Source of the DNA: Octopus vulgaris
Taxonomy: Eukaryota
DNA length: 64,000 nt
Reading direction: 5' to 3'
NCBI GenBank assembly: GCA_951406725.2
Contig: OX597843.1
Coordinates: 6,448,001-6,512,000 of the forward strand
Shown here: positions 1-64,000 of the stretch, piece by piece
How positions within the stretch are numbered: position 1 is the first letter of the stretch
Layout of the letters: each line of letters opens with the position of its first letter
Notes under the pieces: model-generated
Seen by the model: only the letters and a program-made list of their open reading frames with translations
Database searches by the model: none
What the model was told of the DNA's origin: nothing
Program-made: the position numbers and the translations under genes

Positions 1-121
1 GATCTAACAGGGTTGAGAGGTCAATGCACATGTGTATGTAGGGGCAGAGGTTTGAAAAGACGACGGGGAAGAGACAGAGAGAGGGAGGGAGGCAGAGCAG
101 AGAGATGCAATCGGGTTATAT

Positions 122-151
122 TCACTCGACTTTCAATCCGGTTTCAACCAG
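122..151 (-). CDS. Candidate alternative terminal exon (LVETGLKVE*)
   Basis: CTAAC branch point (198-202), AG-free pyrimidine-rich tract, ggtgcag|CTG...GAG TGA, phase 0. Confidence 0.35.
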   Translation of the reverse strand: MVETGLKVE

Positions 152-429
152 CTGCACCGAGAGCAGATGAGATGGTCACAGAAAGAGAGGATTGTTGGTT
201 AGTTTTGGATGCAGTGAAATGACAACGTCGGAACACGTGAGATGAGAGGGTTAAGTTTCAAGACCACACTAAACCTTACACATCAGGTGATGGCGGGGCA
301 GGCAAAGATGCGAGATGCGAAAGGGGTTGAGGGAGATAAGATAATGAACATACCCTAGTGGGGGACTTTAATCTTCGTTTGGGACGGGGTAGAAAGTTTT
401 TTTGTTGTTTTTTTTCTCATTCCAGTTAC

Positions 430-790
430 ATCTGCCATACATTAACATGCATTAAATCTGTCATAAATTAACATACATTAAACTTCTTCATACATTAACA
501 TGTTAAACTCGCCATACAATTAACATATGTTAATTTGGTCATACATAAACACGTGTTAAACCTGACATACATTAACCACTCTGTCACATCAGCAGATGTT
601 AAATGTGTCATACATGAGTATGTTAGGTCTACCATACATTAGCATACATTAAACCAGGAATACATTAGCATACATTAAATCACACAAATTAACATTATAA
701 ATCTACTTTAATATATGCTAAATCTGCCATACATTAACATACATTAAGCCTGCTATACATTAACATAAATTAAACCTTGCACACATTAAC
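430..790. repeat. Degenerate ~24-bp tandem repeat
   Basis: Recurrent catacattaacat.cattaaa.ct. Confidence 0.75.
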
Positions 791-997
791 ACACACACAC
801 AAAACAGAGACCAGAGTTTACACATACACACACAAACCCCATTCCTTACACACGCATACATGTGCAAACCTCATAGAAACCTAACTCTCTCACACACACA
901 CACACACGCTCATGCACACACTCCATAGGCAATAGCTCACATACATACATTCCAATAAACACTCATACAAACACATGTACACACATACAGAGCAAAG

Positions 998-1028
<31 letters not shown>

Positions 1029-1091
1029 GCATTCCCTTACACAGACATGCATGCTCGCACACACACAAGCTCACAAATACATGCACACAAG

Positions 1092-1127
<36 letters not shown>

Positions 1128-2054
1128 TACAACCTCACACATGCACAGACACACAAGCAATCACATGATCTCTCTCACACACAAGCTCACAAATGCACAC
1201 ACACGCACACACTCACACAAGCCCTCTCTCACACACTCACACACATACAGAAACTCACACGTGCATGCATGCACATACACTAAAGATATACGAAAGCTTA
1301 TCATGCACAAACCCTCCTTCTCACACATACACACACACACACACACACTAAGCAGAGACCAGAGCTGACGCATGCACACACAAACCCCACTTCACATACA
1401 CACACACACACACACATGATACATACATAGATCTATAGCTAAATGTAAATCAAGTCTCACCATGCACACTTCTAACTACTGAGGAGGAGGCTACAAGAAA
1501 GGTAAAAAGCCTTAGAGAAGGGTTAAGGATGGAAGGAAGATGATGGAGGGGAGGGGACAGGGAGCTAAAGATGAGAAAAGCATCCTCATCCCTATTGTAT
1601 TTCAGTGTGTGTGTGTTTGAGTGAGTGTGTGTGTGTGTGTGTGAATTGTGACTCAGGGTTTCTCCTTGAATATAACACTCCTGCAAACAACAACAACAAA
1701 AATTGTTGCCTGAAGGACTGTGTCATGCAAATTACTCCGAGTAGAGACAAATACACTCTACAATATATATTGAGCACTCTGTTCTTGCTTGCTAAACCCC
1801 AAAAACATTTTCTACATAACCACATATATAATATATATATTATACTCTCACTTATCATCATTGTTTAACTTCTGCTTTCCATGCTAGCATGGGTTGGACG
1901 ATTTTGACTGAGGGCTGGCGAGCCAGATGGCTGCACCAGGCTCCAATCTGATCTGGCAGAGTTTCATCAGCTGGATGCCCTTCCTAATGCCAACCAATCC
2001 GAGAGTGTAGTGGGTGCTTTTTATATAATAATACATAATATATACTATATATAT

Positions 2055-2272
2055 CAGAGGAGTTGTAGAAAAGTCCCTGGCTATGGGTAAAAGAAAATAG
2101 AGGAGGATCAGTTAATTATGATTTTATTCAACATATTCCCCTCTCAGATTCACACGCTTATTGCAACGGTCCTTCAGTTTTTCTAGGCCCTGTAAAAGAA
2201 CTTGGAAGGTTGGACCCTCCAGCCAATCCTTTCGTGATACCCTTAAAGCCAGGAACTTTTCAACCCCACCCC
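2055..2272. mobile_element. Mariner-like MITE
   Basis: Imperfect TIRs gaaaagtccctggct / agccaggaacttttc within TA tracts. Confidence 0.5.
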
Positions 2273-2584
2273 ATATATATAATACATAGATTATGTACAA
2301 ATATAGAATCTATGTATATAGATCCATATAGTTTATACATATATACATAGGTTTGTGTATATATATATATATTAAATATTTATATATATTAAATAATATA
2401 TATATATTAAATATACATATATATTAAATAATTAACATAATAAATGAGTTGTAGGAAACAATCCTAATGTTTTAAGTTTCAAATCTAGTTAATGGAGTTT
2501 CTTCTATAAGAAAAATTATTATTTTATTTATTTTTTAAATAAATATTATTTAACTATTTGCTTATTCATTTCACTATTATCATT

Positions 2585-2684
2585 AACCTGAAGATTGACT
2601 GTAATTTTAAATCGAATTTATTTCAATTGAATTTAAACTTAGTTGTAATTCGAATTTAATTGTAGCCATGAAACGCACGTAGTT
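2585..2684 (+). ncRNA. Degenerate hammerhead-like motif in an AT-rich Penelope-like remnant
   Basis: AAC-CTGAAGA-ttgactgtaatt..aattgtagccat-GAAAC GCAC GTA-GTT. Confidence 0.45.
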
Positions 2685-2833
2685 TTATTTACTTATTATA
2701 TATTGATCATTCATTTTTATACTTTCTGAAATCTGGTTATGTTTTATAAAAAATATATATTATTTGTTATTTATGTTTTGGTTTATGTCTATCACTGTTT
2801 GAGTTGCATAATAGTGGTTTTATTCTCGAATTT

Positions 2834-2879
<46 letters not shown>

Positions 2880-2894
2880 GGTATATATATATAT

Positions 2895-2929
<35 letters not shown>

Positions 2930-3460
2930 AATATATAATATATATATATATATATATATAAAAATATATGTAGGTACATATATATATATATATATGTAAA
3001 CTACATATATATATATATATATATACACATGTGAGTTTGTGAGTGTATGTTTATATATACATATACATGAAGAGCATGTGTGTGTTTGTGTGTGTATATA
3101 TACATATGGGTACAAATGTATGCACAAATGTAAACGTACTTATGGTGTACGCAAGTCTGTATGAGTATGTATATGTGTGTGCATGTGCGTGTATATATAT
3201 ATGAATGCATGTATGTATATATTTATGCCTGTGTGGTGTATGTGTGTACGGGTGTACGCAGATACATGTGCAGGAACGTGCGCAATGAAAGAAAAACAGT
3301 CAACATCAAAAGCCACATACGATGCACCACAGAGACTGCACGACGGAATGCATGATCGAGCGCAAAAAGGTTTCTCGTTTGTGTTTGTATATATATATTG
3401 TTATTCAGAGGTGGTGGTCACGGAAGGAAAAAAAAGACGGACAGCATACACGCGCGTATA

Positions 3461-3496
3461 TCACACACAGACATCCGAAATGGCGACCAGGCGCTA
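3461..3496 (-). CDS. Candidate alternative terminal exon (CAGTAG tandem acceptor; immediate stop or RLVAISDVCV*)
   Basis: gtcttcctcacgttttaccag|TAG|CGC CTG...GTG TGA in unique sequence 1.2 kb after phase-0 exon L. Confidence 0.35.
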
Positions 3497-3534
3497 CTGG
3501 TAAAACGTGAGGAAGACAGACAGGTGCAAAGGTG

Positions 3535-4500
3535 GCAGTGGTGGTGGTGGTGGTGTGCGTAGGAGGGAGGGAGGAGGTCAGTGGTGGTGGTGGTGGTGGT
3601 GGCGATGATGATGATGATGATGGTGGTAGTGCTGGTGATGTTGGTGGTGACAATAGTAGTGGTGGTAGTTGTAGACATAGTAGTGGTAGATGTAATGGCA
3701 GTGGTTGTAGTTGTGGTAGTGGTTGCTGTAGTGAGTGGTTGTTATGGCAGTGGATGGTGGTTGTAGTGATGGTTGCAGTAGTGGTGGTGGTTGTAGTGTT
3801 GGTGGATGTGATGGTGATGATGATGATGATGGTGGTAGTGCTGATGATGTTGGTGGTGGCAATAGTAGTGGTGGTAGCTGTAGACATAGTGGTAGTAGAT
3901 GTAATGGCAGTGGTTGTAATTGTGGTGGTGGTAGTGGTTGCGGTAGTGGGTGGTTGTTGTGGTAGTGGGTGGTGGTTGTAGTGTTGGTGGTAGTGCTGTG
4001 ATGATGGTGGTGGCAATAGTCATGGTGGTAGATGTAATGGCAGTGGTTGTAGTTGTGGTGGTGGTAGTGGGTGGTGGTTGTAGTGATGGTGGTGGTTGTA
4101 GTGTTGGTGGATGTGATGGTGATGTTTGTGCTGATGATGGTGATGGTGGTGGAGGAGGTGGAGGGGATGATGATGATGATGGCGGTGAAGACGGTGGCAA
4201 TAGAACAAGTAGGTGATGGAGATGGTGATGATGGGGGCAGTGGAGTCTGGGGTGGGGTGGGGCTGGAGGTGAGGGCAACAGTAACCATGGTGATAAGAGT
4301 GGCAGAGGGGGACGGTCAGGGAGGTTGATGGGGGACACAGGGACACAGTGACGGTGGTGCAAGAGGAGGAGGTGGTGGTGACGATGGTGGGGGGTGAGTG
4401 TAGTAAATGAAATGCTGGTGACGGTGGAGGAGGTGGTGGTGGTGCTGGTGGCGATGGAGAAAAAGAGGCACGTGGGTGGTGGTGGAAGTGACGGGTGGTG
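3535..4500. repeat. (GGT/GAT/AGT)n low-complexity tract with ~200-bp internal duplication
   Basis: Trinucleotide tract; source of the long spurious Thr/His/Pro/Val ORFs. Confidence 0.9.
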
Positions 4501-4691
4501 GAATGGAAGTGTTAAATGACACCAAATTCTCAACTACTTTCACAGACATTAACAAGAACAACAACAAGATGTCAGGAAAAGTAAAAAAAAAAAAAAAAAA
4601 AAAAGAAAAAGTAAAGAAAAGAGATGAAGAAATGGTAACAAGAAATGGTGGCGCCGGTCACAGAGCGGAACTGGACCCGGGGCTCACTTAC

Positions 4692-4759
4692 CAGCTTATC
4701 TTTGTCGTCGGACAGCTGCTCGGCTCTCTCCCTGCTGCTCTCCAACTGTCTGGCTATAT
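4692..4759 (-). CDS. CLIP1: CLIP1-like exon L (DIARQLESSRERAEQLSDDKDKL)
   Basis: cctgttttag|AT...CTG|GTAAGT, 68 nt, phase 1 to 0. Confidence 0.88.
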
Positions 4760-4914
4760 CTAAAACAGGAAAACACCAGAGGTCAGTGAGGTAGATGGTC
4801 GTGGTGGTCATGGTGATGTGGGGGTCCATGGGGCCCCTCTTGGAACCCCACCGACAAATCAGTAACGACTCGCTTGTTTGACCATCACAAGGTCTTCGGT
4901 CCTTGCTGTGGTTT

Positions 4915-5496
4915 GGTAGGAGTAGTTTTGTGTGCCTCAATGACCCCCTAAGAGCTATGCCACTGGTGTACAAGCTTTTGGTAGGGTGTTCCATTCTGGA
5001 CAGGCCTAAGAACAGAGGTCAGGCTAATACAGACCATATCTCCCCAGGGACAAAAAATGGGTAGGTTCAGTCCCTATTGCAGAAGGGTAGCTTGTGTGTC
5101 TTGATGACCCCTTGAAAGCTATGCCACTGCTGCACAAGATTTTGGTAGGGTGTTCCATTCTGGACAGGCCTAAGAACAGAGGTCAGGCTAATACAGACCA
5201 TGTCTCCCCAGGGACAAAAAAATGGGTTGGTCCAGTCCCTGTTGCAGAAGGGTAGCTTGTGTGTCTTGATGACCCCATGAAAGCTATGCCACTGCTGCAC
5301 AAGATATTGGTAGGGTGGTCCATTCTGGACAGGCCTAAGAACAGAGGTCAGGCTAATACAGACCATGTCTCCCCAGGGACAAAAAATGGGTTGGTCCAGT
5401 CCCGGTTGCAGAAGGGTAGCTTGTGTGTCTTGATGACCCCTTGAAAGCTATGCCACTGCTGCACAAGATTTTGGTAGGGTGTTCCATTCTGGACAC
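4915..5496. repeat. ~165-bp tandem repeat (~3.5 copies) filling much of the K-L intron
   Basis: ggtagcttgtgtgtc recurs at 5086, 5251 and 5415. Confidence 0.9.
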
Positions 5497-5678
5497 ATCA
5501 AAAGAAAAGGGTCACACCAAAATGAACGACCTCCCTCAAGAGTTAAAAATGGAATGGTCCAATCCTTGTTGCAATGTGATGGAGCGCATGCCTCGATGAC
5601 CCCAAAGAGTTATACCAGGACATATTGAATAATGGTATATAATGGTATGAATAAATGCAAGAATGAAGGACTTCTTAC

Positions 5679-5762
5679 CAGACACAGAACCACGGAGAAT
5701 CTTCATCTCAGAGTTTATAGATTCACTTGCGGTTGTGCTTTTATCCAGTTTACTTGTCAACT
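5679..5762 (-). CDS. CLIP1: CLIP1-like exon K (ELTSKLDKSTTASESINSEMKILRGSVS)
   Basis: tttatttcag|AG...TCT G|GTAAGA, 84 nt, phase 1-1. Confidence 0.88.
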
Positions 5763-5789
5763 CTGAAATAAACAAACAAACACGTGTGA

Positions 5790-5823
<34 letters not shown>

Positions 5824-5824
<1 letters not shown>

Positions 5825-6043
5825 GGCGGCGAGCTGGTAGAAACGTTAGCACGCCGGGTGAAATTCGTCTGTCGTTACGTTCCGAGTTCAAATTCCGCCG
5901 AGGTCGACTTTGCCTTTCATCCTATCGGGGTCGATAAATTAAGTACTAGTTACGCACTGGGGTCGATGTAGTCGACTTAATCCCTTTGTCTGTCCTTGTT
6001 TGTCCCCTCTATGTTTAGCCCCTTGTGGGTAGTAAAGAAATAA
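5824..6043 (+). mobile_element. tRNA-derived SINE family B
   Basis: GGCGGCGAGCTGG head, GAGTTCAAATTCC B-box, central gcctttcatcct.tcggggtcgataaattaagtac domain. Many other copies, e.g. ~6810-7015, 9190-9400, 42632-43120, 52898-53105. Confidence 0.8.
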
Positions 6044-6186
6044 ATATATATCATCATCATCATCGTTTAACATTCGCTTTCCATGCTAGCATGGGTTGGA
6101 CGGTTCAACTGGGGTCTGGCAAGCCCAAAGGCTGCACCAGTCCAGTCAGATGTGGCAGTGTTTCTACAGCTGGATGCCCTTCCAGG

Positions 6187-6233
<47 letters not shown>

Positions 6234-6300
6234 GCAGGATAATGCTAATAGTATAGCCTGAACAGGATAAGCTACTCCTATTTCGTAGAAAAAAGTGTTG

Positions 6301-6776
6301 GCCTTTTGATACCAAACTGGTTGAAACCACTTCTGGCTCTTTAGTACAAATGTCTTGTTTTCATAAGTTTTGAATTAAAATCTTCCACCAAACCTTAGTC
6401 ACAATTTATGTTCCTAACACAAGCTGAATGATAACTAAGTTATTTTACTAAATTCTTTGTTATATTTAAAATTAATTGAAAGAAACACAGAGCATCTCAA
6501 CAGAGGAAATATGGTAACAAAAGGGTTAAGATATATAATAGAGAAACAATTCTTAACCCTTTTGATACCAACCTGGTTGAAACCGTTTCTGGCTCTGTAG
6601 TAAAAATGTCTTGTTTCATAAGTTTTGAATTAAAATCTTCCACCAAACCTTAGTCACAATTTATGTTCCTAACACTAGCTGAATGGTAACTAAGTTATTT
6701 TACTAAATTCTTTGTTATATTTAAAGTAATTGAAAGAAACACAGAGCATCTCAAAATAAATACAGTAACGAAAGGG
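6301..6776. mobile_element. Two adjacent copies of a ~220-bp piggyBac-type MITE (6301-6525, 6557-6776)
   Basis: TTAA|CCCTTT...AAAGGG|TTAA ends on the second copy; the first copy has a decayed left end. Confidence 0.75.
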
Positions 6777-7397
6777 TTAAATAAAATGAGTGCTAAATAT
6801 TGTTTTCAAATTTCAGCACAAAGCCAGTGAGTTTGGGGCATGGGGAAAGTCAATTATATTGACCCCAGTATGCAACCGGTACTTACTTTATTGATTCTGA
6901 AATGTTGACAGGCAAAGTTGATCTCAGCAGGATTTGAACTCCGAACATAAAGACAGATAAAATATTTCTAAGCATCTTGCTTGGCGTGCTAACGATTCTG
7001 CCAACGTGCCGCCTTATGAGTGCTAATTATTACAGACTAATTAGGAAATATTGTAAAAATGCAAAAGAAGACTACATATCCATGTAATTAAACAGCATGC
7101 AGTGTAACCGCACGAAACACATGGCGTCACCCGTTAAGCTACAATAACGGACCTTGGGGAGATTAAAGTGTTAAGGACCAGCTGATCTTGCCACAGTGGG
7201 AGAGACACTAAGGCTGAGGCTTAACACAAATGGCCCCTTTTGTCTACCAAATCTCACTCACAAGGATAGGATCGACCAGAAGATGTAGAAGACACCGGCC
7301 CAAGATGCTGCCTTATAGTAGGTTTGAAACTAAGACCATGGAGTTTGTAGCACACAGTCATATGTATAGTTGCTATTGGTATGGAATTGGTACGTAC

Positions 7398-7455
7398 CAT
7401 TGATTGTTTCTTGCATTTTTTGTTTCTTTGCTTCACTCTCCTTTAATTCTTCAAG
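7398..7455 (-). CDS. CLIP1: CLIP1-like exon J (LEELKESEAKKQKMQETIN)
   Basis: ccatttccgcag|CTT...AAT G|GTACGT, 58 nt. Supplies the phase 0 to 1 shift needed by the next exon. Confidence 0.88.
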
Positions 7456-7779
7456 CTGCGGAAATGGAAGAGAAGGGAACCGTCGTGAATAACAGAAATA
7501 AAGCACAATTGTGAAGGAGTCATAAATAGAAGCTGTAAACGACGGTCATAAACTGTGGACGTAAACAGTAATCATATCGGATGGCCATGGACAGCAGTCA
7601 TAAATGGAAGTCGTAAATATGGTCATAAACAGCAGGCAGAAACAACAGTCATATACAGAAGTCATACATACCAGTCACAATGATGTAAACTGCAAACTTG
7701 ACGCAGAACAACACTGACAATGACAATCATAGTGGCTGTCACTTCGGCATTTAGAACAACGCTATCATTAACACACACA

Positions 7780-8100
7780 GAACAATGGAGAAGATGACAG
7801 ACATGATGGACAAGATGACGGGCATGACGAACAAGATAACGAGCACAACAATGGACAAGATGACAGGCATGACAGACAAGATGACAAACATGACGGACAA
7901 GACGACAGACATGAGGGACAAAACGACAGACAAGACGACAAACACGACGGACAAGATGACAGACATAACAGACAAAATGACAGGTATGACGAACAAGATG
8001 ACAGGCATGACAATGGATGACGGACACGATGGACAAACACGACAGACAAAATGATAGGCATGATGAACAAGATGATGTATGACGGACATGATGACGGGCA
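7780..8100. repeat. (atgacagacaag..)n minisatellite
   Basis: Degenerate 9+12-bp unit upstream of exon J. Confidence 0.85.
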
Positions 8101-10333
8101 CAACAATGGGCATGTCAACATCCACAGTGAGAGACACAACGACAGGCAGAAACGGCAGTCATAAGTCACAACAACAGTCATAAATGAGACATAAGTGACT
8201 GTCATAACTGGTTTAGGACCAAAGTACCAATGAGTGTGGGGATGGTGGTGGTAGTGGTTGTTGTAATCTCAACAAACAACAACAACAAAACCCTTGATAC
8301 TCCGATCATATACATCGTCATTACCACCACCACCGCTGCCACCACCACCACCACCACCACTGCTACTACCACCACCACCGCTGCTGCCACCACCACTACC
8401 ACCACTACTACTACTGCTGCTACTACTACGACCACCACCACTACTGCTACTACTACTACCACCACCACCACCGCCACCACCACCACCACCACCACTTCTA
8501 CTACTATCAAGTCTACTAGAAAGAAGAGACCTGTGTTTGGATTCTCAGCATGCTAAAAACAGCAGTCGTGTTACTCAAATCACCCATTACCATTGAATAA
8601 AGTTTTTTTTTTATGGCAAACATTTTCTCTATATTGCGTCTGATTAGCAGATGGGATGGTTATGGTAGGAATAATTTTTTTGCAACATGTGTCTGTTGAA
8701 ACAGGAACTGACCTTCAGCTGGACCATCCTTAGGATTTGAAAGAGATTTAACTGTTGTTTCTAGCAGGCAACGGGGGCCATGTACAGGGCCTGCCTCTTG
8801 TTTGTCACACTTGTGTGAAACAATTGTGACGGTTACGCCCTCTGTTGACATTACGACCAACAGCTCTGTGCTTTCAAAGACCACATGCAAAGATTGATGA
8901 CAGGAAAAGCATCCAGGCAGGATGCTGGGATATCAATCATGTGATAACATCCTTGTGGAAAACAACATTGATGACATCAGTGTTATATTTGTGGAAAAAC
9001 ATTGTGATATCCATGTAATAACAGGCTTGTGGAATAACAGTGATATCCATGGAATGACACACATGTGAAACCAAGAGTGTGATATCAATATAATATCATT
9101 CTAATGGAAAAGTAGTGTTGATATCCATGTAATAACATTTGAGAAATAACTGTGTGATATCTAGTGAAACCACAGAGTGTGGTATTATTCTTTTCTACAC
9201 TAGGCACAAGGCCTGAAATTTTGGGGGAGGAGGCTAGTCGATTACATTGACCCAAGTACGCAACTGGTACTTAATTTATCGACCACGAAAGGATGAAAGG
9301 CAAAGTCAACCTTGTGAAATTTGAACTCAGAATGTAAAGACAGACGAAATACCTCTAAGCATTTCGGCCAGGGTGCTAGCATTTCTGCCAGCTTGTCACT
9401 TTACAGAGTGTGATACTATTAAAAATACAGAGCGTGATATCAGTGTTAAGTAACTCCGTATCGATGCAAATCAATGAGACATAACTGTCACACATGGGAT
9501 AATTAAAACAAACACATGGACGTGGGATAACATTTTATAAGCATTTGACAAATAAAAACATTTATAACAGTAATAAATACAGGAGTGTTAGTATTTTGCT
9601 TTTAGTCGCATTGTTAAAGGAAAAAGGTATCAGGGGATGCTATGGGGCCGAATGAGCAACAAAATAAGCAAGTGCGACCAAACACAAAGCAGTTAGTTGT
9701 TTTTAAGAGGTTAAAATTATGGACCATTTTAGTAAAACAAAAAAAAAAATAAAATGTGAGCTCAATTTTTATTAAGTAAAACAAACCCTGCAACAGGACA
9801 TGCATAAAATAAAAAGCTTTATTGTTTACGGTATGAAAATTCAGAAACTTTGAGTGAACGTGAAATAATTGGTATTTTTTTTTAAAGGTTGAACTTGATG
9901 TAGATAAAACTATAAACAACAGTGTATAGATATTGGTTTCAAATTTTGGCACAAGGCCAGCAATTTGGGGGAGGGGGGAGCAGTCAATTACATTGGTCTT
10001 AGTATTTAACTGGTACTTATTTTATGGATCTCAGAAGGATGGAAGGCAAAATTGACTTTGGTGGAATTTGAAATCAGAACATGAAGGCAAAATGTTGTTA
10101 AGCACTTTGTCCAGTGTGCTAAAAGTTCTACTGGTTCACTGCCTTCATAATTATTCCTTTATTAGCCAAAAGGGCTTCACTGCCTTAAAAATTATTTCTA
10201 CTATAGGCACAAGGCCTGAAATTTAGGGAAAGGGTCAAGCCAATTACATCAACCCCAGTGTTTCACTAGTACTTAATTTATTGACTCCAAAAGGATGAAA
10301 GGCAAAGTCGACCTCAGAATGTAGACATAATTA

Positions 10334-10710
10334 GGCGTAGGAGTGGCTGTGTGGTAAGTAGCTTGCTTACCAGCCACATGGTTCCGGGTTCAGGTCCGCT
10401 GTGTGGCACCTTGGGCAAGTGTCTTCTACTACAGCCTTGGGCCGACCAATGCCTTGTGAGTGGATTTGGTAGATGGAAACTGAAAGAAGCCCGTCGTATA
10501 TATGTGTGTCTGTGTTTGTCCCCCTAGCATTGCTTGACAACCGATGCTGGTGTGTTTACGTCCCCATAACTTAGCAGTTCAACAAAGAGACTGATAGAAT
10601 AAGTACTAGGCTTTACAAAGAATAAGTCCTGGGGTCGATTTGCTCGACTAAAGGCGGTGCTCCTGTATGGCCACAGTCATATGACTGAAACAAGTAAAAG
10701 AGTAAAGAGA
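10334..10710 (+). mobile_element. tRNA-derived SINE family A, full-length
   Basis: A-box TGGCTGTGTGGTAAG, B-box-like GGTTCAGGTCC, body ccttgggcaagtgtcttct, (GTAAAAGA) tail. Other plus copies ~45772-46150, 46544-46935, 60620-60915. Confidence 0.85.
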
Positions 10711-10962
10711 TCTTAGAAAGTGCAAAATAACCAGTCACCAAGGTAACAGGTACACCACATTGCATAAAAAGTGACCCTACCCCCCCATGTAACATTTGCA
10801 ACCTTATAATACATCTGCACATGTGTGTGTGTGTGTGTGTGGTTCAATCCTCTATATTACTCCCCATATTCCCAGCATCCCCAATGTCCCTCAAGGGCAT
10901 GTCCCAACACATCTTCACCCTCGTCTCACTCACTATTGCTCTTCTTCTCTTACTCTCTAATT

Positions 10963-11280
10963 AGGCGCAATGGCCCAGTGGTTAGGGCAGCGGACTAGCG
11001 GTCTTAGGATCGCGGTTTTGATTCCCAGACCGGGTGTCGTGAGTGTTTATTGAGCAAAAACACCTAAAGCTCCACGAGGCTCCGGCAGGGGATGGTGGCG
11101 ACCCCTGCTGTACGCTTTCACCACAACTTCTTCTCACTCTTTCTTCCTATTTCTATTGTACCTGAATCTCCCTGAGAACTACATTAAGGGTATGTGTGTC
11201 TGTGGAGTGTTCAGCCACTTGCACGTTATTTTCATGAGCAGGCTGTTCCTTTGTCGTCAAAACTGACGGAGTGGCAGTCA
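10963..11280 (+). mobile_element. tRNA-headed SINE (further family)
   Basis: GGCGCAATGGCCCAGTGGTTAGGGCAGCGGAC..GGTTTTGATTCCC head with a non-tRNA body. Related heads near 23365, 34245 and 39170-39430 (-). Confidence 0.6.
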
Positions 11281-12185
11281 CTCTCTAATTCACTTTCCTT
11301 TCCTTTCTAACTGGGGTACCCGTGTACTGTAAGACACCTGTCTCTGCTACCCACCACATCTTTAATCTCTCAACTGGCACAAAGCCACCCCACCTCAATA
11401 CCCAGATGAGGCTTTTGACTTTTTTGGGGGGGGGTCTTACTAGGTACTTAGTGACCCTGTCAGTGCTGGTGCCACACAAAAAGCACCCAATATACTTTGT
11501 AAAGTGGTTGGTATTAAGGGCATCCAGCCGTAAAGACCATGCCAGAACAAACCTTGCCAGTGCTGGGGCTGTTTGAAAAGCTCCCAGCCCACCCTGTAAA
11601 GTGGTTGGCATTAAAAAGGGCATCCAACATTAGTAATCATGCCAAAACAATGGAATTTGGTGTAACTCCCAGCCTTACCAGCTCCTGTCACATTGTCCAA
11701 CCCATGCCAGCATGGAAAATGGACATTAAATGATGATGATGGCTGAGACTGATATAGTCAGATAAATCAACTGAAGATGAGGTTTATTTTTTTAAAAAAA
11801 AAAGAAAGAAAAAGAGTAATGATATTTTGAATGCATTTAATACGCACGTTTCAGATCATTGTGCAATAGATAAAAAAGGAACTTCATCTGTTACGCCAGA
11901 TCTGCATCAGTTAAGACATTTCAAGATATTTTGGTTTGTCCTAAACTGAGGAAGATGCTACATAAAAGATGACATTTCTCTTTTTATCTGTTGTGCAACA
12001 ATCTGAAACCTACGTGGAAAACACCATTACTTGGTTTCACTTCATTATTGTACTTTATATGATTCTATGCTGGTACAAGCCTAACTCCAGTCATACAGAT
12101 ACAATAACAACGATTTGGAGTGGGTCAGTCCATTCAAGTCAAAAATTCTGCTAACATAATATATAAGTATAACACAACATATATG

Positions 12186-12446
12186 TAAATTAGAAAAAAA
12201 CCCACCTTTTATCAATTCAATAATGAAAAATTAAATTACATATAATAGAAAGATTAAATATACGATAAAACATATAACAATGATTAAGTAATATGCAAAA
12301 TAATAAATAAAATGTATATTTTGCACATTACTTAATCATCGTTAAATTTTTATCGTATATTTAATTTTTCTATTATACGTAATTTTCTAGATGGTGTAAT
12401 TAAGTTTTTCATTATTGAATTAATAAAAGGCATTTTTTTCTAATTT
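12186..12446. mobile_element. AT-rich palindromic (foldback) element; relative at ~45176-45424
   Basis: Arms are reverse complements (caattcaataatgaaaa / ttttcattattgaatt etc.), TA flanks. Confidence 0.7.
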
Positions 12447-12576
12447 ATATATATTATATTTTGTGAAATTTGATTTAGTATTTCTAAATTGAATTTTTCC
12501 TGTAAGTTTGGAATAATATTCCCTCATATTATTATTATTATTATTACTATTATTATATAAGCTTAATATACACACA

Positions 12577-12612
<36 letters not shown>

Positions 12613-12619
12613 TATATAA

Positions 12620-12855
12620 CAATTGCAGTGTGGAAGGTGTTTGTAAGCCATTTAAGAAACACACAAAAGCCGTTCGATTCGCTTCGACATTTAAGTTTAA
12701 TTTGTCAGAGATGCAGCACGGATTTTTGTCAGTGAACAGGTCGCGGTCTTAAAGCGATGAAAATATTTTGACAAATTAAACTTAAATGTTGAAGTGAATC
12801 GAACGGCTTTTGTGTGTTTCTTAAATGGCTTACAAACACCTCCACGCTGCAATTG
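12620..12855. repeat. Foldback with ~85-bp near-perfect arms
   Basis: ttgcagtgtggaaggtgtttgtaagcc...aatttgtca versus tgacaaatt...cttccacgctgcaa. Confidence 0.85.
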
Positions 12856-12912
12856 TCTTCGTTCCAGCACACGATCTCAGATCAAATCACTTGCTATGCA
12901 AGTACACCTCCG

Positions 12913-12954
<42 letters not shown>

Positions 12955-13749
12955 TGCATGTATACATTACCATGGAAACATACATTCGCCCATTTCAATG
13001 TAAATGCTTGTGTGTATGTGTGTGTATAATCATGTAGCAAAATTGATGTAGAATATGTATATGTGCGCATGTATCTATGTCTATATATGTGTGTGTGGCT
13101 ATAAGTGTATATGTTTGTGCATGTACATATGTATATGTATGTGTGTGTGTGTGTATATGTTTGAGCATGTACATATGTATATGTATGTGTATATATATAT
13201 ATACACACACACACACGTGGTTAAAATTAAAAGCGAAGACCAACTCACCAATTTGTATCAGAAAAAAAAAATTGGTAAAAAAGTGTTTTTTTTTTTAAAT
13301 GCCAATTTAAAGAATGGCTGAAAGCAGAGAAGAAAGCCCTTTTTATTATCATCATCAGCCTAACAAGCAGTGGTGAAGCTTGGTGGACAGTGTCCAGAGA
13401 GGAGAAGCCAATACAGCAGTTGTTGAGCCCCAGGTCAGCACTGACCCAGCAAAAGGTAAAAAGAAAAACAAAAAAAAAATTTTTTAAAACCCGAACATAT
13501 TTGATTCCTAACCTCATGGTTCTGGGTTCCGTCCCACTGCATGGCACCTTGGGCATATTTCTTCTACTATAGCCCTGAGCTGGTCAGTGCTTTGCAAGTG
13601 GATTGGGTAGACGGAAACTGAAAGAAGCCCATCATGTGTGTGTGTATGTGTGAGTGTCTTATGTATGAGCCAAAGAGGGAGATTTCTACATGGTAACTAT
13701 ATCTAAAACATATAGCAGCCAAATCTCCCTCGCATCACATCATATAGTC

Positions 13750-13786
<37 letters not shown>

Positions 13787-13825
13787 TAAATGAAAGAATG
13801 GAGTCGAACGAAGATTTTAACAAAA

Positions 13826-13924
13826 TTCCTTTACTCTCAACACATGTTTCGAAGACTGCATATTCTTAATTCCGAAGGAATAAAGGGTGCATTATGCCGT
13901 CTTCTCATCAGGAAAGACAAGGAA
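13826..13924 (-). ncRNA. Type I hammerhead ribozyme fold in a (TA)n-flanked Penelope-like fragment (13783-14049)
   Basis: TTCCTTGTCTTTC-CTGATGA-GAAGAC..GTCTTC-GAAAC ATGT GTT-GAGAGTAAAGGAA: complete core, stem I 11 of 13 pairs, G-C closed stem II, 2-bp stem III. Confidence 0.75.
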
Positions 13925-14207
13925 CTTCTATCAGCCTCAAGACGAACAAAAACGTTTTGATGACTGCCTACATGGTGTCCACTCAATTTGCTACCCAGGT
14001 ATCGATTAACCAAATTATCAATACTAGGATAATTCATTCACCTACTTAAATATATATATATATATATATGTATATGTATGAGCCAATGAAGGAGACTTCT
14101 ACATGGTAGCTAGATACGGTAGAAACAGCAGCCAAACGTCCCTCAAACCACATTCTACTGTCTTAAGCATACATATATGTGTAAGCTAACAATCCAAACC
14201 TGTACAT

Positions 14208-14553
14208 CAGGAGTCGGCAAAGAGTTCACTATTGACCCCTTGTGGTGGTGGAGGCCTATGGGACTCTCCAAGGGGGTTGATGAATGTTATCATAACTGTA
14301 TCAATGTAATAACGGGACCGAAATTTTTATTGTTTTTCATCGAATTCGTTAAGAGTTTTCATTAAATTTCTTTAAATGTTTCTGATCAAAAAGTGTTAAC
14401 GACACAAAAGAACAGGAATTTTTTGCTTCAAAATCACGAAATTTTGTGGTTAAGTTTTTTGATTTTATTTCAGAAATTTACATGATGGTAGGGGTTATAA
14501 TTTATAAGGTATTCTATGAAAGGGGCCAATTGTAACAAGTTTGCTGACACCTG
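14208..14553. mobile_element. Old hAT-like MITE
   Basis: Imperfect TIRs CAGGAGTCGGCAAA / TTTGCTGACACCTG; no TSD retained. Confidence 0.55.
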
Positions 14554-15542
14554 GTTTAGGGAGACACATGGTCTGTTGCAAGCATTCTACCCTGATGGTA
14601 AATTGCACCCTTCTTTCCACTAGATTCAAAAGGCTTGAAAAGGGGTCACATGTTGGGAACCTTTGTTACTCTGATGAAAACTAAGAAAAAAAAAAGCCAA
14701 AAGAGAAAAAAAAACTGAAAATAAAAGTGCAGAACAATGGTGGTGGCGACCCATCATGAATGGAGGGTCTGCATCCAGAACGTGGTGAGGCCGACAACAG
14801 CTGACCTCTGTGAACAATGTCCATCAAGAGAAGAAGGTATGAGAAGAGAAGTAGGTCAAGAGAGGAGAGTAGAATGGTCAGGAGAGAGAGGGGGAGAGAG
14901 AGAGAGACAGACAGAACGAGAGGGAGGGGGAGAAAGAGGGGAGGAGAGAGACAGAGAGAGGGGAGGGAGAGAGAGAGAAAGGGGGAAAGACAGAGAAGGA
15001 GAGAATGGCAGAGAGAAGGGAGAGACAGAGAAATAGAGGGAATGACAGAGAGAAGGAAGAGAGAGAGAGAGAAGGAAGAGAGAGAGAGAGGGAGGAGGAA
15101 AGAGAGAGGAGACAAAAGGCAGAGAGGAAGTGAGTCAGGGATAGAGAGAGAGTAAGAGAAAGAAAAGAGAGAGAGAGAGGAAGAGAGAGAAGTGATGCTG
15201 AAGCAGATTTGGGGAGAGGGTAAAAAAAAAGGGGGGGTTGCAGACTGGAGGTTAAATGATGCAAGGCGGGAGGGGGAGGAGAGTGGGGGGAGGGGTCAGG
15301 TTAAAAAAAAAATCGGAGGGGAAAGGAAAAAGGAAGAAGAAGAAGAAGAAGAAGAAGAAGCAGTAATTAAAACAGATTAAGATTAGAAAGATAATAATAA
15401 TAATAATAATGATAATAATAATAATAATAATAATAATACACAATAAGAAGATTCTGAAACGATATGTAATGAATATCGATGGATTCTGATTGTTGAATTG
15501 AGCAATATTTCGATCCTGCGTCTGAGTTCTTCGGGTTCGAAA

Positions 15543-15924
15543 TCTTTATATATATAAAAGTGAAGTTGTGTGAGTGTCTGTCTCCTTCGATTTAGATTCC
15601 TAACTACTCCCACATTTTGCGGTGCAGTGTAACCAAAACCGGGTATCTTATAGTCGTGATTCATATCGAGTCCTTCTGGGTATTAGCGTGCGTCTACGAT
15701 GAGTCTACGATTTAAAAAAAAAATTACCATAATTTCTTTCCCATTTTTAATGCATTTTTTTTGCTATTATATAAGGGAAGTAACTCTCTAAAAATGTATT
15801 ATTAAATCTCAGAACCCCCTTTGTGGTTAGCCATATTGAGATGGCTATTATACTTTACATCTCTAAAAATGCTTATATAGTTATCTCCCTTACAAACCCG
15901 AGCAACGCCGGGCGACACTGCTAG
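15543..15924 (+). mobile_element. Non-autonomous Helitron-like element
   Basis: 5' A|TC, 3' CTAG|T, subterminal hairpin CCCG-agcaacgc-CGGG; near-identical copies elsewhere in the window. Confidence 0.8.
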
Positions 15925-16574
15925 TTTAAAATGAAAAAGAAAAAAAAGCAGAAATACAAAAATTTGGAGGTTTGAACTGGAATATCCTGCGTTTCAACTA
16001 AGCCCCGTTTACCTGAACCCAAACTATCTGCTACCGTGGAGAGATGCATGATTGTCTTGCAAACAACTTGCACATGCAAGTGCTACCAGTTAAAAGCTCC
16101 GTATACCGGAAGCTAGCAAGTGTATGGGGTCATCAGGAGAGAATGCGCGCCGTTTCGGGGCCTACCTCTCGACGGCATCAATGCGCACTGGTCCCCCTCA
16201 CTGATATGAGGCCCCACTTGCTAGATCAGCTGGTTATGAAGAACTCAATATACTTCTAGCCATCGTTCATCATCTCCTTTTAACCAAATCCAGTGGCCTT
16301 CTCCACTGTAGATTGGATATCAGTCATGGTGGTATTGGCTTTACGATGAGTTAGGCCTAGTGTTAACAACAGTTGTCTCACGCTGTGTCCAACAAACCTT
16401 CTAGTGACCAGTGGTCAGCGTGATTGTAAGCTTGTGGTTTCAGTCCCCTGGCCTGGGCAATGCGTTGTGCTTTTGAGAAGAAAAAAAAGATCTTCATTTT
16501 CTGTTGCCCCAGTCCACTCGGCTGGCAAAAATGAGTAACAGGTCCGGGCATGGCTGCATGGTAAGTAGCTTGCT

Positions 16575-16790
16575 CCCCAGCCACATGGCTCCTGAGGCCT
16601 CTACCCCATGCTTCCCAGCCACATGGCTCCTGAGGCCTCTACCCCATGCTTCCCAGCCACATGGCTCCTGAGGCCTCTACCCCATGCTTCCCAGCCACAT
16701 GGCTCCTGAGGCCTCTACCCCATGCTTCCCAGCCACATGGCTCCTGAGGCCTCTACCCCATGCTTCCCAGCCACATGGCTCCTGAGGACC
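16575..16790. repeat. 38-bp minisatellite (~5.7 copies) derived from a SINE head
   Basis: cttcccagccacatggctcctgaggcctctaccccatg repeated perfectly. Confidence 0.95.
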
Positions 16791-16997
16791 CTACCACGTC
16801 ATCTCTAGCACTGCAGAGTGTCACTGCCACACATGTGGTGTAGTTTATTTCCAGTCCCTCTGTGGAGAATATGTCTGGCCAAGAGGAAATAGAAGTTTTA
16901 AATTTTGGCCCAAGGCCAATAATTTCAGGAGGGAGGGTCAGTTTATTATGTCGCCCCCAGGGTGAAACTGGTACTTATTCTATTGACCCCGAATGGA

Positions 16998-17620
16998 TGA
17001 TTTAGAATCTTGCAGGAAGAATCACAAGATGGATTCTTCAAGTTAAGCCAACCATCAGGAGACCCAGGAAGGGACCAAGAATGAGATGCTTGGATGTTGT
17101 TATTCTCAGTTGGTCTCGCTTGGGAATCCAGCAGAAAAGTGTAATGAGGGTTGATTCTGATGGAGCCCTAAAAACTCTGCCCTCTCAGCTCTGGTACTGT
17201 AAACGTATGATTAGAATCTTGCAGGAAGAATCACAAGATGGATTCTTCAAGCAAAACCAACCATCAGGAGACCCAGGGGCAGGGCAAGAATGAGATGGTT
17301 GGATGATATCCATAGTCTTGGTCTCACTTGGGAATCCAGCAGAAAAATGTGTAATGAGGGTTGCTTGTTATAGGACCTTATGGAGGGGTGCCTGAGGACT
17401 CAACCCACCTCAGCACTGGTACTGTGGACATGTGATTAGAATCTTGCAGGAAGAATCCCAAAATGGATTCTTCAAGATAAGCCAAGTGGCAGGAGACCCA
17501 GGGGCAGGGCAAGAATGAGATGGTTGGAGGATATCCAAAATCTCGGTTGGTCATGTTTGGAAATTCAAGCAGAAACTGCAACAGAAGTTGCTTCCGACAG
17601 GACATTATGGAGGAAGAGCC
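16998..17620 (+). repeat. Triplicated decayed LINE 3' fragment
   Basis: ~210-225-bp unit x3 encoding an RPRGRARMRWLDDI-like motif. Confidence 0.6.
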
Positions 17621-18591
17621 CACAGATTCTAGCCCCAACAACACTCCCAGGAACAGTGGACAGAGATGGATGGATGGATACCCTGTCTATCTTTTGTTTC
17701 TTCTTCACTTTTCCCTTGTTACCAATTACAAAAAAAACAAAAACAAAGCAAGGCTCATTCGCAAACAACACAGGATCCTCCAGTTCAAAATCTGAATTTC
17801 TGTAGATGTGTAGGGGGTGGCGGGTGGCTGTGTGGTAAGAAGTCTCTTTCCCAACCACACTTTTCCAGTTCAGTCCCACTGCATCGCAGCTTGGGTAATC
17901 GTCTTCTACTAGTGCCTTGAGTTTACCAAAGACTTGTGGGTGGATTTGGTAAACAGAAACTGAAAAAAGCTTCGTTGTCTATATCATCATCATCACCATC
18001 ATCATCATTTAATGTCCATTTTCCATTCTGGCCTTGGGCTGGATCATTTGGCAGGATCTGATGTACTCCAGGGTCTGTTCTGGAATGGTTTCCATGGCTA
18101 GAAGCCCTTCTTAATACCAACCGTTTTACAGAATGTGTAGGGTGCTTTTTCAGTGCCACCTGCACTACTGAGCTTGCCATGCAATTTGCAGGTCTAGGAA
18201 CCCTGGGGGAAGAAGTGATGGGGAGGTCAGGTGCATGCTGGAAGATGAGGGGGGTTGCGATGAGAAGGGGTGAGACAGACTAGGTTCTTGCAGGGGGAAT
18301 CAGTAAAGCTACTTACATTTAGTACAGGAAAACGAAGGGGAAAAATATAGAGTAAAGGATCAATAGGTGTGTGTGTGTGTGTGTGTGTACGTGTGATCAT
18401 CATCATCGTCAGCTAATGTCTGCTTTCCATGCTGGCATGGGTTGGACAGTTCGACCAGGGTCTGGGAAGCCAGGAGAATGCACCAGGCTCCAGTCTGGTC
18501 TGGCAGTGTTTCTACAATAATTTATTCTTTTATTGGCCACAAGGGATAATATAAACAGACATAAGGGGACGTGCAAAAAACTTAAAAGACA

Positions 18592-19626
18592 ATCCTTTCT
18601 ATTCTAGACACAAGACCTGAAATTTGGAAGAAGGGGCCAGTTGATTAGATTAACCGCAGTACGCAACTGGTACTTAATTTATCAACCCCCACTGAAAGGA
18701 TGAAAGGCAAAGTCGACCTCGGCGGAATTTGAACTCAGAACGTAGCGGCAGACGAAATACCTATTTCTTTAATACCCACAAGGGGCTAAACACAGAAAGG
18801 ACAAACAAGGACAGACAACCAGATTAAGTCAATTATATTGACCCCAGTGTGTAACAGGTACTTATTTAATGGACCTCGAAAGGATGAAAGGCAAAGTTGA
18901 CCTTGGCGGAATTTGAACTCAGAACGTAACGGCAGATGAAATACTGCTAAGCATTTCGCATGGTGTGCCAACGGTTCTTATTTCTTTAATACCCACAAGG
19001 GGCTAAACACAGAAAGGACAAACAAGGACAGACAAACAGATTAAGTCGATTACATCGACCCCAGTGCGTAACTAGTAGTTATTTAATCGACCCCGAAAGG
19101 ATGAAAGGCAAAGTTGACCTCGGCGGAATTTGAACTCAGAACGTAGCGGCAGACTAAATACCTATTTCTTTAGTACCCACAAGGGGCTAAACACAGAGGG
19201 GACAAACAAGGACAGACAAACGGATTAAGTTGATTACATCGACCCCAGTGCGTAACTAGTAGTTATTTAATCGACCCTGAAAGGACGAAAGGCAAAGTCG
19301 ACCTCGGCAGAATTTGAACTCAGAACTCAGAATGTAGCGGCAGACGAAATACCGCTAAGCATTTTGCCCGGTGTGCTAACGATTCTTATTTCTTTACTAC
19401 CCCCAATGGGCTAAACACAGAGGGGACAAACAAGGACAGACAAACGGATTAAGTTGATTACATCGACCCCAGTGCGTAACTGGTACTTATTTAATTGACC
19501 CCGAAAGGATGAAAGGCAAAGTCGACCTCGGCAGAATTTGAACTCAGAACTCAGAATGTAGCGGCAGACGAAATACCGCTAAGCATTTTGCCCGGTGTGC
19601 TAACGATTCTGCCACCTCGTCACCCT
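18592..19626 (-). repeat. Head-to-tail tandem array of SINE B units
   Basis: Five occurrences of aaaggcaaagt.gacct.ggc.gaatttgaactcagaa at ~180-220 bp spacing. Confidence 0.85.
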
Positions 19627-20749
19627 GACGTACGGTCGAAATATTGTTCGAATCAAGAAACAAAACTGATATTTCATCACAGTATCGTATCACGGTCTTC
19701 TCATTGAGTATTTACCTCCATGAAGAGTTACGTCAAATCTTCATCAATTGATAATAATAATAATAATAATGGTAATAATAATAAACAAAGGAAAAAAGTG
19801 TCAACAGTAATGTCTGTCTGTCATCCCTTACCTCTTCCACATCAACTATATCCGTTAGACGAGTTAGTAAGGTTTTAGAGATCACTGGTCAACCCATCAG
19901 CTTGCAACAGACGATGGACATCCATAAGACCTGATTGCTGGACAAGAAAAGTTCACAGTCAGCAGGCTTGTCCTCCTCTCCACGCACGCAGGTCACACCG
20001 CATCATCATCACAACACCCCCGCCCCCCTCCCCTTTGCCTGACAACGCGCCCACACACACACACACAAACACAAACACCCACACACGTGTGTGTCAGATG
20101 CAGGTCTCTCTCTTTCGCATATGCACATGCACACACAACGGGAGATGGTGGCAGGGGCCAAAATGTGCTGGTGAAGGCGGTGGCGGTGACTGCTGATTAT
20201 GATGGTGGCAGTGGTGAGCGCAGTCATGATGGTGGTGGTGGTGGTGAAGGCAATGATGACGATGGTGGTGGTGGTTATGGCACTGATTGTGGTGGTGCTG
20301 GTGCTGCTGTTGTTAAGCAACAAGATGGGTAAGGGTGATTAGGTGATGGTCTAGGGCTTAGTCGGCAGGAGACCCCAGACCTTGGAAAAAGAAGAAAAAA
20401 TCTTTGTTCGTCTTGTTGTAGTCGAAGGCTCTTCCTTGATGCCCGACACGACTGGGAGGTGGACCTCAAAGTCCCTAGAAATGGAGATCTCCAGGTCCAA
20501 ATTCTTGAACGGCTGGTGATGGTGCTGGAGCCATTGGGATCAATATGATGCAGAGGAATTGTGATCAGAAGCTAGAGTGTGTGTGTGTGTGTGTGTGTAG
20601 GGGTTTCAGGTTTTTCAGGAAATTGGCCCGACGTTATAAGAAGGGGTGGGCACTGAAGTCTTTGGTAAACCGATATGGGGCTACGAAGGGATCAACAGGA
20701 ACTTTTAGCGAAACAACTAGAAATTATAAAAAGTGTCAGTAGGCACTGA

Positions 20750-21810
20750 AGTTGACTGACCCGGGGTCATGGAGGGGTCATTAGGCTCTTTTGGGCAACT
20801 GAGCTGAGATCATAGATGCTTCAGGAGTTTTTCGGCTAAATCCATTTTTGTGTAGGAGGCAGCAGGATTTTGAGGGCAAACTGACCAGAAGTCATAGAGG
20901 GGTCACAGCAGGCTTCTTTGGGTACACTCGTTTGAAGTCATGAGGGGGTTAGCAAGCATTTTTGGGTAAACTGATTTGAAGTCATGAAGAGGGCGGCAGG
21001 CATTTTGAAGTAAATTGACCTGGGTTCAAGGAAAGGTCGCCAAGCCCTTTTGGGCAAACTGAGTCGAGATTATGGACAGTTTAGCAGGCTTTTGGGGTAA
21101 AAACTAATTTGAGGTCATGCAGAGGTCAGCAAGCATCTTTGGTCAAACTGACCTGAGGTCATGGAGGGATCATCAGATTTTTGGGAGTCAATTGATTTGA
21201 AGTCATGAAGGAGTCAGCAAGCTTTTTCGGGGCTAAACTGACCTGAAGTCATGAGGGATCAGCAGGCATTTTTGGGTAAACTGATTTGAGGTCATAGAGG
21301 GGTCAGGAAGCTTTTTCAGATAAACTGATTTGAAGTAATGAAGGGGTTAGCAGGGTTATTTTTGTAAATAGGATCTTTTTGGTAAACTAACTTGAAGTTA
21401 TGAAAGGGTCAACAAGATATTTTTTGGTAAACTTACCTTGAGGTCATGGATGGGTCACCAGGCTTTGTTTTTGGTAAAATGACCAGAGTATACAAAAGGG
21501 CCACTATGCATTGTAGAACACTGACCCATGGTCATCGAGAGGTAAGAAGAATGTGTTGGGTAAACTGACTTGGGGGTCATAGAAGAGTCAACAAAATTTT
21601 TATGGATGGGGGTGGGGGGTGGAAATGACCCGAGGTCATGACAGATCAAAAGACTATTTGGTAAACTAACTTGACAACATGGAGAGGTCAGCGGTTTATA
21701 TTTTGGTGGGTGGGTGTAAAACGACTGAAGATAGTTAACTGACCTGGGGGTAAATGTGGGGGTCAACTGATTCGGGATAACTGAGGGGGCTCAAAACAAT
21801 TCCTTTGGTA
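20750..21810. repeat. Degenerate ~41-bp minisatellite
   Basis: Recurrent ggtaaactga.ttga.gtcatg.agggg.tcagcagg.ttttt. Confidence 0.8.
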
Positions 21811-22464
21811 AACTAGGTCCAGGAGTGGCTGTGTGGTAACAAGTTTGCTTCCCAACCATGTGGTTCTGGGTTCAGTCCCATTACATGGCTCCTTGGGCAA
21901 GAGTTTTCTACTAGGGCTTCAGGTCGAACAAAGCCTTGTGAATGGAAACTAAAAGAAGTCCATTGTTTATATGTAAAGGTTAATTCAGGAGCAGACAAAC
22001 TCAGACGGTCTGAAAATTCCTCATTGTAGAACAACAGGGAGCTACCACCATAAGGGTGGCAGGGGTGACCAGGTGGTAAGTATTTTGCTTCCCAACCACA
22101 TGGTTCCAGGTTCAGTCCCACTACATGTCACCTCAGGCAAGTGTCTTTCACTATAGCCTTGGGCTGATCAAAGCATTGTGAGCGGATTTGGTAGATGGAA
22201 ACTGAAAGAAGCCCATCATATACATACGAGTGTGCATGCATGTTACTCTCTCCTGGTCTTGACATAATGTGATGTCCATAAATGACCCTCACTGTCAATG
22301 GATTTGTGTGACCCCTTCACAGTCTTGCATGAAAGACATGTCTGGCCCTGGGGAAATATTACCTTACTTGGAAACAGGAAAGGGTCAGTGACAGGAAGGG
22401 CATCCAGACTTAGAAACCCCATTTCAATAATTCCCTCTGACCCACGAGAGCATGGATATGTCAT

Positions 22465-23178
22465 CAGCATCATCATCATCATTGTTTAACATCCTCTTTC
22501 CATGCTGGCATGGGTTGGACAGTTCGACTGGGGTCTGGAAAGCCAGGAGGCTGCACCAGGCTCCGATCTGATCTGGCACGGTTTCTACAGCTGGATGCCC
22601 TTCCTAATGCCAACCACTCCGAGAGTGTGAAGTGGGTGCTTTTTATGTGCCACCTGCACAGGAGCCAGTAAGGTGGACCTGGCATCGACCACGTTCGGAT
22701 GGTGCCTTTTACATGCCACTGGCATGGGAGCCAATAAGGGGGGCCCTGGCATCAACAACATTTGGATGGTGCCTTTTACATGCCACTGGCACGGGAGCCA
22801 ATAAGGGGGGCCCTGGCATCAACCACATTTGGATGGTGCCTTTTACATGCCACTGGCACGGGAGCCAATAAGGGGGGCCCTGGCATCAACAACATTTGGA
22901 TGGTGCCTTTTACATGCCACTGGCACGGGAGCCAATAAGGGGGGCCCTGGCATCAACAACATTTGGATGGTGCTTTTCACGTGCCACCTGCACGGGAGCC
23001 AATAAGGGGGGCCCTGGCATCAACCACATTTGGATGGTGCCTTTTACATGCCACTGGCACGGGAGCCAATAAGGGGGGCCCTGGCATCAACAACATTTGG
23101 ATGGTGCCTTTTACATGCCACCGGCACGGGAGCCAGTAAGGGGGACCTGGCATCAACCACGTTTGGATGATGCATTTT
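22465..23178 (-). mobile_element. (ATG)n-tailed SINE-like family C containing a 67-bp minisatellite (~8 copies)
   Basis: catgctggcatgggttggac..ggatgcccttcctaatgccaacc body, also at ~1855, 6050, 18397, 39590-39900 (opposite strand), 51183 and 62805. ggatggtgc recurs every 67 bp. Confidence 0.75.
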
Positions 23179-23473
23179 TTGTGGACATTATAAATGATTA
23201 TGGGGAGATTATGTGTGTGTAACCTTGTCTAGGCCTCACATGATGGTGGTAAATGAGTATCACCAACATACAAGCAGGGTCGTTCGATCCTAATCTTCCA
23301 TATGAAACATGTGGTTATAGGAAATATTACCTTGCTAAATAGCATGACTATAATACATCGATGTGGAGGTGCGTGGCTTAGTGGTTAGGGTGTCAGCATC
23401 ATGATTGTAAGATTGTGGTTCCGATTCCTCAGGCTTTGTGAGTGGATTTGATAAATGGAAACTAAAAGAAGCC

Positions 23474-23507
<34 letters not shown>

Positions 23508-24472
23508 TTATCGACAGGTGTGTGTCTTTGTATGTGTTTGTCTCCCACCACCGCTTGACAAATGGTGCAGGTGTGTCTATATGCCGCAAAAGAGACCAGT
23601 AGAATAAGTACCAGGCTTAAAAAGAAATAAGTATTGGGGGGGGGGGGGAGGGGTTGATTCATTCGACTAAAAAATTCTTCAAGGCGGTGCCCCAGCATGG
23701 CCACAGTCTAATGACTGAAACAAAATAAACGATAAAAGCTGTGTGTGTGTGAGTTTCTATTTCCCTCTTCTTTTACATGGGTTTGCTGAGTGTAAACAAG
23801 AGGTTTTTTCAGGGGCCAGGAAGGGACTTTTTTCTGTCACTGAACCTGCGCAAGCGTAGAAAATGGACAAATGGCAATGACGGTGATGTTGATGACGACG
23901 GTATGGACCGGTCCATATGAGACATCTGGATTCGGACAAACAATCATTCGATGAGTGAACGATTGATATTTTGTGATGATACACACACACACACACACAC
24001 ACACACACTGATATAGCCATGAAAAATACAGGTAAAATAGGGAACCATACACACTCTTTTCAATATGTATGCTCCCATGAGCCCTCACTCAAGTACCAGG
24101 ACATGCATGCACAAGTCCACCTCCACAAGCACATGCAAGAGTGTACATGTGTCCAGACGTGTGTGTGTGTGCGTGCATGTATGTGTGTGTGTGTGTGTGT
24201 GTGGCTTTTTACCAAAATTGAAACGGAGAGTTGGTCTTGTGACTCCAGCTTGGTCCCGCTGTGGTTCCGCCTGAAGAGTGCGAAAGCGTGAAACTCGAAC
24301 CACAAGATAAACTCCGTCTCAGTTTCAATATAAAGCCATATCCCCTACAACACTTATTGAGCACTCCATCCTCATTCATTCAACAAGGAACTTGCACATA
24401 TGTATATACATATATATATTTATACAATATGTACATATATACATATATATACATACACATAATGTATATGGT

Positions 24473-24517
<45 letters not shown>

Positions 24518-25647
24518 GATACATATATACACACAATATATATATATTATATGATACATATATATACAATATATATATATGATACATATATACACACAAT
24601 ATATATATATATTATATGATACATATATACACAATATATATGATACATATATACACACAATATATATATTATATGATACATATATACACAATATATATGA
24701 TACATATATACACACAATATATATATATATATATTATATGATACATATATACACAATATATATATCTATATATATACACAATATATATATATATATAGAT
24801 GATATATAGCAAACTATAATCTTATATTCTGTTATGAAGGATTTAGGGAGAGGGGCAGCACTTGTATTACATAAAGAAATTGAAAAGAAAGAGAGAGAGA
24901 AAGGGGATGAGGAGTGGTGGCCTCACATGGATTGCCGTGGTTTTTTTTCTAGTCAACAAAACATATATTTACAAAAAAAAAACAAAAAAAAACAAACAAA
25001 CTAACAACACCAAAAATAAAAATAAACATCATATGTAACAACAATAAGAAGAAGAAGAAGAAGAAGAGAGACAAGCCATGCAACAAAATAGAAATAAAAT
25101 ATATAAAAAAAAAAGAAAGAAAAACAGGCAGTGGTGGCAGTGGGGGTGGGGGGTGCTGGCGGTGGTGGTGGTGGTGGTGCTTCAGCATGGTCGTGAAGGC
25201 GATAATAATGTAACAGAACATAGCAACAGAGAGAGAAAGAGAGAGAGAGAGGGGGGAGAGGGGAGAGGTAGTAGTAGATGTGGTAGTAAGAACTGCACAG
25301 CAATGTTGATAAACGCCGCAGCCGGCTGCACAATAAGATGCAAGCATGCATAAAGAGTAAACCAACAAACAAATATATACACACACACATACATACATAC
25401 GTGTATGTATGTATGGCATACAACTACATATATATATATACATGCATATATATATACATATATATATATATATACACACACACACATATATACACATGCA
25501 CAGAGATATAGATGTAGATTATATATATGCAATGTACATGTACATATATACACACACTATTATATCTATCTATATATATATATAGTGACATTTGATTTAA
25601 TACTAAATTGAATTTTTCCCTGTAAGTTTGGAGTTATACTCCCTAAT

Positions 25648-25697
<50 letters not shown>

Positions 25698-26096
25698 TAT
25701 ATATACATACATTATATATACACATATAAAGTCGAAAGACAACCGTTGTTTTTGTCCTGTTATTATTATTATTGTTGTTGCTGTTATTATTATTATTATA
25801 ATTGTATTTTATATTTATATTCGTATTACTATTATTGTTTTTTGTATTTATATTTGTGTGGCATCGTCCGTTTTCTGTCCTTGTTTCGTATACATTGGAT
25901 CCTTTTTCCAAGAAATCTAATGCTCGTAGCTTAGTTTTTCCTTGGGGCTGGCCAGATTGGAGCAATCTCAAGATTAATCAGCCGAAATTGCGAGGATGAT
26001 CTGGTTCTTGACTGAAGATTGGGGGCTTCGAATGACCCGTCCATTTTCTGTATCGTCTATTTGTATGTTTTGCGTTCTTGTCCCATTTTGTATTTT

Positions 26097-26128
<32 letters not shown>

Positions 26129-26469
26129 TCTATACATACATTTGGAATCTTACATTGTGTATAAATACTATATTTGGAAGGACCAATTTTAAATTCTGTT
26201 GGATTTTTCTCATAAGGTATTCGAATCTTACATAAATACCATTCTGCCTAAAAAATGGATCTACGAATTCAATATCCCTACATATCTCACATCTGTTTTC
26301 TTTCCTCCACCTCACTCTCTATTTTGGATCCTATCTGAATGAAATTAGCTGCCATACACAGTGGAGTAGCTTTTATCTCTGTAACTTTTTATCTTCATTT
26401 GAATTTTTATCTGAATTATGGCTTGTACTGTAGAGTCCAACGAAACTAATTTAAACATACTTAAGGGTT

Positions 26470-26863
26470 ACTCTTTTACTCGTTTCAGTCATTTGACTGC
26501 GGCCATGCTGGAGCACCGCCTTTAATTGAGCAAATCGACTCCGGGATTTATTCTTTGTAAGCCCAGTACTTATTCTATCGGTCTCTTTTGCCGAACCGCT
26601 AAGTTACAGGAATGTAAACACACCAGCATTGGTTGTCAAGCGATGTTGGGGGGACAAACACAGACACACAAACATACACACACACAGATATATATGCATA
26701 TATACCACAGGCTTCTTTCAGTTTCCGCCAACCAAATCCACTCACAAGGCTTTGGTCGGCCCGGAGCTATAGTAGAAGACATTTGCCCAAGATGCCACGC
26801 AGTGGGACTGAACCCGGAACCATGTGGTTGGTTAGCAAGCTACTTACCACACAGCCACTCCTG
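26470..26863 (-). mobile_element. SINE family A
   Basis: Reverse complement of the 10334-10710 family. Confidence 0.85.
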
Positions 26864-27194
26864 TTTATTGTGTTGAACGTTGATAAAGTTGTGTAAGGGC
26901 CTGATGATTGGGGTGGGATCTTGAGAGGGGTTCCAGGGAAACACGGAATGGTTTAGGAACCCGAGGATGTACCTCATGGAACACGTGTTGCCAAGGAATA
27001 AAACAGTAGGGATTTAAAATAAATATATAAAAATTCTTTTTATATGGTGAGATGTAGGGGTCAACCATCTCTAAATTAAAATATATTTCTTCATTGAGAA
27101 TAATTTGTACCTCTGTTATGCGGGAATTTTTATTCCCTAAAAAATAATATTTAAATAAAATATATATATATACACACATATATATGCATATAAA

Positions 27195-27692
27195 TCTTTA
27201 TATATAAAAGAGAAGTTGTGTGTCTGTCTCCTACGATTTAGATTCCTAACTACTCCCACATTTTGCGGTGCAGTTTAACCAAAAGCGGGTATCTTATAGT
27301 CGTGATTCATATTGAGCCCTTCTGGGTATTAGCGTGCGTCTACGATGAGTCTACGATTTAAAAAAAAATTTACCATCATTTTTTTCGATTTTAATGCATT
27401 TTTTTTCTATTATATAAGGGAAGTAACTCTCTAAAAATATCTACGATGAGTCTACGATTTAAAAAAAAAATTTACCATCATTTTTTTCTATTTTAATGCA
27501 TTTTTTCGCTATTATATAAGGGAAGTAACTCTCTAAAAATATCTACGATGAGTCTACGATTTAAAAAAAAATTTACCATAATTTTTTTCCATTTTTAATG
27601 CATTTTTTTGCTATTTTTTGGCTATAACTCTCTAAAAATGCTTATATAGTTATTTCCCTTACAACCCGAGCAACGCCGGGCGACACTGCTAG
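27195..27692 (+). mobile_element. Helitron-like element with an internal ~101-bp unit triplicated
   Basis: Same termini and body as 15543-15924. Confidence 0.8.
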
Positions 27693-28085
27693 TATATATA
27701 TAAAATATAAGGGGACGAGGTTGTCTACAACAGCAAGACCTGTATTAATTTGTATGTATGTGTATATATATCTATGCATGTGTGTGTGTGTGTGTGTGTG
27801 TATATATCTATGTATGTGTGTGTATATATATCTATGCATGTGTGTGTATATATATCTATGCATGTGTGTGTATATATATCTATGCATGTGTGTGTATATA
27901 TATATGCTAAGACGTAGAGAAGTTCAGAGAGAATAAAAATAATTAAACAAAATATATTTTGAAAAACAACAACAACAATAACAACAAACACACAAAGATT
28001 GATTTTGCGTCTGGTAGTAAATGTAAGGAGAGAGAGAGAGAGAGAAGGGGCCGGGGGATGAAAATCCAAAGAGGTGCCTACTTAC

Positions 28086-28202
28086 CACTTCTGCCAACTT
28101 CTCTTGCACTTGTTTCATCTCCTTGGTTTGGTAATAGAGGGCTTCCTCCAGCTGGGACACTTTGGCCGTCTTCTCAGCTAATTCTACACTTACTTGGCTT
28201 GT
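28086..28202 (-). CDS. CLIP1: CLIP1-like exon I (TSQVSVELAEK...QEKLAEV)
   Basis: tttccttgcag|ACA...GTG|GTAAGT, 117 nt, phase 0-0. Confidence 0.9.
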
Positions 28203-28403
28203 CTGCAAGGAAAGGACCGAGAGAGAGAGAGAGAGAGAGATAGAGAGAGAGAATGAGTGGAAGCATAGATAAGATGGTCAGTGGTGGTGGTCGCACTGGA
28301 ACAAGACAAACCGACAGACAAATCCTAACCATTTTGTAACCATTTTTCTGCCTTGGTTTCAAAAAATTTTGGAAATAATCAAGAATTTAGTAAAATAAGT
28401 TTG

Positions 28404-28438
<35 letters not shown>

Positions 28439-28441
<3 letters not shown>

Positions 28442-28568
28442 GGTGTCCCAAAAAAAATGTATACACATAGTGGTTCGGCAAAAGATAATGATAGAATAAG
28501 TACTAGGCTTACAAAGAATAACAAATTTACAATTATTTAAGGTGTGTATACATTTTTTTTGGGACACC

Positions 28569-28571
<3 letters not shown>
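28439..28571. mobile_element. Tc1/mariner-type MITE in (TA)n
   Basis: Perfect ~29-bp TIR CAGGGTGTCCCAAAAAAAATGTATACACA, TA on both flanks. Confidence 0.85.
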
Positions 28572-28617
<46 letters not shown>

Positions 28618-28752
28618 AGTTCAGTAAAATTTGGATTCAGATGAATGTGGTACTTAAGTTAAAGGCACCAGAATTTAGTATGGTATTCTCCATAGAATTC
28701 AAAATGGGGTGATTACAAACAAAATAAGCAACAAGGATATCATCCAGAGGTA

Positions 28753-28842
28753 ATGCAGTACGATCGTTTCATGCGACTCCATTTAATTGAACAATGCAAA
28801 TATTACATCAGTTTTAAAATGTAGAGCAATCTTCAGCTGCAT
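28753..28842 (-). ncRNA. Type I hammerhead ribozyme-like fold
   Basis: ATGCAG-CTGAAGA-tTGC..GCAt-GAAAC GATC GTA-CTGCAT. Perfect 6-bp stem I; first stem II pair is a U.U mismatch. Confidence 0.6.
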
Positions 28843-29358
28843 AAAAATACAGAATTTAGTTAACTTTGAAGGATTCATTTGTATAGTTTTCTTATCATCC
28901 AAAATCACAAAGAGGATACGGAGATAGACAAAGAACAAGTTTCATCAACAACATCAGAGTTGGAACTGAGATTTTTTTCAAAAGGAAGACACTGTTTATC
29001 ATTGATTTTATTTTGTTATTCAGATTTACTAATGGGGGGGGGGGGGTTAGTCCTAATTTATAGACTAGTTTATCAAGTCTAATGGAAACTAGAATCTATC
29101 TTTTATGGATAGAGTAAAATTTAGAGACAATCTAAGTGGCAGAGTCATAAATCAAGATTTCTTTGAAATGAAAACCATTGGGCTTCAGGAAGAATATAAT
29201 TTCAGCCATATATATATATATGCCGATGAACGGCAACGGGAAACTCAGAGTAACAGGTTTTGTTGAATTTTCTGCTGCTTTAAATAAAGCATATTACTCT
29301 ACCTCTGGTATTTGAGTACTCTTTTTTCCACCTTGTTTCACATTTATGTGTTTACTCC

Positions 29359-29410
<52 letters not shown>

Positions 29411-30216
29411 TTATATAAAATCTGTTGTGTGTGTGTGGCTTCTAGGATCTCGGGCATCAAATTTGATATGTAGATACCGACAGTATCAGGGCGTGTATAA
29501 GTCTTGAAAAAATTACAAAAATCGATTCCAGGTGAGAATGGGATTGATTAAGCTGAATAAAATCGTTTTTCTTTGGAATAGAAAAAAAGTCTATCGTTAT
29601 TTCTTCTTTTGCTGGTGTCTCAAATTTAGGTTAAATCAGTGTTTCTCAAAGGGGAGGCCTATGGGACGGTTGGACAAGTTTTTCTGAGAAAATATGGTTT
29701 AAATGTTTGACAACTCAGCACCGTCCATTGGCGTTTTGCTCGTTTATATATATGTATGTATACACACACATACACATACTGATTAAAAACTGTATCACAA
29801 TGGGAAAGTAAAGGGGTGGTATTTGAAGAGAATGAGAAGGAAGAGGTAGGGATCAGCGAGGAGTTAATAGCCCCAGATACAGGAGGAGGCTGGTTCGCAA
29901 ACATCACATCACGCATCAAAAGTACATCCTGTCAGCAACGTCACTACCCACCTCATCAGACAGCACAACACGGCACAGCACAGCGTGGCACCCGAGGATT
30001 ACAACACAACATGGTACAGCACAACATACCACTACACTACATCACAAACACCTCACCTCTATCCAACAGAACAGAACATTGTGAAAACCACAACACCACA
30101 TAACACAGCAGAACTACACCACCCAAACACAACACCACATCATCATCGTCATCATCGTCATCATTATTATTATTATTATTATTATTATTACATCGACCTC
30201 CAGCAATTGGCTGGAA

Positions 30217-30269
<53 letters not shown>

Positions 30270-30756
30270 CAGGAAGCTTTATGAAAATAGACAAAAGACG
30301 AAGGCAGGTGGAGTACAAACAAACAATGTATTAGTATGGCACTCAGGAATAGAAATAAAACAAGTCTTTTATGTTTCAAGTCTACGCTCTTCAACAGAAA
30401 GATTCACAGAAAAGAAACACGGAGAGAAACAAGGAGAGAAAAAAAATGCGTGCAGAAGCTAGCGAATCAACATGGCGATCTGATTCCGGCCAGAAGTCAA
30501 AGATCAAACGTGAGACGCAAGAGTGAAAATAGGGGAGATAACAGGGTCAAATGACCACGCCCCAACGACATATATATGATAGATTGGTAGCCACTACACC
30601 TTCTTTATTTTCTCTCCTTGTTTCTTTCTGTGTTCCTTTCTGTAGAAGAGCGTAGGCTCGAAATGTTAAAGACTTCTTCACTTCCCGAGTGTTATACTAA
30701 TACATCTGTTTGTTGTCTACAACACCTGTCTTCGTCTTTTGTGTTTTTTTGTGAAG

Positions 30757-30788
<32 letters not shown>

Positions 30789-31071
30789 ATATATACACAC
30801 ACACACACACATATTGTCATTTAATGTCCGTTTTCCATGCTGGCATAGGTTGGACAGTTTGACTGAAAACTGGTAAGTCAGGGAGCTGCACCAGGTCCCT
30901 ATCTGATTTTATATATATATATATATATATGCCAAACACTAGAGATATACACACACACACCCAGATGGTGCATGCACACACTCCAACTATCATGCACACA
31001 CACAAACATATACACACACACACACACAAACATACACATTGAGCAGTGCATGCATGCATGCACACACAAAG

Positions 31072-31103
<32 letters not shown>

Positions 31104-31459
31104 ACACAAATAGCTTAATTATTAATATGCACAAACAAAACCATGAGACATAAAAAATACAAAAAGCAACATGTTCCCGCACCCCTCACACGTATGTAGG
31201 AAGAAGAGCGTGTTAAGGCGAGGTTTTAGTGACTAAGCGAGATGTCCATTTAGTGGACAATTAGTTGACCAACAGCTGTGACACACTGACACAGTTGGTA
31301 GAAGGATGACCGCTGTTAGTCAATGACCAAATCTGTCGTCTTATTAGTTTCAACAAAGACAAGTACAGGTAAGAAAGCACCAGCATCACCAAAACACCGA
31401 CAAGAATCAGGAAATCAGGCTCCAAAATATACCCTTATTTACACACCCATTATTATTAT

Positions 31460-32306
31460 TACTGAGTGAGAGAGCAGTGCATGCCCTCAAAGTGACACTG
31501 GGGTATAAATATACAAAGCCCAATATACCCACCATGACTATCTACCTGATAAGGGTACACCAGGCACATGCATTGCAACCATATGTACATGATATGGCGG
31601 TCTTATATCAAGATAGACAGCGCTTGACCTTGCAAGAGGGGCCCAGTTAGAATTTTCTTCGGGTCATATAGGCCACCATGCTGAAAAGCTCCTTGAATGA
31701 GGGTTGTTTAAGGATGATGAATGAAACACCCAGGTTCCCAGAAATGAATTATTCAAACTCCAAAGAATTCCTCTCAACAAATGGTTATGATGCTCCCCCA
31801 CCACTTCTGCCCGTGATCAGAGATGCACATATCGTCAGCCACTAAGGGACATGCTCAACTGGTTAAGGTCAAACAACTTCTGATCTTAACTGATTGGAAG
31901 TGTTATCATGTACATTGTTTTGTGTTGGTATAAAAGATGGCCTACAGCAAATATTCTGCTCAATACCACAGATTTGCTTGTCAGTTGTTTGACCTTAACC
32001 AGTTGAGCATGTCCCTTAGTGGCTGACGATATGTGCATCTCTGATCACGAGCAGAAGTAGTGGGGGAACATCATAGCCATGTGTTGAGAGGGATTCTTTG
32101 GAGTTTGGATAATTCACCCTTGGAAACATGGGTGGTTTTTTCAACATCCTTAAACAACCCTTATTCAGGGACCTTTTGAGTGGGATGGGCTACTCGTCCA
32201 GAAGAAAATTGTAACTGGGCCCCACCTGCAAGGTCATGTGCTGTTTATCTTGATATGAGATCACCATGTGCCTAGTGTACCCTTATCAGATGGGTATACT
32301 GGGCTC
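31460..32306. repeat. Inverted pair of a ~420-bp dispersed repeat (another copy 42165-42590)
   Basis: 31812-31878 is the exact reverse complement of 31983-32049; similarity continues outward for ~300 bp. Confidence 0.85.
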
Positions 32307-33239
32307 ATTATTATTATTATTATTATTATTGTTATTATCATCATTATTATTATTACTGCTCCACTGTGTAACACGATTTTTGTCCTTGGGCAGAAACTGT
32401 TGTTTTCTATTTGCTTATCCTTAGAAAGTATGAAAAATGGCTAAGATTTCTTTCAAATTTTGCTTTTGTTACATTTATTCAAGCCCTAAAAAATCCCTCT
32501 CAACATCTGGCTATGAACCTCTCCCCCCCCCACTACCACCTCGACTCCTGCTCATCATCAGAGATGCACATAGTGTCAGCCACTAAGGGACATGTTCAAG
32601 TGGCTAAGGTCAAACAACTGACAAGCAAATCTGTGGTATTGAGCAGACTAATGGCTATAATGGTATTTCTACTTCAGCAACTCAGCACTGAATCTGTCTA
32701 AAATGTAACGGAAAATATGTCTTTTTTTAAATCATTGATGTCCAGGTGATAAAAGCAAAGTTTGAAGGGAATAATAGTGATTTCCTTAGATTTTTGTTTT
32801 TATTAAATTTATTCAAACCCCCAAAGAATCCCTCTCGACAGATGGCTGTGATACTCCCCCACTACTTCTGCTCATCATCAGAGATGCACATATTATCAGC
32901 CACCAAGGGACATGCCCATTTGGATACGGTCAAGCAGCTGATAAGCGAATCTGTGGCACTGAGCAGAATATTTTCAGTAACGATATTTCTGCCTCAGCAA
33001 CTCAGCAGTGAATCTGTCTAAAATGTAATGGAAACACAGGTGTTTCACAACCTTGATGTCCAGGTGATCAAAGCAAAGTTCGAAGAGAATGGCAGTCATT
33101 TCTTTTCATTTTTAGATTGAAGCAAATTGCAAATAACATTTACTGATCAAAGACAAAAAAAAAATAATTGTTACACAGTGTTGTTGTTGTTATTATTATT
33201 ATTTATTATCATGACTTAGAATACCTCGACCACACTTAC

Positions 33240-33272
33240 CGTTTCTGGTTCTGCAGGGGTTAAAGGTGATGT
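33240..33272 (-). CDS. CLIP1: Probable 33-nt cassette exon (TSPLTPAEPET)
   Basis: Strong acceptor gtttttaatccctttcag, strong donor ACG|GTAAGT, open frame, phase 0-0 between exons H and I. Confidence 0.7.
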
Positions 33273-35478
33273 CTGAAAGGGATTAAAAACAGTTGAAGAA
33301 ATTAAACGACCCCCTCTTTATCTCCCTAAACATTTTCTCGTTCCTGGTTGCAGTAATTAGCAAGTTCTTTGACGAGATACAAGTGGAAGATTACTGAGGG
33401 GAGAGCCACTGGGTACCAGTAGGGTGTAGGGAGCCCTTCAACAGTCATAATTTATTCGGGGTTTCTACACACGGTCAGATCCATTCCAAGGGACAGGTCA
33501 GTTTTTTTTTTTATTTAGCAGGGACTGTAGAAGGGAACCCATATTTTTTTTTATACTTGCTGAGTAAAAAAAAATTGAAGATAGACATGGTTGAGTGGTT
33601 AAAGGGTTAGTTTCCCAACCCCATGGTTTTGGTTTCCATCCCACTGTGTGGTACTTTGACTCACAAGGCTTTGATTGGTTCAAGACTATAACAAAAGACA
33701 GTTGCCTAAGGTATCACACAGTCGGACTGAACCCAAAGCCACACGGCTGAGAAGCAAGCTCCCTAACCACACAGCTATGCCTCTCCTCCTTTCCTTTCTC
33801 TTCCTGGGTAACCATGGACTCCCTCTATAGCAAGACACCTATTTCTGCCCCTCTATTTCTCTGTCACACTCAAACCTTTCATCCCCTGACACAAGTTCCC
33901 CTCCTGAAATGCCCCTGCTCCTCTCGAAATTCCTTGCCTTGCGAGTCGCTTGGTGACCCTGTCAGTGCAGGTGCCACATGAAATAGCACCCACTACGCTC
34001 TGCAGAGGGGTTGGCATTTGGAAGGACATCCAGCTGTGCAGATAATGCCAAAACTAACCTCACCTGTGCTGGTGCCACGTTAAAAGCACTGAGTCCACTC
34101 TGCAGGGTGGTTGATGTTAGGAAGGGGATCCAACTGTAAAGACCTTGCCAAAACAGATACAATAACCTGGGACCATCTTCTACCTGGCTGGCTCCTGTCA
34201 ACCACCCTACTCATACATGCATGGAAGATGGATGTTGATGATGAAGGCACATGGATCAGTGGTTAGAGCATAGGGATCTCAATCATGAGGTTGAGAGTTC
34301 GAATCCCGGATCGGGCTGCGTGTCGTGTTCTTGAACAAGACACTTTATTCCACATTGCTATAGAAATGAGTTGTGACATCACAGGTGCCAAGCTGTATCG
34401 GCCCCTTTGCCTTTCCCTTGGGTAACACTGGCAGTGTTGAGAGGGGAGGCTGGTATGCATGGGCGACTGCTGGTCTTCCATAAACAACCTTTCCCAGACT
34501 TGTGACTGGGAGGGTAACTTAACAGGTGCAATCCCGTGGTCAGTCATGACCGAAGGGGGTCTGAGTGATATACACACACACGATTCTTTCACTTTCCGCC
34601 TACCAATTTCACTCACAAGCTTTGGTCAGCCCAAAAGTATAGCAGGAAACTACTATAACCCTGGGGTCATGCAGAGGACCTGAACTTGGAACCTTGCAAT
34701 TTGGCAGCAATCTTTTACAACACAACCACACAACCAGCTGATTAAAGTTGTTCTAGGATCCTGCCATTCGTTAGTCTCTCATTAATAACCATTTCAATTC
34801 TTTGTAAATTGTAAGTATGTTTCTACAATTAACGAGGCCTCGGTATATTAAGGTGGACCTCAGGATGGGGCAGGGTCTGTCTACATTAACAATCTCTGTT
34901 AAATAGAATGAGTTCAACAAGGAATAAATAAAAAAACAAATTAACATAGGCAGTAAGTGGGAGCATAGCATAACTTGAAGTTAGGGGATGTAATTGGTGC
35001 GCAGGTAAAGGTGGTGCTAGTATAGGGAGGGTGGCACAGTTTATTGTTATTAACAACAGTAAACGGTTAGAATAAATTGTTGATGAATTTAAGAACTTTC
35101 GAGAGAACGCGAAATAATTTTTGGGGGATAATGGATCTCAAAGCAAAATGATATCTACATATTATGTATAGCTTTATGTGCTTCAAGATACATTATTCCA
35201 GCCCCTCCCCCTTGCCACAAGAAAGAAGGATTATACGACACGGGTAAATGGAACATCCAACGTCTCTGTGCATGTGTGTATATATGTGTGCTTGTGGATG
35301 TGTGTTGGCGATTTTTTTCCCTCTGGATCTTTCCTTCTCCTATGTTTCCGACGAAGAGCTCCGCTCGAAACGTTAAACCCTCCTTCTTCCCTTCCTTCCT
35401 GAGCGTCCAATAATACTATATTTGTTCCACATCCTTGTGTTGTTGTGTTTTTTTGTGCTTTCTTGTTTGGATTAACTT

Positions 35479-35527
<49 letters not shown>

Positions 35528-35708
35528 CATATATATATATATATATGTAGACATACATACATTCACACATATATATCCACATATGTTTAAGAAACAGACA
35601 CATTTAAGAGACTGATATACATACATATATAGACATATTTAACAGACACACACACATATATATATATAGACCAACAGACACACACACACACATTTATATT
35701 GGACATAC

Positions 35709-35861
35709 CTTTGCACCCTCTTCCAGTTTAGTGGCTTCATATGATGTGATTTTGTTCTCTGCCTGGGTCAACTTGTGGGTCAGCTCATCTATCTGGTCAA
35801 GATACATGGTCTGAGTGTCCTCAGACACCTTCAGTTGGCTCTCATAGTCATCCAACTTCCC
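35709..35861 (-). CDS. CLIP1: CLIP1-like exon H (GKLDDYESQLK...KLEEGAK)
   Basis: ttcgtccag|GGG...AAG|GTATGT, 153 nt, phase 0-0, coiled coil. Confidence 0.9.
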
Positions 35862-36245
35862 CTGGACGAAAAGAGATAGAAAGACATGGTCATTAGGGTC
35901 AACTGGACATTCAGACACACACACTACTGGACATTACACACAGCTGGACAAGAGATTATAGTGTTGCCCTGTAGAACCAGGCAACAAAGGGATGACACTG
36001 AATCCTTGTCTATCGGTCAAACAGCTGGACAAGAGAGGGCATCAACTGGCACAAAGCCACCACCACCCTCACTTCTCCCCCCTTCTAGCCGAAGGGGTTT
36101 TTCTCTTGCAAAATATTTGGTGACCCTGTGAGGGCTGGTGCCACATAAAAAAGCACCCCACAACACTCTGCAGAGTGTTTGGCATTGGGAAGGGCTCCCA
36201 GCTGTAAAGACCCTGCCAAAAAGGACCACAGAACCTGGTGTACAC

Positions 36246-36945
36246 AACTGGAACATCTTTGATCATAGGTCTACTGGATCAGGACTGACCTGGGGCTAAA
36301 TATCATCAACAAAGAAGGACACATTAGATAATGTAGTCCTAGATACACTATGTCAAAATAAAAGACAGGATGGTCACAGCTGGAACATCTTTGATCATAG
36401 GTCTACTAGATCAGGACTGACCTGGGGCTAAACAACAAGAAGGACACATTAGATAATGTAGTCCTAGGTACACTATGTCTAAATAAAAGAGAGGATGGTC
36501 ACAGCTGGAACATCTTTGATCATAGGTCTGCTGGATCAGGACTGACCTGGGGCTAAACATCATCAACAAAGAAGCACACATTAGATAATGTAGTCCTAGG
36601 TGCACTATGCCTGAATAAAAGACAGGATGGTCACAGTTGGAACATCTTTGATCACAGGTTTACTGGATCAGGACTGACCTGGGGCTAAACAACCAGGAAG
36701 GACACATTATATAATGTAGTCCTAGATACACTATGCCTGAATAAAAGACAGGATGGTCACAGTTGGAACATCTTTGATCACAGGTTTACTGGATCAGGAC
36801 TGACCTGGGGCTAAACAACCAGGAAGGACACATTATATAATGTAGTCCTAGATACACTATGTCAGAATAAAAGACAGGATGGTCACTGCTGGAACATCTT
36901 TGATCATAGGTCTGTCTGGATCAGGACTGACCTGGGGCTAAAAAG
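36246..36945 (+). repeat. ~120-bp satellite-like array (~6 units)
   Basis: Unit gacacattagataatgtagtcctagatacac...gactgacctggggctaaac. Confidence 0.9.
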
Positions 36946-37002
36946 AAAGACACCACCACCACCACCACTGCCACCCCCATCACACCCCTGTCACCAACTT
37001 AC

Positions 37003-37107
37003 CTTGGCCTCAGTCAATTCTTTCTCCATAGTTTGGGATTTCTCTACCATTTTCTTATTCTTGGATTCCAATTCCTGCAGCTTCGCTTCTTCCTCTTCAG
37101 TTTTGCT
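37003..37107 (-). CDS. CLIP1: CLIP1-like exon G (SKTEEEEAKLQELE...KELTEAK)
   Basis: attttcag|AGC...AAG|GTAAGT, 105 nt, phase 0-0. Confidence 0.9.
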
Positions 37108-38049
37108 CTGAAAATATCGTGGAATAAAAAATAACATTCGCTGACTGACTTTATATATATATATATATACACTAGCAGTATCGCCCGGCACTGGTGTCAT
37201 GCAAATGGCACCGTAATACATCCTTATATATTACTGGTATCATTATCTTATATGTAAAGAATAATATGCTATATGTATGTATGTTATTATAATTATCATT
37301 TTAATAAATAAATAAGTTAACATTTTTAATGTCCAAAAGTTGATGAACCACCTATTGTTCTCCTTCAATTTCTTATTTGCAATATAAACATATATATATA
37401 TACTCTTTATATTTTATTAAACTTTTAATACTTTTGATATATATTTAAAATAATATAAATTAAATTAACTTTATGTATTGGCTTATGTTTTTCATTGTTT
37501 GATTTGCCTAATAGTGGTTTTATCTCTAATTTAATATAATATAATATAATATACTATAAAATTGGATTTAATCCTAAATCTGATTTTTCCCTGTAAGTTT
37601 GGATTTATTCCCTAATATTTTATTATTAATATATATACATATATATATATAACGGGAAGGTTTACGAAAATAAACAAAAGACGAAGGCAGGTGGAATACA
37701 AACAAACAATTGTATTAGTATAGCGCTCAGGAATAGAAATAAAACAAGTCTTTTACGTTTCGAGCCTACGCTCTTCGACAGAAAGATACACAGAAAAGAA
37801 ACAAGGAGAGAAAAAAAATTGCGTGTAGGGGCTAACGATCCAACATAAATATATATATACATATATATATATATGTGACCGCGTGTGTACCGTTGGCGAT
37901 TTTTTCCCTCTGTCTTCCCTTCTCCTATGTTTCCGACAAAGAGCTCCGCTCAAAACGTTAAACCCTCCTTCTTTCCTGAGCGTCCAATAATACTATATTT
38001 GTTCCACGTTCCTCGCGTTGTTGTTTTTTGTGCTTTCTTGTTTGGATTA

Positions 38050-38101
<52 letters not shown>

Positions 38102-38382
38102 CATATATATATATATATGTGTGTAGACATACATACACACACACACACACATATACAGAAAGAAAAAGAGAGAGATGGAGAGAGAGATTGAGACAGACAG
38201 ACTGAATAACAGATAGTTAAAGAGAGAAACAGCTAAAAAAAAAGAAAAACAGAGACAGTGTGACAGAGAGAAGAAGGGAGAGAAAGAAAGACACACAGAC
38301 ACACGTGAAAGACGGTGACAAATAAACAGTGAGAGCCAGACACACAGACATACCCCCAAAACCCCACCCCTCCTCTACTCAC

Positions 38383-38443
38383 CTCCAGGTCGTCCTTCCC
38401 CACCACTTCCTCCTCAATTTGAAACTGAAGGTCTTCCGTTTTC
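38383..38443 (-). CDS. CLIP1: CLIP1-like exon F (RKTEDLQFQIEEEVVGKDDLE)
   Basis: gttgcag|G...GAG|GTGAGT, 61 nt, phase 2 to 0. Matches the CLIP family motif RKVEDLQF.VEEE...K.DLE. Confidence 0.93.
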
Positions 38444-39846
38444 CTGCAACACAAAACACAAACAGAATTATTGGTGTGGCAGGGCATTATTGCCCTCACT
38501 TCCCCACCTCCTTTTATTTCAAGCATTAGCAGACAACAGCCTATATTGTTGCTGTCCCATCTGGGGCTGCAGTGTTTGATCCATCCCTCTTGTTTCAAGA
38601 CAGATGGAATATCATTCAAAGGAGACTTAGCTACTATTTCTAGCAGGTTGAGTGCTCCTGTAGTGGGTCTCTCAATGAGGAGAGAGAAACACAAAGTTTT
38701 ATATAGATGCGTTGGGACATTGAGGCACATTTGGGTTGATACAAATTGCTAAGGGAGTGCCACTGTGATGTATGTCACTACAAGAGTGCCACAATGATAG
38801 GTGTTACCACCAGAGTGCCACCCTGGTGTGTGCGCCACCACCAGAGTGTGTGCCACTGTGGTGTGCTCCACCACTAGAGCGTTACTATGGTGCATACCAC
38901 CACAGAGTGACACTGCAGTGTGTGCCACTACTAGAGTGCCACCACTAAAGTACCACTGTGAGGCATTCCAACAGTGGAGTGTCAATGTGGGTGTGTATGC
39001 CACGTATGGAGAGGCACAGTGATGTTGCTGTTGATGTGTAACATTGTGGGACATGCGACTCATCAAGCACCCCATAGTGTGTTCAACCACTGGAACGTTG
39101 AGGTGTGAGGGTCACAAGTGGAGTGCCACTTGCTAAAGACACATTACATAATGTACTCCAAGATATAATAAATAAATGCGCCCTTTTTAAAGCCTAGCCA
39201 GGCTTTAAAAGGGTCCGGTTTCCTGATTTCTATGGCGTATGTGTTCCCCAGCTGGACGGGAGGCCAGTCCATCGCAGCGTTACTCATTTTTGCCAGCTGA
39301 GTGGACTGGAGCAACGTGAAATGAAGTGTTTTGCTCAAGAACACAACACGTCGCCCGGTCCAGGAATCGAAACCACAATCTTACGATCATGGTGTGCTGA
39401 CACCCTAACCACTAAGCCACGCGCCTCCACACTCCAAGATATACTACATCTAAAACAACAGCAAAAAAATTTATGGGATGGTCACTGTTGGAACATCTCT
39501 GAACATAATTCTACCTGCTCAAGAGGCTGACCAGGAGCTAAAACAACAACAAGATACAGAACAGATCCAAATCGTGGCCGAAGCCAGCGCCGCCTCGACT
39601 GGCTTCCGTGCAGGTGGCACGTAAAATGCACCAATCCGACCGTGGCCGTTGCCAGCCTCGCCTGGCACCTGTGTCGGTGGCACGTAAAAAGCACCCACTA
39701 CACTCACGGAGTGGTTGGCGTTAGCAAGGGCATCCAGCTGTAGAAACATTGCCAGATAAGACCGGAGCCTGGTGCAGCCTTCTGGCTTCCCAGATCCCCG
39801 GTCGAACCGTCCAACCCATGCTAGCATGGAGAACGGACGTTAAACA

Positions 39847-39901
<55 letters not shown>

Positions 39902-39931
39902 CGGATCAAATCCAAAGCCGAAACACGTTAC

Positions 39932-40077
39932 CTCCGTAGATCCTCCAGCTCATTCTCTAACTCGTGATTCTTGCGCTCCAGCTGTTGGGCAACGTTCTTC
40001 CACTTGACCAGGGCATCATCGGCCGAGTCCTTGAACCTGTCGTGCTCTGACCGCATCACAGCCAAATCTCCCTCCGC
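39932..40077 (-). CDS. CLIP1: CLIP1-like exon E (AEGDLAVMRS...ELENELEDLR)
   Basis: ctttccag|GCG...AG|GTAACG, 146 nt, phase 0 to 2, coiled-coil composition. Confidence 0.9.
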
Positions 40078-40203
40078 CTGGAAAGAGGTCGCAAAAAAAA
40101 AAAAGAAAAAGAAAAAACGCATGAAGAGGAGAAGAAAAGATGAGGATTTGTAAAGCTGTTAAGACATCCTCTTCAACCGGTCAGTTCACTTACCATGTCG
40201 GAT

Positions 40204-40323
40204 AGGGGAAGTTGGATGACTATGAGAGCCAGCTGAAGGTGTCTGAGGATACTCAGACCATGTACCTTGACCAGATAGATGAACTGACCCACAAGTTGAC
40301 CCAGGCAGAGAACAAAATTACAT
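40204..40323 (+). pseudogene. Inverted partial duplicate of exon H inside the D-E intron
   Basis: Plus strand reads AG GGG AAG TTG GAT GAC...AAA ATT ACA T, matching the acceptor AG plus the first 118 nt of exon H with 5 mismatches. Confidence 0.95.
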
Positions 40324-40349
40324 AAGCCTCAACCCTAATCTTCACCAAT

Positions 40350-40595
40350 GCAATCTGCCTTGGGGGGCCCTACCAGAAACCGAAGTCTCCAATGGCATAG
40401 TTCTGACACCCCCGTTTCACCCCCTTACCGCGATGAGGAGGGGTTGGACTTTCATGTCTACGGCATTCGCCGCTGGAATAAGGAGCGGTTGGAGGTCCCA
40501 CGGTCGTTAGCCTCAAATTATCAGGTCTGGTCAGCGTTTGTAAGAGATGCCAGCTCAGCCCACCCCGGGTGAATGCTGTCTCAAGACAATAAGCA
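40350..40595 (+). mobile_element. Probable RTE-clade-derived non-autonomous retroelement
   Basis: The start (ctgccttgggggg.cctaccag..gtctcc.atggcatag) and end (gcccaccccgggtgaatgc..caag) resemble RTE 5' and 3' ends as I recall them; not searched. Confidence 0.5.
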
Positions 40596-41174
40596 GAAGC
40601 ATGGTCAAAGGGCATTAAATGATGAAGATTACTCTGACTAATACAGAATGTGATTTTTATTTATAGAATGACATTGTAGGGTGGGTGTGAGAAGCTGGAT
40701 CTGGCCAGTTTCAACATAGAACAAGTATTGGGGGTGTGTGTAAAACTGGTTTAAATGCTAATGAATTGACAAAGGGTGAAGGGTCAATTAAAATCTGGAC
40801 CATGGAAAAGTAGCTTCAACTGACCCCTGTGATGTTACAGGGACCAGTTTTGTCATGAGGGCTCAAAACATCTCATAGTACAAGACATAACAGGAGATTT
40901 GTAAACCTATTCCACCCATCTCTAATATTGGTATTGCTCAATGCAGGGTAGATTTTGCTGTCCACTGCTCTCCTCCTCAACACCAGGCCACCTCAGATGT
41001 TACGTTTCGGAGACTTCTGCAACTTAAACATCTGTTCCAGAGATCCTTCAACCTCTCAATCCAACACATCTATATCTGAAGTGTGGAGGCGCAATGGCCC
41101 GGGCCTTTGGGCCACAGCCCTTCCTACTGATCGCCACTAAGGTAGACAAGATATACAAAGGGTCAGACACTCAC

Positions 41175-41273
41175 CTGGTCCACTTTTGCGGCGGCCCTTG
41201 CCACCTCAGATCTTTCCAGTTCTCGTTCCCGCAACAATTGCTCAATGTGCTCCTCTTTCTCTTTTAAGGCTTT
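41175..41273 (-). CDS. CLIP1: CLIP1-like exon D (KALKEKEEHIEQLLRERELERSEVARAAAKVDQ)
   Basis: ctttgtag|AAA...CAG|GTGAGT, 99 nt. Matches the CLIP family coiled-coil start ALKEK..HIEQLL.ER.LER.EVA. Confidence 0.93.
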
Positions 41274-41489
41274 CTACAAAGACAAATATTAGAAAGGTTA
41301 GGGGTGGACATATGGGGGGACACTGCAAGGGAAGGAGGGCGGAAGAAATCACAACAAGGTACTTGGGCGAACCAGTTGAAGAAGACAGGGCTCGTAACAA
41401 TGGGGTAACACCATGCACTGGTTAACAACAAGGGAGAGGTAATAAAGAGGGCATGATTGGAGAAGGGCTACACTGGGTTAATATCTGAA

Positions 41490-41800
41490 GATGGGTAACA
41501 GTTGGGGAGGGTTAACGGCTGGGGAGGGTCGACAGCTGGGAGGGTCAACGGCTGGGGAGGGTTAATGGTTGGGGAGGGGTAACGGCTGGGGAGGGTCAAC
41601 GGCTGGGGGAGGGTTAACGGCTGGGAGGGTCAACGGCCGGGGAGGGTTAACGGCTGGGGGAGGGTCAATGGCTGAGAGGGTTAACGGCTGGGAGGGTCAA
41701 CGACTGGGGGAGGGTCAATGGCTGGGGAAGGTCAACGACTGGGGAGGGGTAACGGTTGGGGAGGGGTAACGGTTGGGGAGGGGAAACGGCTGGGGAGGGG
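41490..41800. repeat. G-rich 16-17-bp minisatellite
   Basis: (ggttaacggctggggag)n, about 18 copies. Confidence 0.9.
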
Positions 41801-42589
41801 AAAAATCTGGGGTAAAAACTGGAGAGAAGCAATATTAAGATAAGTAGAGTGTGTGTGTGTGTGGGGGGACGGGTTGATTTATATTGCTGAAAGAGCTGGG
41901 AATGGGAAAATATTGGGGAAACAAATGGAGGCAAAATTCTGGCAAGGTCGACTTTACCCTTCATCCTTTCAGAAATTGATGAAATACAATTCAAGTACTG
42001 GGGTTGATGTAACAGACGAGTCCCTTCCCACAGAATCCCAGGCCTTGTGCCCAGAGTAGAAAGGAACGTTATTATCTTTAGAAGAGGTGAGACACTCACT
42101 GACAGTCTTCCTCAAAAACTGTGCTAAAATTAATAATAATGATAATAATTATTATTATTATTATTGAGTGAGAGAGCAGTGCATGCCATCAAAGTGACAC
42201 TGGGGTAAAATATACGAAGCCCAGTATACCCATCATGACTACCCATCTGATAAGGGTACACCAGGCACATGCATCACAACGATATGTGCGCGATATTGTG
42301 ATCTCATATCAAGATAAACAGCACATGACCTTGTAGGTGGGGCCCAGTTAGAATTTTCTTCTGGTCGAGTAAGCCCATCCCGCTCAAAAGGTCCCTGAAT
42401 AAGGATTGTTTAAGGATGTTGAAAGAACCACCCATGTTTCCAGAGGTGAACTATTCAAACCCCAAATAATTCTTTTCAACACATGGCTATGATGCTCCCC
42501 CACTACTTCTGCTCATGATCAGAGATGCACATATCGTCAGCCACTAAGGGACATGCTCAACTGGTTATGGTCAAACAACTGACAAGCAA

Positions 42590-42633
<44 letters not shown>

Positions 42634-43121
42634 GGTGGTGAGCTGGCAGAGTTGTTAGCACACTGGACGAAATGTTTAGCAGTATTTCACCTGTAGCTAC
42701 GTTCTGAGTTCAAATTCCGCCGAGGTTGACTTTACCTTTCATCCTATTGGGACCAGTAAAATAAGCACCAATGAAACGCTGGGGTCGATGTAATCGACTA
42801 GCCCCTTCCCCCAAAATTTCAGGCCTTGTGCCTGTAGTAAAAGGATCATTATTATTATTATTATTATCATTATTATTATTATTAAACAGATATGATTAAT
42901 TAGGGTTTCAAATTTTGCCACAGGGCCAGCAAGCTTGGGGGAAAGGAGGGGTGTCGGTAACTTCAACCCCAGTGCTTAACTGGTACTTATTTTATCGATC
43001 CTAAAAGGGTGAAGGGCAAAGCTGACCTCGGCGGAATTTGAACTCAGAATGTCAAGATGGATGAAATACCACTAAGCACGTTGACCAGCGTGCTAATGAT
43101 TCTGCCAGCTTCCTGCCCTAA

Positions 43122-43159
<38 letters not shown>

Positions 43160-43168
43160 ATAATAATA

Positions 43169-43218
<50 letters not shown>

Positions 43219-44494
43219 AATAATAATACTCCATTCTGCTAAAGGAACAAGGCCTGAAAGTTTGCGGGAGGGGACCAGTCCATTACATCAACCCCAGTGT
43301 TTCTTAATTTATCGACCTTAAAAGGGTGAAAGTGAAAGTTGACCTTGGCAGAATTTGAACTCAGAATGTAAGGACAGACAGAATGTCACAAAGTCTGCCA
43401 GCTTGCCACCCTAACAACAACAACAATAATAATAACAACAATCCTTTCTAATGGAAGCACAAGGCCTACAATTTGTGGGACGGAGACAAATTGATCACAT
43501 CGACCCCAGTGCGTAACTGGTACTTAATTTATTGACCCCGAAAAGATGAAAGGCAAAGTTGACCCCAGCAGAGCTGACTTGCCTTTCATCCTTTCGGGAT
43601 AATAATAATAATAATAATGATAAAAACAACAACAAGAACAATAACAGGTAACATCCAACAAGAACATTTGTTTTTAATAAGAAAGACCTTCATTAGGGAT
43701 CCTAATATTAATTAACTCGTTAGTAAATAAATTTGGCAACAATAACAAATCAACTGAAACACTTGAAATGGAAGAAATAAGACCCTCCCCACCAAAGAAC
43801 ATTCTGGAAGTCAATTCTGTTAGAACATAAGTAACCTTGTACTAGGGTCCACTCAACATTGTCCAGGGTCGAGGACCGAGCCCAAATTCACTCCATCGTG
43901 TTCTGACCCCCACACAGATGCACCATCAGAAAGGAGACAACGGTACCTTAATGGTGGAGACAGCTTGCACAAACACTGCAGAGGGGGCAACATGGATATT
44001 CCTGAACCTTTGGTTAGGGTTAGGGTCAGAGTTAGGGTTCTAAAGCCTTTCTGAATTAATGGCTTTCCTACCGCAGTTCTACATACACAATGACACAATG
44101 CCTGAAAAAGGTACAGGATGGTCACAGCTGGAGCATCAGTGATCTCAGGCCAACTCAATGAAGACTGACCCGGGGCTAAACAACAATAAATTTCCCCCCC
44201 ACGTTAGACCCTTCTCCATCATCAAAGACAACAACAGTTTGTTAGTGGAAACAACTATTCCGATGGAGATGTTGTGGGTTACAGACGGTCTACAAGCTAC
44301 AGTTAGTTGGCATTGGGGGTCACGAAACAAGTGTTAATGTACATGGAAAAAGGGGGTTAACTTTAGGGACTGGAAAAGGTCTAACCTGGGGTTTTCCCGA
44401 CACCTGTTTTGGAAAAATAAATGTAAGTCTTTAGATTATAATTTATCCTAGCTAATTTACAGTGTATTAGATATATATATATATATATATCTAA

Positions 44495-45160
44495 TGTGTA
44501 GTAGCTAACTCTGAAATTGGTCCGATATGGTAATAATGGAACATTTTAGAAATTTGTGTCAACCTTTATTCGAGTAGCGTGCGTATTGTGAAAAAATTAT
44601 ATGGTGAATGGACAATATGTCCAATTTTTCGGCATATTTGGCATTAGAAATTTTTTCCTTTGCCCTCATTTATGAATTGTTTATAAATTTAACCGTTAAA
44701 GGTATTTTTTAATATGCTGGCCATTGATAAAATTTTTTTGAGAAAATATTTTATCCTCACATTAGATATAAATTTAAGCGTTCACTTCCGAACTATCTCA
44801 CTCTGTGAGAGCCTCAGTTCAAATCGCACGTGCCTCGAATGGGCTGGAGTATTTCTATTTTGGATGTATTTGGGGTACTTAGTTGTGCCCATGACTTAGT
44901 ATTTGCTTCTTCCAAGGGTATGAGTAAGTATCTCATTTATTTCTTTTTGCCACATGTATCACTGACGAAGAGGGGGCTCTTAGTAGCTAACTCTGAAATC
45001 GGTCCGATATGGCAATAATGGAATTTTTTAGAAATTTCTGTCAACCTTTTTTCGAGTAGCGTGCGTATTGTGAAAAAATTATATGGTTAATGGACAATAT
45101 GTCCAATTTTTCGGCAAATTTGGCATTAGAAATTTTTTTCCTTGCCCTCATTTATGAATT
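44495..45160 (+). mobile_element. Penelope-like remnant with ~180-bp direct repeat and degenerate hammerhead motif
   Basis: 44500-44680 recurs at 44982-45160; CTGACGA-AGAG..CTCT-GAAA at 44962-44998; flanked by (TA)n. Confidence 0.45.
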
Positions 45161-45420
45161 ATATATACATATATATAAATTAGAAAAAAAATACCATTTA
45201 GAAATACCATTTATACCATTTAGAAAAATTACATATTATAGAAAGATTAAATATAAGATAAAACATATAACAATGATATATAACAAAGTGCAGAAATAAT
45301 AAATAAAACGTATATATTTGGTTTTTAATCTAACTATATTTATAATTAAATTTATATTTAATTTTTCTAAATGGTATAATTTAATTTTTCATTATTGAAT
45401 TGATAAAAAGTGGGGTTTTT

Positions 45421-45532
<112 letters not shown>

Positions 45533-45601
45533 TATATTTTGTGAAATTTCATTTAGTATTTCTAAATTGAATTTTTCCCTGGAAGTTTGGAATAATATTC
45601 C

Positions 45602-45645
<44 letters not shown>

Positions 45646-47242
45646 TATATATGTAAGCAAACTTAAGGTTAGTTAAAGTAAGTTTGTGACATATTTCAAC
45701 TCCTAAAGGCAAATTCACTGCAGTTGCCATGGAGGAAAAAGAGCTCATCCATTTCCACATGTAAAAAGAAAGCATGGCCATGTGGTAAGAAGCTTGCTTC
45801 TGAACCACATGGTTCTGTGTTCAGTCCCACTGTGTGGCACCTTGGGCAAGTGTCTTCAACTACAGCCTCGGGCCGACCAAAGCTTTGCAAGTGGTTTTGG
45901 TAGATGGAAACTAAGAGAAGCCCATCGTATATATATATTTTGTGTGTGTGTGTGTGTGATTGTCCCTCACCACTGCTTGACAACCAGTGTTAGTGTGTTT
46001 ATGTCCCTGTAACTTAGCAGTTCGGCAAAAGACACTGACAGAGTAAGAACCAAGGTTAACAGAAATAAATACTGAGACCGATTCGTTCAACTAAAATTCT
46101 TCAACGCATTGCTACAGCATGGCCACAGCCCAATGACTGAAACAAGTAAAACAATGATAAACATGGTGAGATCTAATCCAGTCTGCTATCAAATCCACGT
46201 CCAGGATGACGGCATCTGCTGAGGATTATCTGGGATTAAAGGTATCAGAGTATGGCATACATACATTTTGAAATGTTTTTTTCTGGTTTTAAATCTTTCA
46301 TCTCTGACGATGAAATTAATTAGCCTGGATAATTAAAATCATAATCTTATTAGTAGTAACACATCTCAGACATTTAATTAACAGAATTAATTACAAAGCT
46401 TCAATCCATGCAGGGATTTTGCAAAGGGATTCACAGAAGGTTTAAAAAAAAAAAATAAGGCTTAAGGGTCAACGACAACAACTATGCAAATATCAGAAAT
46501 AACAACAACAACTATGCAAATATCAGAAATAATAAATAATAAAGGCACAGGAGAGGCTGTGTGGTAAGTAACTTGCTTCTGAACCACATGGTTCCGGGTT
46601 CAGTCCCACTGCGTGGCACCTTGGGCAAGTGTCTTCTGCTATAGCCCCGGGCCAACCAAAGCCTTGTGAGTGGATTTGGTAGACGGAAACTGAAAGAAGC
46701 CCGTCGTATATATGTATATATATGTATATGTGTGTATGCTTGTGTTTGTTCCCCCAATATCGCTTGACAACCGATGCTGGTGTGTTTACGTCCCCGTAAC
46801 TTAGCGGTTCGGCAAAAGAGACCGATAGAATAAGTACTAGGCTTACAAAGAATAAGTCCTGGGGGTTGATTTGATTCGACTGAAGGCGGTGCTCCAGCAT
46901 GGCCGCAGCCAAATGACTGAAACAAGTACAAGAATAACCAGTAACCCCCCACCACGTTTTCCCCTCTATTTCTCACAGAAGAAGTTGACTGGGAGTTGCA
47001 ATTTATTTTTAAAATAACCGTCTTCAGTTTAGTGGTTCGTGCTTATTCCTGTCTTTGGTCAAGAAGAAGCTCAGATCAAGTGAAATTGTAGTTGTGGCCG
47101 ACGCCGGGGTCACGTAACTGGCACCTATGCTGGTGGCACATAGAAAAAACCATACATGACACTCTTGGAGTGGTTGGCATTAAGAAGGGCATCCAGCCTG
47201 CCAAATGAGACAGCCTCCCAGTGTCAGTCAAATTGTCTAACC

Positions 47243-47446
47243 CAGTGGTTTTTTTCAACCAGGGTTCCGTCAGTACAGTCCAAGGGTTCCACAAGAAGTT
47301 ACAAAACTGCTAAAATCGTCAGTAATTTTTAATTCTCCTGTGCAGATATGTGTGCATAAGACTATTAAATTATTGCACAGGGGTTCCTCGAGCCAGTGGA
47401 ATGTTTCCTTGGGGTTCCACTCCAGCAAAAAGTTTGAAAAGCACTG
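47243..47446. mobile_element. hAT-type MITE
   Basis: CAGTG...CACTG ends with 8-bp TSD GTCTAACC, inserted into a SINE-like repeat. Confidence 0.8.
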
Positions 47447-47539
47447 GTCTAACCCATGCCAGCATGGAAAGCAGATGCTAAATAATGGGGGTGATATGGT
47501 TGAGAGAATATGATTGCCAATACAAGTGACCAAAATAGG

Positions 47540-47800
47540 GTCTCTTTGAAGGATCTCTAGAATGAAGTTGATATGACAGGGTGCACGGCTTGGAGATCAG
47601 AGAGTCTCTGGGTGAAGCCGGCTACTTCCCCTGCATTGAGAGCTCATGGTTCAGGTACAACGGACACGTGATTAAAATGTCACAGGAAAGAACTGCAAAA
47701 GGGATTCTTCAAGCTGAGCGAAATCCCAAGAGATTCAGGGGTAGACTGAGAAGGGGATGGTTGGATGATATCCATTGCCTCTGTTGGTCTTGTTTGTGAA
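47540..47800 (+). pseudogene. Decayed LINE ORF C-terminal fragment
   Basis: WFRYNGHVIKM..RTAK..KRFRGRLRRGWLDDI matches the RT C-terminal pattern GHV.RM...KR.RGRP...W.D. Confidence 0.65.
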
Positions 47801-47970
47801 TCCAGAACTGGGGTTGTCTTCCTCAGCTAAAAACCCTTCAGGGTCCTGCTCCAGCATGGCCACAGTCTAACGACTGAAACAAAGTGCTCCTGTGCCAAAG
47901 CAACAGAGAGAGAGAGAGAGAGAGAGGAAGGTGGGGGGTGGGATGAGGAAAATGAGAAAGCTGTACAGAC

Positions 47971-48030
47971 CTGTAGTGCTGAGGTGGTGGCTGATATGTT
48001 TAACGTTCCAGGTCTCTGTCCTTGCTTGTG
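47971..48030 (-). CDS. CLIP1: CLIP1-like exon C (HKQGQRPGTLNISATTSALQ)
   Basis: gtgcag|CAC...CAG|GTCTGT, 60 nt, phase 0-0. ISATTSALQ resembles the vertebrate CLIP1 ISGTTALQ segment as I recall it. Confidence 0.85.
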
Positions 48031-48179
48031 CTGCACGGGAGGAGGAATTGGAAAGAGAAGAAGACATTGAGAATATACAAATATATATATATATATATAG
48101 GGATTAGGGGGGGGGGGAGAAAAGGGATTTAGGGAATTATTATCTGATGATGAAGGGAAATATATGGCAGAAGACCAGT

Positions 48180-48730
48180 GATGACATGATAGATGACTGA
48201 CAGAAGACAGATGGATGATGACAAACGACAGATGGATGATGACAGATGACAAATAGATGACAGATGGATAAGAGATGTCAGATTGATGACTGACAGAAGA
48301 CAGATGGATGACGAGATGTCAGATAGATGACCGACAGAAGACAGACGACAAATGGCTGATGACAGATGACAAATGGATAATGACAGATGACAAATGGATG
48401 ATGACAGATGACAAATGGGGGATGACAGATGAATGACAGATGACAAATGGAGGATGACAGATGACAAATGGAAGATGACAGACGACATATGGATGATGAC
48501 AGATGACATGGATGATGACAGATGACAAATGGGGGATGACAGATGACAAATGGAGGATGACAGATGACAAATGGATGATGACAGATGACAAATGGGGGAT
48601 GACAGATGATAAATGGATGATGACAGATGACAAATGGATGTCAGATGGATGACTGACAGAAGATAACAGATGACAGGTGACTGACAAAATGACAAGTGAC
48701 AGACAGAGGATGACTAACGACTGAGAAAGG
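48180..48730. repeat. (gatgacagatgacaaatg..)n minisatellite
   Basis: ~21-bp degenerate unit filling most of the B-C intron. Confidence 0.9.
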
Positions 48731-48786
48731 ATGACAAACGACATGAGAGGAGAATCAAGAAGAGAGAAAGGTGTGTGTCTATGTAC

Positions 48787-49012
48787 CTGGCTGCTTAAAG
48801 CTGTCACCCCTAGTCTCACTCGACTCCGCGACACACTTGAGGCTGTGGAGCTGATGGAGCTGACTGACTCCTGACTGCCGCTGCGTTCCCGGGACATACG
48901 AAGGCTGGTGCTACCCAGCGTCCTTGGGCTTGGGGTGGACACGCCACCCACCAAGCGGGTCACCTTGTGCACCGGAGCAAACAGCCCATACTGGGGCTTG
49001 CACTCAAAATAT
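48787..49012 (-). CDS. CLIP1: CLIP1-like exon B (end of CAP-Gly 2, Ser-rich region)
   Basis: tctttcag|A completes Arg, then YFECKPQYGLFAPVHKV...SSISSTASSVSRSRVRLGVTALSSQ. Donor CAG|GTACAT; phase 2 to 0 fits exon A. Confidence 0.93.
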
Positions 49013-49599
49013 CTGAAAGAAAGAAAAAAGATATAAAAATCACTGAATGATGCAGGGTGGGAGGGGATTGTAATAAGGGTGGGTGGGTAGACTGGGTAGA
49101 AGTGGCATGGGGGTGGGTGAGACAGGTGGTAGTGAGAGGGTGGTGGGGAGAAAAGGGTAACTCAGAAGAGATGGGTTAGGGTGGAAGGGTGGGTAGACTT
49201 GAGAGAACAGGGTGGGTAGGGTGAACAGATTGGCAATGGTGACAGCATTGTGTGGGTGTGTTAGGGGTGGATAACCTGGTGGTGGTGGCAGCATGGGGTA
49301 GGTGGGTGGCCTGCATAGAAGTGGCATGGGGTAGGGGGAAGACAGAAGGATGGCTTTGATAAAAAAGGTGGGTATCATGGCTATCAATGATCAGACTGTA
49401 GGTTTGATGGAATAGGGGTAGGCAATGATACCTGGGTAGCTGGGCATACTGGTTGGTAGAGAGAGAGGTTAGACAGAAACTCTAGAAGTGACACCTAGTG
49501 GCTAGACAGAATAGTAATGACCAAGCAGGGCAGATGAATGATACTGAGAAAAGGGTAGGTGAAAGGGGTGGGAGAAAGAAAATGTAGCTAGGCTTTTTT

Positions 49600-50095
49600 T
49601 AACCCCAGGTCATAGATACACTATGTCTTTTAGTCAGACATAGTCTATCTAGGACTACATTATCTAATGTGCCTTTCCTTACTGTTGTTGTTTAGCCCCA
49701 GGTCAGTCCTGATCCAGCAGACCAATGATCAAAGATGTTCCAGCTGTGACCATCCTGTCTTTTATTCAGGCATAGTGTATCTAGGACTACATTATCTAAT
49801 GTGCCTTTCTTTGTTGTTGTTGTTGTTGTTTAGCCCCAGGTCAGTCCTGATCCAGCAGACCTATGATCAAAGATATTCCAGCCTTGACCATCCTGTCTTT
49901 TATTCAGACACAGGGTATCTAGGACTACATTATCTAATGTGCCTTTCCTTACTGTTGCTGTTTAGCCCCAGGTCAGTCCTGATCCAGCAGATCTATGATG
50001 AAAGATGTTCCAGCTGTGACCATCCTGTCTTTTATTCAGGCATAGTGTATCTAGGACTACATTATCTGATGTATCCTTCCTGTCCTGATCCAGCA
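49600..50095 (-). repeat. Same ~120-bp satellite, inverted (~4 units)
   Basis: Reverse complement of the 36246 unit. Confidence 0.9.
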
Positions 50096-50386
50096 GGCCA
50101 AAGCAATGAAGGGTACAAATACAAACCTTAGGCAAGTGTCTTCTATAGCTCCACCTACAAAATCTATAGGCAATGCTTTAGTTGGAGCTATAGGAGAGGA
50201 GACACTTGCCTAAGGTGTCACACAGTGGAACAGAACCTGCAAGCTCCTTACCATACAGCCATGGCTGCACCTTGAACCCAGAACCATGCAGTTGGGAAGC
50301 AAGCTCCTTACCACACAGCCACACCTGCACTTGTTTGTATTTTTCTACATATAATAAATAAATATATATATATATATATATATATA

Positions 50387-50674
50387 TCTTTATATATAAA
50401 AGTGAAATTGTGTGTCTGTCTCTCACGATTTAGATTCCTAACTACTCCCACATTTTACGGTGCAGTTTAACCAAAACCGGGTATCTTATAGTCGTGATTC
50501 ATATCGAGCCCTTCTGGGTATTAGCGCGCGTCTACGATTTAAAAAAAAATTTACCATAATTTTTTTCCATTTTTAATGCATTTTTTTGCTATTATATAAG
50601 GGAAGTAACTCTCTAAAAATGCTTATATAGTTATTTCCCTTACAAACCCGAGCAACGCCGGGCGATACTGCTAG
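50387..50674 (+). mobile_element. Helitron-like element, short variant
   Basis: Same TC...CTAG termini, hairpin and body. Confidence 0.8.
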
Positions 50675-51450
50675 TATATATATATAACGGGAAGCTTTAT
50701 GAAAATAAACAAAAGACGAAGGCAGGTATATATATATATATATAGATATATAGTTTTTTTTCCTTCTCTTTTCTTAGAAGCATGTTCTTCATAACTTATG
50801 TGTAATATTTCAGAAACCTACTCAAATGGCAAACATTTCAAAGGAAAAACCAGATTGGGTTACCAGCTGCTAATGATCGGAAACGTTATAAGTGGAAATA
50901 CTAGAATTATGAGTTTTTCGCTTTTTGCATCTATTAAAAAAATACTCTGTACTCGTTTATTTAATATTGTAATTCATCGCTTTTAGTGAATCAACAGAGA
51001 ACCATCCTTTCCTTCATTCTTTTTCTTGTTTCAGTCATTTGACTGCGGCCATGCTGGAGCACTGCCTTATGATCGGAGAAATTGACCCTGGGACTTATTC
51101 TCTGTAAGCCTGGTATGGATTCTATTGGTCTCTTTTGAAGAATAAAGTTGTCAAGTGAGGGTGGGTGGGACAAACACAAACACATCATCATCATCATCAT
51201 CATCGTTTAACGTCCGTTCTCCATGCTAGCATGGGTTGGACGGTTCAACTGGGGCCTGGGAAGCCAGGAGGCTGCACCAGGTTCCAGTCTGATCTGGCAG
51301 TGTTTCTACAGCTGGATGCCCTTCCTAACGCCAACCACTCCGTGAGTGTAGTGGGTGCTTTTTACATGCCAGGGGAGGCCTGCATGGTGTGTGTGTGTAT
51401 ATATATACACCTGATGGGCTTCTTCCAGGGTAGGCTGGCAGGTGTGTGTT

Positions 51451-51492
<42 letters not shown>

Positions 51493-52151
51493 CACCTGAT
51501 GGGCTTCTTTCAGTTTCCATCTACCAGATCCACTCACAAGGCTTTGGTCGGCCCAAAGCTATAGTAGAAGACACTTACCCAAGGTGCCACGCAGTGGGAC
51601 TGAACCCGGAACCATGTGGTTGGTAAGCAAGCTTCTTCCCACACTGTCATGCCTGCCTACACAAACACACACAATCTTAACAACAAAAAGAAGAATTAAA
51701 AGCGCTGAAGATATCTTTCTCCCGTGTATTAATAGACGGGTATAAAAAGGGTCTTTGAGCTTTCCTAAGGTAACGATACGATACGAAACACCACATGCAA
51801 CCTCGCCTCCTTCCCTTTCTATTCTTCCTCTTGTCTAGCGCTGAGAGCCAATTTCAGTCTCTGAGAGACAGACACATCGACTCCAAGCGCCAGACAAAAC
51901 AGATTAAAACATAGAGAAGGATTTCATTTCATTTCTTCTGCAAAATTCAAAGAACTTTTACACCTGTTTTCGTCTATAGATATGTATATATATAAAGAAC
52001 TGATACCTTTGCTATTTGAAACTAATTCTTTGTTTTATTGTTATTATCATTATTATTACTACTACCACCATTACTGCTATTATTATTACTATTATTATCA
52101 TCATTATTTTTATTACTATTTCTGTTGCCATTTTTGTTATTATTATCATCA

Positions 52152-52184
<33 letters not shown>

Positions 52185-52185
<1 letters not shown>

Positions 52186-52804
52186 TAGCAGTATCGCCCG
52201 GCGTTGCTCAGGTTTGTTTCGACACTTTAGAATTGGAATTTTTGAAGAGTAAAAATTTTGCATTATGTAGCTTGTTATTCTCTTTAACCCTTTCGGTACT
52301 GTATTTCTGTTGAGATGCTCTGTGTTTCTTTCAATTAATTTTAAATATAACAAAGAATTTAGTAAAACAACTTAGTTATCATTCAGCTAGTGTTAGGAAC
52401 ATAAATTGTGACTAAGGTTTGGTGGAAGATTTTAATTCAAAACTTATGAAAACAAGACATTTGTACTACAGAGCCAGAGCCGGTTTCAGCCGGGTTGGTA
52501 ACGAAAGGGTTAAAGTGAACATTTTTCTGGTTGAAATACACCGAGAAATGGTGACACAGCAGTCAAAAAATCGTTAAAAATATAGGGATTTTCATAGGAA
52601 AAAAGCACCTTTTTCATGTAAATAATTTATGGTGTTAACATTATCTGATTTGAATTTTTTCTTCTATGGAAGGAAGAGCAAGCCTTCTTCTATCATACTC
52701 TCAATTTTGGTCAACTTGCGCCACAGGGTCTTGGAGCAGATAGTGTTAGTTGAAGGCTACCAAACCTGCCATACACAGACAACTTCAGCTTTATATAGAG
52801 AGAG
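52185..52804 (-). mobile_element. Helitron-like sister family, interrupted by a TTAA MITE
   Basis: Reverse-strand terminus ctagcagtatcgcccggcgttgctc and related opposite end, different interior. Confidence 0.65.
52288..52509. mobile_element. piggyBac-type MITE, same family, opposite orientation
   Basis: TTAA|CCCTTTCG...CGAAAGGG|TTAA. Confidence 0.8.
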
Positions 52805-53622
52805 ATTAAGTACCAGTGACACAATGGGGGTTGATGTAATCAACATCCTGCTCTTCTAAATTTCAGGCTTTGTGCTTATCATAGAAAAAAGAATTATTGA
52901 GCTGGCAGAATCGTTAGCACACCAGGTGAAATGATTAGAGGTATTTCGTCTGTCTTTACGTTCTGAGTTCAAATTCCACCAAGGTCGACTTTGCCTTTCA
53001 TCCTTTTGGGGTCAAAAAAATAAGTACCAGTTAAACATTGGGGTCAATGTAATTGACTAGTCTCTTCCCCTTAAATTTCAGGCCTTATACCTATAGTAGA
53101 AAGGATTATTATTATTATTATTATTATCATTATTATTATCATCTACTAAGGTGGGCTGGTAGAATCATTAGAGCAGAGGAAGAATTTGTGGTATTTATTC
53201 CAGTTCTTTATGTTCTGAGTTCTAATCCCAGCAGGGTTGACTTTGCTGTTTTATCCTCTTGGGGTCGATAAAACAAAGTACACGTCAAGTTCTGGGATTG
53301 ATGGTACAGACAAACCCCCTCCCCTCAAATTTACGTGCTTTGTGCCAAAATCAGAAAGAACTATCGCTATTGTTGTTATTGCTATTATTATTATTATTAG
53401 TGTTATTATTTAAGGTAACGAGCCGGCAGAATCGTTAGCACACCGGGCAAAACGCTTGGCGGTATTTCGCCTGTCGCTACATTCTGAGTTCAAATATTGC
53501 CGAGGGTGAGCTTGTCTTTCATCCTTTTGATGGGGGTGGGGGGTCGATAAATTAAGTAAAAATTAATTATAAATTAAAGAAAAAATTAAGCAAAAATTTG
53601 AAATAAATCATTACTAGCACTA

Positions 53623-54979
53623 GCGCAGGAGTGGCTGTGTGGTAAGTAGCTTGCTTACCAACCACATGGTTCCGGGTTCAGTCCCACTGCGTGGCACCAT
53701 GGGCAAGTGTCTTCTTCAATAGCCTCGGGCTGACCAATGCCTTGTGAGTGGATTTGGTAGACGGAAACTGAAAGAAGCCCGTCGTACATATGTATATATA
53801 TATATATATATATCTATATATGCGTGTGTGTGTTTGTGTGTGTGTGTTTGTCCCCCTAGCATTGCTTGACAACCGATGCTGGTGTGTTTACGTCCCCATT
53901 ACTTAGCGGTTCGGCAAAAGAGATCGATAGAATAAGTCCCGGGCTTACAAAAAGAATAAGTCCTGGGGTCGAGTTGCTCGACTAAAGGCGGTGCTCCAGC
54001 ATGGCCGCAGTCAAATGACTGAAACAAGTAAAAGAATAAAAGAAAACTATGACCCGGTGTTACCGGATCTTGTGCTATTGCTTGTTGTCCATTGCCGGGT
54101 CGCAGTAAAAATTTCTTACTAAATCAAGAGCTAAGTTTCTTATCACATCTCAACACATGGCTATGATGCTCCACCACCACTTCTGCTCGTGGTCAGAGAT
54201 GCACATATCTATTTCTTTACTACCCACAAGGGGCTAAACAAGGACAGACAAACAGATTAAGTCGATTACATCGACCCCAGTCCGTACCGTAACTGGTACT
54301 TAATTTATCGACCCCGAAAGGATGAAAGGCAAAGTCGACCTCGGCGGAATTTGAACTCGGAACGTAACAACAGACGAAATACGGCTACGCAGTTTGCCCG
54401 GCGTGCTAACGTTTCTGCCAGCTTGCCCTCTTCAGAGATGCACACATCGTCAGCCACCAAGGGACATGCTCAACTGGTTAAGGTCAAACAACTGACAAGC
54501 AGATCTGTGGTATTGAGCAGAATATTTGCTGTAGCCCATCTTTTATACCAAGACAAAACAATGTACATGATAATAATAATTATTATTATTATACTCTCTT
54601 TACTTGTTTCAGTCATTTGACTGCGGCCATGCTGGAGCACCGCCTTTAATCGAGCAACTCGACCCTGGGACTTATTCTTTTTGTAAGCCCAGTACTTATT
54701 CTATCGGTCTCTTTTGCCGAACCGCTACGTGGCGGGGACATAAACACACCAGCATCGGTTGTCAAGCAATGCTAGGGGGACAAACACAGACACACAAACA
54801 CATACACACACATATATACATATATACGATGGGCTTCTTTTCAGTTTCCGTCTACCAAATCCACTCACAAGACTTTGGTCGGCCCGAGGCTATAGTAGAA
54901 TACACTTGCCCAAGGTGCCACGCAGTGAGACTGAACCCGGAACCATGTGGTTGTTTAGCAAGCTACTTACCACACAGCC
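53623..54979. mobile_element. Inverted pair of SINE A copies (53623-54045 +, 54594-54979 -) with a SINE B between them
   Basis: Direct sequence comparison. Confidence 0.85.
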
Positions 54980-55669
54980 ACCATTATTATTATTTAATGG
55001 AGTGAGCTGACAATCGTTAACAAGGCAAGCAAAAGGCTCATCAGCATTTTAAATCTTCCTTCATGCTCCGAGTTCAGATTTCATCAAGGTAGACTTTGCA
55101 ATTGATTCTCTCTAGAGGCGGGGCAGGGTGTCGCCAAAACAAGTACCAGTCACGTACTGGGGTCGATGTAATCGAATAGCCCCCCCCCCCCCACTCCCCT
55201 GCCCAGGCCTTGTGTGTATAGCAGAAAAAGGATTCATTCTTAGAGCTATGAGCTGGCAGAACGGTTGGCATGACAAGCAAAATTCCTTCACGGCCTTTTG
55301 CCTGTCGCTATCTTCTGAGTTCAAATTCTGCCAGGGGAGGAATGTGTATTTGCGTACATGCATATATGTATATATATATGTGTGTGTGTGTGTGTGTCTG
55401 TGTATCTATATATAGTGAGAGAAAGTGGGAGTGGTGGCGCTACATGTTAGTATATGATACATGCATGTATATATATGTCTGTGTGTACATATATATATGT
55501 ACATATGTGTGTGTGTATATAAATATATATATATGTATGTATATATATATATATATGTGTGTGTGTATATAAATATATATATATGTATGTATATATATAT
55601 ATATGTGTGTGTGTATATAAATATATATATATGTATGTGTGTATATAAATATATATATATGTATGTGTG

Positions 55670-55726
<57 letters not shown>

Positions 55727-55780
55727 GTATGTATGTATGTATATGTATACATATATACATATACACATATATTTATTGAT

Positions 55781-55830
<50 letters not shown>

Positions 55831-56537
55831 TGCTCCATATTGATATATAATACTCAGACACACAGACAAAGGAAGGGTGGGTGGGGTGCCAGGTAATATT
55901 TCAACTGAAATTGAGAATGGTAACAATGCCACAACAACTACATCAACAACATATTAAACCTCCCCCCTCACACACACACACACTCCACATGTGTATGTTA
56001 CAAACCTACACTCCTCCTCACATACACACGCACACATATGAACAGGGCCAGGGTACCTCACATACACACACACAAATATATATATATATATGAACAGGGC
56101 CAGGGTACCCTGCCACCCATACTGTCTAGGGAACAGCTGCTGACTGAAATAACAAAGTACTTGCCAAAGACAAAAGGGACCACCACCACCACCACCATCA
56201 CCACCACCGCTGCCGCCACCACCATCTTACCTTTTGTTCCCTCTGCATATAGACCCCCCCCTTCGCCACCCCAACCCCTGTTATTGCACTATCGCACCAT
56301 GGCCCTAAGGGTAAACAGCTTTGTTCAAACTGTCTACACATTCACCCCACACAGAAGAATAGGGACCACCACCACCACTGTCAATAGAGGTGCGTCTAGA
56401 ACTACAATACATTATTGGCGTTGGAAATTGAGACAGATGGTTGCGGCTGGCAAGTCTGATCACGTGTCTGTTGGATCAGGCCCGGCCCAGGGGGAGAAGA
56501 AAATAATACTATGAATAATAATAATAATACTGTATTT

Positions 56538-57150
56538 TCTTATTTCTCTATTGCCCACTAGGGGCTAAACATAGAGGGGACAAACAAGGACAAACGGATT
56601 AAGTCAATTATATCGACCCCAGTTCGTAACTGGTACTTATTTAATCGACCCCGAAAGGATGAAAGGCAAAGTCGACCTCGGCGAAATTTGAACTCAGAAC
56701 GTAAGCGGCAGACGAAATACCTATTTCTTTACTATCCACAAGGGGCTAGAGGACAAATAAGGACAGACAAAGGGATTAAGTCGATTATATCGACCCCAGT
56801 GCGTAACTGGTACTTAAGTTATCGACCCCGAAAGGATGAAAGGCAAAGTCGACCTTGGCGAAATTTGAACTCAGAACAAAGCGGCAGACGAAATACCTAT
56901 TTCTTTACTACCCACAAGGGGCTAAACACAGAGGGGACAAACAAGGACAGACAAACGGATTAAGTCGATTATATCGACCCCAGTGCGTAACTGGTACTTA
57001 ATTTATCGACCCCGAAAGGATGAAAGGCAAAGTCGACCTCAACGAAATTTGGACTCAGAACATAGTGGCAGACAAAATACCTATTTCTTTACTACCCACA
57101 AGGGGCTAAACATAGAGGGGGACAAACAAGGACAGACAAACGGATTAAGT
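56538..57150 (-). repeat. Second tandem array of SINE B units
   Basis: Three full units and one partial unit, ~180 bp period. Confidence 0.85.
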
Positions 57151-57319
57151 GCGGATGTGGCTGCCTGGTAAGAAGTTGACTTCTCAACCACAAGGTCCTG
57201 GGTTCAGTCTCACTGCATGAAACCCCAAATAAGGATCTTCTGCTATAGATCCCGGAAAACTAAGACCTTGTGTGTGGACTTGGTAGATGGAAACTGGAAA
57301 AAGCCAGCCATATGTATAG

Positions 57320-58670
57320 ATGACCTGGGGTCAAACAACAGCAACAACAACAAAGAAAGGCACATTAGATAATGTAGTCCTAGATACACTGTGTCTGAAC
57401 AGGAGACAAGATAGTCACAGCTGGAACATCTTTGATCATAGGTCTGATGGATCAGGACTGACCTGGGGCTAAACAACAAGAAGGACACATTAGATTATGT
57501 AGTCCTAGATACACAATGTCTGAATAAAAGACAGGATGGTCACAGCTGGAATATCTTTGATCATAGGTCTACTGGATCAGGACTGACCTGGGGCTAAACA
57601 ACAACAGCAACAGATTAAGACAAACAAATCATCGTTATCTCCTCACCATCACCACCACCACCATCATCATTGTATATATTGGAGGAGGGGGGATTGTGTT
57701 GGGGGTAATTAGGGGAACGAGTTGGAGCTTGTGGGGGGGGGGGGAGGTTTGACTGCAACATCAGCAGCAGGGTAAGGAAGCTGGGAGAAACGACTCCCTT
57801 GTTATGTCCACAGATAAGGATCTTAATGTGGCAGGGTGACACAGTTTGCTGTGCCTGAGGGCGGGATGGGTTGCAGGAGGAAATTTTTGCGGAAGCTGGA
57901 AAGATAAGGATAGGATATTTGCTAAAGTTACACACACACACACACTGAGTGAGTCAGCAGAGATGCCTCTATGGTGTCGCTTGGTCTACTAGAAATAGCA
58001 GCCAAATAACTCTTGAGTCATACCAAAGGGGAAAAGAGAATAACGCATAGGAGACTGTAGTTCTAGATAAGTAATGTCTGAATAAAAGACAGGGATGGTC
58101 ACAGCTGGAACATCTTTGATCATAGGTCTGTCTGGATCAGGACTAACCTGTGGTTAAACAACAACAAGGAAGGACACATTAAATAATGTAGTCCTAGATA
58201 CACTATGCCTGAATAAAAGACAGGATGGTCACAGCTGGAGCATCTTTGATCATAGGCCTGCTGGATCAGGACTGACCTTGGGCTAAACAACAAGAAGGAC
58301 ACATTAGATAATGTAGTCCTAGATACACAATGTTTGAATAAAAGACAGGGATGGTCACAGCTGGAACATCTTTGATGATAGATCTGTCTGGATCAGGACT
58401 GACCTTGGGCTAAACAACACGGAAGAACACATTAGATAACGTAGTCCTAGATACACAATGTCTGAATAAAAGACAGGGATGGTCACGGCTGGAACATCTT
58501 TGATCATAGGTCTGCTGTATCAGGACTGACCTTGGGCTAAACAGCAAGAAGAACACATTAGATAATGTAGTCCTAGATACACAATGTCTGAATCAAAAAC
58601 GGGATGGTCACAGCTGGAACATCTTTGATCATAGGTCTGTCTGGATCAGGACTGACCTGGGGCTAAACTA
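57320..58670 (+). repeat. Same ~120-bp satellite, two arrays (57320-57610, 58060-58670)
   Basis: Direct unit match. Confidence 0.9.
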
Positions 58671-59783
58671 TATAAAAGCACACACATAAATCATGACAGA
58701 CGGGAATCGTCCCTTGTGGGTGCGTCACAAAATGTCTGTCTTCCATATTGAATAGTCTGGCAGAATCTGAAAAGCTGGGAGACCCCCGTCAAGCCCCAAT
58801 GTCACATTTGGCATGTTTCCTGCAGCTGGATGCCCTTCGTAATGCTTAATCTCTTTACAGAATGCAATGGGTTGTTTTGGGTTTTTTTTTTCCATGCCAC
58901 CAACACTGGTGAGGTGGTCATGGAATTTGAAGACTGAAAAAAGAATGGAGAAAAGCAAAAAGAAAAACTCCCTCAACTAAGAGGTGGGGGGAACTCACGG
59001 AAAGAGACCCCGAAAGGATGAAAGGCAAAGCCGACCTGAGAGGAATTTGAACTCAGAATGTAACAACAGAAGAAATTGTTTGTTCCTTCTTGAGCCATGC
59101 CTGGCTCATAAGGGCCAGTTTCCTGGTTCCTTGGTGTATAGATTGCCCACCTGGATGGGACACCGGTCCATCGCAGGTGAGCTGCAAGATGCAGGAGAAA
59201 CTATTTACGAGGGCAAAGTGAAGGGAGGTGGCTGTATGTCAGGTGTTGAAAGGCTAAAGTATGACAGGGGGACAAATACTATAGGTGTCTTACTATAGAG
59301 AAGTAGTGACAAGGGGCAGGAGCAAACTCTTAAAGAACAAGAAGGTGAGCATAAGGGAGGAGATGGATGGTGTCTTGCTATGCAGGGGATTCATGGCTGA
59401 AGGAGATAAGAGGGAGATGGTGATGGGGAGCTGGAGTAAACCCTGAAGGAACAAGGAGAGCATAAGGGAGGACACAGACAGTGGGTCGTGCGAGGGGATG
59501 AGACAGTGGATGCTTTCGTAAGAGGGTGAGGTGGGGAGTGAACGGGTGGCGGGAGAGGTTGAGGTAGTGAGACGAACAAGGGTGGGGATACGGATGATGA
59601 GAAATACCAGTAGGGAGAGGGGTAAGGTGGGAGACATAGGGGTGGATCAGGAAAGAAAGTCAGAAGCTAATGGGATGATGTGCAAGATGTTGGAGCAGGG
59701 ATGCATAAGGGGCCATAATGATAAATGAGGGGGTATTGAGAATGATAGCAGAGAGTTAAGATTATTATTATTATTATAAATAC

Positions 59784-60402
59784 CTTTTGCCAGCAACGGC
59801 GCCATCGTTTTTACCAAGTTTATCATCCAATTCAACTCCGGCCCAGTCACCTTTGGCAAAATCTGTGGCACCAATGTATCGTAGAGTCCCTGGTTTTGTG
59901 CCGCTGACCAACACCCGGTCACCAGTCTTAAGCATGTATTTCGGAGACAGTCCGTCTTTTGAGAGGGTCATCGAGGAGGTCGTGGGGGAAATCTTGTTGA
60001 GGCTGGACGTCGAGGCTGAGGAGCCTCGGCTCCCAGCGAGACCACTCTTCGGTGTCATGCTCCGATTTCCAACTGCTAACCCACCAATCGGGGTTCCGTT
60101 TGCGGAGGTAGCAATGCTGCTGCCGGCAGCCTCCGGTTTGGGAGTCTGTGGAGTCCGGGAGAGTTTGGAGATCCGAGCGAAAACGCCGAATTTCGGTTCA
60201 CACTGGAAGTAGCGCACCCCGCTGACGGAGCCATCGTTTTTACCAAGCATCTCGTCCAGTATAACGCCAGCCCATTCACCAGGAGCAAAACTCGTCTCGC
60301 CTAAGAATGCGATCACACCTGGCTTGTTGCCGCTCACCCAAACGCGGTCACCAATGATAAAGTCGTCCACGGGGGGTGTCGGACTCATCTGGGGATCTGG
60401 AC
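59784..60402 (-). CDS. CLIP1: CLIP-170/CLIP-190-like linker protein, exon A (CAP-Gly 1, linker, most of CAP-Gly 2)
   Basis: Encodes IGDRVWVSG..GETSFAPGEWAGVILDEMLGKNDGSVSGVRYFQC..FGVF and a second GDWAGVELDDKLGKNDGAVAGK. Acceptor cctttcag (phase 1), donor AG|GTATTT (phase 2). Confidence 0.95.
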
Positions 60403-61148
60403 CTGAAAGGAGAGAAAGGAGATATTAGAATTAACAATGTGGAGAGAAAGGAGAGGTGGATTAACAATGTGGAGAGAAAGAAGAGGGGGATTTACAATGT
60501 GGAGAGAAAGAGAGACAGAAAGAAGAGAGGAAAGAGAAATTGGAGAGAGACACAGGGGGAGGGGGGAAGAATGAGGCAAGCGAGAGAGAAAGAGATGGAT
60601 GGAGAGACAGAGAGGAGGTATGGCATCTTGGGCAAGTGTCTTCTACTACAGCCTCAGGCCGACCAAAGCCTTGTGTGTGGATTTGGTAGATGGAAACTGA
60701 AAGAAGCCCATCGTATATATATATATGTATATGTTTGTGTAACTGCTTGACAACCGATGCTGGTGTGTTTACGTTCCCATCACTTAGCAGTTCAGCAAGA
60801 GAGACTGATAGAATAAGTAGCAGGCTTATAAAGAATAAGTCCTGGAGGTTGATGTGCTTGACTAAAGGCGGTGCTCCAGCATGGCCGCAGTCATATGACT
60901 GAAACAAATAAAAGAACAACTCTGCCAGACACCTCATTGAAGATGATGATGATGATGATGATAGGCGAAACAAAGACAACTTAATTAAATCGGAAGAAAC
61001 CACTCAACCGATGACCGTTAATTCACTGCGTTCGGAATTAAACATTTTGTAGCAATCATTTTTCATAAACGATTAGTCATTAATCGCAATGTTTTCACAA
61101 TTGGCAAAACTGGCAAAACTGGAAGGGCAGGTTTTTATTTTTTCAATT

Positions 61149-61192
<44 letters not shown>

Positions 61193-61899
61193 AAAACATG
61201 GGGAGAAGTTTTTGGATATGGACCAAATATTAGTAGTGTGGGTGTGTGTGTGCTGTGTGTGCGTGTATGTGTGTGTGTGTGTGTGTGTTGTGTGTGTGTG
61301 TGTGTGTGCTGTGTTGTGTGTGCGTGTGGGTATGTGTGTGTGTTGTTGGCCGTGTTGTATGCGTGCATGTTGCTGGTTGTGTTGTGTGTGTGTTTGTTGT
61401 GTACATATGAATGCACACATGCATGTGTGTGTGTGTGAGAGAGATGGCACACACAATTGAGTGCACATGTGTGTGTTTATGCTTTGGTTGTATACGCATG
61501 TGTACGCGTATGTTGCTGATTATGTGTGTGTGTGTGAGTGGTTTGTGTATGTATGTACATTGCTAGTTGTGCATGTGTGTGTATGTACGTGTTACTAGTG
61601 TGTGTGTGTGTAACTAGTTGTGTATGCGTTTATACATGTGTGTGCTACTAGTTATGTGTGTGTGTGTGTGTATGTATGTATGTGTTACTAGTTGTGAATG
61701 TGTGTGTATGTTTGCATGCATATGTTACTGGTTTGTGTATATATATGTGTTACTAATAGCACATGTGTGTGTGTGTGCGTGTTGTTGGCCGTGTTGTATG
61801 TGTATGTGTTACTAGTTGTAAATGTGTATGTTTGTATGTATATGTTACTGGTTTGTGTATATATGTGTGTTACTAACAGCACGTGTGTGTGTGTTTGTG

Positions 61900-61954
<55 letters not shown>

Positions 61955-62176
61955 GGTGGTGTTATTTTCAATATGTCAAACTCCACCAATCTGACATTTC
62001 ACAGTTTGTGAGGTTCTTTGCATTTATTTTCTCTTCTCGTTATTTTTCTATCCCAATTAGTGAAATTCCTGCTCTTACTTACACAATTCATTACTGGACA
62101 TTATCACAATGTTTTCCACCATCTGACTCATTCTTACGGGTCAATAAGGTAGAAAAACAAAACACTTAACATTATA

Positions 62177-63900
62177 GGTGCAAGAGTGGCTGTGTGGTAA
62201 GTAGCTTGCTTACCAACCACATGGTTCCGGGTTCAGTCCCACTGCGTGGCACGTTGGGCAAGTGTCTTCTACTATAGCCTCAGGCCAACCAAAGCCTTGT
62301 GAGTGGATTTGGTAGACAGAAACTGAAAGAAGCCCGTCGTATATATGTATATATGCATGTGTCTGTTTGTCTTTGTATGTATGTGTGTCTGTTTGTCCTC
62401 CTAGCATTGCTTGACAACCGATGCTGGTGTGTTTATGTCCCCATCACTTAGCGGTTCGGCAAAAGAGACCGATAGAATAAGTACTGGGCTTACAAAAGAA
62501 TAAGTCCCGGGGTCGAGTTGCTTGATTAAAGGCGGTGCTCCAGCATGGCCACAGTCAAATGACTGAAACAAGTAAAAGAGTAAAAGAGTTATCAAAGCCA
62601 CGATTTACTTTCAAAGAAGGTGAACTGGCAGAATCTCGTTAACACGCCAGGTAAAATGCATAGTGGCATTTCAACTGTTTAGGTTTGAGTTCAAATTCTG
62701 CTGGGGTTGACTTTGATAACAACAAACAACGTGATGAGACCCATCCATCCATTGTAAATAATGTGCAGAATCCTCATCTCAAAAATATTGTGTAATCGCC
62801 GTAATCATTATTTAACGTCTGTTTTCCGTGCTAGCAAGGGTTGGACGGTTCTACCGGGGTCTGGGAAGCCAGGAGGCTGCACCAGGCTCCAGTCTGATCT
62901 GGTAGTGTTTCTACAGCTGGATGCCCTTCCTAATGCCAACCACTCCGTGAGTGTAGTGGGTGCTTTTTACATGCCACCGGCACAGAAGCCAGTCAAGGCA
63001 GTGATGGCATTGGCCAAGTTCAGATGATGCTTTTTACGTGCCACCGGCACAGGTATCACAATTACAATTTCCATTTGATTTTTTGATGTTGATGTACTTG
63101 ACTCAATAGGTCTCCTCAAGCACGACAGTACACCCTAAGGGCATCCAGCCATAGGAAGCAAGCCAAACCAGACTGGAACCTGATGCAGCTCTCTGGCTTA
63201 TCAGCTCTGGTCAAGCTGTCCAGCCCAGGCCAGTATAGAAAATGGACATGATCATGATTTACCAGTAAGCTACCAAGAACAAACCATTCATTTTATTACA
63301 CACACACACACACACACCATGAGCTTCCACGTAGTTTCCGTCCACCAAATTCTCTCACAAAGCATTGGTTGGCCCAAAGCTATTGTGGAAGACTCTTGCC
63401 GAAAGTACCACACAATGGGACTGAACCCTAAACCATGTGGTCTGTGGTCACAGAGCAAGCTTCTTAACCACTCAGCCAACATGCAATTATACCCCCTACC
63501 CTTTTACTTCTTTCAGTCATTTGACTGCGGCCATGCTGGAGCACCGCCTTTATAGTTGGGCGAATCAACCCCAGAGCTTATTCTCTGTAAGCCTAGTACT
63601 TATTCTATTAGTCTCTTTTTGCCGAACCGCTAAGTTACGGGGATGTAAACACACTAGCATCGGTTGTCAAGCAATGAGGAGGGGGGGGGGGTAAACAGAC
63701 GCACAAACACATATATATATACACATACATATATACGATGGGCTTCTTTCAGTTTCCGTCTACCAAATCCACTCACAAGGCCTTGGTCGGCCCGAGGCTA
63801 TAGCAGAAGACACTTGCCCAAGGTGCCACACAGAGGGAATGAACCCGGGACCATGTGGTTGGTAAGCAAGCTACTTACCACACAGCCACTCCTGTGCCTA
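62177..63900. mobile_element. Inverted pair of SINE A copies (62177-62589 +, 63501-63900 -)
   Basis: Direct sequence comparison. Confidence 0.85.
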
Positions 63901-64000
63901 TTTTAATATTCTTTTTTAAATATTTCTTAAAGATTTCCTCTAAATCCCTTATATAGTTATTTGAATCATTGCCTAGAATTTAATCCCCCTTCAAAAGGAT

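Follow-up and report, generated by a model that had tools for sequence, protein, structure and literature searches.

A CLIP1-like gene and an inverted copy of one of its exons

The window, a stretch of 64,000 nucleotides of Octopus vulgaris DNA, covers most of the 5′ half of a CLIP1-like (CAP-Gly domain linker protein) gene on the minus strand. Except at boundary residues, the exons (Table 1) agree 100% with CLIP1 of Octopus sinensis (XP_036370729), and the search of the literature on this locus found no paper. One coding exon, which is real to judge from this match and from its presence in a spliced 4,869-nt contig of organism E (below), has a near-identical inverted copy in an intron 4.3 kb upstream, three exons away. 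Self-BLAST of the window aligned 35744–35863 with 40323–40204 over 120 bp with five mismatches and no gaps (95.8% identity over 120 nt), the two arms being separated by 4,341 nt.

Table 1. Positions of the gene's exons, the two arms of the inverted pair and associated features within the window.
Feature	Position	Strand	Remarks
CLIP1-like coding exon GKLDD...EEGAK	35709..35861	-	153 nt, phase 0; first 118 nt are the template of the copy
Arm 1, acceptor AG and first 118 exon bases	35744..35863	-	self-BLAST
Third intervening coding exon SKTEE...TEAK	37003..37107	-	approximate bounds
Second intervening coding exon KTEDL...DDLE	38383..38443	-	approximate bounds
Coding exon AEGDL...DLR, between copy and template	39932..40077	-	control exon
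Host intron, between KALK and AEGDL exons	40078..41174	-	1,097 nt; organism E joint 40076-41174
GTAAGT donor-like site adjoining copy	40188..40193	-	with AG in the antisense copy, possible 39-nt in-frame cryptic exon 40194-40232
8-mer in the recipient's left flank	40192..40199	+	also in the donor's acceptor intron (35883-35890, -); shuffle p 0.006-0.026
Arm 2, inverted copy	40204..40323	+	+ strand reads sense, antisense within the pre-mRNA; differences at 40232, 40250, 40265, 40283, 40319
Segment absent from organism C	40204..40320		117 nt, GG instead; CAT 40321-40323 belongs to the recipient and has a match in the donor too
Difference exon/copy CAA/CAG	35835/40232
Difference exon/copy GAC/GAT	35817/40250
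Difference exon/copy TAT/TAC	35802/40265
Difference exon/copy GAG/GAA	35784/40283
Difference exon/copy ATC/ATT	35748/40319
Upstream coding exon KALK...KVDQ	41175..41273	-	control exon

As originally predicted, all five differences between exon and copy are synonymous third-position transitions (5/5 over 39 codons), and both sequences translate to GKLDD...ENKIT. The predicted end of the match at TCA/TAA was borne out as well, and the empty site in organism C (below) identifies that end as simply the breakpoint of an insertion.

Several simple identities for the copy were considered and rejected. A working plus-strand exon duplicated from a paralogue is incompatible with an in-frame TAG before and a TAA after the 39 codons, and no companion exons were found in the window. 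Like a processed pseudogene or retrocopy fragment, the copy begins at an exon boundary, but comparison of the filled with the empty site found no target-site duplication, poly(A) or spliced exon junction at the copy, whose left flank matches the end of the previous exon only at AG. Nor does an edited RNA account for the differences as their template, A-to-G changes making up only one of the five. The possible cryptic exon formed with the neighbouring donor-like site is used in none of the four O. sinensis RefSeq isoforms, nor in the O. bimaculoides protein.

Presence and absence among close relatives

A word search with positions 40120–40620 listed 24 sequencing runs, 20 of them with words, from six organisms known here by code letters; none contained half of the words, X1 (organism A) coming closest. 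Contigs from four of the 24 runs were compared with the window over 39905–41300: X2 (organism B), X5 (organism C, DNA by guess), X7 (organism D) and X13 (organism E). In organism B, a 211-nt contig crosses the left junction and agrees with the window at 201 of 201 nt (40123–40323), ending at 40323. Across the right junction none of the listed contigs extends, and X2 gives no coverage of the CLIP exons, a gap that is no sign of absence. An assembly artefact was rejected on the strength of this contig, although X2 could share its source with the window, and of four organism B runs from four studies with 9–17 of 47 words, where the exon by itself would account for 0.5.

In organism C, by contrast, the site is empty: one contig passes from 40203 to 40321 across just two letters, GG. 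Its depth is 46.3, against 39.6–51 for single-copy neighbours, and together with one exon contig it reproduces the observed depth exactly in four of four bins. Depth in C is thus fully explained by two contigs, leaving no room for a filled allele. Since there are no differences over 39908–40087 and 41101–41300 (the neighbouring exons), organism C is very close to the window; differences in the flanks of the empty site are also few (40168, 40171 and 40351 among the rows listed; 2 in 122 nt). A 373-nt contig from C is probably orthologous, with 8 differences and 17 gap letters. The exon contig of C differs from the copy at four positions, 40250 and 40265 among the rows listed.

Organisms D and E are more distant, each showing 28 differences over the piece of the AEGDL exon. 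For D only an exon contig was seen and no contig over the flanks of the copy, hence D is uninformative on the copy, and the E sequence is spliced mRNA. The copy is a presence/absence difference between very close genomes. It is real, lineage-restricted rather than conserved, and probably a young templated insertion; as a small lineage-restricted inverted exon insertion, it is of a known general kind.

Four further organism B runs (X21–X24, RNA by guess) contained none of the words, and no RNA run among the 24 listed is recorded with them, a result with no bearing on expression. Scans of metagenomes for the cephalopod locus gave 232 pattern matches, none of them confirmed, and no match to a 22-mer. 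Joints to 41082–41083 and deep bins at 40328–40750 are repeat-derived and were disregarded.

Five synonymous differences and the origin of the copy

The original prediction put the probability of five third-position changes in a dead copy at (1/3)^5, under 1%. That holds if the copy alone mutates (0.03–0.2%, or 0.5% given five transitions), but the figure needs adjusting because it omits the synonymous drift of the exon itself. With such drift added, the probability is 0.4–1.9% (kappa 1–6), or 3.8% given five transitions, and the fairer null thus gives 0.4–4%. The all-synonymous pattern is a modest anomaly, picked post hoc. An old neutral copy was rejected separately: two to three exon-side changes predict 5–8 nonsynonymous changes in such a copy, none was seen (P 0.005–0.0003), and the flanks are also too similar to organism C.

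Polarity was read from 40 of the 92 difference rows, each listed row lying in a contig at least 31 letters from the end and at a depth of at least 43.6. The row pattern led us to assume that a central difference in the exon contig of C (depth 51) or E (depth 114.5) would appear. At 40265, organism C has the exon's T and organisms D and E do not; the copy's letter is ancestral at this site because D and E lack the T that C and the window's exon share. Escape of the exon from pairing with the copy is ruled out at 40265, where the derived letter also occurs in copy-less C. At 40283 the exon's G appears to be recent, since no row for C or E is among those listed. The copy's letter is probably ancestral at 40319 as well, to judge from the alignment of D, which ends on that position, and from the word share of D: it has four sampled words against 3.6 expected if it matched the copy over 40254–40319, and against 0.6 if it had G at 40283. 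Position 40250 is split, C and D being like the exon and E like the copy, and its polarity is ambiguous. The polarity of 40232 is not visible in the rows listed; the two unlisted differences of C from the copy, near contig ends, fit 40232 and 40319. At 40253 the copy has the window's letter and D and E both differ, so the copy did not come from the D or E lineages. Copy-less C shares with the exon at least one letter, and probably several, at which the copy differs; the copied template hence appears to have split off earlier than the ancestor common to the exon of the window and that of C.

The reading that we favor, with a probability of roughly 0.6, is that the template was a diverged, still-functional allele and that the differences arose under coding selection before copying. 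Starting from what is observed, namely an empty site in a close relative, an inverted orientation, a microhomology at the right-hand junction and the copy in a second data set, the following course can be proposed. During repair or replication, about 115–117 nt of the exon would have been copied in inverted orientation into the intron 4.3 kb upstream, with return to the recipient at the 3-nt CAT microhomology. The template would not have been the present resident exon but a more diverged functional allele, derived from ancestral polymorphism or from introgression within the species group. Most of the differences would have accumulated between two working alleles, and would be synonymous because they built up under purifying selection. 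The change at 40283 would probably have come later, in the resident exon, and the copy-bearing intron would then have been joined to the other exon type via recombination or replacement. The copy itself is probably neutral or mildly harmful. Polymerase-theta templated insertions are a related known kind.

This reading agrees with one branch of the original prediction, a recent copy from a divergent allele or paralogue that had been under coding selection: the allele fits best, given the empty site in C and the four differences between C's exon and the copy, and a paralogue is not seen in C's DNA. If the favored reading is true, the small structural variant is a snapshot of an exon allele that no longer adjoins it, and marks deep allele divergence or introgression in these octopuses. 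That depth is also its cost. Four differences imply a dS of 0.13 (95% CI 0.03–0.32), against roughly 1–3% elsewhere between the window and C, and a simple coalescent gives P(≥4) of 0.9–6% with assumed parameters close to values from excerpts of a preprint (heterozygosity 1.22%, split at 2.5 Myr; 10.1101/2023.05.16.540928). The deep divergence would therefore be partly unexplained, as a 1–6% tail event. Introgression would ease this cost; excerpts of PMC13093632 raise admixture in the group solely as a possibility. No living source allele was found among the material compared, X21–X24 being without words and D and E differing from the copy at 40253.

Three other origins have to be weighed against a diverged allele. 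The copy could be a recent insertion from the normal allele, followed by one or two exon changes and by copy changes that chanced to be synonymous or to restore the ancestral letter. We consider this rather unlikely: only five events are involved, the neutral null of 0.4–3.8% applies to a pattern chosen after the fact, the exon seems to have changed recently at 40283 and the change at 40250 may be copy-side, but a back-mutation is needed at 40265 and probably at 40319, and at 1.5–3% divergence the probability of at least four synonymous differences is 0.15–1.6%. The assembly could instead have switched phase, such that a very recent duplicate of its own haplotype's exon stands beside the exon of the other haplotype. 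No compared contig spans both arms, and the organism B contig ends exactly at 40323, the last identical base, as at the graph fork that an exon with the copy's T at 40319 would produce, which is a weak hint, there being no matching fork on the left. Such a switch still requires two alleles 4–5 synonymous changes apart, and a copy-identical exon would give about nine sampled words, whereas no such exon-only B run is evident among the 24 listed (contigs drop alleles); it is very unlikely. Least credible is a second CLIP locus elsewhere in the genome, maintained under coding selection and serving as template. It would explain the all-synonymous differences directly, but in C's DNA a single exon contig aligns to the copy, with the depth of a single-copy sequence, no other exon of the gene has a second match within the window, and a protein search found one Octopus cluster among 68 hits.

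The junctions bear on the kind of template. Microhomology at the right junction consists of the 3-nt CAT, and at the left of AG at most, and then only on the assumption that the first G in C arose afterwards by substitution. The 8-mer shared by the left flank and the donor's acceptor intron (Table 1) is possibly an annealing seed, a remnant or chance, and a 5-mer adjoining the right junction gives p = 0.02, or 0.3–0.6 on wider tests. The two may indicate that the template was genomic, being either seeds for imperfect annealing or what is left of a longer duplicate, or may be chance; an anchored gapped extension scored 0 in either flank. The weak resemblance to the donor in both flanks also fits an older, longer duplicate, which counts against the favored reading. 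The left breakpoint falls at the 5′ boundary of the exon, a coincidence that we estimate at roughly 2%; neither a DNA nor an RNA template explains a start there.

The insertion resembles the MMB-TI events described in excerpts of PMC8421209 in that a short insert is inverted relative to its template, with microhomology at a junction, and is a presence/absence variant of the germline. It is not strict MMB-TI, as its template lies 4.3 kb away rather than within the ~100 bp of the MMB-TI signature. It differs further in that its left microhomology is uncertain and its template is a coding exon from which, as now resident, it departs by five synonymous differences.

Predicted pairing with the exon and likeness to editing substrates

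Within one pre-mRNA the copy is antisense to its template exon, and the 120-bp duplex that the two could form has a predicted energy of −229.9 kcal/mol, against −249.8 for a perfect duplex and about −30 for each arm alone. Of the 155 inverted pairs of at least 100 bp in the window, 25 have their arms within 5 kb, and this pair has the highest similarity among those 25. Folded alone, the copy region is unremarkable (z = −1.21). Special pair types were sought in the duplex and rejected, the two G-U wobbles and three A-C mismatches being those expected from any transitions. Editing would recode at 36 of the 40 paired exon adenosines.

At somewhat less than even odds, the duplex may attract incidental A-to-I editing, provided that transcription reaches the exon while the host intron is still in place. 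A point against any effect on the RNA is that splicing may take out this intron earlier than that. A search for CLIP terms in the supplements of PMC8382921, PMC7703385, PMC9989829 and PMC5850729 found none, although the site tables there may use other identifiers.

A stronger proposal is that the copy is an older element derived from the gene's own exon and held by selection for RNA pairing, either editing-complementary or splicing-modulating, which would produce a cluster of recoding edits or a change of splicing in octopus CLIP1 over 118 coding bases, stayed unchanged while the exon drifted, and was later deleted in C. The duplex energy and the rank of the pair are in keeping with it, as are the identity of the copy between the window and organism B, the flank resemblance that hints at a once-longer duplicate, and the fact that the changes, shown or probable, are mainly exon-side. 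The original prediction had likewise offered an unchanged copy and a silently drifting exon under pairing constraint; its exon-side part stands (directly at 40265, and by indirect evidence at 40283 and 40319), but pairing as the cause is unsupported, the copy being absent in C and not seen in D, although D has no contig over the flanks and proves nothing for that organism. A deletion in C would have to start and stop within a few bases of where the homology does, and selection on pairing should presumably slow the synonymous sites of the exon too. Three exons and three introns lie between the arms, and the host intron might be spliced before the exon is made. Taken with these points, selection for pairing is unlikely, and the copy is probably without selected function.

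The likeness to known editing substrates is partial. In excerpts of PMC8897444, a putative editing complementary sequence is a reverse-complement match in the same transcript of at least 30 nt and at least 70% identity within 10 kb, as the copy is to its exon. Retention across related species, usual for selected editing complementary sequences, is not what was found: the site is empty in C, the copy was not seen in D and it is present in B. The same excerpts describe clusters of editing in coding sequence that arise from a reversely oriented near-identical sequence, as in TOR1B/TOR1A (PMC8897444). The octopus partner is a fragment within an upstream intron of the gene itself, three exons from the sequence that it matches, and a close relative lacks it; editing here is predicted. 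Excerpts of PMC9989829 and PMC6453909 identify young inverted repeats as the main ADAR substrates across animals, and the present pair is likewise young, of high identity, contained in one pre-mRNA and found in a lineage of heavy A-to-I editing; unlike those substrates it is not a transposon pair, and one arm is protein-coding.

A near-perfect 120-bp duplex over a coding exon, present or absent among relatives with almost the same exons, is a ready test case. Comparison of animals with and without the copy could show whether one small inverted duplication suffices for a cephalopod recoding cluster, and if selection for pairing were after all correct, copy-bearing and copy-less relatives would constitute a natural experiment on the birth and loss of such a cluster. 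The copy can moreover mislead editing and SNP calls, since its reads show one A-to-G and four other transitions relative to the exon.

Boundary of the inverted copy and a candidate cryptic exon

In organism B, a relative with public contigs, the contig of run X2 ends exactly at 40323, the final base of identity between the copied GKLDD exon and its inverted, intronic copy. This endpoint hints at a fork in the assembly graph with an exon bearing the copy's last variant, and no matching fork was seen in the X2 contig at the copy's left end. Beside the copy, the consensus GTAAGT donor and an AG within the antisense copy could together define a predicted 39-nt in-frame cryptic exon, and in-frame extensions of 72 nt and 90 nt are likewise open in this region (see table). 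The candidate is absent from the O. sinensis CLIP1 RefSeq isoforms compared.

Features in and around the CLIP1-like gene
Feature	Coordinates	Strand or orientation	Description
Candidate cryptic exon and GTAAGT donor	40188-40232	minus	Consensus donor adjoining copy; AG within antisense copy
Dispersed repeat	36180-36950, 49624-50083, 57321-57617, 58037-58684	both orientations	Tandem units of ~125-130 bp, 85-91% alike
Inverted pair	31903-32044 and 54432-54573	inverted	142 bp, 96.5% identity, 22 kb apart

Divergence of neighbouring coding exons

The spliced mRNA contig of organism E differs from the AEGDL exon (39932-40077) at 28 of 146 bases and, when the reference is the inverted copy of the GKLDD exon (35709-35861), at only 5 of 106, and the neighbouring exons are thus strongly unequal in divergence. 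The next exon downstream of the copied exon, the short TSPLTPAEPET exon (33240-33275, minus strand), is left out of isoform X3 in O. sinensis.

Repeats

Contigs of organism C, which lacks the copy, break at 41100/41101 with 53 letters unplaced, and there are joints to many repeat contigs at 41082-41083. The interval 41082-41101 appears to be the head of a putative SINE-like element, with a different body in the window than in organism C. The inverted pair, whose identity is the highest among the window's inverted pairs, is probably a young repeat. A 20.6-kb intron (7455-28083) is repeat-rich and contains no CLIP match.

Follow-up and report, generated by a model that had tools for sequence, protein, structure and literature searches.

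The intron between exons D and E of the octopus CLIP1 gene carries, in the genome assembly, an inverted copy of the beginning of the gene's own exon H, and a contig from a close relative shows the same site intact and empty. We analysed a window of 64,000 nucleotides of Octopus vulgaris DNA (contig OX597843.1) around this copy and conclude that it is real in the assembly, young and probably unselected. The reading that we prefer, in which we place reasonable though far from full confidence, is that of a young, possibly still polymorphic templated insertion which likely has no selected function.

Using tblastn and splice-site fitting, together with Pfam searches, 13 exons of CLIP1 (CLIP-170/CAP-Gly linker) were mapped on the minus strand from 60402 to 4692 (span 4692..60402); the gene extends beyond them, and the Pfam domains CAP_GLY and CLIP1_ZNF were found in it. 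The exons of concern here, all on the minus strand, are D (99 nt, 41175..41273), E (146 nt, 39932..40077, starting in phase 0), F (61 nt, 38383..38443), G (105 nt, 37003..37107, ending in ...AAG), H (153 nt, 35709..35861, phase 0) and I (33 nt, 33240..33272, placed by exon mapping and RefSeq isoforms). Exon H is translated into 51 amino acids of coiled coil that are 100% identical to the Octopus sinensis CAP-Gly domain-containing linker protein 1. This match to an octopus protein bears out the relevance of ADAR enzymes to which the initial annotation had appealed, and its exon arithmetic was also right: exons E to G add up to 312 nt and, with exon H, to 465 nt, which is frame-neutral. All four RefSeq isoforms of O. 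sinensis retain exons E-H. One of the four lacks exon I, a cassette exon that immediately follows exon H.

Self-alignment of the window by blastn shows that 40204..40323 on the plus strand corresponds to 35863-35744 in inverted orientation, with 115 of 120 positions identical and no gaps (E 1.4e-49). The copy thus contains nucleotides 1-118 of exon H together with the AG that precedes the exon, as had been described from the sequence at the outset, and the described distance of 126 nt from exon E is equally correct (copy edge at 40204, exon E edge at 40077). It comprises 39 codons whose protein is identical to that of exon H, and its leading AG fits both the end of exon G (...AAG) in spliced mRNA and the end of the intron. 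The stop-to-stop frame of the copy is exactly 39 codons long, with TAG before and TAA after it (40203-40325). In whole-genome searches with the DNA, with the protein and with the copy plus its flanks (2, 3 and 2 candidates scored, respectively), the exon H sequence matches only two genomic places, namely exon H and the copy, and exon H is the only one of the 13 mapped exons with a second copy of more than 16 nt in the window. The local inverted duplication of an exon that had been proposed is borne out. A paralogue or retrogene as donor was rejected, since the genome searches returned no third match to exon H and a single match to the CAP-Gly exon.

The region 39905-41330 was compared with the contigs of four DNA runs (of 24 listed) from four organisms under code labels. 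In run X4 (organism B), position 40203 is followed on one contig by GG and then by 40321, so that the copy is absent and the flanks are intact; relative to this empty site, the insert is 40204-40320, that is 117 nt in place of GG. The bridging contig has a depth of 46.3, with single-copy depth at 40-48, and its shorter side measures 70 letters. The absence of the copy is accordingly documented in one run of one organism, X4 being the only bridging run among the four; X1, X5 and X7 lack cover across it and have no bearing on presence or absence. The gap in organism B coincides with both ends of the homology to exon H, which fits insertion into an older site rather than loss, and the comparison with the intron of a related organism, which the initial annotation had called for, points to a young copy. 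We infer this polarity, with the empty state as the ancestral one, from the sequence comparison without an outgroup; none of the 232 pattern matches from a metagenome scan for outgroup exon H DNA was confirmed. At the right junction, the letters CAT (40321-40323) are common to donor and target, a microhomology of 3 nt, after which AAGCC follows in the target and, after 6 more nucleotides, in the donor. At the left junction the homology is 0-1 nt, and the empty-site comparison revealed neither a target-site duplication nor a poly(A) stretch.

On the plus strand, 27 unique bases separate the copy from a LINE, which its motifs suggest to be RTE-like. Its 5' terminus (40351..40452, minus strand, in gene-sense direction) is inverted relative to the 3' end of the same family (40453..40590, plus strand, with an AAGAC-type tail), as recognised from other copies in the genome; in these, an endonuclease-like frame, matching Exo_endo_phos at E 0.0002 and under the curated Pfam cut-off, lies downstream of the 5' piece. 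A second X4 contig spans the internal junction of the element (record 13, 40361-40482) and places the LINE in organism B; as the copy is absent there, it postdates the LINE. LINEs are known to produce chimeric retrocopies and, by twin priming, 5' inversions, and the copy resembles such a chimera in lying 27 nt from a 5'-inverted element and in being co-oriented with its tail. However, in organism B the LINE is present and the copy is not, so that the copy was not co-inserted with the element; capture of the exon by the LINE was rejected on this evidence. The copy also has no target-site duplication shared with the LINE, no poly(A) of its own and no clear exon-exon junction, its leading AG fitting exon G and the intron alike. 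Among 17 loci with the LINE 5' piece, picked by hand from 50 matches, eight are inverted like the one here, two are arranged otherwise and seven have no nearby 3' piece. Several of the copies with an inverted 5' end against a truncated 3' end (L014-L021) have, by eye, apparent target-site duplications, in a twin-priming-like arrangement. At the empty-site junction (40194-40203 joined to 40321-40323), 14 of 15 bases agree with a stretch close to where LINE homology begins in two copies (L005 and L008), by chance or as a LINE relic. A further, high-copy short repeat fragment occupies 40648..40767 of intron D-E (no strand assigned; genome search and run contigs).

The exon and its copy differ at five positions, and all five differences are synonymous third-position transitions. 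The probability of such an outcome is 0.0015-0.005 if the copy alone mutated and 0.014-0.04 if the copy and the synonymous sites of the exon drift. Compared with the copy, the exon H contigs show 4 differing letters of 120 in organism B and 3 of 91 in organism D; neither organism has an A>G row at 40283, where the copy has the same base as B and D. One of the five differences is thus a change in the window's exon, and the other four separate the copy from the exons of B, D and the window (the variant rows for B and D show 40250 and 40265; 40232 and 40319 follow from the counts, with 12 rows unseen). At 35784, within a Glu codon, exon H of the window has G, while the base is A in the copy and in organisms B and D, a silent difference; this may be a polymorphism or an assembly base. 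Between organism B and the window, a manual count gave about 10-13 differences over roughly 820 intronic bases, at which rate a neutral copy made after the split would have about 0.8 changes, and at least four with a probability of about 0.008. As the differences are too many for such a copy and are all synonymous, the simplest fit is a deeply diverged exon H allele as donor, itself postulated, which would have gained its differences under coding constraint. An older neutral insertion that sorted between the lineages fits as well (four of four synonymous, P 0.03-0.07), in which case the all-synonymous pattern may be chance. Haplotypes in the surrounding intron are mosaic: over 40561-40686, 4 letters and 2 gaps separate X1 from the window, against one letter for X7, and X5 has 5 changes within 40970-41009. 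In these two patches the runs diverge by at least 3% in a manner that does not track the organism labels, which suggests old shared polymorphism or introgression at the locus.

Under the templated-insertion reading, a break in intron D-E, or a fork stalled there, would have been primed on the diverged exon H allele at the CAT microhomology, and synthesis would have run to the exon start before rejoining, the template having been somewhat more probably DNA than CLIP1 RNA, with the latter a serious contender. Templated insertions of the MMBIR/FoSTeS-like kind (PMC8421209) share with the copy an inverted sequence from nearby, an otherwise intact site, short microhomology, here at the right junction, and the lack of a target-site duplication, and the copy has the empty site with intact flanks and the same-chromosome template expected of them. 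Such events, like TINS, accumulate as germline variants (PMC8421209 and PMC7165422). In contrast, the template range of MMBSearch is 100 bp (PMC8421209), against 4.3 kb here, and polymerase-theta TINS copy 3-30 bp from the flank (PMC7165422), whereas 117 nt were taken here from 4.3 kb away, so that the copy falls outside the latter class. The start at an exon boundary and the all-synonymous differences are peculiar to the copy in this comparison. Further points count against a templated insertion: clear microhomology is lacking at the left junction, a start within 2 nt of the exon boundary would occur by chance in about 1-8% of cases by our estimate, and a strong latent splice donor 8 nt from the copy, described below, has to be taken as coincidence.

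In the pre-mRNA, the copy could pair with the exon H arm at 35744-35863 (minus strand), the acceptor AG included, and the arms flank exons E-G at a distance of 4.3 kb. The duplex of about 120 bp over the exon H acceptor that the initial annotation had envisaged is indeed predicted to be thermodynamically strong (-229.9 kcal/mol in duplexfold, against -32.1 and -30.2 for the arms alone and a loop cost of about +13), and the number of mismatches given there agrees with the predicted structure, in which three of the five differences are open mismatches, and with base identity, which makes the other two G-U wobbles. Long near-perfect duplexes are edited unselectively, and low-level ADAR editing of this kind would be expected in transcripts in which intron D-E outlasts the synthesis of exon H; for this, the 1.1-kb intron, which is short and may be spliced out earlier, would need to outlast 4.3 kb of transcription. 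Since the modelled duplex hides the exon H acceptor, D-to-I skipping or a circle of exons E-F-G would be more plausible than D-to-H joining, and some skipping or circles of this type may perhaps arise.

An existing role of the copy in editing or splicing, be it that of an editing-complementary sequence or of a switch, with recoding of exon H, D-to-I skipping (465 nt) or E-G back-splicing at meaningful levels, we regard as unlikely. In addition to the strong predicted duplex over the acceptor AG and the octopus host, it would be in line with octopus editing occurring mostly in introns and 3'UTRs with hairpins (PMC9699675), and several candidate adenosines for Lys-to-Arg and Tyr-to-Cys changes are well placed. 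However, the sole A·C mismatch on the exon side, at 35835, would change CAA to CAG and is silent, no recoding adenosine is singled out by an A·C mismatch in the predicted duplex, and editing would recode at 36 of the 40 paired adenosines; in combination, this points to damage more than to a finely adapted site. The copy is also absent in organism B, so that conservation, looked for in the one bridging run, was not found. The spacing of 4.3 kb speaks against this role as well: editing of Alu pairs is best with arms 300-400 nt apart and drops with distance (PMC526178), and coleoid recoding clusters mostly find their explanation in structures formed locally, over up to 200-400 nt (PMC8891338), in work that by its own account has largely ignored introns. 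Intron-guided editing needs slow splicing (PMC5291252), and octopus circRNAs are low overall (PMC9699675). CLIP1 moreover contains 30 long inverted-repeat pairs already, a further point against a guide role. The four O. sinensis isoforms that keep exons E-H also weigh against it, provided that this species carries the filled allele. The 64,827 characters searched in the supplement of PMC8382921 contain no match to CLIP1, CLIP2, CL190 or CAP-Gly, and a narrow literature search, missing most subscription journals, returned no inverted exon copy acting as a new editing guide. Of the earlier proposal of an editing guide or splice switch created de novo, the duplication, its young age and the predicted duplex therefore stand, while a role as guide or switch is not supported, the copy not being conserved in B, the A·C mismatch being silent and the arms lying 4.3 kb apart.

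The type example of an intronic editing-complementary sequence is that of GluA2/GRIA2, with which the copy shares an intronic arm complementary to a coding exon and a duplex that exists in the pre-mRNA only. In contrast to the short, imperfect and conserved stem of the GRIA2 type, the copy is a near-perfect match of 120 bp, is not conserved in B and offers no A·C mismatch that would recode. Shaped like an editing-complementary sequence, it nevertheless falls short in conservation and target site, and we do not class it as one. Inverted Alu pairs, which lead to hyper-editing, to loop-out skipping and to the formation of circRNAs, resemble it in having long similar inverted arms in one transcript, in this case flanking exons E-G. 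The arms of Alu pairs are repeats with an optimum at 300-400 nt (PMC526178, as above), whereas here one arm is a coding exon and the spacing 4.3 kb.

A latent splice donor, ATG/GTAAGT, lies at 40188..40196 on the minus strand, 8 nt after the antisense copy on the gene strand. Scored with a crude matrix built from the gene's own 13 exons, the site, which had been spotted after the fact, ranks third of 3,509 GT sites, behind the exon G donor and a tandem-repeat site. The sequence ATGGTAAGT occurs once in 56 kb, the donor site is unique in the genome search, and there is no variant row at it for organism B. Removal of a putative intron of 116 nt (40193-40078) would leave its ATG, which has G at -3 and +4, in frame with exon E. 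A candidate unannotated first exon, which would give a CLIP1 form without CAP-Gly domains and predate the copy, is possible. By extension, the donor might end an alternative first exon, possibly LINE-driven, with the copy in its leader, so that the mature mRNA would fold from the leader to exon H and be edited or poorly translated; to this we attach only a small likelihood. Introns of phase 0 at the start codon are a known class (PMC1626468), and the 5' end of the LINE is oriented toward the donor from about 260 nt upstream. On the other hand, the donor's rank depends on the crude matrix, three out-of-frame ATGs lie upstream in the putative leader, and no protein starting at exon E was found among 13 candidates (one match, a full-length protein) or six cluster members, which is a weak test. 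Exonisation through acceptors inside the antisense copy was considered separately and rejected, their scores being weak (-5.4 to 2.8).

We give still less credence to the copy being an artefact of assembly or polishing. In none of the four DNA runs does a listed contig cover the left or the right edge of the inserted sequence, so that the copy rests on the assembly, and the one bridging run is empty; moreover, the copied frame is oddly neat, being protein-identical and having stops before and after it. Against this, the copy carries at 40283 the base of the B and D exons and not that of the assembly's own exon, and the right junction shows microhomology between donor and target. A piece in X1 that falls within the copy and measures about 58-78 nt is compatible with the filled allele, the bin arithmetic having six integer solutions; because of these six solutions the depth bins of X1 were dropped as proof of that allele. 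Finally, that the copy is old and protein-coding, for instance as an opposite-strand terminal exon attached by trans-splicing after the model of mod(mdg4), and was lost in B, would agree with the five synonymous differences, the kept AG and the stop codon directly after it, and is nevertheless most improbable, since the gap in B lies at both ends of the homology as in an insertion, not a loss, and the plus-strand acceptor has a score of -2.6, below the 0.9 to 13.8 of genuine acceptors.

These elements can be joined in one conjecture, possible if doubtful: that one repair event preserved a divergent exon H allele in reverse just inside the leader of an unannotated ATG-ended first exon or in intron D-E, at once giving rise to a 120-bp exon duplex, turning exon H into an ADAR substrate and damping an isoform without CAP-Gly, in which case the filled and empty alleles would show the birth of a recoding cluster. 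Studies of the double-stranded structure at coleoid recoding sites have paid little attention to intron-exon pairing (PMC8891338), and the occurrence of CLIP1 in closely related lineages in forms that have or lack an exon-complementary arm offers a direct test of how editing duplexes arise. The contrast between the alleles can show whether one insertion suffices for editing, skipping or circles in a coding exon, and a negative outcome would bound the arm spacing for such pairing. If the copy is neutral debris, which we hold to be likelier, it is one more young inverted scrap of an exon, with an all-synonymous signature that records an older allele.

Between 4692 and 60402, 30 pairs of inverted repeats reach at least 100 bp and at least 80% identity, their arms no more than 10 kb apart; most consist of repeats in introns A-B and B-C. 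As judged from the sequence, the intronic potential of CLIP1 for double-stranded RNA is ample. Head-to-tail arrays with units of about 130 bp occur in both orientations in three introns (36243-36942, 49624-50083 and 57321-58684).
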